From: a virus
Taxonomy: Duplodnaviria > Heunggongvirae > Uroviricota > Caudoviricetes
DNA length: 64,000 nt
IMG/VR virus record: IMGVR_UViG_3300021255_000114
Span: 1-64,000 of that record
Reading direction: 5' to 3' (one strand)
Shown: one piece after another, positions 1-64,000 of the stretch
How the letters are laid out: the number at the start of each line of letters is the position of its first letter
Position numbering within the stretch: position 1 is the stretch's first letter
Notes under the pieces: model-generated
The model's database searches: none
Told to the model about the DNA's origin: nothing
Seen by the model: the letters and a program-made list of their open reading frames with translations, nothing else
Program-made: the position numbers and the translations under genes

Positions 1-107
1 TTCATTATCTCGCACAACAAGAGAATTGGCGGAATGGACGGTGCAGGTTTTCTTGCGGAACCGATGACCTTCGCGATTGATTCGGAAATGTTCTTTATCC
101 AGTCCAT
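1..107 (-). CDS. Partial hypothetical protein (N-terminus MDWIKNISESIAKVIGSARKPAPSIPPILLLCEIM...), runs off the left edge
   Basis: ATG at 107-105 overlaps the TAA of the upstream ORF (TAATG coupling). The frame stays open to the window edge. Confidence 0.75.
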   Translation of the reverse strand, partial: MDWIKNISESIAKVIGSARKPAPSIPPILLLCEIM

Positions 108-2200
108 TAGCATTCAGTATTTACGGGTTCGTTATTTTCGGTTTCGTATATATCACTATAGTCCACGTTTTGCATGTTCCATCCAATGGTATTCCCGCCA
201 CGTAGTTGGAAACAGGTGATGCATTTACGGAGAAGTTGCTGATAGTACATGGCCTGTTCAAGCGCAAGTTTGGCATCAATTTCCTTTGCGAGGTTCCCGA
301 TGAGCCCCATCAGCCATTCTTTAAGCATGCGTATAAATTCATCACGTATGGTTTTGACTATACCTGAAATAAGATGTTTGAAGTTATCTATGAAAGCCAT
401 AATGTCGAATGTTGGCTCTCCACCCATAATCTTAAGATTAAGTGCGATGAGTAGATATAATTTAGGGCTTAGCACTGACAGGACAATAACATATGCGAGT
501 GTTTGGACAAGATTATCCAGTATATTGAATCTCCAATCTGCGTTGAATTCCGGATTTCCACCGGGATTATATTCAGGGACACACTGTCTTGTGACCTCGA
601 ATATTGCTGATGCGATTGCCGATTGCACTTGTTCCGGGCTTGCGTCTGGTGACAGGCTGTTAAGTGATTGCAGAATTGCATCAGGATTGACCGCCTGTCC
701 AATATATCCATTGGGCGTAACCATAAGACCGAGACGTTGTGATTCTGAACGTTCCATCATGGTATTGTACATGTTGTTATCAAACGTAAAGAAACAGTCG
801 CTTACTACAGTGTCGTCACTGTCTATCATATCATTGATGGATTGACGTATCATATTCTGCACCATACGTTCCTCGAACGACAAATCCAGGTCTAAAGTAA
901 TACATCCGCTTAAAGCATCGAGTAGCCTTGCTGTAATTGTTTTTGGCTCGAAAAGTTTAAGGGAGAAAATATAGTCTACATTAAATTGAAGAAGTGTTTT
1001 ATGATAATAATAGTTGTATTCGATTGGCCTGTACATATCATGGGTATGTTGTGCAATTGAATCATCATAGAGTTCTTTCTTTTTGGTGATTAACGCTTCG
1101 TTTGTTCCATTATATGTGCTTTCGTCAAATGTGATTGCCCCCATACCGGATAAAACATCCATAGTATATTGGTCAAGTTCTTTGTTGTGTTTTAATACAC
1201 CTTGATGTAACAGTTTGGATAATACAGTCGATAATGGCTTGTTACCGTCGATTGCATTGATAATACTATCCATATAACCCATATGGATCTTGTATTCTCT
1301 CTTTTTCTCTTTCTGTTCTTCTTTGGAGTAATCGTGTCGGGATATTTCGGATATCCAGTCTTCCAGTAATTTTTTGTTTTTTGCAGCTGTTTCCCTCAAT
1401 TCGAGGAACCCACTTTGTTTTACTTGTGTTCTATATATCTCGTCGTTTGTTGCTTGGACGTTGCCTGAATTAATTGGCTGTGTGTTTCCGAGAAATATGT
1501 GGATACAATTGTTAAACGGGGTTTGGAGTGTCATGCTGTTGCCTTCCGCATCCTTCAACCCGTTTGGTCTACCGGAATATTCGAGTGTAATGATACCGTC
1601 TTGCTTCTTCTGTTTTTGGTTGATTGATTTGTGTTGGGTTGCATTCTTTTGTTCCTCGTAGCCATACCAAACACTCCTTGTCCCGACGGTACGGTTTTTC
1701 ATGTACCAAAGCAAAGCATTGAAGTCCTCGGCGTTCTCCAACTGGTCCGGATAATCGAATCCCTCACAGCCGAAATAGTAGTATTTTCCGTTTTTCTTTT
1801 TATTATTGACAGATTTGTCCAACGGGCAATATTGCAGCATATTCACAAGGTCAACTGTTTTCAGATCAAACACCACACCGTATTTAATAAGGTCATAAGT
1901 GATAAACGGATTTATGGTGCAGTCGAAAATGTATTTCAATTGTGTTAGGATGTATCCTTTGACAGTAACCTCCAATGCAGGAAGCGCATTTTCGATTTTT
2001 TCTGATATCCATCTAATAACATCATCATACCCAACAATCCGGTAAAGCATTTGCATCACAAAATCAACCGGACGAATATCAACCGATAGGGCAAAATTAT
2101 TGTCTTGCAGTTCCGGTGTTTTTTCAAGAATTGCCAATGCGGCACTTATGGTGCCCAACGCTTCGTCCGCGAATTTCTGTTTATTGCTGTCTTTTGCCAT
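107..2200 (-). CDS. Large hypothetical phage protein (697 aa), possibly virion/baseplate associated
   Basis: Long ORF, translationally coupled on both sides. No motif recognised. Confidence 0.7.
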   Translation of the reverse strand: MAKDSNKQKFADEALGTISAALAILEKTPELQDNNFALSVDIRPVDFVMQMLYRIVGYDDVIRWISEKIENALPALEVTVKGYILTQLKYIFDCTINPFITYDLIKYGVVFDLKTVDLVNMLQYCPLDKSVNNKKKNGKYYYFGCEGFDYPDQLENAEDFNALLWYMKNRTVGTRSVWYGYEEQKNATQHKSINQKQKKQDGIITLEYSGRPNGLKDAEGNSMTLQTPFNNCIHIFLGNTQPINSGNVQATNDEIYRTQVKQSGFLELRETAAKNKKLLEDWISEISRHDYSKEEQKEKKREYKIHMGYMDSIINAIDGNKPLSTVLSKLLHQGVLKHNKELDQYTMDVLSGMGAITFDESTYNGTNEALITKKKELYDDSIAQHTHDMYRPIEYNYYYHKTLLQFNVDYIFSLKLFEPKTITARLLDALSGCITLDLDLSFEERMVQNMIRQSINDMIDSDDTVVSDCFFTFDNNMYNTMMERSESQRLGLMVTPNGYIGQAVNPDAILQSLNSLSPDASPEQVQSAIASAIFEVTRQCVPEYNPGGNPEFNADWRFNILDNLVQTLAYVIVLSVLSPKLYLLIALNLKIMGGEPTFDIMAFIDNFKHLISGIVKTIRDEFIRMLKEWLMGLIGNLAKEIDAKLALEQAMYYQQLLRKCITCFQLRGGNTIGWNMQNVDYSDIYETENNEPVNTEC

Positions 2201-2613
2201 TACTTTGTTTTATATACCTCAACTTGGGGTTCGAGCATTCCTTCTTCCTCTGCCATGTTATTGAGGGTTGCCGTAAACACACCCCAGTCGGGCAGTGCTT
2301 CGCTCTCTTCATTCATTTTTTTGAGGTTTCCGTTGAATTTGATGAGTTCCACCATTAGTTTCGCAATGTCCAACTTAAGACCGAGAGCCTTGTTCTTGTT
2401 TGAAGAGAAATCGTTCATGGCTTTGGCGTATTTGGTCTTGGAATCCATTATCTCATTGTTCAATTGCGTCGATTGTGAGAGTTTATTTATCTCGTTCTGA
2501 ATCTCCGTGATGTTTTTGGTGGATTCGTCATACAGTTCCTGCATCAAATCCTGAAGGTTCTGAATATTGTTGAGTTTTAGTTTGTATTTGGGTTTTGGTT
2601 TGCTTGTTGCCAT
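2200..2613 (-). CDS. Hypothetical coiled-coil protein (137 aa)
   Basis: Helical heptad-like composition, coupled to the downstream gene. Confidence 0.7.
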   Translation of the reverse strand: MATSKPKPKYKLKLNNIQNLQDLMQELYDESTKNITEIQNEINKLSQSTQLNNEIMDSKTKYAKAMNDFSSNKNKALGLKLDIAKLMVELIKFNGNLKKMNEESEALPDWGVFTATLNNMAEEEGMLEPQVEVYKTK

Positions 2614-2633
2614 AACGATAAATAGATAATTTT

Positions 2634-3413
2634 TTAAAAATCTTTAATGTAATCCTCTTTAACCAGATAGTATCCGACACGGTATTTCTTAATCGCGTCC
2701 AAAACTTGCTTTGTGGGTAACATAGTGTTCTCTTTTATGAAGTAGAGCACGCTTGTTTTGTTGAATTTTTGTGTATCCCCAATTTTGAAAATGTTTTCCC
2801 AGTTGTTCAGTATTTCAATAATTGCATATCCGACCTTTTTCTCGCTCTTGGTCATTTTGTTCCCGTCATCCCAGAAGCCTTCTTCGATAGTGTTTATTAT
2901 GTCGTTTGTCACATTGGATATTAATCCTTTGTTGAATGGGTCGTCGGATGATGAAGATGATGATGGTGTCTCAACCCTATTGTCCGGATTTGATTCAGTG
3001 TATACAACATCATATGATAGGAATTTGTTATTCCGTTTCATCGTTGTTTGACGCTTGTTAATCAAATAATTTTTGCAAATTGTACCACAATAGGAATATG
3101 CTTTTTTCCCTTTTCCGGGTTTGAAATTGCCCGCCTTTGTTGCCAGAAACGACAGCGTATCGTTGAATGTGTCCTCAAACTCTTCGTATGGTGTAAAGAG
3201 ATTATATCTTCTGATGATTGATTCAATCATTTTAGTGAAGGGGATTTTTAATTTTGTGTCGAACAGTCTATTCCGTTCTTCTTGACTGGAAGAGAGCAAG
3301 TAGTCTTGAAACGCTTGCTCTTCCTCCGGTCCGAAATAGTTTTTGCTGGTTGATGTTTTTGAACCAGGTTTTCTGCCTCTTTTTTTTGGTTGTGTTTCTA
3401 CATTATCTGCCAT
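2634..3413 (-). CDS. Phage RNA polymerase sigma factor, T4 gp55-like (late transcription)
   Basis: The segment NFKPGKGKKAYSYCGTICKNYLI resembles sigma region 2 of gp55-like factors (NF.P.K...FAYFTQI). It is preceded by NYF and PF.KMIESII helices. Confidence 0.7.
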   Translation of the reverse strand: MADNVETQPKKRGRKPGSKTSTSKNYFGPEEEQAFQDYLLSSSQEERNRLFDTKLKIPFTKMIESIIRRYNLFTPYEEFEDTFNDTLSFLATKAGNFKPGKGKKAYSYCGTICKNYLINKRQTTMKRNNKFLSYDVVYTESNPDNRVETPSSSSSSDDPFNKGLISNVTNDIINTIEEGFWDDGNKMTKSEKKVGYAIIEILNNWENIFKIGDTQKFNKTSVLYFIKENTMLPTKQVLDAIKKYRVGYYLVKEDYIKDF

Positions 3414-3438
3414 TTTTAGGATTAAAGAAGTGATAATT

Positions 3439-4239
3439 TTATGTTAACTTCACCTTTTTACCGATGGTTACACCTTTATTTCTATCATGGTCGTATGTAT
3501 GCTCCCTTTTGGCAAGTTCAAACCAAAGTTTGACCTCTTCGGGTGGGATTTCTTGGTTGTATGAATCTGTCAGACTTCCGACTCTTCCAATCATATGTGT
3601 GTATCCTTCTTTAGGGACAACAAACATCTTTAGTTTCTTATCGGCCATACGAAGCATCAGTTCATAGTTAAAAGCAATCTTGATGGAAGGCTTGTATTTA
3701 CCGACTTTGATAAAATCTGCGGTATTGAAAATAGCACCGGTAAGATTGAAACCCGTATAGAACTCAAGCAACTCTTCATCAATAAAACCGAATTCGTCAG
3801 CATTCGACGTTGCCAATGCCATTTCGTTTACATATTGCCAATGTTGGTTCTTTGTGTCTGTTACAATATTAATCGGGAGAAACACCGAAACGTCTTCGTT
3901 TCCAAAGTAATATTGGTCCGCAAATCTGAACCATTTGGGCTTATATTCATCATCGAATTCAAGAATGGAGAAGTATTCCGTGTCAATCTTGTCGACTGCA
4001 TAGTTAATTTGCGAACAGAAATCATACTTTCCTGATTCATTGAGAATATAATTGCATTCAATATCATTGAATAACGTATAATCAGGACCATTTTCATCCG
4101 GATCAGTTATAATAAGAATCTTCAGTTTGCCCTTTGTGTAATGTTCTTGACATTTAACTACACTTGCAACTGCGTTTGCGAGTTTGCTTGAATTCAAATC
4201 CTTGGAGAGAATTGGAATAATGATTGTTATGTCGTTCAT
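3439..4239 (-). CDS. Glycosyltransferase family 2 (GT-A fold)
   Basis: N-terminal ITIIIP strand, N.AV...DTEYFSILEFDD DxD-like motif, and YELMLRM. Confidence 0.8.
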   Translation of the reverse strand: MNDITIIIPILSKDLNSSKLANAVASVVKCQEHYTKGKLKILIITDPDENGPDYTLFNDIECNYILNESGKYDFCSQINYAVDKIDTEYFSILEFDDEYKPKWFRFADQYYFGNEDVSVFLPINIVTDTKNQHWQYVNEMALATSNADEFGFIDEELLEFYTGFNLTGAIFNTADFIKVGKYKPSIKIAFNYELMLRMADKKLKMFVVPKEGYTHMIGRVGSLTDSYNQEIPPEEVKLWFELAKREHTYDHDRNKGVTIGKKVKLT

Positions 4240-4242
4240 AGG

Positions 4243-5412
4243 TTATTCTTCTGTTTTTTTGGTGTTATTCTTGATATTGTCGATGATGCTTTTCAATTCG
4301 TTGACACGTTCATTGATGGCATTCGCCATAAAGTCGTCAACGTTCTTGCTGTATTCTTCATATGAATAGAGTTTTGACGTCTCCTCCATTGCATTTTGCA
4401 TTTCTTCAGGAATTTCATCCTCAATAAGTGTTGCAACAACCTTTGACAGAATTTCGGGTACATCGTTGATGTCGCTGAACCATACACCGTTATTGTCGGT
4501 CATCCAATCAGGTATAATTTTCGGAATCTGTCCAATGACTATATTGCCACAACGGATAGCCTCAAGTCCCGAATAACCAAATGGTGTGTTTTCATCCATC
4601 CAAATAGTAATTGCACCTTCTTTCAGACGCTCCGCGAATTGTTTTTCAGGAAGGCCTCTCAAATCCTCAAACGATACGAACTGATATACCGGATATTTCC
4701 AATAGAACGGTTTAATAATCCTGTTGATATCATCAGTGTTCTTTGAGACAATGTTTATTATGAGTTTCTTTGCCTTTACCGGTTTCCTGAAATATCCGTC
4801 AATATATGGAGGCAAAACCGTTGTGTGCTCTTTAGTGTAAGGGAAGACACCGTTAATGAGATCAGCATTGGCCTTCGTGTTGGCAATTACATGGTCAATA
4901 CCGTAGGTAATCCATTGTGCGCCAAATGGAATAAATTCCGTGACATATCCATAGTTTTGTAGAATGACGTAGCGTTTGCAGGGAATGTGATTCTTGAATG
5001 TTTCATACATAAATGAAGAGAAAACCTCAGGAATAAACAGAAAATCAGAAGGCCCGATTCTCCATTCTTCCTTGCGGATATTCATATGGGGCAAAGCCGC
5101 ATATTCCTCGCCAAGCCAATCCCCAACACCAACGAAACGTTTCATGTCGTCAGGAAGCATGCCTTTCTGCTCAATTTCAGCCAATTCTCCAGGACTGTAT
5201 TCGTCGTCCAACTGATAGCACATTGTGACATTGTAGTCTTTGTCATAAAGCGCTTTGGCCATGTGGTAAATGTAGTTCATGTTTCCATTGGGGACATTCT
5301 TGCTGTCCACAACGAAAAAGTACATATTAAAGTTTTTTTTGTTCAAATCGCCAATGGCATCCTCAATCCTCTGAATCGCCACCGCATCCTTGTTATCCTT
5401 CTTGTTTGTCAT
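4243..5412 (-). CDS. Glycosyltransferase, GT-B fold (GT4-like)
   Basis: C-terminal FGYSGLEAIRCGNIVIG matches the GT4 FG...LEAM.CG.PVI motif. N-terminal G..YIYH.A..L and IPE motifs are also present. Confidence 0.75.
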   Translation of the reverse strand: MTNKKDNKDAVAIQRIEDAIGDLNKKNFNMYFFVVDSKNVPNGNMNYIYHMAKALYDKDYNVTMCYQLDDEYSPGELAEIEQKGMLPDDMKRFVGVGDWLGEEYAALPHMNIRKEEWRIGPSDFLFIPEVFSSFMYETFKNHIPCKRYVILQNYGYVTEFIPFGAQWITYGIDHVIANTKANADLINGVFPYTKEHTTVLPPYIDGYFRKPVKAKKLIINIVSKNTDDINRIIKPFYWKYPVYQFVSFEDLRGLPEKQFAERLKEGAITIWMDENTPFGYSGLEAIRCGNIVIGQIPKIIPDWMTDNNGVWFSDINDVPEILSKVVATLIEDEIPEEMQNAMEETSKLYSYEEYSKNVDDFMANAINERVNELKSIIDNIKNNTKKTEE

Positions 5413-5427
5413 GTATTGATTAATGTA

Positions 5428-5808
5428 TTATTCAACTTCAATTATTATTCCCTCGTTCAAAAGCGTATTGAATGCCAGTATCTGACCAAAAAACATATCC
5501 TCAAATGAATTGATTCGCATAATATTGCCATTATCGTCCGCAATCGGACTGACAATGAGGTTCAAGAGATTTTTGATAAGGTCGTAGCAAATCGTGCTGA
5601 ATGTATCAGTCCCATCGGATGTGGATTCGGAAATCTCTTTCTGTATGACCTTGAATTCTGGGTCATTTTCACCGTCAGAAGCATAACCCCAAGTTTCCAC
5701 TTTACTCTTGTCCTTCATTGTTTCGTTTGTCTTTGTCACCGCTTGAACAAGTTTCTCAATGTCGATTGCATATGTTTTGCCTTCGAATTCAATATAGTTT
5801 GTATCCAT
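5428..5808 (-). CDS. Hypothetical protein (126 aa)
   Basis: ORF within the operon, acidic composition. Confidence 0.7.
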   Translation of the reverse strand: MDTNYIEFEGKTYAIDIEKLVQAVTKTNETMKDKSKVETWGYASDGENDPEFKVIQKEISESTSDGTDTFSTICYDLIKNLLNLIVSPIADDNGNIMRINSFEDMFFGQILAFNTLLNEGIIIEVE

Positions 5809-5813
5809 ACCAA

Positions 5814-6425
5814 TTAGATTTTACTTTCAATGAGTTTTATTATTGTTTCATCCTCGTCCTTAATTGCCTCAAACAGATTGCGGAACGAATATTTTGTCTC
5901 AACCTTTTTGTTGTATGGGCGCTCAATCTTAACGACCGTCTTGTCATCCGGGCAATTTTCGATAAGGTTGGGGTTGGCTGTAATTAGAATGTCACACTTG
6001 TCGTAGATTGCCATTGAATTTACAGGAAAATAATACTCCCTTGCACGTACACCATGCGCTGCGAGGAATGACAGTGTGGCTGAAATTGTAATACCCAATT
6101 CAAACGGGCTGAAGAAGAATACTTCAGGGTCTTCTTCAACATCAAGGCTGACAAGGATGTTGTCAGTCCAATCTGTCAAAACGCCCTGTAGTCTTGAATC
6201 GGTCATTTCTGCCCTCGCATGGAGTTCAAAGGCGGCATCATTGTACTTGAAGTCATTGTAATCGGATTTGGATTTGAACGGAAAACATTGAGAGAAGTCG
6301 AACGATTCAATATCCTCATCCTTCATTTCGAACTTCGGGTCTATCAGCCTTTGATAACAATTGATGAATTGCCCTGAGTAATCACGGACAACATCATTAA
6401 GGTCTATTGCGATTCGTTTATGCAT
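5814..6425 (-). CDS. HAD-superfamily 5'(3')-deoxyribonucleotidase-like protein, degenerate motifs
   Basis: RIAIDLNDVVRD (DxD motif altered), CDILITANP (normally DVLIDD.P) and KIERPYN. Confidence 0.6.
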   Translation of the reverse strand: MHKRIAIDLNDVVRDYSGQFINCYQRLIDPKFEMKDEDIESFDFSQCFPFKSKSDYNDFKYNDAAFELHARAEMTDSRLQGVLTDWTDNILVSLDVEEDPEVFFFSPFELGITISATLSFLAAHGVRAREYYFPVNSMAIYDKCDILITANPNLIENCPDDKTVVKIERPYNKKVETKYSFRNLFEAIKDEDETIIKLIESKI

Positions 6426-6430
6426 TTTAT

Positions 6431-7027
6431 CTAAAAGTTGTTTCTTATAATTTTATTATTTTCATCTATGAGTGCAATGAACGGATAAGAATAGTCATTA
6501 TGGTATTGGCTTCCGCAATGGCCACATTTATAAGGAGTGCATGCCTTGAAGTTGAACGGATTATACATTGTCGGGATGGTTGAAAGGATTTCTTCCCCGC
6601 AGAATGGGCATTTTGCATGTATGATGACGAAGCGTTTTTTATTGACGGACGGATCAATACATCCCAATTCTTCAATGGTGGTATGGAGCGTTTCCATATT
6701 AAACTCACCCTTGCTATGAAAATCACTGTTTTCGTCTTTCATACCTTCATGTCCATCAATCTTTTCATTTGCCAATTCTTGGCCAGAATCACCAACTTGC
6801 TCAGACTTGAGAATACTCTTTGGGTATGTTTTACTTTCCACTCTTGTGTTGGTTTCCTTTGGAATGTTTTCATACATCTGTTCGCGAAGGTTGTCTACTG
6901 TTTGAATATAACGCTCGTATTCGTCCTTGGTCATGTGAACATCATCATCCGGATCACTAATGTCATAGGTTTCATTCATTCTGTCTTGATGTACCTGTTT
7001 CTGATATAAATCTAAAATACTGTTCAT
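6431..7027 (-). CDS. Zinc-ribbon protein
   Basis: CPFC...CGHC pair near the C-terminus. Confidence 0.65.
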   Translation of the reverse strand: MNSILDLYQKQVHQDRMNETYDISDPDDDVHMTKDEYERYIQTVDNLREQMYENIPKETNTRVESKTYPKSILKSEQVGDSGQELANEKIDGHEGMKDENSDFHSKGEFNMETLHTTIEELGCIDPSVNKKRFVIIHAKCPFCGEEILSTIPTMYNPFNFKACTPYKCGHCGSQYHNDYSYPFIALIDENNKIIRNNF

Positions 7028-7084
7028 ATAAATTATCTTTCTTTTAATAAGAATATAGGTTCAGGGATGGGAGTTTCCAAATTG

Positions 7085-8239
7085 TCATTGGTGTTTCCTG
7101 TAGTATTCCTCCATGATTTCCGCCTTGTGCTTCTCCATACATTCACGACATATCATTCTTCCGAACGTCTGTTCCGATGTTTCCATATCCATATATTCAG
7201 TTACTTCGTTTCCGCCGGTTTCTTCACTGGCAGCCTTGAAATCGATGTCCTGTTGGTTATAGGAAACTTCCTTGCCGCAAATGGAGCATTTGTAAGTTCT
7301 TATGTCCGTTGGATTATACGGGTCATAGTTAATGACACATTCCTTTGCAGCCTTTTCCTCATATTTCTTTTTCATGCTTTCACACTGGTTTTCGTTGAAG
7401 AAATCCTTGCCTTTGACAACAATTCCGGCTGAAAAACGTAAAATATAACTCCCATCGTATTCAATGACGTTTTTAAATTGCAGTTTGTTGAACTCGAACA
7501 TAATCCCGTCATTGAAACCGAATGCATGTGATGTGGTAAATGTAATCCCCTTAATATCGGTCACGTCAGACCTCCTTCCGGATTTAATGTATTCAACCTC
7601 CCTGACGAAACCCTTGGATTTCCATTCCCGGTCATTCGGATATTTCGTGACATAGAAATCGAGAATATAGTTGTTGCGTTCTTCGTTCACAACAAGACAA
7701 ACAATCTTTTTGGCGTATTCCTCGATATAATACCTTGGAGTGAACATGCCATTGCGTGTGACTTTAATGGTGTAATCGTGACTTTTCTGTAATTTTCCGA
7801 TATTCTGCGCCACTTCACCGTTTTCATTGGTTGAGACATTATCGGTATCGACTTTTTCAAGCGCCTGAATGACGTTGTCACCAAGCGCCTTATTTTCTTG
7901 TACAGTCAACAGTTGATAACCTTCACCGTTGTAGATTTTTAGTTTGTGGCTATCAGCCCTTGCTTGTTTTTTGACTGTTTTGTATGGGGAATAGTATTCA
8001 TGGTTTTTGGATTCTCGTTCCACCATCATCGTTCTCCAAGTCAATTCCTGCACCTCCTGTGTTACCTCACCCTTGAGTAGATGGTGTGCCACGCGATGGT
8101 CGGATTGCTGCTGATGGATTCCACTGTTAACATCATCCGCGATATTGTCGTTGTGTATTATCTGTTCATCGGCTGATTTCATTCCAAGCGCAAGACCGAT
8201 TTTAATCCTGTTGAATATGCTGACTATTTTTTTCCACAT
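7085..8239 (-). CDS. Hypothetical protein with C-terminal Zn finger (384 aa)
   Basis: CSIC...CREC motif and an amphipathic N-terminus. Confidence 0.65.
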   Translation of the reverse strand: MWKKIVSIFNRIKIGLALGMKSADEQIIHNDNIADDVNSGIHQQQSDHRVAHHLLKGEVTQEVQELTWRTMMVERESKNHEYYSPYKTVKKQARADSHKLKIYNGEGYQLLTVQENKALGDNVIQALEKVDTDNVSTNENGEVAQNIGKLQKSHDYTIKVTRNGMFTPRYYIEEYAKKIVCLVVNEERNNYILDFYVTKYPNDREWKSKGFVREVEYIKSGRRSDVTDIKGITFTTSHAFGFNDGIMFEFNKLQFKNVIEYDGSYILRFSAGIVVKGKDFFNENQCESMKKKYEEKAAKECVINYDPYNPTDIRTYKCSICGKEVSYNQQDIDFKAASEETGGNEVTEYMDMETSEQTFGRMICRECMEKHKAEIMEEYYRKHQ

Positions 8240-8282
8240 GTTATGTAACTCTTTATATCCTATAATGTAATGCGGAAAGCAT

Positions 8283-8314
8283 AAAAAAACAAAAACGTAC
8301 GAAGGTTTCGTACG
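8283..8314 (-). terminator. Rho-independent terminator
   Basis: Hairpin CGTACGAA-GGT-TTCGTACG (8296-8314) followed on the minus strand by a T-run, downstream of the 8351 ORF. Confidence 0.65.
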
Positions 8315-8350
8315 CTCTCGTTTGCTTTTTATAATATATGGGATTGATAA

Positions 8351-8794
8351 TTAAGGATTAAGGCTTGAATCGTAATCCATATAGCCTGCGGCATACGGTG
8401 GTCCTGTGACGGTGCCGTCTGAATTAATGGTGAATGTGCCGTAGTCGGTGGTTGGCCTGTGTTTGATATATGCCAGTGATTGTGTATTAGTCTCTAACCA
8501 GTCTGATTGGACTGCGCCTTGTTTGTTGAGATAGAGTACGGGCATTCCATAACTATCGTGTTCTGTATCGCTTGGCAGGACTTGATATAAGCCGTTAAGT
8601 GAGGTGTCGTCGTTTATTATTGATAGAATGAGACCGGGAGTTGCTGAACTGTTCACGTCCTTTACATACGCATCAGCCTCTTCGTAGGTGTCGAATATAC
8701 GGTCGGCGATGGCCGGAGCCTTCACTGCCATTCTAAAGGTTTCGGCTATGTTGATGTTGGATTGCTGATCGGTTTTATGTTCTGTATATGCCAT
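8351..8794 (-). CDS. Small virion/tail-fibre-associated protein
   Basis: Contains the tail-fibre-type motif QSDW...YIKHRP. Its N-domain is homologous to the N-terminus of the 25059-28388 protein. Confidence 0.6.
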   Translation of the reverse strand: MAYTEHKTDQQSNINIAETFRMAVKAPAIADRIFDTYEEADAYVKDVNSSATPGLILSIINDDTSLNGLYQVLPSDTEHDSYGMPVLYLNKQGAVQSDWLETNTQSLAYIKHRPTTDYGTFTINSDGTVTGPPYAAGYMDYDSSLNP

Positions 8795-8796
8795 GC

Positions 8797-10005
8797 TTAG
8801 TCCTCTCCGAATGTTATGCTATAATAATTTACAGGCAACAATGAGTGCATGATGTATACATAATACGTTGTTGAGGCATTTCCGTTTGTATATGTAAACT
8901 GTAAGTCTTCGTATGTTCCTGTTTGGGGGTTGAAATGTTTCTGCCGTAACCATCGTTCATTGACATTTATGGGTTCGTGCAGCACGTTTTCAGTGTAAAT
9001 TATATTTTTATATTTCTCCGGAAGCACCAATATAAGGCTTGACTTTTCGGTGGATGATTCCATTTCCGGAATGACGGTCAAACCGTCCTTTGTGCAGAAT
9101 CCGCTTTGCAGGTTCATTGAATTGAGTACTGTTTGGTTTGGTATTATGTCATAGTACCATGCATAAGGGTGGAGCGGGATATATCCGTAATAGTATTTGT
9201 ATGCGGCTGTTATTGTTTTGGTTGCCATTTGGGTTATACCTGCATCGATTGTCACGGTGGAATCCGAACCGTCGCTTTTTTTTGGCGTGTTTGGTGATGC
9301 TCCATAATAGACGACAGAGCCGAATTTGTATTCTCCCTCTTCCATGCTCCGTGATGTTCCGAACGAGTATACATATCTGTCATCAATATCCGCCTGTCCG
9401 ATTTCGGTTTCGTTCAAGAAATAATGTGCTTTTAACGGTTCACATCCCGAAATCAACGAATAATAAGAGTATTCGTCAAGACCTTTATACCCGCCTTGAT
9501 TATATGTTGTGTATAAGTAAAAATTGGTTATCGTTCCGACTTCGTATTGCTTGTTTGCATTAACGACTATCTGTGATGTTGGCAAAACAGCCTTCACATC
9601 GCACACTTTTGCCAATATTTTTTTTAGTATTTCCTCTACTGTCGTACCTGACGGAATAATATCACCCGGATAATATGAGCCGATTTGTGCGCCACTTACC
9701 GGTATATCGTTTACTGTTTCGACTAAACCTGCATGGGTTTCTATGACTTTATCATATTCCAATTTGTTGGCATCAATGCCTTTTCCTGCGGTATAGCCTG
9801 CAAACAAGCCTGTAATTTCTCCTTTAAGTATGGATCCGTTGTAGAGTGTGACAATAAGGTAGTTACCCTCGATTTTCATGGACTTGACATCACGCCCCTC
9901 AAGGGTAAGGAAGTTGTTGTCGATTTCAATACCGGTCAACGAACAGTTTTTTGTGAAATCGTTCGGATATGGGGAAGGTGTTTTGAAGTATACTATTCTA
10001 TCCAT
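8797..10005 (-). CDS. Virion structural/fibre protein (402 aa)
   Basis: N-terminal K.CSLT..EID.NF attachment-type motif. The C-terminal half is paralogous to the C-terminus of 28418-31093. Confidence 0.6.
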   Translation of the reverse strand: MDRIVYFKTPSPYPNDFTKNCSLTGIEIDNNFLTLEGRDVKSMKIEGNYLIVTLYNGSILKGEITGLFAGYTAGKGIDANKLEYDKVIETHAGLVETVNDIPVSGAQIGSYYPGDIIPSGTTVEEILKKILAKVCDVKAVLPTSQIVVNANKQYEVGTITNFYLYTTYNQGGYKGLDEYSYYSLISGCEPLKAHYFLNETEIGQADIDDRYVYSFGTSRSMEEGEYKFGSVVYYGASPNTPKKSDGSDSTVTIDAGITQMATKTITAAYKYYYGYIPLHPYAWYYDIIPNQTVLNSMNLQSGFCTKDGLTVIPEMESSTEKSSLILVLPEKYKNIIYTENVLHEPINVNERWLRQKHFNPQTGTYEDLQFTYTNGNASTTYYVYIMHSLLPVNYYSITFGED

Positions 10006-10027
10006 TTCTTAAAGACAATTTCACTGT

Positions 10028-10648
10028 TTATTTTAAAGTCACATTTTCGTCAACGATATATGTATATTCTTCAGATACGCCATCCGTCCATTGGATTTTT
10101 ATTTTTAAAGTGTTGTCACAATTTCCGATATTTGCAAGGGATACGTATATTTTGCCGTCATATGCTCCCCTTACAACCTTTGGGTACAGGTAAAGTGCAG
10201 TTGGCCATCCCGATGGGTTGGTTTCGATTTCACGCCAAAGCGGTGTATCCATTTGGGTGTCGTTAATGAACCATTTGGCATCCGGGTAGTTTTCGGGTGT
10301 TGCGTCGTTGATGGGTTGTATTGCTACTCCGAACCTGTTACCGTCGTGTTCGGAATCACGGTCTATTTCACCCCCTATTTCCATTGTACGGCTGTTAATC
10401 AGTGTATATGTTGCATCATTTGATGTTCCTGGAGGGCATATTTTTGCATCATGCATGGTCCATGATAGGAATACTTGATTGTTCTCAAGTGCATCGAGCC
10501 TGTTGTTTATTTCGTCGAATTTCTCAGTTAATAGTGAATTGATTTTTGTTTCCAATTCATAGAAATTCATATCAACTTCTTTTATGGTCAAACCACAATG
10601 TTTGGTTTTATCACCCTCGTAGTTGGATTCTAACTCGTAATAAGTCAT
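10028..10648 (-). CDS. Virion structural protein with Ig-like beta-rich C-terminus
   Basis: Shares the N-terminal motif S.Y..D.TK.C.LT..E.D.NF..LE with 8797-10005, followed by a short coiled coil and a beta-rich domain. Confidence 0.55.
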   Translation of the reverse strand: MTYYELESNYEGDKTKHCGLTIKEVDMNFYELETKINSLLTEKFDEINNRLDALENNQVFLSWTMHDAKICPPGTSNDATYTLINSRTMEIGGEIDRDSEHDGNRFGVAIQPINDATPENYPDAKWFINDTQMDTPLWREIETNPSGWPTALYLYPKVVRGAYDGKIYVSLANIGNCDNTLKIKIQWTDGVSEEYTYIVDENVTLK

Positions 10649-10675
10649 ATAATTAATTGTACCTGTTCTATTATA

Positions 10676-12313
10676 TTAATAAATATTTGATCGAAGTTGG
10701 GTCATGTTAAGACTGCATTCATAGAATTTGAATGACTTGAAATAGCCCACAAAACTTCCGCCAAACTCTTTTTCGAGCGGATATATGTATTCCGGTATAT
10801 GAAGATAGTCATTATAGATGACATCTGATAATCCTTGTGTTCCGCCACCGATTGATATGTTAAACGGGACACCCTCTTGTTTATCCGGCATATCGTCCAA
10901 TTTCCTGAAATGAAATTTCGGAAGTTCCTTTGAGACAAGTTTCAGTGTGCCGTTAATGTATATCATGATTCTCATAGTGTCAGCGTTTTTGCCCGAAATG
11001 AACCTTACGTGTATATTGGACCATTCGTCATATTTCACTTCATTCGGATTGGTGTATTCTGACACTATCTTATAGCCGCATGATGGGTTGTCACAATCCT
11101 TCAACAGGTATTTGTATCCAACCGAACCATCGTCTTTAACTTGCAATGCAAATGCGTTTTTATACAAATCGTTATTGATATTGTATTTGTTGCCTTCCTT
11201 TTGAAGATATTCGGGATAATCTTTTACAGTCATTCCGTCACAAGTACGGTTAAAAAGCGTAAAGTAGTTTGCTTCGCTAGGTATGCTTCTGTATTGTATA
11301 AGTGCCGTATCACCCTCTTTATAGGTATGTACCGTAACACCGTCACAACTTCTGTCGAAAAAGATAAATTTGTTCTCGGTTTCAATTTCAGTAAGATTAG
11401 CCTCATCTGTTTGGTGTCCGTCGTTGGTTTGTAATACATCGACTTTTTCGTCTGGTTCGGATTTTTGCTCGAGATATTGTTCCTTGAAATAACTGTTGCA
11501 ATCGCAATTACCGCCGGCCACATATCCCTGTGGGTAATATTCAGATTTCATACATTCGTCAACGATACAATCCGGATTAATAACATAATCAACGGGGTTA
11601 TACGGTGGGATTAGGGAACTTTTTTCGTATTCGCATTCAGTATCATAATATTTGGCCCATTTGTTTTCCGCACGCACACCCATATAGAAGAATATGCCTT
11701 TATTCTCCGGATGAACATCATTAAGGGTTTTACCTTCCTTATAGTTAAAATCGTGGCGTTTCAGTTCAAACTCCATGCTCCAGCCGCTGTCATCCATTGT
11801 ATACGGAAGTACTTGGTAATCGTGACCATTGGCGAAAAATCCTTGAAAATATCCACCATTTAGTTTTGCACATCGGACATCGCCGTCATTCACTATTGCG
11901 TTAGGGTAAACGAAAAGTTTGTTGTTTCCATTCACGGGATGCACCCTTAAGGCGCAATCACCTTCATTTATTCTGTATACACTCTTGGTCAGGAGTTCAG
12001 TAAATTCTTGGGGGGTGATTTTAAACTTTTCAAAAACAATCAATCCGTTATCCATCCCGGTAAAACCGATATTCTTCAATTCAACACCCTTGGAGATACA
12101 TTCAGAATACTTGTATTTCTCTATGGATTTCAAACCGTCATCAGTTACACATTCATCTACAGTGGTATCGATGTATGCGGCCAAGCATCCTTCAAACAGA
12201 TTGCCATAGGCACCCCCTCTACACTGTTTCAGGTAGAGGAAAAAATCCCAATATTCTGATAAATTGAGGTTTACTTCAAACGGTAGTCTATTATGATTAG
12301 GGATGTCCTGCAT
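10676..12313 (-). CDS. Concanavalin A/LamG-like beta-sandwich virion protein; start reassigned to ATG 12313
   Basis: WS.IHVRF, IYINGTL, ISIGGG and F.G.FKSFKFY...LN follow the LamG pattern. A TATTTATA motif lies 18 nt upstream of ATG 12313. Confidence 0.6.
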   Translation of the reverse strand: MQDIPNHNRLPFEVNLNLSEYWDFFLYLKQCRGGAYGNLFEGCLAAYIDTTVDECVTDDGLKSIEKYKYSECISKGVELKNIGFTGMDNGLIVFEKFKITPQEFTELLTKSVYRINEGDCALRVHPVNGNNKLFVYPNAIVNDGDVRCAKLNGGYFQGFFANGHDYQVLPYTMDDSGWSMEFELKRHDFNYKEGKTLNDVHPENKGIFFYMGVRAENKWAKYYDTECEYEKSSLIPPYNPVDYVINPDCIVDECMKSEYYPQGYVAGGNCDCNSYFKEQYLEQKSEPDEKVDVLQTNDGHQTDEANLTEIETENKFIFFDRSCDGVTVHTYKEGDTALIQYRSIPSEANYFTLFNRTCDGMTVKDYPEYLQKEGNKYNINNDLYKNAFALQVKDDGSVGYKYLLKDCDNPSCGYKIVSEYTNPNEVKYDEWSNIHVRFISGKNADTMRIMIYINGTLKLVSKELPKFHFRKLDDMPDKQEGVPFNISIGGGTQGLSDVIYNDYLHIPEYIYPLEKEFGGSFVGYFKSFKFYECSLNMTQLRSNIY

Positions 12314-12320
12314 TGTATGA

Positions 12321-12338
12321 TATTTATTTTTATAAATA
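12321..12338. promoter_or_regulatory. Divergent pair of putative late promoters (TATTTAT on + at 12321; TATTTATA on - at 12331-12338)
   Basis: The same motif precedes most structural genes in the window. Here it lies between divergent genes. Confidence 0.55.
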
Positions 12339-12353
12339 GTATAAAATACCTTT

Positions 12354-12893
12354 ATGAAAAAGATAATAAGGCTCACTGAGGCTCAAATGAGACAGATAGA
12401 GGAGTCCACGTTCAATAACGGGATTGATGATCCGAATTCAATCCCCGAATATCCGCATTCGCAAGTGACTGTATCAGGACAGGAAAACGACGAAGACTTT
12501 GGCAAACCGGTAACAACCGATGATTTTGCCGACAAGCAATGCAAGAGTTTCCCTTGGGGAGTCGGCTCATATTATCGCGGAACTCATGTTCCTATGGTGG
12601 CAGAAGGGATTGACACTGCAAGTGATGGTGAAATTAAGGATAATGTTGACCAATTCTATAACCATTCAGATTCAAACGAATTGATAGACGGTAACGAAGA
12701 GGATGACCAGGAGATAATACCTCATTCAATAGAAATACATCTTGACAGGCTCATTGATGCGATGAGGGATATGAATCTTACACCAAAAAAAGAAGTGGCT
12801 ATTTTAAATAAACTTATAGCAAACAGCAATATACAGAACTTGCCTCCCTCGTACAAGAAGGAAACATCGATGAAAGTTTTTGCTAAAAAATAA
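12354..12893 (+). CDS. Putative internal head protein
   Basis: N-terminus MKKIIRLTEAQMRQIEES carries [IL]xE motifs typical of prohead-protease-processed proteins. Confidence 0.55.
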   Translation: MKKIIRLTEAQMRQIEESTFNNGIDDPNSIPEYPHSQVTVSGQENDEDFGKPVTTDDFADKQCKSFPWGVGSYYRGTHVPMVAEGIDTASDGEIKDNVDQFYNHSDSNELIDGNEEDDQEIIPHSIEIHLDRLIDAMRDMNLTPKKEVAILNKLIANSNIQNLPPSYKKETSMKVFAKK

Positions 12894-12897
12894 GGCG

Positions 12898-14097
12898 ATG
12901 GTGATTTTAAGAGAAGAAAACCAAGATTTACGCGGGAAACTTTTCCCGATACCTGATGGGGTGAAAAAACACCTTATCAAGACTTTACATGATTACGAAA
13001 AGAAAGACGGTGACAGGAACAATGATGGATATGACCGTCTGGTTTATCTATGCGACCAAGATAGGGTTACAATGGAGGAGTTGAAGCGCATCAAGAACTT
13101 TTTCGACAACTATAAAGGCACGCCGAAATCCAACGATTACATTCTCAACGGAGGCAAACCGTTCTCTGATTGGATAAACAGAATATTGAAGGTTGCCACT
13201 GACTCTTCAAAAAACCAGAAGGAAGCCGAGGAACTTGTTGGTTTCGGCGATAGGAAAGAGAAAAACAATATAGAACCCCCAAAGATACAGAAGATTAAAC
13301 CGGATAAAATACAAACAAAGAACTTATCAAATTCAATTTCGAAAAATTCGACAGTAAAAGAGTCGAAAAGGGTATGTCTATCCACATTTCAAATGGAATT
13401 AATCAAGGAGGCATTGAATCCGAAAACATTTTCGTATGAAGAACTCGAAAAGCGTTGTAATTATGATTCTAAAACCGATGAAAATACAGCATTTAAATAC
13501 TGTGAACGAACACTTGGCCCTTATTCCGGACTTGGTGGGGATAGGGCTGTATTTGATCTTACAGATGACAAAGTCTTAAAAGTTGAGTTCAGTGGTCAGG
13601 GATGGATGCAAAATCAACATGAATATGAGGTTACTGCTGAATTAGAATCAAATGGCATTACAATTATTCCTAAAATATATTCAGCGCCAGATTCATACAA
13701 TTGGATGGTATGTGAACGAGTTATTCCATGTAGGGTAAACGATTTCGACCACATCCTTGGTGTACCCTATTATGTTACAAGCGATCCTGGTAATGTCAAC
13801 GATAAACAAACAAAAGATTTCGGAAATCACACTGAATATCCCTATAAGCAAAATCCGGATACAAAGGATAATAATTTTATTTGTGTAGAAGGATTCATTA
13901 GTCACATACAAAATAAAGGAAAATACACGTATCAACGTGACTATGAAACGTTTGAAAAACTGAAGCAACACCCTTGGTTTGCACAATTGAGCAAATTAAT
14001 CGAATTGACCGGGATGGAGGATTTTCATATGGGAAACTTTGGAATGGCAATAAGGAACGGAAAACCGACCATTGTCGTACTCGATTTGGGTCTATAG
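12898..14097 (+). CDS. Protein-kinase-like (APH/ePK fold) protein with N-terminal extension; likely start ATG 12898
   Basis: Gly loop GLGGDRAVF, VLKV, QN.HE helix C, catalytic EDFHMGNFG and VLDLG (DFG equivalent). Confidence 0.75.
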   Translation: MVILREENQDLRGKLFPIPDGVKKHLIKTLHDYEKKDGDRNNDGYDRLVYLCDQDRVTMEELKRIKNFFDNYKGTPKSNDYILNGGKPFSDWINRILKVATDSSKNQKEAEELVGFGDRKEKNNIEPPKIQKIKPDKIQTKNLSNSISKNSTVKESKRVCLSTFQMELIKEALNPKTFSYEELEKRCNYDSKTDENTAFKYCERTLGPYSGLGGDRAVFDLTDDKVLKVEFSGQGWMQNQHEYEVTAELESNGITIIPKIYSAPDSYNWMVCERVIPCRVNDFDHILGVPYYVTSDPGNVNDKQTKDFGNHTEYPYKQNPDTKDNNFICVEGFISHIQNKGKYTYQRDYETFEKLKQHPWFAQLSKLIELTGMEDFHMGNFGMAIRNGKPTIVVLDLGL

Positions 14098-14099
14098 CC

Positions 14100-14107
14100 T
14101 ATTTATA
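14100..14107 (+). promoter_or_regulatory. Putative late promoter TATTTATA
   Basis: Recurring motif, 38 nt upstream of ATG 14145. Confidence 0.55.
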
Positions 14108-14144
14108 ATAAAATAAGAATAATACATTATACAAATAAAAGAAT

Positions 14145-14513
14145 ATGGCACAAAGTTGTTTGGAAATACGCAGTATGGATGCCCGTCACACTCAAATTGT
14201 GAGGTCTGACTATCAGATAACGAATCCATACATTAACATATCCGCTAACCTCAATACAGTTAAAGACCTCACGATGAAGGGTAATATGCGTGGTCATGGC
14301 CTTCCTTGGCTTCCGGATTGTCATGCTGTCATTAACGATTTCACTCGTTTCAATTTCGATACCGACCCCGCTTCAAACTTTGGTAATCTTGCTGATCAGG
14401 ACGCAAGACTTCGTATGTTGGCGACTGGGCGCAGTCTTTATTCGCCCGAACGCCCGTATATGGCTCCTGATACAAGTGCAAATGTTCGCGAAGGCCAATA
14501 TGTTGTCAGATAA
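14145..14513 (+). CDS. Hypothetical (probably virion) protein, 122 aa
   Basis: ORF with an A-rich leader, downstream of the late motif. Confidence 0.65.
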   Translation: MAQSCLEIRSMDARHTQIVRSDYQITNPYINISANLNTVKDLTMKGNMRGHGLPWLPDCHAVINDFTRFNFDTDPASNFGNLADQDARLRMLATGRSLYSPERPYMAPDTSANVREGQYVVR

Positions 14514-14524
14514 CACAATGAATC

Positions 14525-15448
14525 ATGTTTAACGGACTGCTTGAGGAAATATTGAATGAATCTGCTGTCACACCTGACAAAATAACAAAGGCGATGGACG
14601 AGCATTCTAAAGTAATCGTTACTTATACACCAGTAACGAAAGGGCGCGAACATGCAACCGGACCGCGTCTTATCGGTATATTTGCCTATGGCCAAACCAA
14701 ATCCTCGAACGATTGTGTCCGTGTGTATGAATATGCCGGAGATACTGCAACGTTTGTGCCCGGTTGGAAACTGCTCCGTCTTGACCAATTTGTTTCTTGG
14801 AAACCTACAGGTCAAAAGTTTAGTGAACCGCCTGACTCAAAATTCAACCCAAACGGTGACGAAACAATGAGTGTTGTTTTCAAGGTGGCTCAATTCAACG
14901 ACGGTACATCCGATACAAAGGATGATGAAAAGGGGCCCAAAACAAACGGTGAACTATTCCTTACCCCTACTGAGCGTAAGTTGAAACAAAACCGTATGCG
15001 CTTAAAAAACCAGTTCGATAATCCGATAACAATATCCGATTTCAAGGCTGAAAAAGGTATGCGGGATTACAAGGGTGGTGAAGATGAATACACAGAAGGA
15101 CCGAAAATGTCAAAAGATGTACAACCAGAGGAACCGAAATCTTCAAACTATAAGGATGAAGTTGCGAAGATGTTCGAGCCCTTGAAAAACAAGATAAAGA
15201 ATACCCCGAAAATCGACCTTAATCAAAACACAAAAAATACTGAGACCGAAAAACCCGTTGAAGAGCCTGAAACAAGTGAGCCTTCATATAAAGACGAGGT
15301 GCGTAAACAGTTCGAACCGTTAAGGGATAAAATCAAAAACGCCCCCAAAATAGATTTGTCACAATTTGACAGGTTTAAGAATAAACTTGGTGACACATCA
15401 AAACCGATAAAATTGCGTGAACTGAAAGAACGTCTCGGAATTGGATAA
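14525..15448 (+). CDS. WYL-domain-like protein with low-complexity repeated C-terminus
   Basis: VTY...R.IG.FAYG....N..VRVY......GWKLLRLDQ fits the WYL SH3-like pattern (WRLFRLDRI). N-terminal ILNES motif. Confidence 0.65.
   Translation: MFNGLLEEILNESAVTPDKITKAMDEHSKVIVTYTPVTKGREHATGPRLIGIFAYGQTKSSNDCVRVYEYAGDTATFVPGWKLLRLDQFVSWKPTGQKFSEPPDSKFNPNGDETMSVVFKVAQFNDGTSDTKDDEKGPKTNGELFLTPTERKLKQNRMRLKNQFDNPITISDFKAEKGMRDYKGGEDEYTEGPKMSKDVQPEEPKSSNYKDEVAKMFEPLKNKIKNTPKIDLNQNTKNTETEKPVEEPETSEPSYKDEVRKQFEPLRDKIKNAPKIDLSQFDRFKNKLGDTSKPIKLRELKERLGIG
15149..15358 (+). repeat. Intragenic direct repeat, two ~72-bp copies (15149-15220, 15287-15358)
   Basis: YKDEVAKMFEPLKNKIKNTPKIDL versus YKDEVRKQFEPLRDKIKNAPKIDL. 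Confidence 0.85.
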
Positions 15449-15499
15449 TTTGTTTTTCATGTAATATTATCTTATATTTTTATTTAAAAGAAGATTCAG

Positions 15500-16207
15500 A
15501 TGGCAGAATACGATAAAACACTCGAATTGTTCAAAAAACTCCAAGAAGGCGGGGTGACTGACGCAACAGCAACACCTATAAGGCAAAGGCCAAGAACTGA
15601 TATGATGACAGGTGATGTGGCGTCACTTAACGAGGCTGTTTTTGGGAGATATAATGCTGAGAACGACAATTCAGCAAGTGACGGTTCAAAAATCCTTATG
15701 GAAACGATGAAGGAATACGAATCGGGCAATGTTTCAGAGGAAACGAGAAAACGTGTCGAGGAAAATGTAAAGAATTCAAAAATACCGAAGGCAATCCTTG
15801 AGTCGGTGCTTGCCAAACCATTAATTGAAACAAAGATTAACGGGTCTGATGTCAACGACTATATGGAGAACCTCATGAAAAAGAATACCAATATCGAGGC
15901 TTCGAAAAGAATCAACCAAAAACTGAACGAAAGCGATGCTTCAAGACAGCCGGTACAAACCCCACAGTTTACCCAATCAAATTTTGACTATGCTAAACTT
16001 CAGGGAATGATTGAAGAGGCAATCGATAAGAAACTCAACCAATTCATAGGCAAAATGAACCTTAGTGAGAACAGACAAACCGGTGTTTCCCCGATTACAC
16101 AGGTACAGGAAATAAACAACACAAAGTTCCTCTTCGCGGATTCAAGCAACAATGTATATGAATGCACATTGAAATACATTGGAAAAAACAAAAAAACAAA
16201 AGAATAA
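15500..16207 (+). CDS. Hypothetical protein with multiple LxE motifs (possible head scaffold/core protein)
   Basis: LQE, LNE, LME, LNE and LSE motifs, helical composition. Confidence 0.55.
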   Translation: MAEYDKTLELFKKLQEGGVTDATATPIRQRPRTDMMTGDVASLNEAVFGRYNAENDNSASDGSKILMETMKEYESGNVSEETRKRVEENVKNSKIPKAILESVLAKPLIETKINGSDVNDYMENLMKKNTNIEASKRINQKLNESDASRQPVQTPQFTQSNFDYAKLQGMIEEAIDKKLNQFIGKMNLSENRQTGVSPITQVQEINNTKFLFADSSNNVYECTLKYIGKNKKTKE

Positions 16208-16232
16208 ATACGTACTTTTTAATGCATTTTTT

Positions 16233-16261
16233 AAACCTTCGTTGGGAAACGGAGGTTTTTG
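16233..16261 (+). terminator. Rho-independent terminator
   Basis: AAACCTTCGTT-GGGA-AACGGAGGTTT hairpin plus T-run. Confidence 0.7.
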
Positions 16262-16293
16262 CTTTTATGTGTCCTAACTTTTCTAAAAAATAG

Positions 16294-16301
16294 TATATTT
16301 G
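16294..16301 (+). promoter_or_regulatory. Bacteroidota-type -7 promoter element TATATTTG (TAnnTTTG)
   Basis: Exact TAnnTTTG 24 nt upstream of ATG 16325, just after a terminator. Confidence 0.45.
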
Positions 16302-16324
16302 TCCTGAATTTAAACTTAAATGTC

Positions 16325-16951
16325 ATGTTAAAAGAAGAAAAAATCAATCAGAATTACCTGACGTTCCTTAAAAAACTTGAGACTTACGACTGTTATTCGG
16401 AAGAAATGATGAATGATATCGGTGACAAGGTGAAATACGGAACGTACTCCATGCAAGACGAATATGGCGGATGCTATGCAGGTTCGCTTGTTGAAATTAC
16501 GCTTCAGACCCTTTGCAGGATCGGCTATGAAATCAACGAGAATGTGTTCGGTAAGAACGGTAAAGAAGCGTTTGCACACCCGTATCTCGCGGTTAACACC
16601 AATAAGCTCATGCGTGTATTATTGCTCCTTAATCTCGCCAAAGCCGAAATGTTTGTGGATGAAACCGAACAATGGAAGATAAAGAAGGGTATTATGTACA
16701 AGTTCAAGGATTTTGAGACTTCACTTAAGCTTGGTGCAAGAACTCTTTTCCTTTGTCAGAAATACGGAATTAAACTTGAAGAGGATGAATATGAAGCAAT
16801 CCTGTCAATCGATGACGCTGAAGATAATGGAGCACGTTTCAGGAGCCCGTTGTACACTTTGGTCAAGTCGGTTAAACTCTTCACTTTGGTTGAACTCAGA
16901 AGAAAATGGGCCGCACAACACGAAAATAAACAGGAAACACTTGAAAAGTAA
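16325..16951 (+). CDS. HD-domain-like protein with lost metal ligands; likely start ATG 16325
   Basis: GCYAGSLVEITL (cf. GGL.EHSL), LLLNLAK (cf. LLHDLGK), GARTLFL and EYEAI. Confidence 0.55.
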   Translation: MLKEEKINQNYLTFLKKLETYDCYSEEMMNDIGDKVKYGTYSMQDEYGGCYAGSLVEITLQTLCRIGYEINENVFGKNGKEAFAHPYLAVNTNKLMRVLLLLNLAKAEMFVDETEQWKIKKGIMYKFKDFETSLKLGARTLFLCQKYGIKLEEDEYEAILSIDDAEDNGARFRSPLYTLVKSVKLFTLVELRRKWAAQHENKQETLEK

Positions 16952-17511
16952 TGTTTAAGAAAAATTTGAAAAAAAGAGTTGAGGAACTCGAACAGCGGAT
17001 TGCGGATTTGTCTGTCCCGTGTAAAAAGGAATTGAAATTTGTAAATCTATCACCGAATCCGGATCCGTGTTATGCAAAACCATACGATAGTGGATTTGAT
17101 ATTCATGCTTGGATTGATTCCAATACAGAAGGTGTACGGTTTGACAATGAGAAAAACAAATACTACATTGAAATTCAACCGAACGAAATTAAGCTAATAC
17201 ACACCGGCCTGTATTTTGACATTCCCGAATTCTGTGAAATGCAAGTGAGACCGAGAAGCGGTTATGCGCTCAGAGTCGGTTTAACAGTAAATAATAGCCC
17301 CGGAACTATAGACCAACTTTTTATAGGTGAGGTGTGTGTTATCTGTCTTAATCCGACAAAGAAAACTATTCAAATACACGGCAACGACAGAATTGCGCAA
17401 GCGGTTCTCTGTCCTGTCTATAATGAACCATTGGTGAAATTGACTAAAGTGGACAAAATCAAAAAGGAAACCGAACGTGGAATGAATGGTTTTGGAAGTA
17501 CCGGAATGTAA
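16951..17511 (+). CDS. dut: Trimeric dUTP diphosphatase
   Basis: All five motifs present: SGFDI, RPRSG, GTID..FIGE, DRIAQAV and ERG.NGFGSTG. Confidence 0.95.
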   Translation: MFKKNLKKRVEELEQRIADLSVPCKKELKFVNLSPNPDPCYAKPYDSGFDIHAWIDSNTEGVRFDNEKNKYYIEIQPNEIKLIHTGLYFDIPEFCEMQVRPRSGYALRVGLTVNNSPGTIDQLFIGEVCVICLNPTKKTIQIHGNDRIAQAVLCPVYNEPLVKLTKVDKIKKETERGMNGFGSTGM

Positions 17512-17536
17512 CGTTTTAATTTTTGTTGTATTGATT

Positions 17537-17571
17537 GAAGGTTAGTTGCAAGACTGACCTTCTTTTTTTTT
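17537..17571 (+). terminator. Rho-independent terminator
   Basis: GAAGGTTAGTT-GCAA-GACTGACCTTC stem with a GNRA loop, then T9. Confidence 0.85.
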
Positions 17572-17623
17572 GTTTGAGCCGGAAATGTTCGTCATTTCCA
17601 AGTTCAGTTTAGTTTCGGGCTGA

Positions 17624-17630
17624 TATTTAT
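17624..17630 (+). promoter_or_regulatory. Putative late promoter (GGCTGA-TATTTAT)
   Basis: The 13-mer GGCTGATATTTAT is identical to the one upstream of the tail sheath gene. Confidence 0.6.
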
Positions 17631-17670
17631 GTATAAGAATAATACAATAGTAATAAAAACGTTAAATAAG

Positions 17671-19986
17671 ATGGCAGATAATACAAAATACCAAAAAGTG
17701 TTACAACTTTACAGAAGCACTAATGTTTGGGATACCAAGAATATTGCCAAGGCTGAAGTTGAAATTCATGCCAAACAACTTCATCCCGAAATTTTAAAAG
17801 GTTTAAGGGATGGTGAACCTATCATTGCAAAGTATTATGATAAGGCTGATGGTTATACCTTTGGATTTAGCGCACTGGACCCTAATACTGACCCATATTC
17901 CGGTGATTCGGCAACACATATATGGGTGGAAGGTTTTGACAGTTTTAAGTCAAATGAATTTGACACGGGATCCAAGAAGATCAGAGGCATTGTCCCTAAT
18001 TATGATAGCCCTGCTTATATTCGTGTTGACAATAGCGGCACTTATACTTATTACAAACTGACAGTTAGCGAGCCTTCCACACTACCAAGCCGTACTACAA
18101 GTTCTGTATTCGGTGTTGGCCTTATTAACAATGGTGTTACATACATCGAATGGTTTGATTCTGCGGCTGAGGCTAAGGGTGCTATCGGTGATCTGAACTA
18201 CAATGACAAGGATATCGAGAATGGATTTGTAGCAAAGGTAAATCAAAAAGATGGCAAAATCGAATCTATACACGGTAATATTACTGGTGAAAACGCAACT
18301 GTTGTAACCGATAATCACTATTCTTATGTAAAATTAGAGGATTCTAGCACAATTCCTGACGACTATATTTGGGATACTACGAACAGTGACAATGCATTGC
18401 CTTCTAACGTTGATGAGTCAAGACCTAAATACTATCACGTAACGGGTTCAACTACGGAAACCCAAAACGGATATTATGAACTTCGTAAGAATATTGAAGT
18501 AACACTAAAAATCACAGACACTAATAATGTCCTAAAGCAGGGTTATGCCTACACCAAAATCACTGAATCAATGGTTGTTGGTGGAGCAACCGAGTATCAA
18601 ACTCTACCGGAAGCCACTGCCGAAACACCTGTTTATATCAAAGTTGGTACTGACTATTATCATAAAGTCGGTGAAGGCTTATCCACAAATATGGTGCTTC
18701 GTGCATTAACAAACAATGAAATAACCGATTTGCAAGATACTAACATTAAAGAGGCATACCGTCTGTTTGGTAACGCAAACGGTTCTGAGACTGCCATTGG
18801 TGATATTATTAAAATATATAAGGATAGTTCGCTTTATAATGTATATCTTGGGCATGTTGACGACAATATAACAAGTCCGACGGACCCGACTGTTATTTCA
18901 GGTACAGGCTCAGAAGCACTTTGTTTCATATATCAGAAATCCGACGGGACGTATGAGTTGGTTAAAATAAATGTTGAATCATTCCTTTTGGAGAATGAAT
19001 TCAAAGATGGTTTCGAAATTAAGAATGGTGGTTATTCTTATGGTGAAATAAGTTACGATCCGTATGCCGGCGATTCAAGTAAATGGATTACAAGTGGACA
19101 AGGACAAAATGTATTCAACGAGTTGCCTTCGTCTGTTATAGAGACTTCGCCTGAATATATTAGGGTGGACACAACCATTGAGGGAACCACAACAAGTAAA
19201 TATTACAAAAAGAACTCAGCAGGTGAGGTTTATGTTAAACTCGCTTCTGATGGTGGTATTGATTTTGAAGATGAGGGAGTTAATCTCAATAAATCCTTAA
19301 AGATTAAAATTGACAACACTGATAGTAACAAATATTACAAAAAAACAACAGATCAAGCACCACAAGCGGGTGTTACATATTATACATACAATGTATCAAC
19401 AAATCAATATGATCAATTTACTGGTCAAACATTTGATACCAATACCGCTTATTATGTAAAAGACCAATATCTATATACAACATCTAATGGTCTTTCTGTT
19501 AATCAGGATGTACTTGAGAATAAAATCACGGATAATGTTGGAAAAGTATTATTTGTCAACAAAGAGCCATTTGTCAAGGATAATGATGGAAATATCAAAG
19601 CTATTGTTATAGGTGAGGATATAACTGTTGCTGGTGTTGGTAGTAACGGTCAATCAAAGCCAATGACTAACATTGTCTTGGTTGATGGCATTGTTCCGGT
19701 ACCTCAAAGTTCATTACCTACACCTTCAGATACGACACCTGATTATGTTCTTCTTACAGCACAAGCCCCATATGTCCTTTACAAAAAAGGTACGAGCGCG
19801 TATGAACCCTATACTACTCAGAATAATGATGAATATATTGAGGTTAACGGTTTCATTTACCATTTGAATGGGGGCAAATACGAACTTTATTTCATAAATA
19901 AGGACACTAATCTCAACGATGCAATCTCAATTCTTAACTACTTGACATATAACCTCGATATGGGACAATTTACAGTCACTTATTAA
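17671..19986 (+). CDS. Tail fibre-like virion protein carrying multiple inserted Tyr-rich modules; likely start ATG 17671
   Basis: Paralogous to 20115-24131 (LYR...DGEP; IKIYKDSSLY...GTGSEALCFIY...EFKDG). Ends in a LDMGQF-type motif. The ATG at 17629 falls inside the promoter motif. Confidence 0.7.
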   Translation: MADNTKYQKVLQLYRSTNVWDTKNIAKAEVEIHAKQLHPEILKGLRDGEPIIAKYYDKADGYTFGFSALDPNTDPYSGDSATHIWVEGFDSFKSNEFDTGSKKIRGIVPNYDSPAYIRVDNSGTYTYYKLTVSEPSTLPSRTTSSVFGVGLINNGVTYIEWFDSAAEAKGAIGDLNYNDKDIENGFVAKVNQKDGKIESIHGNITGENATVVTDNHYSYVKLEDSSTIPDDYIWDTTNSDNALPSNVDESRPKYYHVTGSTTETQNGYYELRKNIEVTLKITDTNNVLKQGYAYTKITESMVVGGATEYQTLPEATAETPVYIKVGTDYYHKVGEGLSTNMVLRALTNNEITDLQDTNIKEAYRLFGNANGSETAIGDIIKIYKDSSLYNVYLGHVDDNITSPTDPTVISGTGSEALCFIYQKSDGTYELVKINVESFLLENEFKDGFEIKNGGYSYGEISYDPYAGDSSKWITSGQGQNVFNELPSSVIETSPEYIRVDTTIEGTTTSKYYKKNSAGEVYVKLASDGGIDFEDEGVNLNKSLKIKIDNTDSNKYYKKTTDQAPQAGVTYYTYNVSTNQYDQFTGQTFDTNTAYYVKDQYLYTTSNGLSVNQDVLENKITDNVGKVLFVNKEPFVKDNDGNIKAIVIGEDITVAGVGSNGQSKPMTNIVLVDGIVPVPQSSLPTPSDTTPDYVLLTAQAPYVLYKKGTSAYEPYTTQNNDEYIEVNGFIYHLNGGKYELYFINKDTNLNDAISILNYLTYNLDMGQFTVTY

Positions 19987-20000
19987 AACAGGGAAAAGCG

Positions 20001-20047
20001 GCCTACGGTGACTCTAATAAAAAATAGCCGCCGTAGGCTTTTATTTG
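20001..20047 (+). terminator. Hairpin/terminator between fibre genes
   Basis: GCCTACGG...CCGTAGGC stem followed by TTTTATTT. Confidence 0.55.
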
Positions 20048-20114
20048 AAAAAGGAGTGATATATAGGGAAAAACAACTAAGATAATTGAAAAGAATAACA
20101 AAAAACAGTACATA

Positions 20115-23100
20115 ATGGCTGCAACAACAAATAGAAGGTTTACTGAATTATACAGGAACTCCACAGTGTTTGAAACGAAACAGGCTGCTATAACCGGTTT
20201 ATATAATCATGAACTCATAAACAGTTTAAAGGATGGTGAACCGTTGCTTGCCCGTTACATGGCATATTTTACTTGGGACGAGGGGAGCAAACAATATGTC
20301 CTTCAGTCCACGAAAAACGACAGTGCTACATTCACAAGAATTGTTTCGAATGAAACATCCGTTACTTCAACAAAGGAGTATATTGTTGGTGATATCATCA
20401 ATGTAACAGCAACCGAGGGAAATATCACAACCACAAAATCATACAAGTGTTCTTCAATACCTCAGGGTGGCGTCGCTGTGCCTGTAGGAAGTAATTTTGC
20501 AACCTCAGGATACTTTACGGAAATAACAAGTGCTTCGGTTACTCCGCAATCTGTCAAAACAATCCGTGTGTTGATGGCGGTTGCCACAGTGTTCGAGGAT
20601 AACAGCGGAAACCCTTCGTTTAAAAAAGAACCTCCAAAGGGACGGCTAACTATTTTTGAAGAGGATGATGCCATCCGTGAAATGATTAACAAGGCAAGCA
20701 TTTCAAGCCCTGATGGAACAATCAATATAAGCAATGCTGTTTCTGGTAAGGAAATACAGGTTAATCTCGGTACATCACTTGTTAAAAACACAGAGAATGG
20801 TGCTGATAAAGGCAAAATAGATGTCAATTTCGATAATAGGACTATCAGACAATACGCATCGGATTATGCAGACGAACAACTGCGAAACAAGTTGTATGTT
20901 TACCACGGTGATACCATTAAGGAATCTGAGACTACTGGCGAAGAGGGTAAATTGGATGTTAATACGGGTGTTACATTAAAGATATCTGATGGAACAGGAA
21001 GTGGTCCTGCCGCAGGTACGATAAATGTGTATCATGGAGATACTCTTGTCGAGTCAAGCACAAGCGGTGAAGTTGGAAAATTGGATGTTCGCACGGGTAC
21101 TTCTTTGAAAGTTTCAAACGGTGGCTCCGATAATCCTGATGCCGGTACAATTGATGTTAATATTGATGATGTTACAATTAAACAGAATACAACAGACAAT
21201 AAACTTTATGTCAATGTAAACCCATCATATGGTCTTGAAAGCGATTCAAACGATGGAATCAAAGTTAGACTAGGTGAGGCGCTTGCTTTCAGGACCGGTG
21301 ATTCAACAGCATCGAACAACGGTAAAATTGATGTTAAATATGATAATAGCACCATCGGTTTAAATAACAGTAACCAACTTATTGTTAATTTCCATAACGG
21401 CACAATGGAACGTAAGTCACATGAATCCGCAGGTTCCACTGTATACGATGGATGGGGTGTTAAACATGACACTACAATTACTGAGGTAAACGATGGTCTG
21501 CATGTAAATATTGACAGTACTACCATTTATCAAAATTCTAACGACTTAATATCTGTAAAACACGACACTAGTTTGAATGAAGATGCAACTAATGGGATAA
21601 GTGTCAATATTGATGGCGTAACAATCAAAAAAGATGAAACAAACAACGATGCGTTAAGCGTAAATCATGATACAACCATAACTGTAGATTCAACTAATGG
21701 CATAGGTGTTAATGTTGATGGTAAATCAATTAAACAAATTGAATCCGGAACCGATCAAAATAAGTTATATGTTAATATTGACGGTTTAACAATCAAAGAA
21801 TATCCTTCAGATTATGGAACGTCGTCTTTGCAGGATAAACTATACGTTAATATAGACAACGACACGCTTGTTTCGGACTCATCTACGGGAGTTATTTCAG
21901 TTAATTCGGCTGCTACTAGCATATTTGGTGAAAATGCAATTCAAATTGAGGAACATACCACAGGAAGCACGGTTGACGGTAAAACTGTTAAATTGAATAT
22001 TGACACAACCGCAAACACAGGTGATCCTAACGTATTAAGCCAATCTAATGACGGACTTAAAGTTAATTTGAATTTGCGTTTACTTACAGAACAAGAACTT
22101 GCAACTTTATCGGATTCAAATGTAAAGGAAGCTTATAAACTTGTTGGTAACGCCGGTTCTTCAGAAACACAAATTGGTTCTGTTATCAAGATATACAAGG
22201 ATAGTTCATTATATCGTGTATATCTCGGTCATTTTGATGATACTATTGATTCAAATGATCCACCTACTGTAACACCAGGCACAGGTTCTGAAGCACTGTG
22301 TTTCATATACCTTAAAGCCGATGGCACATATGAATTAGTGGCTGTTGACGTTGAATCATTCCTCCAGGAAAGTGAATTCAAAGATGGTTTGACCGTAAAT
22401 TCTTCAACCCACGAAGTTTCCGCAAATCTTTGGGATGGTTTGGTTATACATCCGATAACAGGTAAGAATGGTGCAATTCAAGCCAAAATAGGTAATGGTA
22501 TTCAATTCGGAACAGGAGATGAAGGCGAGAGACCATTTGAAATCAGGACAGGCAATGGTCTTGAATTCGGTACAGGAACAGAAGGACAGAGACCTGTTGG
22601 AGCAAAAATAGCCAATGGTCTTGTTTTTGGTACAGGAACCGAAGGTCAAAAAGCCGTTGAGGTTCGTTTAGGCAGCGGACTTTCTTTTGATGGAGGAACA
22701 GAACAATCACCAATTACCGACGGTGTGCGTCCTATTAAGGTCAACATCGGAGAAGGTTTGGTGATGGATAATAACAATATCAAAGTTAATTTAGGTACTG
22801 GACTTGGATTTGATGCTACAAGTGGTAATGAAGGCAAAATATACATTAACTATACTACAATAGGCGCTGCTAACCGCCCTGTATATTGGGATGGAACAAA
22901 CCATACTCCTGTTCAAATTGACTATGAAATCAATAAATCTGTTCCTGCCGATGCCGTATTCACGGATACAACCTACTCAAGCGGAAATGAAATCACCATT
23001 GACCCCACAAACAATCATATTAACCATAATGCCAAACTAGGTACTGCGTTTGTCCCAACAACCGTTGGAACAACAATCAGCGGATTCGGCGGGAGCGGTT

Positions 23101-24131
23101 CATTTAAAGTCCCGATTTTAAGTATTAATGAATATGGACATGTGACCGGTGCTTCTGAGGCTACGATGACAATTGCAATACCTGAGGCTAAGATTGTCAC
23201 TTACACAGCACCCCAATACACTCAGGGGCATTTATCACAAAATTGGGTAACCACTTACATCGATAATGCAATCACTGTGGGTGAAATTTATGATTCAGCC
23301 ATCAATAAACTTGACAACAAGATAAAGGTTCTTGCAGATGAATTGTCGGATGCTGAAGCAGTATTGACGCAAGCGATAGAAGACGAACCAAGGTACTATG
23401 CAAAATCAAGTTCGGCCGGTGACGCAAGCGCAATAACAGCTACTCTCGTTGACAGTAGAAAATTTGCCGTCGATGGCAATAATTCCAATAAACCATTGAA
23501 CGGCACTAAAGTTGATGTTTATTTCTCTACCGCACATACAACCAGTACAGCAACACTAAATATTAATAACACAGGCGCTTTTCCGCTTGTTTATAATGAC
23601 GCTAATTTTGATGCAACCCTCATTCAGGCAGGTACAACCCTTGCTCTTGTATTCGATAAGGAATATAACAGCAATGCCGGTTGCTATAGAGTTGTCGGTG
23701 GTGTCGGAAGTGGCAGTGGAAGCACAAATGGAATTACAGAAATTGATGAAGGTAATGGCATTAGCATTACAAAGAACTATGATGAAGTTCAAATAAATCC
23801 GAATGCCACGCCATATAGTAGTACTTGGTTTACTTTGAATGCCGGTGCTGATCCTGTAGTCCCAATTACGCCGGAGAATAATAAGGTTTACCGTGTGACC
23901 ACATCCGGTAACTATTATAATATGGCTTACATTTGGGATGCTGTCAATAGCAAGTATGTGCTGTCGACGGATATTAGTGTAACTGCCGCCGTTAAACTCG
24001 CCGCAAATATGATTCCCGAAGGGTCTACTTCCGGGGGTGCAAGCGAAATAAGTGGTCTTGCTACACTTCTGAAGTTTACCACAACTGGTGAACTTGCAAT
24101 GGAGAACACTTGGGATTGCGGAACCTACTAA
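20115..24131 (+). CDS. Long tail fibre protein (1338 aa) with beta-spiral shaft repeats
   Basis: Many V..D..TI and G.GL.F shaft repeats, GTG.EG.RP-type repeats x4, N.YGHVT motif, T.TLNINNTGA.P fibre domain and a WDCGTY terminus. Confidence 0.8.
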   Translation: MAATTNRRFTELYRNSTVFETKQAAITGLYNHELINSLKDGEPLLARYMAYFTWDEGSKQYVLQSTKNDSATFTRIVSNETSVTSTKEYIVGDIINVTATEGNITTTKSYKCSSIPQGGVAVPVGSNFATSGYFTEITSASVTPQSVKTIRVLMAVATVFEDNSGNPSFKKEPPKGRLTIFEEDDAIREMINKASISSPDGTINISNAVSGKEIQVNLGTSLVKNTENGADKGKIDVNFDNRTIRQYASDYADEQLRNKLYVYHGDTIKESETTGEEGKLDVNTGVTLKISDGTGSGPAAGTINVYHGDTLVESSTSGEVGKLDVRTGTSLKVSNGGSDNPDAGTIDVNIDDVTIKQNTTDNKLYVNVNPSYGLESDSNDGIKVRLGEALAFRTGDSTASNNGKIDVKYDNSTIGLNNSNQLIVNFHNGTMERKSHESAGSTVYDGWGVKHDTTITEVNDGLHVNIDSTTIYQNSNDLISVKHDTSLNEDATNGISVNIDGVTIKKDETNNDALSVNHDTTITVDSTNGIGVNVDGKSIKQIESGTDQNKLYVNIDGLTIKEYPSDYGTSSLQDKLYVNIDNDTLVSDSSTGVISVNSAATSIFGENAIQIEEHTTGSTVDGKTVKLNIDTTANTGDPNVLSQSNDGLKVNLNLRLLTEQELATLSDSNVKEAYKLVGNAGSSETQIGSVIKIYKDSSLYRVYLGHFDDTIDSNDPPTVTPGTGSEALCFIYLKADGTYELVAVDVESFLQESEFKDGLTVNSSTHEVSANLWDGLVIHPITGKNGAIQAKIGNGIQFGTGDEGERPFEIRTGNGLEFGTGTEGQRPVGAKIANGLVFGTGTEGQKAVEVRLGSGLSFDGGTEQSPITDGVRPIKVNIGEGLVMDNNNIKVNLGTGLGFDATSGNEGKIYINYTTIGAANRPVYWDGTNHTPVQIDYEINKSVPADAVFTDTTYSSGNEITIDPTNNHINHNAKLGTAFVPTTVGTTISGFGGSGSFKVPILSINEYGHVTGASEATMTIAIPEAKIVTYTAPQYTQGHLSQNWVTTYIDNAITVGEIYDSAINKLDNKIKVLADELSDAEAVLTQAIEDEPRYYAKSSSAGDASAITATLVDSRKFAVDGNNSNKPLNGTKVDVYFSTAHTTSTATLNINNTGAFPLVYNDANFDATLIQAGTTLALVFDKEYNSNAGCYRVVGGVGSGSGSTNGITEIDEGNGISITKNYDEVQINPNATPYSSTWFTLNAGADPVVPITPENNKVYRVTTSGNYYNMAYIWDAVNSKYVLSTDISVTAAVKLAANMIPEGSTSGGASEISGLATLLKFTTTGELAMENTWDCGTY

Positions 24132-24140
24132 AGAATAATT

Positions 24141-24171
24141 CCTCCTTGTCGGCAAAAAAACAGGGAGGTTT
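24141..24171 (+). terminator. Hairpin after the fibre gene
   Basis: CCTCCTTGT...ACAGGGAGG stem with a short T tail. Confidence 0.45.
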
Positions 24172-24191
24172 AAATATCAATTTCAAACTGC

Positions 24192-24809
24192 ATGAAATAT
24201 TTAAGGAAATTTGCAAACAGAAGGGAATTGGCTGATTGGGAACGATTACTTGATCGCTACAATTGGTACATTTTAAAAGACATTGGTACAACCGCGCCGC
24301 CTGATTTTGTACCAAATGTAACTCCAGGTTCTACAAGGAACACTTATGACGACGTTTCTGATATCACAGATGATGTACTTGCAACAACGAGCACAAGTGT
24401 TAAAATATTCAAGGGCGGTACGCATTATTATTGCCGTATTCCAAACCATATGCTTTGGCGTGTCATTTCGTGGAAAAAAGATGATGGAACATTCGTGTCA
24501 CGCGGAAATGACGCTTGGGGTGAGGAAAAAGGTGTTGTCGGATATTTCATTCCAATGACAATTGATGAAACAGAAACACCAGGTGATTTCCTGTTGAGTG
24601 ATTTCAATGACGATTTCCTTGTTCCTGTCATGTTGGGCGAATGGCACTGGACATCCCTTGGAACAACGGCTCCTACGGGATATACCTTCACTGAAGGTCA
24701 GGATACATGTGATGACATTTCAGAAGTTACACCTGCTGTTCAAGACGACTTCCCGTATATGAAAGTCGGAAGCGTGTATTATAGGAAGGATATCGGACCC
24801 GCAAATTAA
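24192..24809 (+). CDS. Small virion-associated protein with two Tyr-rich modules
   Basis: MKYLRKF N-terminus. Internal repeats GTTAP...DD.S.....K.G..YY. Confidence 0.6.
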   Translation: MKYLRKFANRRELADWERLLDRYNWYILKDIGTTAPPDFVPNVTPGSTRNTYDDVSDITDDVLATTSTSVKIFKGGTHYYCRIPNHMLWRVISWKKDDGTFVSRGNDAWGEEKGVVGYFIPMTIDETETPGDFLLSDFNDDFLVPVMLGEWHWTSLGTTAPTGYTFTEGQDTCDDISEVTPAVQDDFPYMKVGSVYYRKDIGPAN

Positions 24810-24828
24810 ACATCTTGACGACGTAAAG

Positions 24829-24873
24829 CAAAAATAACCCCCGATTTTTTTTTCGAGGGCTATTTTTTTTTTT
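24829..24873. terminator. Bidirectional terminator between convergent fibre operons
   Basis: AAAATAACCCCCGA...TCGAGGGCTATTTT hairpin with A/T tails. Confidence 0.65.
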
Positions 24874-25058
24874 GAAATTTTAAAATGATAATATATTTAA
24901 TATAAGTGCAGTAGAAAAATAACTTACAACAATGAGAGGTTAAAATGGGTTATCACTTATTATACGTTTGTCTATAATATTGCCGTAAATGTATTCTCCA
25001 CTTTAACTCCCCTTTATTTTTGAATTATCATTGTATTTTATTTTTGAAATATTTTGAT

Positions 25059-28000
25059 CTAATATAAACGTGCATCATATCCAATTGATGATTCGTGCTG
25101 TACTGTTACTAACATACCCGGTAGGTGACCTGTTTCTGTTTTATCATTAAAATAAAAGAAGTTCATGGTTATGTCATTAAAATTACTGAAAAAATAAGAT
25201 TCGGCGTCTTGGGGCGCAGTTTTAATTGTATTAATAAACATTTGTAGTTTACCACCCATAGTTGTATCATTGTAAAGTTCACCTTGACTGACATTGGCAA
25301 AATTAAATGTATATTTATGCCATATATGAGAATTATTTGAACCGCCAATACTTGGTATATTAATAGTAACACTTTGATTGTTAACTGTAGCAGTATAAGT
25401 ACCTGCTTGGCCTGCTGCTCCCGCATTATATTCGTTTATATCATTGGGTAACTGGCCATCCCAGTTTGCGGTTGTCAAATATATATTAGAGTCAGTTAAT
25501 AGTGTCTGGGTTGTACAGTTAGTGCCTCCCCACATAGACGGACCATCGTTGGTTGCAATAATGTAGTTAAAATGATCGTCAAAGCCTACTGATTCATAAA
25601 TAAACCTACCAGTTGTAAGTCCTATGTCAATCAGATACATACCATATAATAATATTACAGCACCAAGAGGGATATGACCATCAAGGCCGCCGCTTTCGCT
25701 AATTTTAGCTTGCACAAAAGCATGAATGTCATTAGTTTCTTTGTCGTTAAATATATCACTAAATAAAAAACAAAGAGATTCAAATGAATTATAAGGGCTA
25801 TTCCTCTCTGTATCTATAAGATAATACATTTTCATGTGCTGAATATTGCTACTTCCACTACCTGTAGAGGTAAACGTGATTGTATCTGTACTTGCATCGG
25901 TTGTTATAGACATTCCGTTACCGGCCACTAATGTTAGCGTATCAGTAGAAGTATCGGCAACAACTGAGGATTGTCCTGAAACTTCAATGGTTTTAAAACT
26001 ATCGGTAGTACCGGTACTTATGTTTTGCCAACTGCCATCGCCACGTAGATATTTATTCTCATCGCCGTTGCTTGGCTTTGGTACAAGCCCCATTTCACCA
26101 TTAGCACTTGACGATGCGCCTGTCATTGTCGGTATATATATTGTTGTGTTACTTGCAGCATTGGTCGTGAAACTACCTGACCAAGTACTTGATGTTGTAG
26201 AATTTCCGCCTTTTAGGGTAATTGTACTGTCATTAACCGTTCCTCCGCTGCCACCGGTCCATGGGACATTGACAACCGCATATCCTGTTGTTGTATCAGT
26301 TTCGACTCTATAATATCTACCTGTTGTGCTTGAGGCTTCTGGGAAGGAGCCTGAAGCCATAGTCACGTTGCTTGCAGAAACAGCAACATCATAAGTATTG
26401 CCACCATAAGTGGTACTGCCGTCGGTTATGGATATGTTTTTATCAAAATATAGGCGTCCGCCATTTGCTCTTATTGAGTCATATGTGTTTCCATTATTAC
26501 TCCTTATGAAATGTAGTCCTTTGCCTTTATCCGATACTTCTTGAAATAATATTGAATTTGCATTGATTATGTCTGAGTTATTCATATCCAAGCCAAAACG
26601 CGGTTCTGTGCTTTGGGATTTGTATCGATTTGCTCGGACTCTAAGATAGGTAGCATGGAGATAGCCATTGAGGTTTAAACGGTCAATCCTTGTTGGCTCG
26701 GTTGTTGAAGTGTCAAAAGACAACTTTGTTTGTTGTGTAGTATATGGAGCATATGTAATTTCCGTCCCGCTATTTGAGCCGTGAAGAATAGCATCCGCCG
26801 CTGTTGCGGTGTTTGTATCGGTTGCACTGATTTTGATGTTGAAATAACTGTTGTCCCCACTTTGGCCACTTTCTGTACCGGCGGCTTGATAGTCTATGGT
26901 AACATTGTTTCCTTGAGAGAAATTAATTGCTTTGGAAGCGATGTTGGTGCCTACTCGTGAGTTTCCGTTTACATAAACATTTCTCCAAGTATCAGTATCT
27001 GTACCTCCTCCACCACCGGTGACACCGATTTCGACTGTTGTCACTCCATCTGTCGTCGTTGGGGTAAATGTAACGTTTGAACCACCTGTAACTTTAAGTT
27101 TTGGACCGATTTGTATGTTTGTGTTGGTTGTGTCCCATAAAGTGTTTCCTGTGTGCAATATCTCTTCTGTACCGCCACCTGTGTTAAATGACGCTGCACT
27201 TCCATCAGGCATGTTGACATCCTTGTCAAAGTACAAATGGCCTGCATTTGCTCGAACAGTATCATATGCATCACCGGTATTTGCTCTTCTGAAGTGCAAT
27301 CCTTCACCTAATTCCGAGGTATCTTTGAACAAGATTGAATTCGCATTTGCAATATCGGAATTATTCATATCCATACCAAAAGCGTTTGTTGATTTGTATC
27401 GATTTGCTCGGACTTTAAAGTAAGTGGCATAAAGATAACCGTTGAGATTCAACCTGTCAGTCCATGTTGGTTCACTGGTTGAGGTGTCAAAAGATAACTT
27501 TGCTGTTTGCTGTGTGGTATATGGAGCATATGTGATTTCTGTTCCGTTGTTTGAACCATGAAGAATAGTGTCTGTTGCTGTTGCAGTGTTTGTGTCAGTT
27601 GCATTAATTTCTACATTGAAGTAGTCACTTGTTCCGGCATTGTATGCGAGGGTAATGTTGTTACCCGCTTTGAGGTTTAAGCCTTTGGTGTTTGTTCCTG
27701 TATCGGCTTTAAGGCTATTATCGACATATATTCCTCGCCACGTGTTTGTGTCAGTCGCACTGAATTTTAAACTGAAATAGTCGTTACTATCCGTGCCTTC
27801 GGCTTCATAATCTATAGTGATGTTATCACCGGCTTTGTAGTTGATAGCTTTGGATTCGATATCCGTTCCAATACGTGAAATTCCATCCGTATATACATTA
27901 CGCCATGTGTTCGTGTCACTCGCACTAATTTTGATATTGAAATAGTTCGCATTACCGCTTTGGCCTGTTCCTGTTCCTGCGGGTGCATAAGAAAGACTGA

Positions 28001-28388
28001 CATTAGACCCGGCAGTAAGGTTGAGACCTTTTGAATCAGTGCTATTGTCCCCACGTAATGTTCCGTTACTGTACACACTGCGCCATGTATTCATATCTGC
28101 ATCATTCGTGTCTTTTACCTTAATCAACGCAAATGGACGTTCTAAAAGGTTGGTCGAAGAATTTAAGGTTCCTTTAACGTAATAAAGTCCGTTGTTATTA
28201 CCATCCATTGTAACTGAGATTCTCATGCCGGGAAAAGCCGAACCGTCAGAGTCATTTATATACGCTTCAGCGTGGGCTTTGGTATCCCAAATACGTTCCG
28301 CAACAATCGGTACCGGTTTACCTAAATAGAAGGTGTTAACCGTTGCAAGATTGATTTGACCAGGTACATTATACTCTATATGTGACAT
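25059..28388 (-). CDS. Tail fibre protein (1109 aa) with internal tandem duplications
   Basis: DTNTWR.VY units x4, a duplicated ILHGSN.GTEITYAPY...RANRYKS block, VNVPW, and GLVPKP...KYLRGDGSW fibre motifs. Confidence 0.8.
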   Translation of the reverse strand: MSHIEYNVPGQINLATVNTFYLGKPVPIVAERIWDTKAHAEAYINDSDGSAFPGMRISVTMDGNNNGLYYVKGTLNSSTNLLERPFALIKVKDTNDADMNTWRSVYSNGTLRGDNSTDSKGLNLTAGSNVSLSYAPAGTGTGQSGNANYFNIKISASDTNTWRNVYTDGISRIGTDIESKAINYKAGDNITIDYEAEGTDSNDYFSLKFSATDTNTWRGIYVDNSLKADTGTNTKGLNLKAGNNITLAYNAGTSDYFNVEINATDTNTATATDTILHGSNNGTEITYAPYTTQQTAKLSFDTSTSEPTWTDRLNLNGYLYATYFKVRANRYKSTNAFGMDMNNSDIANANSILFKDTSELGEGLHFRRANTGDAYDTVRANAGHLYFDKDVNMPDGSAASFNTGGGTEEILHTGNTLWDTTNTNIQIGPKLKVTGGSNVTFTPTTTDGVTTVEIGVTGGGGGTDTDTWRNVYVNGNSRVGTNIASKAINFSQGNNVTIDYQAAGTESGQSGDNSYFNIKISATDTNTATAADAILHGSNSGTEITYAPYTTQQTKLSFDTSTTEPTRIDRLNLNGYLHATYLRVRANRYKSQSTEPRFGLDMNNSDIINANSILFQEVSDKGKGLHFIRSNNGNTYDSIRANGGRLYFDKNISITDGSTTYGGNTYDVAVSASNVTMASGSFPEASSTTGRYYRVETDTTTGYAVVNVPWTGGSGGTVNDSTITLKGGNSTTSSTWSGSFTTNAASNTTIYIPTMTGASSSANGEMGLVPKPSNGDENKYLRGDGSWQNISTGTTDSFKTIEVSGQSSVVADTSTDTLTLVAGNGMSITTDASTDTITFTSTGSGSSNIQHMKMYYLIDTERNSPYNSFESLCFLFSDIFNDKETNDIHAFVQAKISESGGLDGHIPLGAVILLYGMYLIDIGLTTGRFIYESVGFDDHFNYIIATNDGPSMWGGTNCTTQTLLTDSNIYLTTANWDGQLPNDINEYNAGAAGQAGTYTATVNNQSVTINIPSIGGSNNSHIWHKYTFNFANVSQGELYNDTTMGGKLQMFINTIKTAPQDAESYFFSNFNDITMNFFYFNDKTETGHLPGMLVTVQHESSIGYDARLY

Positions 28389-28417
28389 ATGTTATTTCTT
28401 TTCTTTTCAATATTATT

Positions 28418-31093
28418 TTAAGTGAATTGGACTTCTGTATATTGTAAACCGGATGCCCCGTTATGTACAGCAAATACTTGATATGTGACAATCGTGTTGT
28501 CTTCCAATTCGTAAGGTATGGTGTTTTGATAAACCCAGTTGCTTTTAACATCTTGACCAAGATAAAGTGTCCTTGTTACTGTCGCATTATGATTTGTATT
28601 GTTAACAACCGGCATTACAAGTATCATTGTAGTCTTACCGGTTTGTGCTGTCACTGTTCCAACTGTTGTCGTTCCTGTACTACACCATGCTGAAGTCAAT
28701 GATGATAGTGAAGCCTTTGTTGTAAATACAGAACTATAATCGCCGTTTGACAAATAAGCTGTTCCTCCAACAAAATATTTGTATCGGTATGAACACGATT
28801 TGCTTGCAGTTGCTGTACCGATTCCGATGATATTGTTTGATATGGTATTATCACTTTTTTTAGGTGTAACAGTCGTATCGTCTGTATATGGATAACTTGC
28901 AGTAAACGTATGTGAAGTTTCAGAAGTACCCTTAAACGCACTTGGATATGAAATGCTTGCACTGATGTCACTACCCGCCGTAAGGATACCTTGTGCATTG
29001 GCCGCCGGGTTATTAGCGATAAAGTCAGCAATGGTGTATTTCGTTGTGTCAGCTGACTGATAGTTACCTTGTGTTTTCGTGCCGCCGCTTGCCGTGGGTG
29101 TAACTGTCGTTCCAACTTCATATATTGAGTTCGGATTCCAACTCCATGTTAATGACGGGTTAACTTTTGCAACATCAATAACCACCATCAACATTTTTCT
29201 AATGATTTCTTCGAGGAAAGTTCCGACAGGGATGCTATCGCCAACCGAATATGTTCCGAGAGGATTATTGACATTGATGACTTGTGTTGTCACAGCCTCG
29301 CTGCTGCCGCTTCCAACACCACCAACAACACGATAAACACCGTTATAGTTTGTCCCGCCAATAGTGACTGTTGCTGAATCATAGACTAACGCTAACGTTG
29401 TACCGGCTTCAATGAGGCTTGCATCAAACAACGCGTTTTCATACACAAGATAATGTGCTCCGCTTGCGCCGTTCGAGCCACTAACATTCAACGTACAAGT
29501 GGATACTGTTTGATTATTTTGGAAATATATATCGAGTTTTGTTCCGTTGAATAAATTATAACGTCTACTTTCTACAAGGGTTGCTGTAAGGGCTACCGTA
29601 CCCGTTGAAGCGGTTGACGTTGTAGATTTACCATAATACCTCGGCTCATCCTCAATTGCTTGCGATAAAACGGCTTCATTATCTATAACCTCTTTGTTTA
29701 AACCCGCGATTTTATTGTCAAGTTTATTAATCGCGGTATCATAAAACATATTAGTTGTTATGGCATTGGCGTTAATAACATCTTGATATGTTGGGCTTAT
29801 ATGTGCAGTGTCATAAGTCGGTGCAGTATAGGTTGTGATTTTGTTATCCGGAAGTGTAATCGAAACGGTTGCCTCAGAAGCGTTGGTTACATGGCCGTAG
29901 TCATTAACCGTCAGTACAGGAATTTTAAATGAACCAGAACCACCATAACCACTGATAGTCGCACCTGTTGTGGTAGGTGTGAATCCACCGGAAAGTTTTA
30001 CATTGTGATTAATCGCATTACTATTACTGATAGTAATTTCGTTTCCGCTCGAATAGGTCGTATTAGTATCCGTCCAGGGGACATTAGTATAAGCAAGCCC
30101 TGTACTGTCTATAAGAACTGAGTAGCGTTTTTCTGTATTGGTGTCATCGGTTGAAGCGTTTGTAACAGCACTGTTTTTTACAGCGCCAACTTTAATTGCA
30201 CCAGCTGTATTTGTGGTTGCTGTTCCAAGATTCTTCTTTGTAACGGTGATTACTCCGTTTGTGTCTTGCGAAATTGTTGCAATAAATGATGTAGAGTTTC
30301 CATCTGCGCTCGGATCGGATACGGCTGTTTGTTTTACCTTAACCTCAGTTCCATCACTATATAGTTTTTTCGCATAAAGATAGCCATTTAGGTTAAGTCT
30401 GTTGGTTTTGGTTGGATTTACAGTTCCAAGATATAATTTACCGCCATTCCCATCAGTACCAACCCAAGTGGAATCGGCTGTTTCTGAACTGTACGGAGCG
30501 TATGTTATTTCAGAACCACTGTTTGTACCGTGTAGAATATTATCGGCAGCGGTAGCTTCGCTTGTAAACGTTGTCGTATCACCTGATACGAAATCCCAAT
30601 ACTCACTGCCTTCAGTTTCGCCGTTGAACATTAAACTTACAATTCCGGAAAGAATCCATGCATTGCTTTCTGTAAGTGTCGACCCTGCATATTTTATCGG
30701 AAACGCTCCGGTGTTGTTAATGTTAAACGTTGGATTTGCAACAGTATTTGGGTTGGTAAATTTTACTCGAATTAAAGGCCAAGTATTTTTAATGTTTGCA
30801 AGTGTATACCCTCCCGCTGCGCCGGTTATTGTTTTTGCTGCTGTACCTGATGCCGTTCCGCAAGTTAGATAATAAGGTTTTAATCCCCTTTGGAAGAATA
30901 ACTCGTTAAATGCGGTTTGTTTTCTTGCTTCCCTAAATGCTACCGTTGTAGCGTCCGGCGCGGTTACATCCGTAATGTTTGGTGGAATTATATAATGATC
31001 ATGACTAAAAATATCTTCGGTTACATTTGAATTGAAGATAATAGTTTTACTACTTTCTGTTGAATCTAAAAAACCTGATAGTGGAATTGCCAT
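28418..31093 (-). CDS. Tail fibre protein (891 aa)
   Basis: TC.TA..TAAKT, VKFTN.NTV.NPT.NINNTGA.PI and ISQDTNGVITVTK fibre motifs. Shares blocks with the 1338, 1109 and 402 aa proteins. Confidence 0.8.
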   Translation of the reverse strand: MAIPLSGFLDSTESSKTIIFNSNVTEDIFSHDHYIIPPNITDVTAPDATTVAFREARKQTAFNELFFQRGLKPYYLTCGTASGTAAKTITGAAGGYTLANIKNTWPLIRVKFTNPNTVANPTFNINNTGAFPIKYAGSTLTESNAWILSGIVSLMFNGETEGSEYWDFVSGDTTTFTSEATAADNILHGTNSGSEITYAPYSSETADSTWVGTDGNGGKLYLGTVNPTKTNRLNLNGYLYAKKLYSDGTEVKVKQTAVSDPSADGNSTSFIATISQDTNGVITVTKKNLGTATTNTAGAIKVGAVKNSAVTNASTDDTNTEKRYSVLIDSTGLAYTNVPWTDTNTTYSSGNEITISNSNAINHNVKLSGGFTPTTTGATISGYGGSGSFKIPVLTVNDYGHVTNASEATVSITLPDNKITTYTAPTYDTAHISPTYQDVINANAITTNMFYDTAINKLDNKIAGLNKEVIDNEAVLSQAIEDEPRYYGKSTTSTASTGTVALTATLVESRRYNLFNGTKLDIYFQNNQTVSTCTLNVSGSNGASGAHYLVYENALFDASLIEAGTTLALVYDSATVTIGGTNYNGVYRVVGGVGSGSSEAVTTQVINVNNPLGTYSVGDSIPVGTFLEEIIRKMLMVVIDVAKVNPSLTWSWNPNSIYEVGTTVTPTASGGTKTQGNYQSADTTKYTIADFIANNPAANAQGILTAGSDISASISYPSAFKGTSETSHTFTASYPYTDDTTVTPKKSDNTISNNIIGIGTATASKSCSYRYKYFVGGTAYLSNGDYSSVFTTKASLSSLTSAWCSTGTTTVGTVTAQTGKTTMILVMPVVNNTNHNATVTRTLYLGQDVKSNWVYQNTIPYELEDNTIVTYQVFAVHNGASGLQYTEVQFT

Positions 31094-31113
31094 TTCTTAC
31101 TTTACTTTAATTA

Positions 31114-32301
31114 TTATTTTACGTAATATGGATGACTTCCACTTGTTTGTGTGGACTGCGTCCTATAAAATCTATACGATTCAGTAATACCCGTTATATT
31201 ATCAGTAACATCTTTTGTTCTAACAAATTCAAGGGCTTCAAAAAATCCTGAGGCACCCCCAACACCAACTTGTGATGGCTGATTGCTGAAAGCCGCCGGA
31301 ACTGCAATATAAAAATACTGATTAGTTCCCATAGTTACAGTATATGACCTATTAACAGCGCTTGTTACAGCGGTTGTGTATCCGGTAAGGCCGCTATTTG
31401 CAAATGTTGAAATATTCAAACTCGAATCTGAAGACGCCCCATAAAAAATGTGATTAACCACGGTTATTGTTGCAGACATAGCCTTTGAATACGCGTCTTT
31501 AGTTATAGTGGTTGCCACAGAAACGTTTGAGGTTGAATTAATAGTTTTTGTAAACGTCCTGGACGTTCCTGAAGTTGTTCCGACAGTCCATCCACTTGGC
31601 GTTGATGCGTTAAAATCAGACATTGCTGAACCATTGAATGACAGTTTTGCTGTGGCTGTAACGCTCGTGTCTGTTGCTTTAAATATTACACTTGGACTAA
31701 CAGTCCAACTTGGTGAATAGTGTATGCTGTATATCAGATTATATACATCTGTAATTTCATTGTCAACATAATCTACATTTGCCTTGTAACTCCTGAATTC
31801 AACCATCTGCCCATCAGAATTTTTAATATACATCACCTCGTTGTTGGCAGATCTGCCAATGCCAACCTCACCGCTCTCCAGTTCATTTGGCATCTTGCCA
31901 ATAAGTTCATAATATGCGGTTTCGTTTACCTTTTCATAATATTTGAAACCCTTTGTTGCTATACCTATCTTAAGAAAAGCGGGGGTTGACGCACTTGCTG
32001 TTTCATATGGTGAAATGTACGCATTATTGATGTATAACGCGGTAAAGGTATTGCTTGAATTCCAAGTTTGACCGGTTGGTTCGACTGTGCCTAAAAGCCT
32101 GTAATGATAACCTGTAACTTTGATGATTTTGGGTTGTGTGGAAATTAAAGTGATAGATTCCGATGCCGGAATGAATGTATAGCCTGTGGCGGCATTATCA
32201 ATATCTGTAGTCGATGGTTTTTCCATATAATGGTACTCCACACGATCAGTGTTCACATTCTGACTATGGCGTCTGGAGACGTTTGTCTGTGGCATATGCA
32301 C
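31114..32301 (-). CDS. Fibre/decoration protein with nested Tyr-rich modules in its N-terminal domain
   Basis: The phage-fibre N-terminal motif K.P..L..GE..IG.....E..YIKNS is split by the insert. The C-terminus is Thr/Ser-rich and Ig-like. Confidence 0.65.
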   Translation of the reverse strand: MHMPQTNVSRRHSQNVNTDRVEYHYMEKPSTTDIDNAATGYTFIPASESITLISTQPKIIKVTGYHYRLLGTVEPTGQTWNSSNTFTALYINNAYISPYETASASTPAFLKIGIATKGFKYYEKVNETAYYELIGKMPNELESGEVGIGRSANNEVMYIKNSDGQMVEFRSYKANVDYVDNEITDVYNLIYSIHYSPSWTVSPSVIFKATDTSVTATAKLSFNGSAMSDFNASTPSGWTVGTTSGTSRTFTKTINSTSNVSVATTITKDAYSKAMSATITVVNHIFYGASSDSSLNISTFANSGLTGYTTAVTSAVNRSYTVTMGTNQYFYIAVPAAFSNQPSQVGVGGASGFFEALEFVRTKDVTDNITGITESYRFYRTQSTQTSGSHPYYVK

Positions 32302-32355
32302 TTATGTTAATAATAGCAATTATTTTTACTGTATTCCGTAGCGACGGTTATTATA

Positions 32356-32363
32356 TATAAATA
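32356..32363 (-). promoter_or_regulatory. Putative late promoter TATTTATA
   Basis: Recurring motif upstream of the minus-strand fibre operon. Confidence 0.55.
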
Positions 32364-32381
32364 TAGTCTAAAGATAGTTGC

Positions 32382-32418
32382 AATAAAAAACAGCACTTGC
32401 CTCTTCGGTAGTGCTGTT
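32382..32418 (-). terminator. Rho-independent terminator
   Basis: AACAGCACT...GTGCTGTT hairpin with a minus-strand T-run, just after the 32442 ORF. Confidence 0.7.
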
Positions 32419-32441
32419 CAATTTATTGAATCTTTAATAAA

Positions 32442-33566
32442 CTAAAAACCAATGTTTTTCAAATAGTTATTAAATTTTGACCAAGGAATAAATTCTTCCG
32501 GATCTTCATCATAATGCACTCCGTTTTTTGAAATATACCCTTCGAATGGTTCACCTGTTGCTTTAACATATTTCGGGTCATTAATGGTTACAAATGCGAG
32601 ACCATTCTCTCTAACGGGGGAAGCGGAGTCGAAAGAGACCAAGGGTGATATTTTTTGGTGGTTTAAGTCAATAAAATTATACTTTCCACCTTCTTTAACC
32701 ATAATGAGGTCGTTGATTCGCTTATTCAAACCGGTATCAACTTTTTCCGTATCACGGAATTTCCTCACATCTTTACCAAGAAACGTGTGGACATCAACAT
32801 CATAGAATATAGTATTGACGGTGTCTTGTGTGAACATATCGTTTTTCCAAGTGCGTCCCCGGTCGGTTGAATACGCAATAGGCAATATATTCTTGAAATC
32901 CCTGATTACACAAACATAACCATCATGTCCCCCGAAAAAGATAAACCCTGCAATTCCGTGTTCAATAAGTACAGTATCACCGAGATTCTTCCACACTTGC
33001 AACACCGAAACCGACGTTTTTCCATTACTGGGTTCCATATCGGTCATACGTCCCCAAATACCTCTATGCATAAATTCTCTGCATTCTTCAGGTGTAAAGT
33101 ATTTATACATCTGTTTTGAAACTGGCCAATCTTTCCCATATACACGTTTTGCTATACTTTTATCATAAATCAAAAAATCGCTGAACTTGGATAAAACCAA
33201 CATTTTAACAAAAGTATCGCCATAAAAGCCGTGTTGCACATTCTTTTCACTTGAAGCAAGCCTATAAGTCGAGTATGTTCCGGGGCCATACATGTTGCCA
33301 CCTTTTGAGCCGGTAAAGGCCCTGTCAAAACCGTTCTTGAAAATCGAAGGGATGTTGCCATGCGCCGTAACCTGATATATGACAGGGAAGCCACAAATGT
33401 ATTCCTCACCTGTTTTTTTATCAAAATGACTGTTTTGCCTATCCTTGAAATCGTCAACGGTAAGACCTTCTTTGTTGTCGTATAATTCGGTTATTTCTTC
33501 TGTAATATATGTTCCTCCGACGGAGGGATTGTAGCCATTTATGAATTTGATTTTGTCTATATCCAT
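32442..33566 (-). CDS. ADP-ribosyltransferase (PARP/ARTD-like) domain protein with C-terminal WG-like repeat
   Basis: IYQVT...I...GF (cf. YHGT), GNMYGPGTYST (cf. YG.G.YF), YG and KYNFID....IS...FDSASP..ENGLAFV. Confidence 0.65.
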   Translation of the reverse strand: MDIDKIKFINGYNPSVGGTYITEEITELYDNKEGLTVDDFKDRQNSHFDKKTGEEYICGFPVIYQVTAHGNIPSIFKNGFDRAFTGSKGGNMYGPGTYSTYRLASSEKNVQHGFYGDTFVKMLVLSKFSDFLIYDKSIAKRVYGKDWPVSKQMYKYFTPEECREFMHRGIWGRMTDMEPSNGKTSVSVLQVWKNLGDTVLIEHGIAGFIFFGGHDGYVCVIRDFKNILPIAYSTDRGRTWKNDMFTQDTVNTIFYDVDVHTFLGKDVRKFRDTEKVDTGLNKRINDLIMVKEGGKYNFIDLNHQKISPLVSFDSASPVRENGLAFVTINDPKYVKATGEPFEGYISKNGVHYDEDPEEFIPWSKFNNYLKNIGF

Positions 33567-33569
33567 GAT

Positions 33570-35282
33570 TCAGTAATATAACGGCTTTTTATTGAGGTTA
33601 TTCATACGAGTTAGCATTTCGTACATTTCATTCATGTTTTCATTGCGCTTTTGTGTGAACTCAGCATCACTCATACCATTGCTTGGTATAACCTGCAAGT
33701 CCAATAACTGTATTAATTTTTCGGGAGTGCAATAAACCCGGTTATTGGCAATACCTTCATTCATCGAACCGCTTGATTGTGGGGTAGCACCGACTTTTCT
33801 TTCTTCACCTTCGGGGAATTTGATAAGGTCACGGAGTTCTTTTACCTTCGCTTTTTTACCTTCATCAAGAAGTGTCAAAAGTCTGTTGATAATGGTACTA
33901 TAATGTGCCGCTTCCTCATGGGTAACTTTACCACCACGTACAGCAGCTAATGCATTTGCATCCCAAACACCACAAAAGTAAAGCACCATACCGGTTATAC
34001 GGTCTCTTGCCCTAACCCTATCACCGGGTTTTTTCACCTTATATTCATCCTCTAACCAACTATCTACCATATATCTCACAAGGTTCGGTAAGAGCATACT
34101 AAAATCAGGATTCTGTGATGGATGTGCCTTCCTTCCATATTGTATTGCAATCTGTTCCGTTTTTGGATTTTTTTCAAGATTTTCAACAAGTACAAGGTAT
34201 AGGAGTTTTGCATTGTCATTTATTAGGTTACGAATGCCTTCATAGCGTTTTTCTTTACCTTCTTTTGCACCAAGACTATTGACATAGTCAGTGGTAAGTT
34301 GGTTCATTTCACCGGTAAGATTATTGATAAAACCGTATGTATTCTGCAATTTTTCAGCATCTTTTGGTGACAGGGCGACAACATCCGAAACGTCATAGCC
34401 ATAAACAGGGAGATATTCACCATATAAATCAGAAACCTCCATAGCAAGTGCGTTTTTTGATTGAGTCGAATGTTCATATCCTTTGTCGAACTGAATACCC
34501 ATTATATCAGCACGTTCTTTTTGTTTTTTGTAATTGTTGTCAATGTTGCGTTTATTCGAATATGGCGCCCAATATAGGATTGGTTTCGCGCCGTCGCGCG
34601 GTACATGGTTATAGAGGCGCTTCCAATCATATGCCGTAAATATAAGTGTTGCATCAGGTTTTTGGGATAATATGAGTTGCGCATTGTTGAATGTAAGTTT
34701 ATGGCCGTAATGCCATTCATATACCTTGCCGAATATTTCAATAAAACGTTCAATCAGTTCGTTTGTTTCCCCGTTTCCAAGGTCTTGTACCATCTTAATC
34801 CATTTTTCATTGGCAAGACGTTCAACTTTTTCAATCTCACCGTTTTCGGGAATTTGAGAGGCTTGACGCCTTATTTCGTCAAGAATGGGCTCTTTGTAGT
34901 ATTGCTGCAATATTGCCACAGCCTTTAACATTATGTTCCAACCCTTATCGTTTTCCCTTTTGCAGTTATATGTGAAATTGTATGTGCCGTTTTGATTTTC
35001 ACCATGGAACCTTCCAAGTGTCTTCGATGATTTCCATATGGCTAAACCCGCTTTTTCGATGTCATCCAAGGCATCAAGTGAAACGTTTTTAAAATTTATG
35101 TTTAATGTGCGCACATTCAATGTTTTTTCACTGTTCGGGTCATTTGGGTTGTAGTCCATATTAGCCACCTTATTCCAATATGCACCAACACTCACAAAGA
35201 ATTGTCCACCGTTCTCCAAACCAACCTGTTCGTCTTCCCTGAGATATTGTCTTATATCATCATAAAATAAAAACTTCGCCAT
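33570..35282 (-). CDS. ArdC-like ssDNA-binding domain protein with degenerate peptidase-like region
   Basis: LTFNNAQLILSQKPDAT...YDW...HVPRDGAKPILYWAP and PVYGYDVSDV fit the ArdC N-domain pattern (YS.NN..LI..Q.P.AT...W...V..G.K.I.I.AP...VFDISQT). Confidence 0.7.
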   Translation of the reverse strand: MAKFLFYDDIRQYLREDEQVGLENGGQFFVSVGAYWNKVANMDYNPNDPNSEKTLNVRTLNINFKNVSLDALDDIEKAGLAIWKSSKTLGRFHGENQNGTYNFTYNCKRENDKGWNIMLKAVAILQQYYKEPILDEIRRQASQIPENGEIEKVERLANEKWIKMVQDLGNGETNELIERFIEIFGKVYEWHYGHKLTFNNAQLILSQKPDATLIFTAYDWKRLYNHVPRDGAKPILYWAPYSNKRNIDNNYKKQKERADIMGIQFDKGYEHSTQSKNALAMEVSDLYGEYLPVYGYDVSDVVALSPKDAEKLQNTYGFINNLTGEMNQLTTDYVNSLGAKEGKEKRYEGIRNLINDNAKLLYLVLVENLEKNPKTEQIAIQYGRKAHPSQNPDFSMLLPNLVRYMVDSWLEDEYKVKKPGDRVRARDRITGMVLYFCGVWDANALAAVRGGKVTHEEAAHYSTIINRLLTLLDEGKKAKVKELRDLIKFPEGEERKVGATPQSSGSMNEGIANNRVYCTPEKLIQLLDLQVIPSNGMSDAEFTQKRNENMNEMYEMLTRMNNLNKKPLYY

Positions 35283-35342
35283 TTATATCATAGTATTTTC
35301 CGGTCGTTATTTTTGTTTTGAACAAAGTATAACGTTATTTAC

Positions 35343-35350
35343 TATAAATA
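35343..35350 (-). promoter_or_regulatory. Putative late promoter TATTTATA
   Basis: Recurring motif upstream of the ArdC-ART pair. Confidence 0.55.
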
Positions 35351-35352
35351 GT

Positions 35353-35799
35353 TTAGAAGCCAATATAATGCAATGTCAGGTCACGTTTTGCCAACTCTTC
35401 CTCAATATCGTCCAACAAATCGCCATAATGGAATATAAGTCTGACATTGGGATACTCTTCGTAGCCATCAATATTTTCATATGCCATTGCGACGCACCCG
35501 TCACAAACATCCTGGTAACTGCAACAGCAGTTTTCCTGGCCAAGGATAAAATCCACATCCGATTTTAGTTCGAGTACAGTTTCGTAATACTGCTCCTCGG
35601 GTTGCAAGTACCTGCAATTACATGCGGGTTTTTCACCCCACTCTTCAGCCCAAACATCATCTATATTCTTGGTGCACAGGAAATGGAACAACTTATTGCC
35701 TTCAGTATCCTCCCCAACCCTGACAATATAGATTACTTTCAATTTATCCGATTCGTCAACAGGTCTGTCTTCTACATTGAAATCAATTTCCTCTATCAT
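35353..35799 (-). CDS. Hypothetical acidic protein with Cys cluster
   Basis: PACNC and NCCCSYQD motifs. Confidence 0.65.
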   Translation of the reverse strand: MIEEIDFNVEDRPVDESDKLKVIYIVRVGEDTEGNKLFHFLCTKNIDDVWAEEWGEKPACNCRYLQPEEQYYETVLELKSDVDFILGQENCCCSYQDVCDGCVAMAYENIDGYEEYPNVRLIFHYGDLLDDIEEELAKRDLTLHYIGF

Positions 35800-36185
35800 T
35801 TAACTTCAAGTTTAAGAATAATATTACTAGTTAGTTTTTCTGTTTCATCGATAAGAGGCTCCTCCACATTATCACTTTCTTTCTCCGGTTCAGGAAAGAC
35901 AGCAATATCTTGAAAATAGTCAGGGTAAATATCAAAACTGAATTGAGGTATTCTCAAATTGAATATTGAAGTTTCATGGTCGCCTCCAATATGGTTTTCT
36001 GTGTATGGAAAACCGGGTTCGTTAGTTTCAGTCATTGTAAGATAACAATTATGCAGAAGTCTATTACAGAAATTGTATTTCAAAACAATGTCAAACCCAT
36101 TGTTAGGGTCAATAGTAACTTCCTCACCATCTTTATTTCTGAAGCAAATAAGGAAATTTGTACCTTCTATAGTTCTATTCATCAT
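35796..36185 (-). CDS. Hypothetical protein (129 aa)
   Basis: ORF coupled to its neighbours. Confidence 0.55.
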   Translation of the reverse strand: MMNRTIEGTNFLICFRNKDGEEVTIDPNNGFDIVLKYNFCNRLLHNCYLTMTETNEPGFPYTENHIGGDHETSIFNLRIPQFSFDIYPDYFQDIAVFPEPEKESDNVEEPLIDETEKLTSNIILKLEVK

Positions 36186-36464
36186 TTATACACAATTATC
36201 GTCTAATTCAATGTTATTTGAGAGTTTTTCTTCGGCTCTATCATCCCCTTTTGAAATATTTGTGTTTTTCGGAACAATTTCAAGAATAATACTGTCATTT
36301 CCTTCACACCGGCCGGGAGAAATTCGTGATACAATGCAGTTTCCTCCATGGAAACGTGTACCATAGTAGTTTATATCGATATCAAACCAACCTTGATTGG
36401 CCTTCACAGAGAATCTTTCTCCAATACGGTTGGTTATAACGATATCAGGTTGTACGTTTATCAT
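36186..36464 (-). CDS. Hypothetical protein (92 aa)
   Basis: ORF abutting both neighbours. Confidence 0.5.
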   Translation of the reverse strand: MINVQPDIVITNRIGERFSVKANQGWFDIDINYYGTRFHGGNCIVSRISPGRCEGNDSIILEIVPKNTNISKGDDRAEEKLSNNIELDDNCV

Positions 36465-36622
36465 TTTGCCATTTGTTTTTGTGTTTCCGATTTGATTGTT
36501 TGATCCATAAGGTAGCCTTTATAAAGCGCATTCATGTAAATAAAATGTTCATAACTATATTTCCCGTTATGTTTTTCTGTTGCTTCTTTTACAAATTGTT
36601 CTTTTGTTTTTTTCTGTGCCAT
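36461..36622 (-). pseudogene. 53-aa remnant of a DUF723-repeat homing-endonuclease-type gene
   Basis: MAQKKTKEQFVKEATEKHNGKYSYEHFIYMN matches the repeat start KKT.EEFI..A...HG.KYDY...Y.N, then diverges before the CP.HG part. Confidence 0.55.
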
Positions 36623-36661
36623 GTTATTAGTATATACCCAATTTATTATACTAATAAATGC

Positions 36662-38614
36662 TTACTTATCGTTTTCTGATTTAATTAATTCTTCTGACAA
36701 ATAACTTTTATATAACACTTTGTTGAACATTTCTTCTGAAATGCTGTCATTAAAAAGCATATAAATACATTCAACATCTCTTGTCTGCGTAAGTCTATGA
36801 ATCCTCGATTCGCTTTGTTTGTTTACTGCTGATACCCAATCATAATTGTTAAAAATACAAAAACGTGATGCCGGAAGAGACAAACCAACCCCACTAGCAA
36901 TTAGATTTCCAACAAAAACCATAACATTTTTATCATTGTTAAAAGCGTATTGTGCTTCATCTTTCTGTTTAATATTCATTTTACCATTATAGCACACCGC
37001 TTTTTTACCATAGTAATTCATAAGCATATCCATTTCTTTTTGATATGCAGTGAATATAACTACTTTGTCACCATCTTCAATAATTTCGTCAGCGGCTTCT
37101 ATTGTATGTTGTACCATTTCCCTTCCAAAAAACTGCCTAATAAGACCGCCCTCAATCAATTTACGATTTTTGTCAATATCTGTTTCGTCGGAATATTCAT
37201 CCCAAAAGTCTGAGTATTCATCACCAATTGAAATTTGGTATCCGTCTTGTGCTTTGACATAATCAGACCACAGTTTTGAATATTTTACACGTTGTTCATC
37301 GGTGAAATCGAAATATCTACGGGTAATTTTTTTATCAACCATAGTTCCAACATCGGTTGTGAGTCTACGAATATAGCAATCTTTGATTTTATCTCTCAAT
37401 TCATCCAAATTTTGTGGTTCTCCGAATGTAATATATTTTCCACCGTCTTTTTTCTTATGTTCAACGGCATTCATGAACCGTTTTGCGTAATATTGGTAAT
37501 CTTTCGTTACATCGGCATTGATGAGATTGAGAATGTTGTAAAGATTCATTGGATTATTGGTCAATGGGGTGCCGGTAAGAAGAAAAACATAATTTGGATT
37601 TGATTTTCTCAGGAAATCATAAATGGTTTTGTATCTGATAGACCCTTTGTTTGACAGTTTTTGTGCCTCGTCAATGATAACACAATCAAAGTTATGGAGA
37701 AACAGCGGAGAATTCGCCAATGCTTTTGAAATATCACTCTTTTTCCTTGATTTCTGCATTTTCTGAACGAGTTTTCCGTTCTTTTTAACCATAACCGGTT
37801 TTTTTATAACCTCAGACACATTACCGTCAGCGTCAAGTATCTCCATTTCTTCAAAAACAGGCTCCTCGGCAACTTCATAGAAGTTCTGTACAATTTCGTA
37901 ATTGATAATGGTGAATTTGGGGGTATCGTCGCGCCATTTTTTTCCATTGACTATTTGGACATCATCGTTACCAACCAAACGAAGACATTCACGTTTCCAA
38001 TTAGTCTTGAGTGATGCCGGAGAAATAACCAAAACATGCTCTGCACCCGATTCAAGTGAAGCAATTATTGATGTAAGTGTTTTGCCTGTACCCTGTTCGT
38101 CTGCACAGATACATTTTTTGCTTGCAACAAGGAATTTTACACCCTCTCTTTGATAGTCTTTCAGTGTAAACGGATTTTTTTCGAGTTTTGAAGTATGGTT
38201 GTCATATTTAGCAAAATCGATGTCGAAATTCTTCCAATCAATGGTAAATAGTTTGCCTAACAAACCTTTCTTCTGTATATAAGCAAGTTTTACACCTTCG
38301 CTTTGTCTATATTTGAAGTAGGCATGATAACTGTCTCCCATTTCACCGACAATCTTCGTTATCAGTATTTTTTCAGGAACAAATTCAAGTTTATACTTCT
38401 CAAACAGTTTCTGTCCGAGTTCAGGTGTTATCTTGATTACCTTATTAGGTTCAAGCGGGATGTAATCCTTGTTTTTGTTGATGTATTGAATGTCGAAGTC
38501 GGACAATACTTTACCTCCACGCTTATATTGTGATGAAAGCATAGATATATACGGATTAAGTCCTTTATAATCCTCAAGTATCTCATATGCTTTTGTTATC
38601 TTCGTCTTTGCCAT
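36662..38614 (-). CDS. SNF2/SWI2-family helicase/ATPase
   Basis: YQ.EGV, ADEQGTGKT, PASLK.NW, IIDEAQ, LLTGTP, GVGLSL and QSESRIHR motifs. Confidence 0.9.
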   Translation of the reverse strand: MAKTKITKAYEILEDYKGLNPYISMLSSQYKRGGKVLSDFDIQYINKNKDYIPLEPNKVIKITPELGQKLFEKYKLEFVPEKILITKIVGEMGDSYHAYFKYRQSEGVKLAYIQKKGLLGKLFTIDWKNFDIDFAKYDNHTSKLEKNPFTLKDYQREGVKFLVASKKCICADEQGTGKTLTSIIASLESGAEHVLVISPASLKTNWKRECLRLVGNDDVQIVNGKKWRDDTPKFTIINYEIVQNFYEVAEEPVFEEMEILDADGNVSEVIKKPVMVKKNGKLVQKMQKSRKKSDISKALANSPLFLHNFDCVIIDEAQKLSNKGSIRYKTIYDFLRKSNPNYVFLLTGTPLTNNPMNLYNILNLINADVTKDYQYYAKRFMNAVEHKKKDGGKYITFGEPQNLDELRDKIKDCYIRRLTTDVGTMVDKKITRRYFDFTDEQRVKYSKLWSDYVKAQDGYQISIGDEYSDFWDEYSDETDIDKNRKLIEGGLIRQFFGREMVQHTIEAADEIIEDGDKVVIFTAYQKEMDMLMNYYGKKAVCYNGKMNIKQKDEAQYAFNNDKNVMVFVGNLIASGVGLSLPASRFCIFNNYDWVSAVNKQSESRIHRLTQTRDVECIYMLFNDSISEEMFNKVLYKSYLSEELIKSENDK

Positions 38615-38642
38615 ACTTGTAGTAAATATACTATTTTTACAC

Positions 38643-38649
38643 TATTTAT
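38643..38649 (+). promoter_or_regulatory. Putative late promoter TATTTAT
   Basis: Recurring motif upstream of the neck gene. Confidence 0.5.
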
Positions 38650-38681
38650 GTTATAATAAATGTAACTTTTTTTGACAGGGA

Positions 38682-39203
38682 ATGCCAAATAACACTTTTA
38701 CACCGATTAACAGGAACAAGATTTTCTATTCCGAGCGCGAATTCGACTATGAAACGGATTTGCTTATGGATTACATTGAAGGTGACCTGAACCAAACAGT
38801 TGTGGTATACCCCGTTGATAGGGAGAAAACACAGGTCAACGCCATTACGCAAAATGCGACCAATGGCATACGTTTCAAAAATCCAATTGAAATACCCTGC
38901 CAATATGAAATTGAGGATTCTGAAATTAAAACATTTGATAAGAAGACATCAAATGGTGTGTATGCTTTGTCCGGTAATCTTACTGTCTATGCGCTTACAA
39001 AAATACTCGAAAAATATGAATGTGAAATAAGTAGGGGTGATTATGTCGGAGTGTATGTCGATGAGGGCAGGATGACCTACTTTGTTGTTACAGACGATGG
39101 TAAGGTTAATACAAGTAATAAAAACTATGTCGGTGCTTATCGCCCTGTATGGAGATTGATAAAAGCATCCCCTGTGAGTAATGATGAATTTAATGGTCAG
39201 TAA
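38682..39203 (+). CDS. Neck/head-closure protein (T4 gp14-like)
   Basis: Beta-barrel pattern with L.....I..GDY and YF.V, located upstream of tail completion and sheath. Confidence 0.55.
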   Translation: MPNNTFTPINRNKIFYSEREFDYETDLLMDYIEGDLNQTVVVYPVDREKTQVNAITQNATNGIRFKNPIEIPCQYEIEDSEIKTFDKKTSNGVYALSGNLTVYALTKILEKYECEISRGDYVGVYVDEGRMTYFVVTDDGKVNTSNKNYVGAYRPVWRLIKASPVSNDEFNGQ

Positions 39204-39214
39204 ATTAATGAATT

Positions 39215-40243
39215 ATGCCTCAAAGTCCAAAAAGAAATATAACGAAGTTATCACTCGTACCTAATATTGAGGGTACACTTAGGCGAATCGAAAATGCCAG
39301 AGAGGCTTTTGATGAGAACCTGATATTCCCTAAACCTGTGGAATATGAAGATATTGATAGGGCAGTATTGGAGTTTGTCAGGGATAATATCCATTTACAG
39401 GCCGATGGTAAGGAGGCACCCACATTCACCCTATTCAGCAATCAGCGTTTCTCGGAATATTCGCAAACTTGGGAGCATGTTGATGCCGAGGGGAATCTTT
39501 TGATGGATTTCAAAACAGTAAATAGAGAGAGTAATCCTACATGGGGGGATAATCAAGGTGGTGCCTTTAATATACCTGGCGATAGACGTTACACGATACA
39601 GATGAAGGAAGTTCTTGATGATAACGGTACAGAATCATATGAAGTCTATTCTATGGGACAGCCTTTGTCGATTAATTTGGATTATACGGTAAATTACGTA
39701 ACGGCGGATTGGGACAAGTTGAATGATTTCAACTTACAGTTAAATGAACTTTTTAAGTCGATTCAATGCTATATCAAGCCGAACGGGTGGTATATGCCCA
39801 TAAAACTTGAGTCTATTGACGATGAGACGGAATATGCGGTAGATAATCGCAAAATTTATATTCAGAGTGCAGGTTTGAGTGTTCAGGGCATAATTTCACC
39901 GAAGTCAAGTTACAAAATAGAGAAATTCCCGAAAAGGAAATTTATAGGAACCGCGTTTGACAAGAACAGAAACAAGGCACATGTGGATGTCGAGGAGAAT
40001 ATTGGAGGTGATAGGATAACCATCAGTTTTTCCGCAGGTGTCGATAAGACAGAATTCACATTTGACGATAAACTTTACATCAGTGAATTTGAAAAAGAGA
40101 ATGTGAGGGATTTTACAATCTACATAGATGGAGAGAAAATCACCAATCCATACGAGGGTATCACCCTTTATGACGGTTCAGAGGTAAAAATCAAGATAAA
40201 TAATGTTGAAAAAGGCCTCCCGGCGACCCTCATACTTCATTAA
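39215..40243 (+). CDS. Tail completion/sheath stabiliser (T4 gp15-like)
   Basis: DID.AV..F and P..I.L.Y.V......LN.....L patterns, positioned before the sheath. Confidence 0.6.
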   Translation: MPQSPKRNITKLSLVPNIEGTLRRIENAREAFDENLIFPKPVEYEDIDRAVLEFVRDNIHLQADGKEAPTFTLFSNQRFSEYSQTWEHVDAEGNLLMDFKTVNRESNPTWGDNQGGAFNIPGDRRYTIQMKEVLDDNGTESYEVYSMGQPLSINLDYTVNYVTADWDKLNDFNLQLNELFKSIQCYIKPNGWYMPIKLESIDDETEYAVDNRKIYIQSAGLSVQGIISPKSSYKIEKFPKRKFIGTAFDKNRNKAHVDVEENIGGDRITISFSAGVDKTEFTFDDKLYISEFEKENVRDFTIYIDGEKITNPYEGITLYDGSEVKIKINNVEKGLPATLILH

Positions 40244-40460
40244 TTTCCTGAAAAATTTTTCCAGTGACTGTTGTTATAGTGACTTATCGATCATTATATA
40301 CGTACAGTAACTGATCATTATAATAATAATTTATTTTATTTATTATTATAATAATATTATACTAGAAGTGATAGTAGTTAAACGTAGATACTGGTTTGTT
40401 TAACGATCATACCAGCAACTCCAAAATAGTTTAAAAATACCGGAAAATATCAATTCACAA
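40244..40460. other. AT-rich non-coding element with inverted and direct repeats (candidate origin or regulatory site)
   Basis: Perfect 12-bp inverted repeat TTATAATAATAA (40318-40329) / TTATTATTATAA (40340-40351), three GATCAT and three AGT(G/A)AC short repeats. Confidence 0.4.
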
Positions 40461-40470
40461 AATTGGCTGA

Positions 40471-40478
40471 TATTTATA
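40471..40478 (+). promoter_or_regulatory. Putative late promoter (GGCTGA-TATTTATA)
   Basis: Recurring motif 48 nt upstream of the sheath ATG. Confidence 0.6.
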
Positions 40479-40525
40479 TAGTAAGACTTAATAAGGAAAA
40501 TAATAATATCAAAGTTTAAAGAATA

Positions 40526-43500
40526 ATGGCAAATAGAACAAATACAACAAGGCCACATTCAGCACCTGGTCTATATTTCAAGGATTCTGTGCAGACCTAC
40601 TCAAGCAAGTCACTTGGAATTACTACTCTTGGTGTTACGGGTGAAACACTTCGTGGTCCTGCATTCCAACCAATTTCAATCAGTAATTGGAGGGAATTCC
40701 AAACCTATTTCGGGGGTACAAGTACCGCCAAGTTCAAGGGCAGCCAATATCCGAAGTATGAACTTCCCTACATTGCCAAAAGTTACCTTGAGCAGAGTAA
40801 CCAACTTGAAGTTGTTCGTGTTCTTGGTTTATCGGGTGTAAATGCCGGTCCGGCTTGGGTTATTACAGCAACAAAACATAAAGTTTTTACTGGCTATGAC
40901 TATGTATTGCTGAGTTCAGAACCATCTGAAGAATGCGCAATTTACACAACACTCCCAAAACCACCATACATCGACGACAATTATCCCGATTACATCAAGA
41001 TTGCCTCGAACCTTGAATGGCATACATTGTGCAGTGCTTGTGACGATACTCGCATTGAGGATGAAGAGAAGCAGGTTTTTGACCTTACAAAAGGTGATAC
41101 AGTTCCTGACGCAAACACATTTACGGAGTATGATTACATCAAAGTCATACAAAAGTGGTTTTATACACCTGTTGACCACACTACAATTACTGATTTCAGC
41201 AAATACGTTACAGTGACACAATTCCCTGAGACGATTTCGGGCGAATCAGAAAAGAACATAAGAATTGCCACAATCGAAAACCCGTCAAGTGATGCTGATT
41301 ATGATTACTATGACTTGGAAAACACCGCTTATTGCTACGAAAAACAAGAAAATTATAACTACTACAAAAAAACGTGGAGATCAGGCGTACAACTTGAAGA
41401 GGAAGATTACTGTGAGGGAAATCGTAACAATATGGTTGTGGCAGTACTCCGTTCGCGTGGAGAACACAAAAAAGCAGCGTTTGTCCGTACACCGACCCAA
41501 GACGACATTGCTAATGGAATTTGCGATGATATCTATAGTTACGACGGCATAGAATATTTTGCAAAAGAGATACGTCTTGAACCTAGCAAATCATTGACAC
41601 TCGGTTCAAGTTGCAATCCGGGATTTTCAACTGTAACGGGTGATTTTACAGTCGACAGTTTCAATTACGGTACATTTACCATTGCCGTTGACACTATCTA
41701 TGGCGAAACAAAATACTACTCAGTATCTTTAAACCCGGGCGAAAAGAATTATATCTACAATGTAATCGGCGGAAATCCTGAAGAGGGTGATGCAGAAATT
41801 TACGTTGAGGAACTTTATGACGTTGCACTTCGCCAACTTATCGACGAAGGTGTGTTCAATGCCATCAACTCAGAGGTTATCAAATATCCTGCAATCAACA
41901 TTCTCCCAAAATTCGCCGACGTTGATGATATTATGACTGATTCGGTTCTCACCAAGAAATATCGCGGTAAACGCTATCTTTACAGCAATGAACTTTCCGA
42001 AGGTATAAAAGTAAGGTATAGCGAGGATGGCGGAAATACATGGTATGAAGGTGACGGCATCAATGGTGTTATTTACACAGTATTCGAGCGTACCAATGCA
42101 GCAACCGGCAAGAAAGAGTATTTCTATGGTGCATATACCGATGCCATTCAGTTCAAATATGAGATTTACGACGGTGAACCTAAAGACGTGGAATGGATTG
42201 AATGCTCGCAAACAGTTACAAACGAACAACAGAATGTCTTCGTGGCAAAACCTGAGTTTTTCGACAAACCTAATACCACGAACCCCGAATACATCAAGAT
42301 AATCACACCAAACGATAATCTTGTCAATGGTGACGATTCGATTGTTGTTGAAAATGGCGTTATTAAAGATGAAACAACCGGCACAGTAATCTCAGAAGAA
42401 AAGGTAACCTATTACCCATTCCATTTTCAGATTACAACAACGCAAACAATCGTTGGCAGAAATTCTGTAAAAATTACATTCCCGAAAAAGGCCGAACTAA
42501 AAGATTTCGAAGTTTATTCATACAGTAACCTTAATCCTAAACTTTATGAGTATGAATGGGACAAGGGAGAGGGTAACACTTTCATTTCAAGAAATGCAAT
42601 TCCAGAACTTGAACCAGGCACCTATGATTTCGTACTCTATACTACAATAGATGGTGATTATACCATCAAGATTGATGACCAGACTGTCACACTTACCGTT
42701 AAGAAGAGTAATGGTGTCAATTATGTGAAGAAAGTTACCGATATCACCGATAGCACAAGAGCAAAGAAGACAACCGAACGTCTTACGGTTTATAAATTCA
42801 GCGCAGACGTCGTTCATGGAAAATTCACGAACTGCGTGAAGGTTCTTGCTGACAATATGATTTATGTCAACAATACTACCGTTGATGATAAACATAATAT
42901 GACAGAGGATGTTTTCCCGATAACACTTGATTTCAACAACTACAAAGAACAGTACAGGTATGCTTCAACACCTTGGATAGTTTCCGAAATTAAAGGTAGC
43001 GCAGAACAGGTACAACTTGCCAAACTGTTCCGCTTCCATACGATTTCAGACGGCAACAATTCATCGCTTGAAGTCAAGATTTCAATTGAGAATATTGACC
43101 CTTCAACCGGTAAATTTGATGTTCTCGTCCGTAACTTTAATGATACTGACCTCAACACCAACGTCATCGAACGCTTTGTTGGATGTACTCTTGTTCCTGG
43201 TGACCCTGACTATATTGCGCTAAAAATTGGTTCATTCGACGAATCATATAATGCAGTTTCAAATTATATTACTGTTGAGGTTATTGAGAATGACACAACC
43301 AAGAATTCAATCCCGGCAGGATTCCTCGGATATCCAATGCGTGACTACAGTGGATTTGCTATCAAAGAGACTGCATGGAAGTACACCAAAATAGATAATC
43401 CAATGGATACATCAGTGTTTGTGAAGGTTGACAGTTTACCGGATACTGTTAAAGATACCGATCCGTGGTTTGTGTATATTGAGAGCGAAACCGGAAATAC

Positions 43501-44998
43501 ATATTACGGAAGAGAATTTGCCATCACATCAAACCCAACGCAGCCGTATTTCAAATTCAACACTGATGTTGATGAAGACATCAAGATCAAGAAACAATAC
43601 TTTGGCGTTTCCGACCTTACGGGAATCGATACCGATGCGTTGACTTATAAAGGTGTTGAGGCTTATAATGAAGTTCCCGCAGGTATGACACCTTGCTTCC
43701 ACCTTGATGCACGCATTCTTAATGGTGTGCCTAACGAGCATGGTGAAATTGAGAACGGCGATATTAAACAAACAGTTTCGGTTGACGGTATTACCGGATA
43801 CAGTTGGGTAACTGTTAACAAGAACATCACCACGAGTGAAGGTATTGAACCTCGTATCGGTTCGGAAAGTGTAATGGCCGGTACAATCTATGAAGACAAG
43901 AAATACCGTAAATTCACTGTGGCATTCTATGGCGGATGGGATGGTTGGGACTATTACAGAACCTACCGTTCGAACACCAATGAATATCGTGCCAAAGAAT
44001 ACAAAGGCTACATTAACAGTGTGAGTGGATATGGCGATATGTTTAACGTTGTTAAAAATCCTGAAGCCTTCAATTTTGATAGTAACCAAAAGGTCATAAA
44101 TTCTGACTACTATGCATATCTCGCAGGTGTCCGTCAGTTTAACAATCCTAAGTCGATTGCAATCAATGTACTTGCAACACCAGGTATTGACTATGTCAAC
44201 AACGGCCAATTGGTAAACGAAGTTATCGATATGGTTGAAGAGGATCGTCAGGATTGTATTTACGTTGTGACTACACCTGACAAACCATTCGGAGCAAGCG
44301 ACTCGAAGGACGATATGTATAATGCCGATGAAGTAGTTGCAAATCTTGAGGATTCAGATATTGACAGTAACCATACAACGACATATTATCCTTGGGTGAA
44401 GTATTTTGATGCAGACAATTCAGACTACATCTACCTTCCAATCACCCGCGACGTCGTTAAATCAATAGCTTTGACTGACAACCAGGCATTCCCGTGGTTT
44501 GCTGCGGCAGGTTGGACTCGTGGCCCGATTTCGGGAGACGCTCCAAAACGCAGACTGAAACAAGGTGAACAGGATACTCTTTATGACGGACGTATCAACT
44601 TCGTTGCAAGTTTCGCCGGCGAAGATTTCGGTGACACTAATGTAACAGACCGTATTTGGGGCGATAAAAACCTCCAGATAGCCGATAACCAACTCAACAG
44701 GCTGTCAGCACGCCGACTCTTGCTCCGCATCAAACGTATGTTACAGACTTCCTGCATTGGTCTCATCTTTGACCCGAACGACAACAACCAAACCAAGGCT
44801 ATCAGGAATTCAGTCGGAAGTGTCCTCGACTATATCAAAGAGAATCGTGGTATTACCGATTGGAGAATCGAAATCGACGATAGCCCGTCCACAACTGATC
44901 AACTCGGACGCGGTGTAACGTATTATATCAAACGCACCCCATTGCTTGAATGGATTTCATTCACGAGTGTCTTAACACCACAGGGTATGGAGTGGTAA
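40526..44998 (+). CDS. Contractile tail sheath protein (1490 aa) with large insertions
   Basis: N-terminal PGLY...G.T.RGPAF.P..I.NW.EF..YFG. C-terminal INVLATPG, YYPWV, PWFAAAG..RG, LY..RIN, WG.K.LQ, R...RRLL and F.PND. Confidence 0.95.
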   Translation: MANRTNTTRPHSAPGLYFKDSVQTYSSKSLGITTLGVTGETLRGPAFQPISISNWREFQTYFGGTSTAKFKGSQYPKYELPYIAKSYLEQSNQLEVVRVLGLSGVNAGPAWVITATKHKVFTGYDYVLLSSEPSEECAIYTTLPKPPYIDDNYPDYIKIASNLEWHTLCSACDDTRIEDEEKQVFDLTKGDTVPDANTFTEYDYIKVIQKWFYTPVDHTTITDFSKYVTVTQFPETISGESEKNIRIATIENPSSDADYDYYDLENTAYCYEKQENYNYYKKTWRSGVQLEEEDYCEGNRNNMVVAVLRSRGEHKKAAFVRTPTQDDIANGICDDIYSYDGIEYFAKEIRLEPSKSLTLGSSCNPGFSTVTGDFTVDSFNYGTFTIAVDTIYGETKYYSVSLNPGEKNYIYNVIGGNPEEGDAEIYVEELYDVALRQLIDEGVFNAINSEVIKYPAINILPKFADVDDIMTDSVLTKKYRGKRYLYSNELSEGIKVRYSEDGGNTWYEGDGINGVIYTVFERTNAATGKKEYFYGAYTDAIQFKYEIYDGEPKDVEWIECSQTVTNEQQNVFVAKPEFFDKPNTTNPEYIKIITPNDNLVNGDDSIVVENGVIKDETTGTVISEEKVTYYPFHFQITTTQTIVGRNSVKITFPKKAELKDFEVYSYSNLNPKLYEYEWDKGEGNTFISRNAIPELEPGTYDFVLYTTIDGDYTIKIDDQTVTLTVKKSNGVNYVKKVTDITDSTRAKKTTERLTVYKFSADVVHGKFTNCVKVLADNMIYVNNTTVDDKHNMTEDVFPITLDFNNYKEQYRYASTPWIVSEIKGSAEQVQLAKLFRFHTISDGNNSSLEVKISIENIDPSTGKFDVLVRNFNDTDLNTNVIERFVGCTLVPGDPDYIALKIGSFDESYNAVSNYITVEVIENDTTKNSIPAGFLGYPMRDYSGFAIKETAWKYTKIDNPMDTSVFVKVDSLPDTVKDTDPWFVYIESETGNTYYGREFAITSNPTQPYFKFNTDVDEDIKIKKQYFGVSDLTGIDTDALTYKGVEAYNEVPAGMTPCFHLDARILNGVPNEHGEIENGDIKQTVSVDGITGYSWVTVNKNITTSEGIEPRIGSESVMAGTIYEDKKYRKFTVAFYGGWDGWDYYRTYRSNTNEYRAKEYKGYINSVSGYGDMFNVVKNPEAFNFDSNQKVINSDYYAYLAGVRQFNNPKSIAINVLATPGIDYVNNGQLVNEVIDMVEEDRQDCIYVVTTPDKPFGASDSKDDMYNADEVVANLEDSDIDSNHTTTYYPWVKYFDADNSDYIYLPITRDVVKSIALTDNQAFPWFAAAGWTRGPISGDAPKRRLKQGEQDTLYDGRINFVASFAGEDFGDTNVTDRIWGDKNLQIADNQLNRLSARRLLLRIKRMLQTSCIGLIFDPNDNNQTKAIRNSVGSVLDYIKENRGITDWRIEIDDSPSTTDQLGRGVTYYIKRTPLLEWISFTSVLTPQGMEW

Positions 44999-45019
44999 GC
45001 GATAACCCACACAAAGTAA

Positions 45020-45051
45020 GAAAGGGAGAAAACAAAAATTCTCCCTTTTTC
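45020..45051 (+). terminator. Rho-independent terminator after the sheath gene
   Basis: GAAAGGGAGAA...TTCTCCCTTT hairpin plus T-run. Confidence 0.8.
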
Positions 45052-45060
45052 GTTTTAATC

Positions 45061-45068
45061 TATTTATA
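45061..45068 (+). promoter_or_regulatory. Putative late promoter TATTTATA
   Basis: Recurring motif 20 nt upstream of ATG 45088. Confidence 0.55.
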
Positions 45069-45087
45069 GTAAAAGAAATATGATACT

Positions 45088-45492
45088 ATGGCACAGACAT
45101 TCATAATCAATAAAAATAGCACACTCCCAATATTAAGGATGAATTTAAACAACGACGGATATTCTGAATATTGGAAAGCCTATCTTGCATTACAAGGGGC
45201 AAACGGTGTAACATTTTCAATGTGGAATCAGGAAACCGGAATATACAAGATTGCAAACGCCCCTGCTGAAATAACCTATGATGAATACAGTGGATGCGAG
45301 GAACGTTATCTTATACAATACAAATGGAAGGAACGTGATACGAATGAGTCCGGCCGGTATATCGGACAATTCAAGATTAGTTTTTCTGATGATATTGTCA
45401 TGGAAGGCGTTACATTCCCAAGCGGGGAGTTAATAACCCCAATTTCTGAAGATCTTGTAATTGTAGTAAATGACTCTTGGAAAAAGAACTAA
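45088..45492 (+). CDS. BppU N-terminal-like Ig-fold virion protein
   Basis: F.I.KN.TLP.L...L, V.FSM, .Y.W...DT...G.Y.GQF.I.F and .T.P. Confidence 0.6.
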   Translation: MAQTFIINKNSTLPILRMNLNNDGYSEYWKAYLALQGANGVTFSMWNQETGIYKIANAPAEITYDEYSGCEERYLIQYKWKERDTNESGRYIGQFKISFSDDIVMEGVTFPSGELITPISEDLVIVVNDSWKKN

Positions 45493-45496
45493 AAGA

Positions 45497-45521
45497 AAAG
45501 CCACCCATTTTGAGTGGCTTT
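45497..45521. terminator. Bidirectional terminator
   Basis: AAAGCCAC...GTGGCTTT hairpin between convergent genes. Confidence 0.7.
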
Positions 45522-45539
45522 ATTTCTTTATTTTTTTTT

Positions 45540-45908
45540 TTATTGTCTTCTGTAAGCGTTTTGATATCGCTCTATAATATCTTTTTTAATGTAATCTATT
45601 ATAACACTATCCGGTTTGCTATAATAATTGTCAGGGAATGGTAATGTACCGAAATCCCAAATAAAGCAATCTTTTGGTGGATATGCCCAACCGCCTTGTA
45701 TTCTCCAAACGCCCCAATCAGGACCGAGGTCTATGGTTTTACCTTCCTTTTTGATTCGTTCATTCTCGGCTCTTTCGCTATCTTGGTGTTTTTGTGCGTA
45801 ATATTGGTCGGCAGTATTGCCATATTCTATTTCAGAAACAATTTCCATTATACTTTCATGTATGAGTTTTTTGAGTTTAGTTTCTGATAGATTAATACTT
45901 TGCTTCAT
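45540..45908 (-). CDS. Putative internal head protein
   Basis: N-terminus MKQSINLSETKLKKLIHESIMEIVSE is rich in [ILV]xE motifs. Confidence 0.6.
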   Translation of the reverse strand: MKQSINLSETKLKKLIHESIMEIVSEIEYGNTADQYYAQKHQDSERAENERIKKEGKTIDLGPDWGVWRIQGGWAYPPKDCFIWDFGTLPFPDNYYSKPDSVIIDYIKKDIIERYQNAYRRQ

Positions 45909-45922
45909 TTTATATGAATGGG

Positions 45923-46342
45923 TTATTTTTGTTTATCTTGAGATTCAACGGGTTTATCGATAATTTGGAGTATCTTTTTCATAGTACTGTATTCTACTGA
46001 TTCTGCACGATTTGCAAGTTTACCAAGGGCTTTAATAACAGCAACGCGGATATCATCAAGCATACCTTTTACTTCAGGATCCATTACTGCTTCGCTTGGA
46101 AGTGTTCCTTGGATAGGTTGTATATCGCCATCTTGACCTGATTGTTGGGGTTGCTGTGGGGCGACTTCAGGTTCAGGACCACCTGCGCTCGTATCATATC
46201 CTGGATTATCAATTTCCTGTGGATTCATATCGTTATTGAACACCATTTCCATAAGTGTCATTGATTTCTTTTCTTCTTTTTTTGGTTTAGGGTTTTTTAC
46301 ACCATGGAGGTCTTGTTTTATTTCATTAATCAATTGTGACAT
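45923..46342 (-). CDS. Hypothetical head-associated protein
   Basis: LINE and LME motifs, Q/P-rich linker, helical C-terminus. Confidence 0.55.
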   Translation of the reverse strand: MSQLINEIKQDLHGVKNPKPKKEEKKSMTLMEMVFNNDMNPQEIDNPGYDTSAGGPEPEVAPQQPQQSGQDGDIQPIQGTLPSEAVMDPEVKGMLDDIRVAVIKALGKLANRAESVEYSTMKKILQIIDKPVESQDKQK

Positions 46343-46370
46343 ATCTTCTATATTCTTTTTTCTCTATTAT

Positions 46371-46649
46371 TTAGAATTTGAAAGCATCAGGGAGTGTAAG
46401 TGTTGGTTGTGAACCCTTTCCTACTGCATAGTTCATAAGATCTGAACGGTAGGCAAGCAGCACTCCAAGTGCCTGTACATTGAGTTTCATTTCGTCTAAC
46501 TCAGCCTGATTGGTTTTGGTTCCAAAGAAGGTCTCATATTCATAGGTGCTGTTGATAGCCCCCATAATGTTTTCGTTTGAACGTATTTTTCTTTGAACAT
46601 GGTCGATCATTTTGTCGAGAACATCCAATTCATTTTTAATGTCAGTCAT
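46371..46649 (-). CDS. Hypothetical protein (92 aa)
   Basis: First gene after the TATTTATA motif at 46670-46677. Confidence 0.6.
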   Translation of the reverse strand: MTDIKNELDVLDKMIDHVQRKIRSNENIMGAINSTYEYETFFGTKTNQAELDEMKLNVQALGVLLAYRSDLMNYAVGKGSQPTLTLPDAFKF

Positions 46650-46669
46650 TTTTCAATATTCTTATTACA

Positions 46670-46677
46670 TATAAATA
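46670..46677 (-). promoter_or_regulatory. Putative late promoter TATTTATA
   Basis: Recurring motif 21 nt upstream of ATG 46649. Confidence 0.55.
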
Positions 46678-46721
46678 TGGAGGTTGAGAAAAACAATAAC
46701 AATCTGTTAGATTAATTTAAC

Positions 46722-47306
46722 ATGACAAAGATTAAACAACCGAAACGGCCAAGCAATAATGCCACAAATAAAAAGACAACCACGCCAAAGAAGAAGACCA
46801 TAAAGAAACCAAGGATTAGGCAAGCATACGGTACATCTAAACTTGAAGCATACTTTGCAACGGAATTTCTTGACAAACTTGGTCTTAACTACATTTACGA
46901 ATATGAGGCGAAGGATATAAAACGTTTCTATGATTTCGCTATAGTAGCCGTTCCACAGGAAACACAGCCAATATATGAGGAAAAACACGGAGTGAAATGT
47001 ATAGACTACATGAAGAACACAGTACGTACATTATTTCTTATTGAGGTTGATGGTGAACATTGGCACCCGGATTTAAATAAAGTTAAATGGGATGAACTTT
47101 CTCCAATGCAGAAGCATAATGCCATGGTGGACAAGATAAAAAACGAATGGTGTGTAAAGCACAGAATTCCGTTGTTACGTTTTTGGGAGAGCGACATACG
47201 AAACAATCCAAGTATGGTTTTAAAAGAACTTAAGGAAATGTTGGATAAACTATCAAAGCGTGATCAAATTAAAGCGGGTTTAAACAGGCCACATCCAAGG
47301 CACTGA
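46722..47306 (+). CDS. Vsr/DUF559-like PD-(D/E)XK endonuclease
   Basis: SKLE, YDF, LIEVDGEHWH and D..KN.W....IPLLRFWESDI. Confidence 0.8.
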   Translation: MTKIKQPKRPSNNATNKKTTTPKKKTIKKPRIRQAYGTSKLEAYFATEFLDKLGLNYIYEYEAKDIKRFYDFAIVAVPQETQPIYEEKHGVKCIDYMKNTVRTLFLIEVDGEHWHPDLNKVKWDELSPMQKHNAMVDKIKNEWCVKHRIPLLRFWESDIRNNPSMVLKELKEMLDKLSKRDQIKAGLNRPHPRH

Positions 47307-47357
47307 ATTTGGAAAAATTAAATTCTTATACTATATTTTATATAAATTGGATATATT

Positions 47358-47864
47358 ATGGAACAAACTCCGAAATATAAATTAGGGCAGAAGGTATGGT
47401 TCGTTGCAGAGAACGAAAACGTGTGTTACGGGATAATCAACACCATAACACCTGTTAACTATACTTTTAATTATAACATAAAAATGAACCTTCACAGTAT
47501 AGGTGAGGTTGTAAAGAACACTGTATGGGAAGAAGATATTTTAGGAGACTACAACGATGACATTGTCGATATTATAAATTATGCCGCAAATCATGGAGTC
47601 GAAAAAGAATTAGATCAACTAATTTTAAAAAGACTTTTCAGTCTAGGTGTTTTAAATAGAAAAGAAAACAACAAACAATTTGAAAGTATTTTTAAAAATG
47701 AACTTGTTGGTGGAGCAGAACGAGTAATATTATCTCCTGGAAAAATGGAAGAAATCGAAGACGCAATGTATGATGAAAACGGTTGGAAAAATATAGGCAA
47801 TGGATTAAAAATGGACAGGCATGGAAATATTGCAGGAGGACTAAAACCTTCTAATAATAATTAA
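47358..47864 (+). CDS. Hypothetical protein, N-terminal SH3/KOW-like
   Basis: PKYKLGQKVWF...G.I motif. Confidence 0.6.
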   Translation: MEQTPKYKLGQKVWFVAENENVCYGIINTITPVNYTFNYNIKMNLHSIGEVVKNTVWEEDILGDYNDDIVDIINYAANHGVEKELDQLILKRLFSLGVLNRKENNKQFESIFKNELVGGAERVILSPGKMEEIEDAMYDENGWKNIGNGLKMDRHGNIAGGLKPSNNN

Positions 47865-47881
47865 TTATACATTAAAAAAAA

Positions 47882-48490
47882 ATGAATAGAACCCCAGGTA
47901 AAGATTCTACGATTACGCTTTTAGTCCCATATAGCAATGGCGATGCTGTCAAAGGTTTCAAATATGAAGGAGGTGACATTACGGAACAGCAGTACAGCCG
48001 GCTTATGGTTGATACATACAACAAATACAAAAACGGTGTATGGGATACATACATTGAGCGTGCCGGTATGAATATGGCAATCAACAATTACGAAAAAGAA
48101 ATAGTCCATTATGCACAGCAGCAATATTACTTTGACGAAACAAAGGTTGACATATTCAACGCTGCCGGTGGTGATATAACCATTGATGAACTTATTTCAT
48201 ATTATCAGAGCAGAACCCCATTCATTCTTATTGTGGATATGTACAAGATGAGTGAAAATCCGGATCTTGAGACTGACATGAAGTCATGGCTAAGAGAATG
48301 CGTGAAAATCAAAAGCAACCCACATTTCTCAGATGCGGAGAAAATCCAATATTCAAGCAAAAAGAATTTGAAGATAAAATTCGATGACGCTAAAAGTCAG
48401 GCGATATTACAAAACTGCAAAATGATGGATTACAAAAACAACCATAAATTTGTATTCATCGTGGAGAAGATAATATTTGTTACCGGTTGA
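47882..48490 (+). CDS. Hypothetical protein (202 aa)
   Basis: ORF with an A-rich leader. Confidence 0.65.
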   Translation: MNRTPGKDSTITLLVPYSNGDAVKGFKYEGGDITEQQYSRLMVDTYNKYKNGVWDTYIERAGMNMAINNYEKEIVHYAQQQYYFDETKVDIFNAAGGDITIDELISYYQSRTPFILIVDMYKMSENPDLETDMKSWLRECVKIKSNPHFSDAEKIQYSSKKNLKIKFDDAKSQAILQNCKMMDYKNNHKFVFIVEKIIFVTG

Positions 48491-48547
48491 TAAAAATTTA
48501 TAAAATAAACCATATTTAAAAAGAATAATATTTTAAAACAAAAACAT

Positions 48548-49114
48548 ATGACAATATTTAGTTTATTTAAGAAAAAGAAAAATAACTCATCACCGGTTAC
48601 CAAGAATGATAATGCCGAAACATCATCAACCGAAACAGGAGAACCCGTAATGAACGAAGAGAATCTCGGCTACACCGACAATTATCAGAACAAAACCGCT
48701 ATGACAACCCCGAGCAACAACGAGCCTGGCAAGAACGTCAAGAGCATTGAAGGTTCAATAACCGGTAACTCAAATAAACCCGTCGTTACGGAAAAGAAGA
48801 GACTTGGACAGATAGACGTAACATATCACATAGACAGTGAGACCCCATCATGGGTAAATGACGTTAATATCGGAGACAAGGATTTGGCCGGTTCATCAAA
48901 TGTTATTATCGACAATATTGAAGCATACCCAAATTTGAAACGTTCAAAAGAACTTTTAGATAAACTCAATATGAGGGATAAACATGGTGATTTCAAAACC
49001 GAGTGTATTAAATTTCAGAATGAATTGAGAAGCGAATCAGAGAAGATTGCTTCCATGACCGAATCATTCATTGAAAGGGTGAATAAATATATGAACGATA
49101 CAAATGTACTTTAA
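48548..49114 (+). CDS. Hypothetical protein (188 aa)
   Basis: Amphipathic N-terminus IFSLFKKKK followed by a disordered region. Confidence 0.6.
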   Translation: MTIFSLFKKKKNNSSPVTKNDNAETSSTETGEPVMNEENLGYTDNYQNKTAMTTPSNNEPGKNVKSIEGSITGNSNKPVVTEKKRLGQIDVTYHIDSETPSWVNDVNIGDKDLAGSSNVIIDNIEAYPNLKRSKELLDKLNMRDKHGDFKTECIKFQNELRSESEKIASMTESFIERVNKYMNDTNVL

Positions 49115-49457
49115 TATGGATTATACAAAAAAATATAATAGTTTTCTTGAAAGTCTTGAAAGACAAATGTCTCCTGATGAGGAACGCGAAAGTCAAAACA
49201 TCTATGAAGGATGGAGAAATGGAAATCGCCTCTCAGACCTTGAGTTGGCAATGTTCATGTCTGATAAATTGGATAATATCACAAAAATCATGCATGAGAG
49301 TGACAGACTTCGTACTAGAGACGGTAAAGTTTCCAGAATCACCATAACTGAGACAACGAACAACAACGGAGACAATGAAAAACTAAGAAAGGAAATTGAT
49401 GACCTTAAAGGCGATATTAAGGAACTCAAAGAATTATTAATTAACAAACTATCATAA
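49104..49457 (+). CDS. Hypothetical coiled-coil protein
   Basis: C-terminal leucine-zipper-like heptads. Confidence 0.6.
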   Translation: MYFNMDYTKKYNSFLESLERQMSPDEERESQNIYEGWRNGNRLSDLELAMFMSDKLDNITKIMHESDRLRTRDGKVSRITITETTNNNGDNEKLRKEIDDLKGDIKELKELLINKLS

Positions 49458-49458
49458 A

Positions 49459-50148
49459 ATGAACGATAATAAATGCGATAATGATATTCCGCAGTGGAAA
49501 AAGGACCTCATGAAGTTTCGTGACGATTACAATGAGAAAGAAACAAATACCAAAAAGTATTCTGATACTTTAAAATATAGCAATCAGATGCTTGAAGAAT
49601 GTAAGCGTAAGAATTTTGAAAAGAACGAACCTTCGGTTGCAAAACACATCGCAGATGGCATCGATAAAGCGATTGACGAGAATAAGTGTGAAATCGAGAA
49701 ATGCGAGGAAAAAACATACCTTAAAAAGTTCGGTATTCTGACGGAGAATAAACAAACAACCAACTTTATGAATCCATTTGATAATGTTGATTTTAGTGAA
49801 TACAATGCAAACAACAGATTCTTAATTACAGTTGAGAGCGGTTTATTTAATGCAAAACCGGTTAATATCAGGTCTTTTTGGCATGATGATTTAAACAGGA
49901 TTAAAATTAATATGATTGAACCTATTGATCAGTGCCTTCCTATGTTGCTTGATACGAGTATCGATAAAGGCGTTACATATAAAATCACAAAGAGTATCAT
50001 AAAAGCCAAAGGTGAGATTGCATATTCGGTTGTATATACCGGTTGTAAAGTTATGGATTATACTGAATCAGCATTGGATTATAGTGATATAAACTTAAGA
50101 ACATTTACAATAACACTTGATTATAAAGACTATACCTATGATGTTTAA
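49459..50148 (+). CDS. Protein with C-terminal tail-tube (gp19)-like domain and helical N-terminus
   Basis: NNRFLI, KGEI.YS..YTGC and LDYSD....FTITLDY resemble myovirus tube motifs. Confidence 0.5.
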   Translation: MNDNKCDNDIPQWKKDLMKFRDDYNEKETNTKKYSDTLKYSNQMLEECKRKNFEKNEPSVAKHIADGIDKAIDENKCEIEKCEEKTYLKKFGILTENKQTTNFMNPFDNVDFSEYNANNRFLITVESGLFNAKPVNIRSFWHDDLNRIKINMIEPIDQCLPMLLDTSIDKGVTYKITKSIIKAKGEIAYSVVYTGCKVMDYTESALDYSDINLRTFTITLDYKDYTYDV

Positions 50149-51346
50149 CAGGAAAAAGGATTTAATTCAACAACATATCACCTTAAAGGAAATATTCAAA
50201 CAACACTATAGTGACTTGTCGTCTAATGAACGTAACGATGTAAGACAGGCAATTTTCGACCTTGAGGAAGTTATTTGCGATAGGTACGGGCTATGTAATA
50301 ACATATATAACCCGTATAAGTATATTTTTGCAAACGCATCATCTTCAATAGTTTCAGAGAAGATGTTGGAAATTATCGACAAACTTACAGTTAGCAATAA
50401 AGATTTGCTTATTACAAAAACACGCGCTTGCGGGGTTACTAATATATTGGCTACATTTGTTATGTGGACATGCCTCAACGAGAAACCAAAGGATACGGAT
50501 ACCATTTGGGTTGTAACACCAAATTGGAGCATGTCTGAGGAATTCAACGAAAAGTTAAGAATAAAACTATCTAATATAGGAAACAAGCCATCGATATGCA
50601 ATAAGAAAGAAATCGAATTCAATGATTGGAAAATCCGATTCATGACTACAAACGGTGATTTTAGGAATATAGTTAATGAAAAGAAACCATATATGATTGT
50701 TATGGACGAAGTTAATTTTGATTTAAATAGGAAATTGAATTTTGAAGCCCTGCTGCGTGATTATTATTCCAACGTTCGTGTGATTGAGGCTATGACACGC
50801 AGGGATGACGAAATTAATCGATATATTAGGGATGGTCATAAGGTAAAAAGAATTGGAAGTGTAAACATCCAATGGTTTCACGACCTTAAAAAATGTAAAG
50901 GTTTGAGATTTGAACGAACACTTAAAGGAATTGAAAATATAATCAGGATATCAGAGGAAGATATCCCAACGGTTGTCGGTAATGATGATTATCTTTATAG
51001 GATGTTCGAAGAGGGTTGGAGATTGAATAGTGATTGGCTCGAAAATTGGGATAAAATGCACATTAAAGAATATGGTGATGAAGACAAAGCAGTTGAACCT
51101 GTATCAAAGTCTGAAATTATTTCAGCAATAAACAAGGCCGTGACAGAACTCTGTGAAATAACAGATTTTAAAGTATATACTTCAAACACATATGCCGGAA
51201 TTGTTGAATTTTTCAAGAATTGTGAGACGATTGAAGATGTTGAGAATATGAAGAAGAAACTGATGGCATTAATAAATCCGGTTGGAAAAAAGAAGGAAAA
51301 CATAAATGGATATGTGAATTTATTGAAGGACGTTTTTGAACTTTAA
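50138..51346 (+). CDS. Degenerate terminase large-subunit ATPase-like protein, no nuclease domain; likely start 50138
   Basis: ITKTRACGVT (cf. KSRQ.G.ST Walker A), IVMDE (Walker B), IQWFHD and GW...S.W.E. Confidence 0.55.
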   Translation: MMFNRKKDLIQQHITLKEIFKQHYSDLSSNERNDVRQAIFDLEEVICDRYGLCNNIYNPYKYIFANASSSIVSEKMLEIIDKLTVSNKDLLITKTRACGVTNILATFVMWTCLNEKPKDTDTIWVVTPNWSMSEEFNEKLRIKLSNIGNKPSICNKKEIEFNDWKIRFMTTNGDFRNIVNEKKPYMIVMDEVNFDLNRKLNFEALLRDYYSNVRVIEAMTRRDDEINRYIRDGHKVKRIGSVNIQWFHDLKKCKGLRFERTLKGIENIIRISEEDIPTVVGNDDYLYRMFEEGWRLNSDWLENWDKMHIKEYGDEDKAVEPVSKSEIISAINKAVTELCEITDFKVYTSNTYAGIVEFFKNCETIEDVENMKKKLMALINPVGKKKENINGYVNLLKDVFEL

Positions 51347-51379
51347 ACTATATATATTTTAGCAAACACACATTAGATT

Positions 51380-53017
51380 ATGTCAACAAGGGAAGAAAAA
51401 GAAAAACAGCAGCAGATTTTGGAATCAAAACGCCAAATGACCAATTCCAATGCTGAAAAAAGCCAAAGGGATAAAGAGGTCATTGCATTGAAGGCCGCAA
51501 ACCAAATGCTTGAAGATGCAAAGGAAAATATCCGTGAGAAATGGCACGATGATCCATCAACAATGAATCGTCTTCTTGGATATATTGATAATGCAGAGGA
51601 ACAGAATATTGAAAAGGGCCGTTACCAATACAACGCATCTGAGGCCGAAATCAATAATTCAACATACAACGAGGTCTCGAAGTCTTGGGAGGAAAAATAT
51701 CAGAAACATCTTGAGAATAAGGGTATTACTGACGAGGAAATGCGTGCTAAATCAAGTGATGACGCAGCAGGTAAAGGTGTTAAAGTAATTATGAGTTCTA
51801 ATAGCAAGAAGGAAAAAGAAGGAAAGTGGTTTTCATTCAGGAAGAAGAAACCAGAAGTTGACAATAATGGTGAAGAAATCATAACCGAAATAGATAATGC
51901 CAAACGTACTCAAATAGGAAACGGTTACATTCCGGATACCGAAGAGGATAATGTTTCACCTGAAAAATTCATGAAGGAAATGGAACAGAAAGTTGAAAAA
52001 CAGAAAAACAATACATCAAACGATGAAAATGCAACAAAACCTATTGTTGATGTAAATGATAAAATCGAACAAAAACTCGATATCAAGGAACGTAGCAAAG
52101 TTTATGAATATCCTGAGTTTGATCCGTTAACCGTAAACCCGTTGACCCGATATGACATTATTGAATTACCATCACATGGAGAATGTTATGCACATAAGAA
52201 GGGACGTATTCCTGTAAGGGAACTTACTGCATCGGACGAGAATTTGATTGCTTCACCTAATATGTACGCAAACGGTCAATTGATTGAAACAATCCTTAGA
52301 AGATGTATTCTGGATAAGAATTTCAATGTTGATGAAATGTGCACCGGTGATAGGGATGCGGTTGTCATGTGGCTAAGGGCAACGGCATATGGCCCGGAAT
52401 ATAATGTTTCGGCTGTTAATCCGGATAATGGAAAAACATATAAAAGTACAATTAACTTATCCGATTTCCAGTTTAAAGTATTTGACCTGAAGGGTGACGA
52501 GAACGGTTATTTTGACTACACATTTGAGAATGGTGATGTTGCAAAATTCAAGATTCTTTCGTTTAAGGAAACCAATAAATTACAAGAAGATATTGCATTA
52601 CAATATATTAATCAGAAAAAATATACTGTTTACCAAAAGATAAAAGATATTAAATATCAAGTTGATGAAGTATTCAAAAACGAAACTGGTGATGAAATAT
52701 TGAATGACGCAATTGACTATATTTATGATTGGGCTAACAATGATTCACTTATAAAAGATGAAAATACGTTATATAGTAATTTCATGACTAGTTCTTTGAC
52801 AAAAAGGACTATTTCAATAAATGGAATTGAAGACTCGGAGTATATTGAAAATTATATCAATGAACTGCGAATTGCTGAATCAAAAAAATATCGCGAATAT
52901 ATATTCAGTCACAATCCGGGTATTGACTTTTCAATTACTATGGAAATTCCTGAGTCGGATGGAGGCGGCTCCTTTGAGTCTACCTTTCAGTACGGAGAGA
53001 CTATATTCATTTCTTAA
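51380..53017 (+). CDS. Baseplate hub assembly/tail chaperone protein (T4 gp26-like C-terminus) with long N-extension
   Basis: IELPS.G..Y, LTA.DE.LI, GDRDA...WLR.TAYG.EY and PGID. Confidence 0.7.
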   Translation: MSTREEKEKQQQILESKRQMTNSNAEKSQRDKEVIALKAANQMLEDAKENIREKWHDDPSTMNRLLGYIDNAEEQNIEKGRYQYNASEAEINNSTYNEVSKSWEEKYQKHLENKGITDEEMRAKSSDDAAGKGVKVIMSSNSKKEKEGKWFSFRKKKPEVDNNGEEIITEIDNAKRTQIGNGYIPDTEEDNVSPEKFMKEMEQKVEKQKNNTSNDENATKPIVDVNDKIEQKLDIKERSKVYEYPEFDPLTVNPLTRYDIIELPSHGECYAHKKGRIPVRELTASDENLIASPNMYANGQLIETILRRCILDKNFNVDEMCTGDRDAVVMWLRATAYGPEYNVSAVNPDNGKTYKSTINLSDFQFKVFDLKGDENGYFDYTFENGDVAKFKILSFKETNKLQEDIALQYINQKKYTVYQKIKDIKYQVDEVFKNETGDEILNDAIDYIYDWANNDSLIKDENTLYSNFMTSSLTKRTISINGIEDSEYIENYINELRIAESKKYREYIFSHNPGIDFSITMEIPESDGGGSFESTFQYGETIFIS

Positions 53018-53183
53018 AGAATTTAATGAACGCCATTTTAAAAACGAAATATGGTTATGTCATGAGTTCATGGAAATGGATATGAAAGATGTATATAATA
53101 TTCCTGTAAGTGATAGAAGAGAATTTATAAAGATTCATAATAAAATTGGAAGGGAACGTAAAGAAAAAATGGGCGGAAAATAA
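53010..53183 (+). CDS. Small tail-assembly-chaperone-like ORF (start uncertain, possibly reached by frameshift)
   Basis: EIW.CH.F......YN.P...RR.FI pattern. It overlaps the end of the hub gene in the +1 frame and sits directly before the tape measure. Confidence 0.5.
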   Translation, partial: FLKEFNERHFKNEIWLCHEFMEMDMKDVYNIPVSDRREFIKIHNKIGRERKEKMGGK

Positions 53184-53201
53184 TTGAAAAACCGCCCTTT
53201 T
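53171..53201 (+). terminator. Possible terminator
   Basis: GGGCGG...CCGCCC followed by TTTT. Confidence 0.45.
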
Positions 53202-53203
53202 AC

Positions 53204-53211
53204 TATTTATA
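53204..53211 (+). promoter_or_regulatory. Putative late promoter TATTTATA
   Basis: Recurring motif 22 nt upstream of the tape measure ATG. Confidence 0.55.
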
Positions 53212-53232
53212 AAAAAGACTATTTGGGTTTAT

Positions 53233-56184
53233 ATGGCTAAAACAATAGAAGATCTGGCTAATGAAATGAGTGCGCTGGCAGATGCAATAAATAGAAATAC
53301 AGCTGCAACAGATGCGGAACGTAAACAACTCGAGAAGGATGAATTAGAAATGAGTCGTTTTGAGGGTAAGGCCGGGTCTATGTTTGATAGACAAACTACT
53401 TTAAATAAAAGGTCATGGCAAGACAAAAGGAAAAAAAAATTCATCAATTCTTTAAAAAATAACGATAAAGCAGATGCCCAAAAAATAATAAAGGGTACTA
53501 AAGCAGCAAATTATGCCGGAATGATAGCTGGTGTCGCCACAGATGCCGCAAAAAAAATTGCTGATTTTGTGGTCAAAATGAAGGAGTTCGAAATTAAAGA
53601 ACAAAACATTAAACTTCAAGCTGCCGCAAAAAGCATGGAAGTGCAAAATGCTTTATATGGCTCTGCAATAAGTAAAGCAGTTTCTATCGGAGCTAATACA
53701 TTAGTTGGTGATATTAAAGATAGTACGTATTCTGCGATGGAAAATGTGATGGAGTTAGGAAAGCAAAATTTAACTTCAACCATTGAATTGTCAAGAATAC
53801 AATTTGATAAAGAAACAGATTTAAACATTAACGCAATACAGAAAAAGGCTGCTCAAGTAGGTGCTGTTGCCGATACGGTGTCCGGAGTACTGGAGGCAAT
53901 ACCAAATCCATATACAATGGTAATTGGTTCGGCAGTTTCTATAGCAAATTCCATTTTTCAGGCGTCAGCAGAAATTGATATTAAAAAAGCAGAGTTTGCA
54001 AAGGAAGCCAAGTCAGTTTTAAGTAATTTTCAGAAGGATATTATTGATAAAACTTATGAAGCAGTTAAACCAATTCTTGACTTAACAAAAAGTGTTGATA
54101 AATTGTTAATGGAACTTGACAATAATGCACACATTGTGGGACGGGGTTTTGGTTTTTACGGTAGGCAATTAGATAATTATATCAATGCTTCGTCAAAATT
54201 AAATCTTGATATGGCTGAAATGGGTAAAACATTTGAGGATTTGAAAAAATCACAAGAGGCATATGTATCAGCCAGTGGACGTAATCTTTTGATGAATGGT
54301 AAAGAAGGTCAACAATTATCATCATTAGATACCTTATTTAATTTAGGTGATAATGAGACGGCACAATTGATGGGCGCAATGAATATTTTCAACACCTCTA
54401 TTGAGAGCGGTTCGGATATGATGTTTGAAATGTACAAAACCGCGAATAAAATGGGTGTTTCAAATCAGAAGTTTGCTAAAGATTTGCAAAAAAATCTTAA
54501 ACTTGCCGAAAAATATCAATTCAAAGGTGGCGTCGAAGGTATGATGAAAATGTCATTATGGGCACAAAAAGTTCGTTTTAACATGGATAGTTTATCAGCA
54601 GCTCTTGATAAAATGCATACAGGTAATATAGAGGATGTTATTCAAACAAGTGCCCGTCTTAATGTTCTTGGTGGCAATGCAGGATTACTATCAGATCCAA
54701 TGGCCATGTTGTATAATGCTTATGCTGATCCGGAACAGTATGCAAAAAACATGCAGCAAATGGTTGCTGGATTTGGTCATTTTAATAGTAAAACCGGTGA
54801 AACTGAATTCAATATTAATGAACAAATGCGTATGGAGGCTATGGCTTCTGCTATGGGTGTCTCTAAAGAAGAATTCTTTAATATGGCACGTCAAACCAAA
54901 AAAGAAGGCGTTTTAAAAAAAGAATTTGGAAATCGTTTTGATCAAGATCAAATGGATTTACTTACTCAACATGCAACATATGATAGAAAAAATAAAGAAT
55001 GGGTTGTTAATGTTGTTGGTAAAAATGGGGAGGTTGAGCAAAAAAGTGTAAATGATTTAAATGATGATGATTTAAAAAGTATATTTCCTGAAGATACACA
55101 AGAGCAATTAGTAGAGTACACTAAGGGGATATATAGTTTACTACAGGAGCAACATGTTGTTGAAGCCACAAATAAGGCTGAGATAATGGATAGAACACAG
55201 AAAACGCATAAAACTGAAACACTTAGACAACATGGAATAACAGCGTCACACTATGAGAATAATATGGATGCTTATACTAAAGAGATTCAAAAAGGTTTTC
55301 GATTTTCTACAAATTCATTAGAAGCATCTTTACAGATGACTGAGGAACTCTTAAATAATATCGATGAAAACGGTTCATTAACTGATAAATATTATAAAGC
55401 ATCATTAACCAGTGTTCAACAAATATCAGGGCAAATAGTAACATTTCAGGATGCTATGGGTAATATGTTGGAAAATAATTTTCAGGCTGTGTTGGATGCA
55501 ATGGCGGTTTTGAATCCCGATGCTGCCGCAGAATTTCAAGCAGGTAGTTTATATTCTGAAATTCAAGCAATGAAAAATGCGGATAAAGTTGAAGATTATG
55601 AGTCTGTATTAGGAAGACGTGTTGGAATGAGTGGTTCAAAAGCATATGATATTGTTAAAAAGATGAATTATGATGTAGATGAAATGAACGGGATTTATGG
55701 AAGAACTGATGATGATAGAATGATGGCTAGTATGCTGGCTGATCCTGAAGTTTATGGGCATAAAATCAATGGTGTTGAATATATTTTTAGACATGGTGCC
55801 GCTATTTTGGACGATAATAATCAAATGTTGAAGGTTCCTAGAGAATTTGTTGGTAAATTAAAAAGAGCAAATGATTTAATTATATCACCAAAACATGGTA
55901 TTTTCCAATTAGATCCTGAAGATACAATTACTGCAAGTAAACCAGGTGGTTCATTAGACCGTGCGGAACAGCGTATAAACAGAAGTCCCGAAAATCTTAA
56001 TTTAACCGTAAATGGGACATTAACATTATCAACTGGTAAACAAAGTATAGATTTATTAGATGTATTAAGAAACGACCCGAATGCCTTAAGAGAGTTGGCA
56101 AAGGAAATCATTGTTGAAGGCAGCAGAACGACATTCGGTGGCAAACATCAATGGGCTCCAAACCGTTACACATTTGGAAATTAA
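53233..56184 (+). CDS. Tape measure protein
   Basis: Long Ala/Met/Lys-rich helical protein with A.L.VLGG...DP..M.Y and C-terminal D.II.......D.I.A.KPGG. Located between chaperone and baseplate genes. Confidence 0.8.
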   Translation: MAKTIEDLANEMSALADAINRNTAATDAERKQLEKDELEMSRFEGKAGSMFDRQTTLNKRSWQDKRKKKFINSLKNNDKADAQKIIKGTKAANYAGMIAGVATDAAKKIADFVVKMKEFEIKEQNIKLQAAAKSMEVQNALYGSAISKAVSIGANTLVGDIKDSTYSAMENVMELGKQNLTSTIELSRIQFDKETDLNINAIQKKAAQVGAVADTVSGVLEAIPNPYTMVIGSAVSIANSIFQASAEIDIKKAEFAKEAKSVLSNFQKDIIDKTYEAVKPILDLTKSVDKLLMELDNNAHIVGRGFGFYGRQLDNYINASSKLNLDMAEMGKTFEDLKKSQEAYVSASGRNLLMNGKEGQQLSSLDTLFNLGDNETAQLMGAMNIFNTSIESGSDMMFEMYKTANKMGVSNQKFAKDLQKNLKLAEKYQFKGGVEGMMKMSLWAQKVRFNMDSLSAALDKMHTGNIEDVIQTSARLNVLGGNAGLLSDPMAMLYNAYADPEQYAKNMQQMVAGFGHFNSKTGETEFNINEQMRMEAMASAMGVSKEEFFNMARQTKKEGVLKKEFGNRFDQDQMDLLTQHATYDRKNKEWVVNVVGKNGEVEQKSVNDLNDDDLKSIFPEDTQEQLVEYTKGIYSLLQEQHVVEATNKAEIMDRTQKTHKTETLRQHGITASHYENNMDAYTKEIQKGFRFSTNSLEASLQMTEELLNNIDENGSLTDKYYKASLTSVQQISGQIVTFQDAMGNMLENNFQAVLDAMAVLNPDAAAEFQAGSLYSEIQAMKNADKVEDYESVLGRRVGMSGSKAYDIVKKMNYDVDEMNGIYGRTDDDRMMASMLADPEVYGHKINGVEYIFRHGAAILDDNNQMLKVPREFVGKLKRANDLIISPKHGIFQLDPEDTITASKPGGSLDRAEQRINRSPENLNLTVNGTLTLSTGKQSIDLLDVLRNDPNALRELAKEIIVEGSRTTFGGKHQWAPNRYTFGN

Positions 56185-56212
56185 TAAATAGAATTAAAAG
56201 AAAGAATATATA

Positions 56213-59200
56213 ATGCCAACAGTCAATGAATTAACAAACATAACCAATGGTGTTATCGATAGTACAGGTAATACCATTATCAATGCATTTAATACTATGT
56301 CTGATGCTCTTAATGCTGGAGGTGATTTCGTTACATTTGGTAGCAATGACAGACGGCAAGGGTATCTTGGTTTAATTCTCGGGCCAATATATGATGCCGT
56401 GTGGCAGAACTTATCGGTTATAATCACTACTATGCTCGGAATGGAAATTGGTGATTATTGTAATTTCAATGATAGAATGTACGGTTATATGACACGTTTG
56501 ATGTTGATTAATCTTTGGGAGCATAACACAACGTTGGCAATGTTATGTGAAAGCGGTTCAAATCAAGCAAACGCTAATAGTCAGACTATCACGCACGAAG
56601 CACAAATCCCTCCATATACGAGAGGAAACAACTACCTTGAGAATGTAAGGGGAATTATAGCAGGGGAAAGTGTCGGCGAACATTCGACCACGATGGATAT
56701 TCCTGAAGGCCCGTATTACAAAACCATTAACCGTTTTCCCGACGACAACAATCAACGTGCTGATGATTTTACTAATGGTGATGTGTGGAGTCTATCTGAC
56801 CCGAATTCCATCTTAACAAAAACAAAATGTTTATTCAGACAAAGGAAAATCAAATCCCTCATTTCCCGTTTCGGAACAAATGCAGATTCTAATCCGAAAG
56901 AAACACGGATACCTGAAGAAGGCAATGCACGTACGAGATTTGGATTGTCGCACGGTCGCAACCTTTTAACCAAAGACGCTGAAGAGGGTGGCACTGGTTA
57001 TAATAGAAACGGATACAACAACCCATATTGCAGGGTTTGGACACATCATTACCAATATGATAAGTACAATAAAACCATGCGCCCATTTGAGAACACGCAT
57101 GAGGAAATACGGCATTCTCATTTTTTGGGAGAGAAGTTTGGTGACTTTACACCTGATACAATCGATAAATTTAATTGGAAAGCCGGCAGTGCTCGATGGG
57201 ATAAAACCGTTCTTAATGGACGCGGTGATGGGTTAATCAATATAACTCCACATTTTTCTGGAGGAGGTGGAAATAATATACACTCTAAAGATTGTATGTT
57301 CTCTATTGAGAATCTTGCTTGGAAAGACTATAATCCGTATTCATTTGAAAAAGCCCTTTCCTGGGAACAACGTGGCCCTCTTGGTGGAAGGATTATGTGG
57401 TTTCCGCCATATGGTTTGACATTCAATGAAACATCACAGGCGCAGTGGAATGCCAATACATTTATTGGCCGTGGAGAGGATGTATACACTTATGTCAATA
57501 CAAAACGTACCGGTACATTGCAATTTTATCTTATCGTCGACCACCCGTCAATTCTCGACTATGTCTCATGGTATGAGGCCAACAGGGATAAAGTAAAAGA
57601 TACTGACATTCTGCGCTATTTTGCAGGATGTGACCCTAACAACCCAGACGATACTAATAGTTTATTGCACTATGCGCAACCGACACCTTTAACCGATGAA
57701 GGGTATGTTGGTAATAAACTAGGTGAGCCCAAAAACGCGGAAATAATAAATGCAAAGAAGACACCGTCCGGCAAAGAGGAGAAAGTTGAGTTTTTTGTTT
57801 ATTTCCCTAATAACTATTCAGGTATTTTTGATATCGGAAGTGTTGAGAATGGTGGAAATGCACTTGGTGCTGATTTTGTCATTGAGTATTTGTTGAGTGG
57901 TACTAATGCACAAGAAGAATACACCATAGACACCCAAACTAACGAGATAACCAAGAGCCTTAAAAATTTTACCTCGGCTAAGGAGGATATGACAGGCCCG
58001 GGTTATGAAATGGCCGGTGATACGGGTATTACAATTAACAATGAAGCAAAATATGGGATTATCGGCAATAAATATCCTTGGCGCAAAAACAAAGGCCAAA
58101 AATACATACCGGACAGTAATAAAATATGGCGTTACAGAATTGACGGAACTTATTCCGTACCTGGAACAGACAACATTAATAAATTAAACAATATATATTC
58201 CAACACATATGCTCAAACATTGTCTAATTCAGATTCATATAAAGACATCAACAATGAGCATTTGAATTGCAGTTTGGAAAAGCAAGGGGAAAATTATAAC
58301 GGAAGCATACCTGATACGGCATACACATTCACTGAGGTTGTACAGGCTATTGCTGAACTTAGTAAGAAAGAGATGATTATTAACTTCTTTCAGAACAACC
58401 CTAACATAAATAATTCCAACAGGGTTGCTTATTTGAAAGAGATATTTAGTGGTATAAGTTCGAACGGCAAAAAGACAAGCCTTCAACATATGAATTTTCA
58501 TGGCTACTCCAACAGCCATGGCTCAAATGAAAGCCAAAATATAAACGACGAGAGGAACAGAATACTTGCTGATGGTAGGGCTCAGACTATCAAAACGTGG
58601 CTATGCGAAGCAATGGCCAAATATAAATGGAATGAAACAGATGGTAATCTCTACACAACACCATCCAAAAAAGTAAACACACGTAATGAGAATGACCTTG
58701 AAGCAAAACGTTATAGAGCAACTAAATGTGTATTGGTATTCAGAGAGGATGAAACGGTTGATGCAACTGAAGTCGAAGAAAAGGATAATACTGACACACT
58801 CGCCTTTTATGAGGACGAAGGACAGAAATTCGGAGGAGAACAGGTCTATAGGCTTGCAAAAGATGACGGTTCAAAATGGGTGAAACTTAAAAATGGCCAG
58901 ATGGCAAAAATTGACGAAAACCAGGATATCAAAGATTACGCTGATGAACAGTTTTGGCTTGATGTTATGAACGGAAAATACGCAGATTGGGAGGTTAATG
59001 CTATGAAGTATGATACCGGGCCAACTGGTGAAGATTCATTTAATAATTTTTCGTTATTTAATAAAGTCAGGTACGACCAGGAATACCATTTCTTTAAAAG
59101 GGTCCAGAAGGAAACACCGTTAATCTATCAAAATTTGATGGACAAGATTAAATACTTTGATCCGGCATTTCATTCAATGACCCCTGAAGGATTCAATGCA

Positions 59201-59680
59201 CGTTGTACATTTCTTAACCAGTGTACCCGTCAGGGTAATACGGTGGGTGTTTCGGATGGAGATAGACTGTCTGCAAGTAATATGGCGTTCGGCAGGCCAC
59301 CATTTTGTGTATTAAGACTTGGTGATTTCTATAATCAGTTAATTGTCATTGATAATGTTAACATACAGTATGATACCTCAGGCGGTGTTGTTTGGGATTT
59401 AAATGATGAAGGTGTCGGCGTTCAACCGATGTTGGCTCAGGTATCCTTGAATTTTACATTCATTGGTGGTGGAAGCCTCGACGGTCCGGTACGCAGGTTG
59501 CAGAATGCAATGGCATTCAACTATTATGCCAATGCCGAACTTTATGACAACCGCGCAGATAGGGCTGTTTATGATTATGATATAAACTTAACTATGGGAG
59601 GTGCAGGAAAAGGGCAAATGAATTTAGATGAGTCAAAGTTCCACAGTGTTGAAATGTATAACCCGGAAAAATTAAATTAA
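56213..59680 (+). CDS. Baseplate/tube-initiator-like protein with inserted OmpA-like domain
   Basis: IMWFPPY.L.F.E....W....FIGR.E..Y.Y.N..R.G.L.F and PP.CVLR.GDFY...I......Y...WD.N.EG...QPM.A.V...F.FIGG flank an OmpA-like segment GYS......N..LA..RA.TI..WL. Confidence 0.7.
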   Translation: MPTVNELTNITNGVIDSTGNTIINAFNTMSDALNAGGDFVTFGSNDRRQGYLGLILGPIYDAVWQNLSVIITTMLGMEIGDYCNFNDRMYGYMTRLMLINLWEHNTTLAMLCESGSNQANANSQTITHEAQIPPYTRGNNYLENVRGIIAGESVGEHSTTMDIPEGPYYKTINRFPDDNNQRADDFTNGDVWSLSDPNSILTKTKCLFRQRKIKSLISRFGTNADSNPKETRIPEEGNARTRFGLSHGRNLLTKDAEEGGTGYNRNGYNNPYCRVWTHHYQYDKYNKTMRPFENTHEEIRHSHFLGEKFGDFTPDTIDKFNWKAGSARWDKTVLNGRGDGLINITPHFSGGGGNNIHSKDCMFSIENLAWKDYNPYSFEKALSWEQRGPLGGRIMWFPPYGLTFNETSQAQWNANTFIGRGEDVYTYVNTKRTGTLQFYLIVDHPSILDYVSWYEANRDKVKDTDILRYFAGCDPNNPDDTNSLLHYAQPTPLTDEGYVGNKLGEPKNAEIINAKKTPSGKEEKVEFFVYFPNNYSGIFDIGSVENGGNALGADFVIEYLLSGTNAQEEYTIDTQTNEITKSLKNFTSAKEDMTGPGYEMAGDTGITINNEAKYGIIGNKYPWRKNKGQKYIPDSNKIWRYRIDGTYSVPGTDNINKLNNIYSNTYAQTLSNSDSYKDINNEHLNCSLEKQGENYNGSIPDTAYTFTEVVQAIAELSKKEMIINFFQNNPNINNSNRVAYLKEIFSGISSNGKKTSLQHMNFHGYSNSHGSNESQNINDERNRILADGRAQTIKTWLCEAMAKYKWNETDGNLYTTPSKKVNTRNENDLEAKRYRATKCVLVFREDETVDATEVEEKDNTDTLAFYEDEGQKFGGEQVYRLAKDDGSKWVKLKNGQMAKIDENQDIKDYADEQFWLDVMNGKYADWEVNAMKYDTGPTGEDSFNNFSLFNKVRYDQEYHFFKRVQKETPLIYQNLMDKIKYFDPAFHSMTPEGFNARCTFLNQCTRQGNTVGVSDGDRLSASNMAFGRPPFCVLRLGDFYNQLIVIDNVNIQYDTSGGVVWDLNDEGVGVQPMLAQVSLNFTFIGGGSLDGPVRRLQNAMAFNYYANAELYDNRADRAVYDYDINLTMGGAGKGQMNLDESKFHSVEMYNPEKLN

Positions 59681-59699
59681 TATATAAGGAAGAATTACA

Positions 59700-60026
59700 A
59701 TGGAATATTACGACAGATATAAAAAATTCAGGGTAGATGAGACAGTAAAACAACCCATTCCATTCATTAAAATAAAAGAGAGTGGTACTGATATATATAT
59801 CCTGTTTGATAAACGCACCATGCGCCTTGATTCCTTGTCATATAAGTATTATGGTGATCCGAATTTCGCGTGGTTAATTCTGAATGCTAATCCGGATTTA
59901 CCCATGTATGAATATCTTATTGAAAACGGTTCTTCCCTGAGGATACCCTATCCATTGGACAGTGCAATACAAAGATATGAAAAGGGTATTGAGAATTATG
60001 AAACTACATCTTATAAAGAAAGGTAA
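59700..60026 (+). CDS. LysM/gp53-like baseplate wedge protein
   Basis: RLDSLSYKYYGDP...WLIL.ANP...I..G..LRIP. Confidence 0.8.
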   Translation: MEYYDRYKKFRVDETVKQPIPFIKIKESGTDIYILFDKRTMRLDSLSYKYYGDPNFAWLILNANPDLPMYEYLIENGSSLRIPYPLDSAIQRYEKGIENYETTSYKER

Positions 60027-60031
60027 AAGAA

Positions 60032-63000
60032 ATGGCAAATCCAATAGAAACATTTTCGGATAATACCACTGTTTTAAGGAAAGACGCTCAAAACAGGATT
60101 ATATTTGTTGAACCCAATGATATAAACGGACATCTTAATGGTGTTCCGATTACACCTGACTATACCGATTTTTGTATTAGTTTCGATCTTATTGTTGACG
60201 TGGTTTCACGCATGCGTGCCAACAGTGTTACTATATCGTGTGATACTCCGAAAAACCCTGACAATGATACGAGCCAGCTACAGGCAATGAAAACATATGT
60301 CATATCTTGGTCGTCTAAATATGACCCTGACGGTACACAAAAAAATAACAACCCAAACCAAGTTTCATTCATGGGTGGTGTTCGTTATGGAAAAAGGGAT
60401 TATTTAACCACTTTCTACACTGATACACACTATAATGATTTTAAAAATAAAACAATTGTTGAAGGGCTTGGCGTTGAAAGCGTTAACGTTTCTTTCGAGA
60501 GTTATTATGCACCAACGGTTAAAATCCGTTTTATAGATGTTCGGGGTGCGTCCATATTTGGAAGGGAAGAAGTGCTACATACAGACGAAGTCCTTAAAGA
60601 GGATAGTATTTGGGGATGTTTTTTCACATTTCCATATCCCAAGTATAGACTTCAAATAAAAGGTTTCTATGGACAGGCAGTCACATATCAACTGTGTTGC
60701 ACGGATTTCAGAGCAAATTTCAATTCACAAACCGGAAATTATGAAATTGATATGACATTTCTTGGTTATGATTTTGGATTACTTGCCGATATACCAATAC
60801 AATATCTTATTGCAGCACCATACTGTAATTATGGTAACACAAGGGCGCATTGGGAAAAGGAGAGTGCTTCAAATGACGCGTGGAAAATGTCAGACGGACG
60901 ACCACCAAAAACATTCTACGAAATTAAACAGAAAATAAAGGCTGCGATGGAGAAATACCGTAGCAATGATGAGCAGAATGTAACAACTGAGGAATATGAA
61001 GTAGCGATTGTAAATGAAGAGCGTAAGGCGATAATGGATAAGATGTCTCCATTAGTAAGAGACATAAGCCAATTTTATGCTAATCAAAAAATTCAGGATT
61101 ATGAAAATTTTAGAATAGATTTACAGAATAAACAGAGCGTTGCCGATTCAACCTATGTAGCCCAACAACCGGTTATAAATTTAAACACACAGGACACATC
61201 ATCACTTCCTAGTTTAGATGAGGCACTCGGAATTAAACAAGAAATCAAGGAAGAAAAACTTAATAGAGAGGCGAAAGAATTAAGTCAACTATATAAGGAA
61301 TACAAAGAAAAATGGCCTGAAACTAAATTATCTAAATTAAAAGGATTTCATTTTTTATGTTCTGAAATCGAAAATAATACCTGTAAAGGTGAAGTTGCCG
61401 ACGCTTTGCATTTGTCTATGTATATGCCGATATTTGACAAGGCTTTCCAAGAAGACTACAAAACATTAACAACGGCAGAAACGCAAACACGAACAATTAA
61501 AAATTCAGAAGAACCCGAAAAAGAAAAAATACAGGAGTTAGTTGGTTTTTTACCTAATATAGGCAACGTATTCAGAACTTTATACTGCCATCTTGAGACG
61601 TTTGTCCACATGATATATACATGTGCCGACAATATTTATTCCCAAATAAGGAACAATGAGAGAGGATATGCTAAATTGGGTGTTCCCGGTATTGAGTTTA
61701 CTGACATAAACATCGATTCGATGACGAATGATCAAATGGATCCGTTCCCTGCCATCTATACTTATCAAAAACCGAATAGTCAAGGTAACAACACCGGTCA
61801 AGACGACGCTACTGATGAAGTTCAAGTTGATTCATGGATGGGTGAACTTCCTAAAAAAAATAACAGGGCAATTTGGGAAGAAGAAGTTCTAATTGAAGAA
61901 TTATTCAAGGCCATACTTCACACAAAAATGGATTCAGATGATACACCGGCCAATTTTAATTCAACACAGTTTCCTGTACTACCAAGTGATTTGAATCATA
62001 CAACCATATCTGGTATTGGTTTGAATACAACACCAGATGACCTTGCCGGTTATTTGGCCATACGAGCGGCTTCATTATTTGGAATTAGTGGATATGCCGA
62101 TTCTGAGGCGGAAGAGGTTGGTAAAACAGAGGCTTTCAATTATTTTGAAAGTGTTGCATCCAAAACCGCCATCAAGAACAAAATTTTGGATACATTAGGA
62201 AATGGCAATAAGGCAGATGCACTATATAATATTATACTTTGTGAAGGAGATTATGCAAATGCAAATAAACCACTTACATTTGAAAAGGCAGAGAATCTTA
62301 TTAGGTTAAAAAATACAAATAAATCAAAAAGGCAACCGTTTTTTGTTATAAACAGTAATAAAAACCTGCAATATTGTTATGCTGAGGATGATGCTTCCAA
62401 TGCGTTTGTCCCGTCAAGACTTGCCAATTGGGGGGAATTGAATAGTGATATACTAACCTATCACGGAAGTGCAAATGGTAGTTATTACGCTTTTAAAACT
62501 TTAAGCGGACCAAGCAGTAATATACTATATAAGATACATTCCGACAAGTTGACTGACGTATTGGATGAAGGAGATAAAAGATTCTATGTGAATAATGAAA
62601 TATTCACTGTCTATTATGGTGGTAGTTACGGTGATGGTTCTGTAATTGCTGATAAAGTTGAGGAAATTTACAATAATATGCAAGATGGAAGTGTAAGTCT
62701 TAATGGTTACACGAAAGAATCTGACCCAAATAGATTTAAAACAATCATAAAAAACCATTGGAAAAACATTAAACTTGACCAATATCAATCTGCCTATTAT
62801 TCAAAGTTACAATCATTATACGCTCCACTTGATGAGTATGGTATTGACAAGTCAACCACGGGTATACAGAGCGATGGAACAATAAAAATAGAGAACGGAA
62901 CGACATATTCATTAATTATCAACAAAAATGCTAGTTTTAGTAATGGTAGTTTCAAAAACGGTGATAAGGAAATTTCGGAGGAACAATGCAAGCCGCTTAT

Positions 63001-64000
63001 TCCGGAATTGAGATTGTATTACAACAAAACTAATACTACGATGAACGTGTTTACAACATCTGTTTACTATTTACAAAATGACATAAAATCAATACACAAT
63101 GATAAAAATTTCACATGGTCGTCAAAAGATACAACCATAGAGGCAATGAAGGCACTCCTTTTCCTCTCATCACTTGACTATATGGCTGACACCATACCAA
63201 ATTATCTGAATAACAAAAATTCAGGTAAAATAGAAAACGTTCCTTTATCTATCATTTTATTTCATGGCGGGTTATTATGGAGGAAACGTTTTTATGATAG
63301 AAATGGTTTTGACTCAATGTTATATACCGCAAGTGATGGCACCAAAGTCATTAAAACAATGGCAAAAGACGAAATACCTCTTGTTACCGTAACAGGAACA
63401 ACGTATGCACGAGGGTTTATTAAACCTAATGATAACTATCAATATAAAAAATATTCATTTTTAACCGGAGAAGAAGAACTTGATCCGGCTATTGAAAACA
63501 AGTTAATAGAAAAATTCATTTATTTTTTAAATAATGAATGGAAAACCATTGCTGACAACTGCGAATTGAAGAAAACCGGTGGTAATCTTCTAAAATATTC
63601 TGATTTTAAGGAATTATGCATAAAATCTGGTGGCATAACCAATGACGATTTAAAGACACTCGAAAAAACGTCGTATGTTGGTAAATATTTTTATATTAAT
63701 CGTTTAAATACAGGGAAAGATAACGGCTTAGCGTCCATATTATCTGAGGATAACCAGGCATTGGATACCATCAAGGAAATTTATCTTTCAAGAATAGTTG
63801 TTCAAAGAACTGTTTCATCTTTTACCAACAAGAATGGCTCAATCGCAATAGAACCTAACACACTAAAGAAATACTTAAACGGGTTTGTAAAACAAATTGA
63901 AGAAATTTGCGGTAGTGAAACCGTAAACACATTGAGTAAGAATCCTGAAATTGAAGACAATGAACAGGATAGGGACATTAAACGCTTAATTTATATGTAT
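60032..64000 (+). CDS. Very large baseplate hub-like protein, partial (>1320 aa, runs off the right edge; missing from the ORF track)
   Basis: ATG at 60032 (MANPIETFSD...). Motifs GLG.ES..V......P.V.I.F.DVRG, FF.FPYP...L..KG.YG.AV.Y.L and FN...GN.EI...F.GY. The same frame still reads open at the edge (EQDRDIKRLIYMY). Confidence 0.75.
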   Translation, partial: MANPIETFSDNTTVLRKDAQNRIIFVEPNDINGHLNGVPITPDYTDFCISFDLIVDVVSRMRANSVTISCDTPKNPDNDTSQLQAMKTYVISWSSKYDPDGTQKNNNPNQVSFMGGVRYGKRDYLTTFYTDTHYNDFKNKTIVEGLGVESVNVSFESYYAPTVKIRFIDVRGASIFGREEVLHTDEVLKEDSIWGCFFTFPYPKYRLQIKGFYGQAVTYQLCCTDFRANFNSQTGNYEIDMTFLGYDFGLLADIPIQYLIAAPYCNYGNTRAHWEKESASNDAWKMSDGRPPKTFYEIKQKIKAAMEKYRSNDEQNVTTEEYEVAIVNEERKAIMDKMSPLVRDISQFYANQKIQDYENFRIDLQNKQSVADSTYVAQQPVINLNTQDTSSLPSLDEALGIKQEIKEEKLNREAKELSQLYKEYKEKWPETKLSKLKGFHFLCSEIENNTCKGEVADALHLSMYMPIFDKAFQEDYKTLTTAETQTRTIKNSEEPEKEKIQELVGFLPNIGNVFRTLYCHLETFVHMIYTCADNIYSQIRNNERGYAKLGVPGIEFTDINIDSMTNDQMDPFPAIYTYQKPNSQGNNTGQDDATDEVQVDSWMGELPKKNNRAIWEEEVLIEELFKAILHTKMDSDDTPANFNSTQFPVLPSDLNHTTISGIGLNTTPDDLAGYLAIRAASLFGISGYADSEAEEVGKTEAFNYFESVASKTAIKNKILDTLGNGNKADALYNIILCEGDYANANKPLTFEKAENLIRLKNTNKSKRQPFFVINSNKNLQYCYAEDDASNAFVPSRLANWGELNSDILTYHGSANGSYYAFKTLSGPSSNILYKIHSDKLTDVLDEGDKRFYVNNEIFTVYYGGSYGDGSVIADKVEEIYNNMQDGSVSLNGYTKESDPNRFKTIIKNHWKNIKLDQYQSAYYSKLQSLYAPLDEYGIDKSTTGIQSDGTIKIENGTTYSLIINKNASFSNGSFKNGDKEISEEQCKPLIPELRLYYNKTNTTMNVFTTSVYYLQNDIKSIHNDKNFTWSSKDTTIEAMKALLFLSSLDYMADTIPNYLNNKNSGKIENVPLSIILFHGGLLWRKRFYDRNGFDSMLYTASDGTKVIKTMAKDEIPLVTVTGTTYARGFIKPNDNYQYKKYSFLTGEEELDPAIENKLIEKFIYFLNNEWKTIADNCELKKTGGNLLKYSDFKELCIKSGGITNDDLKTLEKTSYVGKYFYINRLNTGKDNGLASILSEDNQALDTIKEIYLSRIVVQRTVSSFTNKNGSIAIEPNTLKKYLNGFVKQIEEICGSETVNTLSKNPEIEDNEQDRDIKRLIYMY

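Follow-up and report, generated by a model that had tools for sequence, protein, structure and literature searches.

Why should one putative fibre gene of a phage hold four in-frame segments that resemble one another, and how did they come to be there? The window analysed here is a stretch of 64,000 nucleotides, the opening 64 kb of phage genome G000, which is complete at 372,793 bp and bears direct terminal repeats. The phage is a myophage, a giant (jumbo) phage of the cattle gut. All metagenome runs containing the region were from animal gut (9 studies), with a bovine gut label on 4 of the 5 runs examined. No close annotated phage was found: the top match to the sheath was 32% identical, and the helicase shares 23-26% identity with the nearest annotated phages. 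Besides a baseplate hub and the tail sheath, the window encodes gene A and, next to it, its partial paralogue, gene B (Table 1). An earlier note had proposed that gene A carries a proliferating protein-coding module at four sites which gene B shows empty, the module being either a small adhesin or glycan-binding unit or, by analogy with the Rickettsia palindromic elements (RPEs), a selfish coding element.

Table 1. Coordinates of the features discussed. Positions are those of the window except where G000 C1 is given; aa, amino acids.
Feature	Position	Strand	Remarks
Gene A	17629..19986	+	785 aa; scaffold is a mosaic and offers six or more insert slots; probably a virion protein
Module copy m1	17851..18060	+	filled in 9/9 gene-A orthologues; pLDDT 87-95 in whole-protein model
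Module copy m2	18316..18489	+	filled in 9/9 orthologues; pLDDT 83-90 in whole-protein model
Tract exchanged in strain L086 (m3 and core)	18534..18978	+	445 bp, 209 differing columns
Module copy m3, short form	18541..18669	+	site filled in 4/9; close strains carry a different allele
Conserved core domain, unnamed	18670..19029	+	also present in gene B and in a majority of the 150 homologues listed
Module copy m4	19030..19215	+	site filled in 3/9; pLDDT 96.8 when folded alone
Fifth slot of gene A	19330..19458	+	different Tyr-rich repeat; replaced in runs X5 and X11
Module-like insert near C-terminus of gene A	19669..19788	+	absent from P0002, P0006, P0007 and P0009; 1.4-1.9 bits, membership not supported
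Gene B	20115..24131	+	1338 aa; partly paralogous to gene A; contains short tandem repeats; sites 2-4 empty
Gene B's own insert at m1 position	20259..20549	+	unrelated; edges approximate
Weaker copy in gene 24192-24809	24261-24437	+
Copy in small gene 24192-24809	24639..24788	+	7.9 bits, gene-A-only profile, weak
Copy in gene 31114-32301	31927..32112	-	E 3.5e-5, gene-A-only profile
Tail sheath	40526..44998	+	1490 aa; phrog_23, E 5e-36; three insert sites
Sheath site 1	40892..41374	+	likely three nested copies
Sheath site 1, outer copy	40892-41011 plus 41351-41374	+
Sheath site 1, middle copy	41015-41152 plus 41321-41347	+
Sheath site 1, inner copy	41153-41320	+
Sheath site 2	42149..42736	+	an unrelated insert of 133 aa (42314-42712), absent in relatives L003 and L014, interrupts the module
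Sheath site 3	43373..43513	+	single copy; 6.2 bits held out, weak
Baseplate wedge gene	G000 C1:80562

All four segments were found in gene A, in frame, and are related copies of one module of 43-70 residues. Their mutual likeness, claimed in the earlier note, is uneven: m4 scored above 2000 of 2000 shuffles against each of m1, m2 and m3, whereas the three pairs without m4 were matched by 26, 176 and 361 of 2000 shuffles. A held-out profile, built from 19 candidates picked by eye in other genes and containing no gene-A copy, scored m1-m4 at 13.0, 8.4, 15.8 and 14.2 bits. The best other ORF reached 7.3 bits and the best reversed ORF 8.2 bits, so that m2 is marginal in this test. The proposed location in beta-turns agrees with the model of the whole protein, in which each copy is predicted to enter and leave on strands that continue hairpins of the scaffold. 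Gene A itself gave no family match in sequence-family searches and no fold match for the monomer in fold searches; its orthologues begin at the Met at 17671.

Filled and empty sites were surveyed with phmmer against 1.84 billion proteins, using gene A as the query. This gave 426 matches, of which 150 were listed, including eight near-full-length orthologues; counts out of nine refer to gene A plus these eight. Of the 150 listed homologues, none but the eight orthologues plus three short forms had the module at 7 bits or above (reversed-sequence maximum 4.6 bits). The other 139 lack it at that threshold, and empty is therefore the outgroup state for gene A; in one of them, P0050, which is only distantly related, weakly similar segments occur in or next to sites 3 and 4 (E 0.016 and 0.17). 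Not every copy is optional, since m1 and m2 are filled in all nine orthologues. For gene A the copies thus do share profile similarity and the segments do not look ancestral, the two points on which the earlier note had staked its claim. Proliferation is supported more widely than was proposed, with filled and empty alleles among orthologues of gene A, the sheath and the baseplate-region genes, and with empty outgroups.

The segments of gene A yield conflicting trees, P0001 grouping with P0005 at the N-terminus and with gene A at the C-terminus; gene A is therefore a mosaic. In gene A and P0001-P0003 the fifth slot is taken by a second kind of insertable repeat, also Tyr-rich; other orthologues have other inserts there, that of P0005 being a module copy. 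Inside the core of six orthologues (P0002-P0006 and P0009, near window position 18870) lies a further, unrelated insert type of ~60-70 aa, doubled in P0009 and absent in gene A, P0001 and P0007. P0091 is a 252-aa minimal gene A consisting of the N-terminal domain, m1 and the C-terminal domain, with no core.

Gene B contains no module copy. The claim that it shows the empty sites held for sites 2, 3 and 4 and failed for site 1, where ~95 unrelated residues stand. When the paralogues were aligned pairwise, they matched only over a 133-aa core (60% identity) and, near the N-terminus, over 51 aa (33%, E 0.002), and gene B is a weak witness for the empty sites. Its repeat-rich middle (window 20788-22848) is a second hypervariable block, runs X3 and X5 having a shorter, different region there. 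Its C-terminal third has a 239-aa block (56%) in common with window 28418-31093, a gene that clusters with 25059-28388, both being mosaic and fibre-like.

The earlier reader had missed the nesting, the extra insert slots of gene A and the copies carried by six or more other genes. A six-frame scan with a profile of 26 curated copies gave 16, 8, 8, 0 and 0 matches in G000 and the related phages G001, G002, G003 and G005 (26 of these 32 matches are training rows). All but one (31/32) were in frame in long ORFs without stops, the exception being weak (E 0.035) and located in an 89-aa ORF. In G000, 15 matches fell in seven genes (12 of the 15 are training rows) and one in an 89-aa ORF; with split and weak copies, partly counted by eye, the total may be ~22 in nine genes. 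A second profile, made only from 26 gene-A-family copies, was searched against 1094 ORFs of G000. It recovered two copies in C1:97887-101660 (E 6e-8 and 1.6e-7) plus a third (E 0.03), one copy in gene 31114-32301 (E 3.5e-5), one in C1:106836-107828 (E 0.003) and one in the sheath (E 0.012). Reversed decoys scored at most 4.2 bits and locally shuffled decoys up to 10.7 bits, which makes the sheath match and the third match in C1:97887-101660 borderline. This profile also matched G001 and G002, with no match in G003 and G005.

Five module-bearing genes behind the baseplate wedge gene have filled versus empty alleles. G003 is empty in all four of those for which it has an orthologue, and G005 is mostly empty, although one site of its 1258-aa gene holds a segment that resembles a diverged module. 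The sheath alone has a named virion role; the other hosts were placed as virion genes by their position behind the wedge gene and by Flg_new_2 and similar domains, and the module-bearing genes are likely all virion genes. The Flg_new_2 and Fib_succ_major domains in these genes also hint at a host among the Bacteroidota or Fibrobacterota. The G002 orthologue of C1:97887-101660 (L050:4871-11116) has grown to 2081 aa through a pair of large inserts, both Cys-rich and weakly matching Ig-like domains; a module copy harbours one of the two. A Fib_succ_major-domain protein of G001 (L032:12312-14180) has a nested module pair at its C-terminus, where the G003 and G005 orthologues differ.

For the tail sheath, 24 loci were reduced to 17 distinct full-length sheaths including the query; duplicates, three fragments and an ORF whose N-terminus is foreign were set aside. 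The spacers at sites 1, 2 and 3 measure 152-276, 111-234 and 64-77 aa in the query and its relatives L003 and L014; elsewhere, where measured, they are 15-38 aa. Site 3 is filled in 3 of the 17 distinct full-length sheaths, and L002 has site 2 filled and site 3 empty. In the sheath tree the empty L009 is the sister of the filled query and L003 (support 0.99). Polarity is mixed, and copies have been gained, lost or transferred. Between G000 and G002 the sheath modules are 35% identical and the rest of the sheath 69%. L005, L011 and L015 have a different insert, of 250-290 aa, in the site 1 turn (site 1 only).

Several copies apparently sit nested within a further copy, at its hairpin turn. The recurrent pattern is for a copy to stop after its second-last strand, for a second copy to be inserted, and for the missing Tyr-Tyr strand to follow. 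Each candidate was assessed by scoring the first part rejoined to the displaced last strand against 200 random controls with two profiles; split points and strands were chosen by eye, so the control counts are optimistic. Rejoining raised the profile score, which was beaten by 4 and 2 of 200 controls for the sheath outer copy, 8 and 7 for the sheath middle copy, 3 and 4 for one G001 gene, and, for the C1:94446 gene, 1 and 1 in G000, 6 and 0 in G001 and 21 and 3 in G002. In gene 31114-32301 (6 and 3 of 200), an outer copy (32113-32238 plus 31900-31923) likely encloses copy 31927-32112. Support is weak for the copy split by the 133-aa passenger of sheath site 2 (27 and 13 of 200 controls), and a G002 copy hosts a 443-aa passenger with sub-threshold Ig-like matches. 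One further proposed nest was rejected, 198 and 199 of 200 controls being equally good.

We modelled m4 alone with AlphaFold from an alignment of 26 copies from mixed sites. The five models were alike (pLDDT 96.8, pTM 0.81), with three strands of at least 3 residues (4-7, 43-50 and 53-61), a first strand and then a closing hairpin. An m4-like strand pattern recurs four times (pLDDT 64-95) in the model of the whole gene A product, whose mean pLDDT is 75.6 and pTM 0.38. The module is thus predicted to fold on its own with its ends side by side, and from the strand pattern and the empty alleles the first and last strands would pair. There was no Pfam (26 copies scanned), PHROG or structural match, and PF17481 (sheath domain II) was not among the matches in the Pfam scan of these copies or the fold searches; short models score low in fold searches, so the lack of a fold match does not prove a new fold. 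The copies are rich in Tyr, Trp, Pro and acidic residues (Tyr 11.5% versus 5.7%), each having a net charge of -4.9. Of the two closing Tyr residues, the first is conserved in 46 of 46 copies (26 of them from the gene-A family), and the conserved aromatics may form a core rather than a binding face. In all module comparisons pN is below pS, with pS saturated between G000 and G002.

Conservation lies in the protein. Identity at codon positions 1, 2 and 3 over 27 copies is 0.45, 0.45 and 0.31, against expected values of 0.27, 0.29 and 0.27, and it is here that the analogy to RPEs broke down, as neither hairpins nor intergenic or off-frame copies accompany this bias towards positions 1-2. RPEs are classed with MITEs, and only about half of them lie within genes, according to the account in PMC10969869. 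The module is like them in its ~150 bp, its in-frame presence in unrelated genes and its conserved peptide; it differs in lacking DNA-level conservation, a palindrome and intergenic copies, no terminal repeats were seen at junctions read by eye, and its hosts are probable virion genes, those of RPEs being metabolic genes. That a short DNA or RNA inserts itself and is translated only by chance would fit the similar size and the in-frame copies in unrelated genes (PMC10969869, in part), and old copies could have shed their DNA signals. However, the DNA of the 27 copies showed no shared ends or target-site duplications at junctions inspected by eye (given their age, the copies may have shed any such marks), and no inverted repeat bounding a copy was seen among the 25 longest of 52 shown. 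Folding energy was ordinary in 25 of the 27 copies, with z above -0.8 in 13/13 G000 copies and below -2 in only 2/27. All 13 nhmmer matches with E < 0.01 were coding copies in frame, and, the weak match in the 89-aa ORF aside, neither nhmmer nor the six-frame scan found an intergenic or off-frame copy. No copy was seen in any recognised enzyme gene. The complete genome gave no match to the reverse transcriptase family PF00078 (controls matched in 3 of 14), and on that account does not qualify as carrying a diversity-generating retroelement. The selfish-element reading is largely refuted, and we give it very little credence.

Exchange at existing sites was observed between close strains. The near-identical strain L086 differs from the window in 41 columns over the 10.7 kb before the exchanged tract and in none of the 299 bases after it, at which point L086 ends. 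Its m3 allele is 36% identical to that of the window and 81% to that of L087, and its core allele is also different. The tract is what homologous recombination in the flanking scaffold would give. In run X5 positions 18533-18790 are replaced, with the left edge as in L086; this run is from a study other than that of X3, and X3 and X11 retain the m3 allele of the window. No move to a new site was caught among 52 copies: for 34 the closest copy occupied the corresponding site of a different genome, for 7 it lay at a different site within the same genome or protein, and for 11 it was neither.

We consider it probable that the module is an insertable, optional surface ornament of one jumbo-phage lineage, making many weak contacts to host-cell or gut surfaces. 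Ends that meet would let it replace a turn and leave the host protein unbroken, and nesting and longer projections would follow because the module's own hairpin turn is again an insertable site. New sites would arise by rare non-homologous (illegitimate) copying into surface turns, the module's own included, and copies would be retained only where tolerated on the outward particle surface. Homologous recombination in the flanking scaffold may then shuffle, replace or remove them, and multivalent display on the polymeric sheath would provide the many weak contacts. Adhesion is the least certain step, evenly balanced against a spacer or stabilising role, and the adhesin or glycan-binding role of the earlier note is plausible. 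A more ambitious version, which we hold only tentatively, is that a new miniature fold acts as a self-extending socket for turns of sheath, baseplate and fibre-like proteins, taking copies and larger domains into its own loops. The result would be exchangeable, branched antennae covering the entire tail in jumbo phages of the ruminant gut, with allele exchange tuning adhesion or host range.

Were the module instead a structural spacer or protein-protein cement, stiffening or cross-linking sheath and baseplate subunits or holding larger domains off the particle without a ligand of its own, one would understand the 133-aa insert within the sheath site 2 module and the 443-aa insert within the G002 copy, and stabilisation is among the roles proposed for extra sheath domains in the part of PMC9230969 that treats them. 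The sites are empty in many relatives, though, and the same module stands in unrelated proteins with different neighbours, and we regard this alternative as unlikely. Near-neutral accretion, in which a compact insertable domain is tolerated in outer loops for little benefit, would account for the patchy gains and losses in the sheath (L009, L002) and for the greater divergence of its modules between G000 and G002. It sits badly with pN below pS in every comparison, the motif conserved over 46 copies, the retention of the module in three strains and the concentration of allele exchange on the module slots of gene A, and appears quite improbable. Least credible of all is that the segments are ancestral and were deleted in other lineages, or are convergent Tyr-rich loops: against the losses or transfer that the sheath tree requires, the diverged segment in G005 and the several non-significant pairwise scores stand the 139 of 150 listed homologues without a module, held-out profile tests that succeed in both directions and a single fold predicted from a mixed-site alignment.

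The surface-ornament reading, which we favour, has a known counterpart in the Ig-like accessory domains of phages. The phage Ig-like domain is a beta-sandwich of about seven strands and ~90 residues. Such domains (Big_2, FN3 and others, in Hoc, major tail, fibre and baseplate wedge proteins) are, as far as the sources consulted go, portable and optional and occur in several virion classes, as the module does. About a quarter of tailed phages are reported to have them, on heads, tails, wedges or fibres, with weak carbohydrate binding proposed (excerpts of PMC7602432 and PMC8718954). By contrast, the module is about half the size, has three model strands rather than a beta-sandwich, always lies inside a turn, nests in itself and was found here in only one phage lineage; its size (43-80 residues) and strand count set it apart from the Ig-like fold. 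In contractile sheaths of types 2 and 3, optional domains lie at a distance from the tube; jumbo phages have more of them, and some extra domains are built from two separate chain regions (passages of PMC9230969). These outer domains are mostly Ig-like sandwiches or helical, unlike the module, which is smaller, has no Pfam match and occurs also in non-sheath genes. Lectin-type surface domains of jumbo phages are among the subjects reviewed in PMC7824862. The module family, its size and the absent fold match are new; the pattern of a portable virion ornament is already known.

If the favoured reading is right, a small, confidently modelled and unnamed domain has been grafted by nature into at least seven proteins and into itself, and would offer a natural loop-insertable display scaffold. 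The role of optional outer tail domains, adhesion or stabilisation, would become testable on a 50-residue object, as would the spread of a domain among unrelated genes without a mobile element. The module would also show which surface turns tolerate insertion in the sheath and in baseplate-region proteins that lack annotation, for a clade of gut jumbo phages that is uncultured.

Some further features of the genome were recorded. In the dUTPase gene upstream of gene A (window 17267-17326), run X3 has 334 other letters replacing 58, an insertion or replacement in an enzyme gene. In the remainder of G000, a RecA-like ORF (C1:70848-71993) and DnaK- and DnaJ-like ORFs (C1:130109-133315) were labelled by eye, and 19 tRNA genes are clustered at C1:164146-178172.

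Follow-up and report, generated by a model that had tools for sequence, protein, structure and literature searches.

A small beta module, apparently nested three deep, in the tail sheath of a giant cattle-gut phage

Can a small domain take up further copies of its own kind at a single site of a phage tail sheath, and what shape would such an insert adopt? The question is raised by a stretch of 64,000 nucleotides (the window) in which a sequence-only reading had recognised, inside a sheath gene, three copies of a tyrosine-rich module, each placed in the turn of the previous one. The window is part of a genome of 372,793 bases on a single contig (a phage of ~373 kb), and its source is a giant, uncultured phage of the cattle gut. 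Eight public runs hold at least half of the genome's words, six labelled as bovine gut metagenome (from two studies) and two as gut metagenome, of which one may be the run that the record came from.

The insertions reside in ORF 40526-44998 (+ strand; 1490 aa), which encodes the tail sheath protein. Its C-terminal third (residues 1089-1488) matches phrog_23 with an E-value of 5.4e-36, and the tail-gene context includes ORF 51380-53017, a match to phrog_150 (baseplate hub; E = 1e-11). A Pfam scan of the sheath ORF itself returned no match; PF04984 or PF17482 was matched by 18 of 20 relatives scanned, with E-values up to 0.1 and mostly below the curated cut-off. Among cultured phages, 686 phage records match the sheath, of which the best covers 32% at 31.7% identity and none covers 80%. 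An assembly artefact is ruled out by three of four other runs examined, in which positions 40526-42800 are intact on a single contig (they are fragmented in the fourth), and by six relatives in which the whole region is present at 61-67% identity.

Three opening halves and a ladder of closing strands

All features of the first sheath site lie on the + strand. An outgoing stem strand (40871..40891, residues 116-122) leads into three opening halves, which start precisely where the sequence-only reading had placed them, at 40892, 41009 and 41153 (residues 123, 162 and 210 of the ORF). The opening half of unit 1 (40892..41008, residues 123-161) is followed by that of unit 2 (41009..41152, residues 162-209), which is diverged and carries a CxxC motif, and then by the opening half and turn of the innermost unit 3 (41153..41293, residues 210-256), a contiguous unit that ends in closing strand 3 (41294..41320, residues 257-265; rung score of 7.9 at offset 18). 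Closing strand 2 (41321..41347, residues 266-274; rung score of 5.2 at offset 9) and closing strand 1 (41348..41374, residues 275-283; rung score of 16.1) come next, and the returning stem strand (41375..41404, residues 284-293) ends the insert. The closing strands thus do follow the openings as claimed, with limits that were originally a few bases off and are better drawn as given here. Their spacing is exactly nine residues. Complete units standing head to tail, as in a tandem repeat, are not found, as the three opening halves precede the three closing strands; that the order is nested and not tandem is borne out by this sequence order, by profile tests and by the structural model.

Unit 2 contains His166, Cys169 and Cys172 (41021-41041), and its closing strand contains Cys270 (41333-41335). 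The three cysteines are kept in 9/9 three-unit rows of the sheath comparison, and together with His166 they may form a metal site or a disulfide. All 13 rows with Cys270 also have Cys169. Cysteine pairing was considered as a proof of the register and dropped as weak, since 10 more rows have Cys169 without Cys270.

The module elsewhere in the genome and the kinship of the units

The module measures 45-55 aa, and beyond the sheath the genome has intact copies of it in six ORFs. To describe it, an HMM was built from 31 intact copies with no sequence from the nested site (seven seeds chosen by eye, then iteration, with partly orthologous copies). Profile and HMM matches in other ORFs agree with the earlier proposal of a module common to the sheath and to intact copies elsewhere: 19 matches of at least 6 bits are present in 7 ORFs of the genome, many of them members of the training set, and two more are doubtful. 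The sheath itself holds the module at two further sites. At the second (42152..42739, + strand), an opening half (residues 543-595) and a weak closing strand (residues 729-738) flank an insert of ~133 aa in the turn; the module scores 14.3 bits open and 15.3 bits closed, and it is uninterrupted at the matching site of the relatives P0009, P0010, P0011, P0013, P0014 and P0020. This ~133-aa insert (42311-42709) looks beta-rich and had no match in a Pfam scan; relatives have a short turn there. At the third (43373..43516, + strand; residues 950-997), an intact module was found by eye and then served as a training seed, and relatives carry intact copies at the matching position.

Outside the sheath, a second nested pair occurs in ORF 31114-32301 (31900..32238, - strand), where an outer opening half (residues 22-63) and its closing strand (residues 126-134) enclose an intact inner module (residues 64-125). 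This pair scores 10.9 bits open and 18.8 bits closed (0/2000 shuffles), and its YY pairs lie nine residues apart, as they also do in P0135 and P0137. In P0135, the N-terminus of the orthologue of this ORF is fused to a sequence that matches the neighbouring ORF 28418-31093. Three intact copies (18316-18486, 18541-18672 and 19030-19215, + strand) are found in ORF 17629-19986, with two partial ones nearby, and two intact copies (24258..24794, + strand), recognised by eye and used as training seeds, in ORF 24192-24809, where they are kept in P0123 and P0141. Positions 17629-31093 of the window form a run of large, fibre-like ORFs rich in Thr, Ser and Gly (785, 1338, 1109 and 891 aa) with segments in common, for instance between 20115-24131 and 28418-31093; two ORFs of this run were scanned and received no library name. 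A further locus (L032:5262-17663, or G000:C1:89262-101663) comprises three large ORFs with two, one and four module copies within otherwise conserved proteins, again without a library name, and the copy number differs between orthologues. No Pfam or PHROG name was found for the module or its non-sheath carrier ORFs, which are probably virion proteins because they are placed in the structural region.

Beyond this genome, a profile of 17 intact copies searched against 1.84 billion representatives gave 23 matches, of which 21 contain the module and two are unrelated repeats; as the reach of such a short and divergent profile is limited, this number is a lower bound. Nineteen of the 21 module-bearing representatives are homologues of ORFs of this genome. 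A Pfam search with the 17 copies gave four single-member matches (best E-value of 0.014), and a profile search of the PDB for solved structures had a best E-value of 9.3.

The sheath units differ in how clearly they resemble the intact copies. The opening half of unit 1 alone scores 20.4 bits over HMM positions 1-38, and closing strand 1 adds ~12 bits; re-closed, the unit reaches 32.6 bits, a score attained by 0/2000 shuffles and 0/2000 random splices, and re-closing raises the score in 9/9 sheaths tested. Unit 3 (residues 210-265) scores 13.0 bits over HMM positions 2-46, which 1/2000 shuffles and 38/2000 random splices match. For unit 2, the opening half alone has 3.3 bits and the unit 4.9 bits (matched by 29/2000 shuffles and 93/2000 random splices), with a gain on re-closing in 7/9 rows. 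Profile-profile comparison with the intact copies yields probabilities of 97.6%, 24.9% and 94.1% for units 1, 2 and 3, respectively, against 3.0% and 0.5% for two control stretches. The search was also reversed: with an HMM from the innermost unit of six relatives, the window's unit 3 ranks first among 2761 ORFs of the genome (E = 1.3e-4), and two copies of ORF 17629-19986 were found blind, one in second place (E = 0.018) and one with an E-value of 2.7, with spurious ORFs interspersed at the lower ranks. By these sequence comparisons, units 1 and 3 are homologous to the intact module copies. The expectation that an HMM from intact copies would align all split copies was realised for units 1 and 3, and in unit 2 the alignment is weak.

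The same scores say less about which strand closes which half. When all 1481 sheath 9-mers were tried as completions of opening half 1, two tied for the best score (32.1 bits): the outermost strand of the nest and the closing strand of the sheath's intact copy. Moreover, any closing strand improves any opening half, and strand 1 is the best for all three according to the HMM. Since every closing strand helps every opening half, sequence scores leave the register and pairing of the nest unfixed.

Recent DNA duplication was considered as the origin of the nest and is ruled out, as there are no direct DNA repeats in 40800-41500. The idea of one copy duplicating into itself, put forward initially, is not borne out: besides the lack of DNA repeats, units 2 and 3 reach a profile-profile probability of only 0.55% with each other, and separate insertions from the genome's pool of copies fit equally well. 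With no repeats left and the units so diverged, the insertions were probably old and made separately.

Predicted structure and nesting depth among relatives

An AlphaFold2 model was made of residues 101-345, without the sheath core, from 24 sequences. It has a mean pLDDT of 85 (93-98 over the insert, residues 121-290) and a pTM of 0.63. Its strands comprise residues 118-129, 138-140, 156-167, 184-186, 204-216, 228-230 and 244-248, followed by an unbroken strand of 35 residues (259-293). Strand 118-129 spans the outgoing stem and the start of unit 1, to which 138-140 and 156-161 also belong; the opening half of unit 2 takes up 162-167, 184-186 and 204-209, and the long strand, of which closing strand 3 is a part, has the returning stem as its tail. 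One of the genome's intact copies outside the nest (pLDDT 93) is predicted to have strands at residues 4-7, 21-22, 39-44 and 47-53, that is, a strand, a short strand, a strand, a turn and a strand, and this pattern occurs three times in the model of the nest. The four-strand model of the 54-aa module is smaller than an Ig sandwich. According to the prediction, the insert chain runs out and back as a beta stalk of three module copies.

The overlap of fold-search targets was used as a stand-in for the superposition of units. In a search of 48,161 chains, the best Z was 2.7 for the triple model and 2.9 for the single module, which says nothing for or against a new fold. All Z values lie below 3, which is noise for kinship, so the chains matched are not relatives of the module and the argument drawn from them is indirect. 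Of ten chains matched by the triple model, four are also matched by the single module in the same target range: 3svk_A and 8gqg_A via unit 3, and 9crz_B (50 aligned) and 4uae_F (45 aligned) via residues 164-274. The latter range aligns as one unit; it begins where opening 2 starts and finishes where closing 2 ends, which is what nesting would lead one to expect. No SBHM family was among the Pfam matches of the 17 copies and no SBHM chain among the fold-search matches listed. ESM Atlas matches reached at most 0.81 and are leads only; another ESM Atlas search gave no usable match. The reading had anticipated three stacked copies of one fold. A threefold strand pattern and a single return strand of 35 residues are indeed predicted, the equivalence of the units being judged through the fold-search stand-in.

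For unit 2, weak by sequence, membership of the same module is thus indirectly supported, mainly by the model through its strand order and by the shared fold-search targets. One could instead suppose that only units 1 and 3 are the module and that a two-pass domain of other origin, rich in Cys, forms unit 2, which would make a mixed nest like ordinary sheath insertions. The low sequence scores of unit 2 would fit, as would the HMM never aligning its entry strand and its own CxxC and return-strand Cys in all nine three-unit rows. We nevertheless regard this as rather improbable, because the modelled strand order and the nine-residue closing block are the same as in the module, two chains share the intact module's target ranges and re-closing brings a gain in most rows.

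Relatives were drawn from 120 listed of 3536 homologues; with the window, 102 of 121 rows are anchored on both sides of the site. Among the matches listed, 39 of these 102 have an insert of at most 30 aa, five of 141-180 aa, ten of 181-230 aa, 37 of 231-320 aa and 11 a longer one. P0068, P0072, P0085 and P0086 have an insert of 25 aa only, with both stem ends and without the module. From the 63 inserts longer than 140 aa (own and relatives listed), 31 with a module-type closing strand beside the stem were taken as the ladder set; among the matches listed, most of the other 32 fall into a sister group whose insert is a different one. P0029 and P0033 look module-bearing by eye yet fall under the ladder threshold, and P0061 is counted yet looks like a false row. 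Within the ladder set of the matches listed, the closing-strand score is positive at offset 9 in 22/31, at offset 18 in 16/31 and at offset 27 in 8/31, and no other offset up to 40 is positive in more than 6/31 inserts. The ladder ends after two rungs in the inserts of 148-177 aa (third rung negative in 5/5), and those of 191-201 aa have three positive rungs and a negative fourth in 7/7; at 423-629 aa, the fourth rung is positive in 5/7. An ungapped matrix was also used to count the openings by their hinges, but so many sites escaped it that the counts are not usable. The prediction that nesting depth would vary between related sheaths came true, with the insert missing in some and about two, three or four rungs in others.

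Further domains extend this series. P0007 and P0008 have three rungs and a further domain within the unit-3 turn, and P0018, P0019 and P0021 appear to hold a further domain inside unit 2. In P0017, residues 151-206 are an intact module in the unit 1 loop, not the turn, which would make a side branch. By eye, P0028, P0030 and P0033 (inserts of 530-629 aa) may have more than four units, with extra short closing strands off the nine-residue step. The P0034-P0120 group (31 rows; one clade with a support of 99) has a different insert of 220-304 aa at the same sheath stem; the one scanned (P0034) received no Pfam name. A homologue search with residues 118-290 alone gave 440 candidates, none of which scored, a single-protein scan of viral contigs gave one stretch with none confirmed, and a scan with alignment A1 gave 31 loci, mostly without the insert.

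A rapid tree built from the C-terminal core (102 rows; supports by SH-aLRT only; without a true root) places the two-rung forms inside a clade of three-rung forms with a support of 99. On it, P0010/P0014 (148-151 aa) and P0009/P0011/P0013 (290-403 aa) form sister groups, and one 28-aa form groups with the deepest forms (support of 94). Nesting depth has changed several times among the relatives, and the tree gives no direction.

As the pairing is not fixed by sequence scores alone, the site might also be a tandem run of three incomplete domains whose completion follows a different register or uses strands that a neighbouring subunit supplies in trans. Unit 3, however, is contiguous like the intact copies, inner halves and inner rungs are gained or lost together in relatives with the outer ones retained, the single-chain model is confident and residues 164-274 align as one unit, all of which makes such a completion very improbable.

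A putative stalk and its precedents

Our preferred reading, to which we assign a probability of about 70%, is that the three openings and the nine-residue closings in reverse order fold as a three-copy beta stalk, which would probably stick out from every subunit and serve as a spacer or an adhesive bristle. In the models, an intact module would run from an entry strand through a loop, a short strand, a second loop and a hinge strand to a turn and a closing strand. Within the nest, a unit's hinge strand would pass straight into the entry strand of the unit inside it, and all closing strands would merge into the 35-residue strand. The entry and exit of the module are presumably adjacent, with the turn at the far end, and with such a geometry a complete module inserted in frame at the turn would lengthen the rod and leave the contractile core untouched. 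Each added unit would contribute nine return residues, or ~3 nm (3.3-3.4 Å per beta residue), and three units with the stem would measure ~11-12 nm if straight. The inserts may have arrived at different times from the genome's many module copies, and the innermost turn would accept a further module in some cases and a tip domain of unrelated origin in others. The stalk, of which residues 101-345 are modelled, would project from the sheath surface; extra domains in other sheaths face away from the tube, according to the portion of PMC9230969 consulted. The least certain step is the last, in which a Tyr-rich surface or tip may bind weakly to glycans of the host cell or the gut.

The stalk could also act as a strut or shield that touches neighbouring subunits or folded-back fibres, and so stabilise or mask the tail without binding glycans. 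A role of this kind is proposed for extra sheath domains in the consulted part of PMC9230969, and a module present in several structural-region ORFs could allow like-with-like contacts. Depth, however, differs between close relatives, 39 of the 102 anchored sheaths among the matches listed have no insert, and the tip is replaced by domains of other kinds. So much variation would not be expected of a fixed contact in a lattice, and we hold a strut to be unlikely. Near-neutral build-up is a second option, in which a harmless module with adjacent ends spreads through virion surface loops and nests at the most tolerant site, the turn. The 19 matches in seven ORFs, the P0017 copy in a loop and the variable copy number of orthologues are what such spread would leave behind. 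It is hard to reconcile with a three-unit form kept across sheaths that are 61-67% identical in this region, with a rung step held at nine residues and with the synthesis cost of each copy in every subunit, and we give it little credence. A wider picture, which we offer tentatively and at somewhat below even odds, is that one 50-aa module, which may be a new fold, serves a clade of gut jumbo phages as a plug-in across the virion. Through its adjacent ends and a turn open to any insert, it would build telescopic single-chain stalks that grow by nine residues (~3 nm) at a time to a depth of two to four units or more, with exchangeable tips kept at a tunable distance from the tail.

Such a spacer would be of practical interest. 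If the model holds, it is compact and length-quantised with both ends at its base, which could be used in protein or tailocin surface display in the laboratory. The role of extra sheath domains becomes testable with a small expressible fragment. A literature search, with subscription papers and supplements mostly outside its reach, found no paper on this module or sheath.

The earlier reading knew of no described case of self-nesting. Two precede this one, and the principle is already known from them, as far as the consulted parts of the papers describe it. In Si3 of the cyanobacterial RNA polymerase beta' subunit, there are eight SBHM copies, four of them discontinuous (PMC10895346). Like the sheath nest, Si3 has non-tandem copies of one small beta domain, with SBHM-2 to -5 assembled from distant parts of the chain, and forms a long arm (150 Å) on a core loop with a lineage-dependent copy number. 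Judged by the features of Si3, the outer sheath copies are likewise discontinuous and completed by the returning chain (re-closure gain in 9/9 sheaths, ladder and return strand), and several copies of one domain are present, by sequence for units 1 and 3 and, indirectly, by the model and the shared fold-search targets for unit 2. Si3 differs in belonging to a cytoplasmic enzyme and not to a virion, in its domain and in being branched with several continuous copies, whereas in the sheath nest the split always sets off one nine-residue closing strand, and all rungs are joined in one continuous strand. In the flagellin of G. thiophilus (Geovibrio-type), D5 is a duplicate of D4 inserted in a D4 loop (PMC11532411). 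These outer domains are self-nested as well, yet they are larger beta-sandwich domains nested only two deep, and the consulted part of the paper describes no depth series.

Among contractile sheaths, Russian-doll insertion of different domains (I-IV) is textbook knowledge (PMC6088184), and for jumbo phages there are accounts of extra domains made of two segments (PMC9230969). In the sections consulted, these Russian-doll or type 3 multi-domain sheaths share with the present one the sheath host, domains within domains and outgoing and returning segments, and their extra domains lie away from the tube and are most numerous in jumbo phages (PMC6088184, PMC9230969). Unlike the units here, those domains are mutually different and often Ig-like, and the same sections describe no small-module repeat or nine-residue ladder. 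A small beta unit of a phage fibre, residues 14-57 of the Klebsiella phage Kp7 tail fibre gp52 (7xyc_A), has the lowest listed rmsd to the module (2.0 Å over 38 residues); its Z of 2.4 equals that of unrelated chains, its identity is 5% and it lacks the entry strand, so it is a lead only. What is new here is the module, the strict rule of one nine-residue strand and a depth series among the relatives. Nested architecture appears only as end states in the consulted parts of the papers on Si3 and flagellin (PMC10895346, PMC11532411); the natural series of the sheath, from none through about two and three to four rungs, with or without a tip domain, allows nested growth to be followed between relatives.
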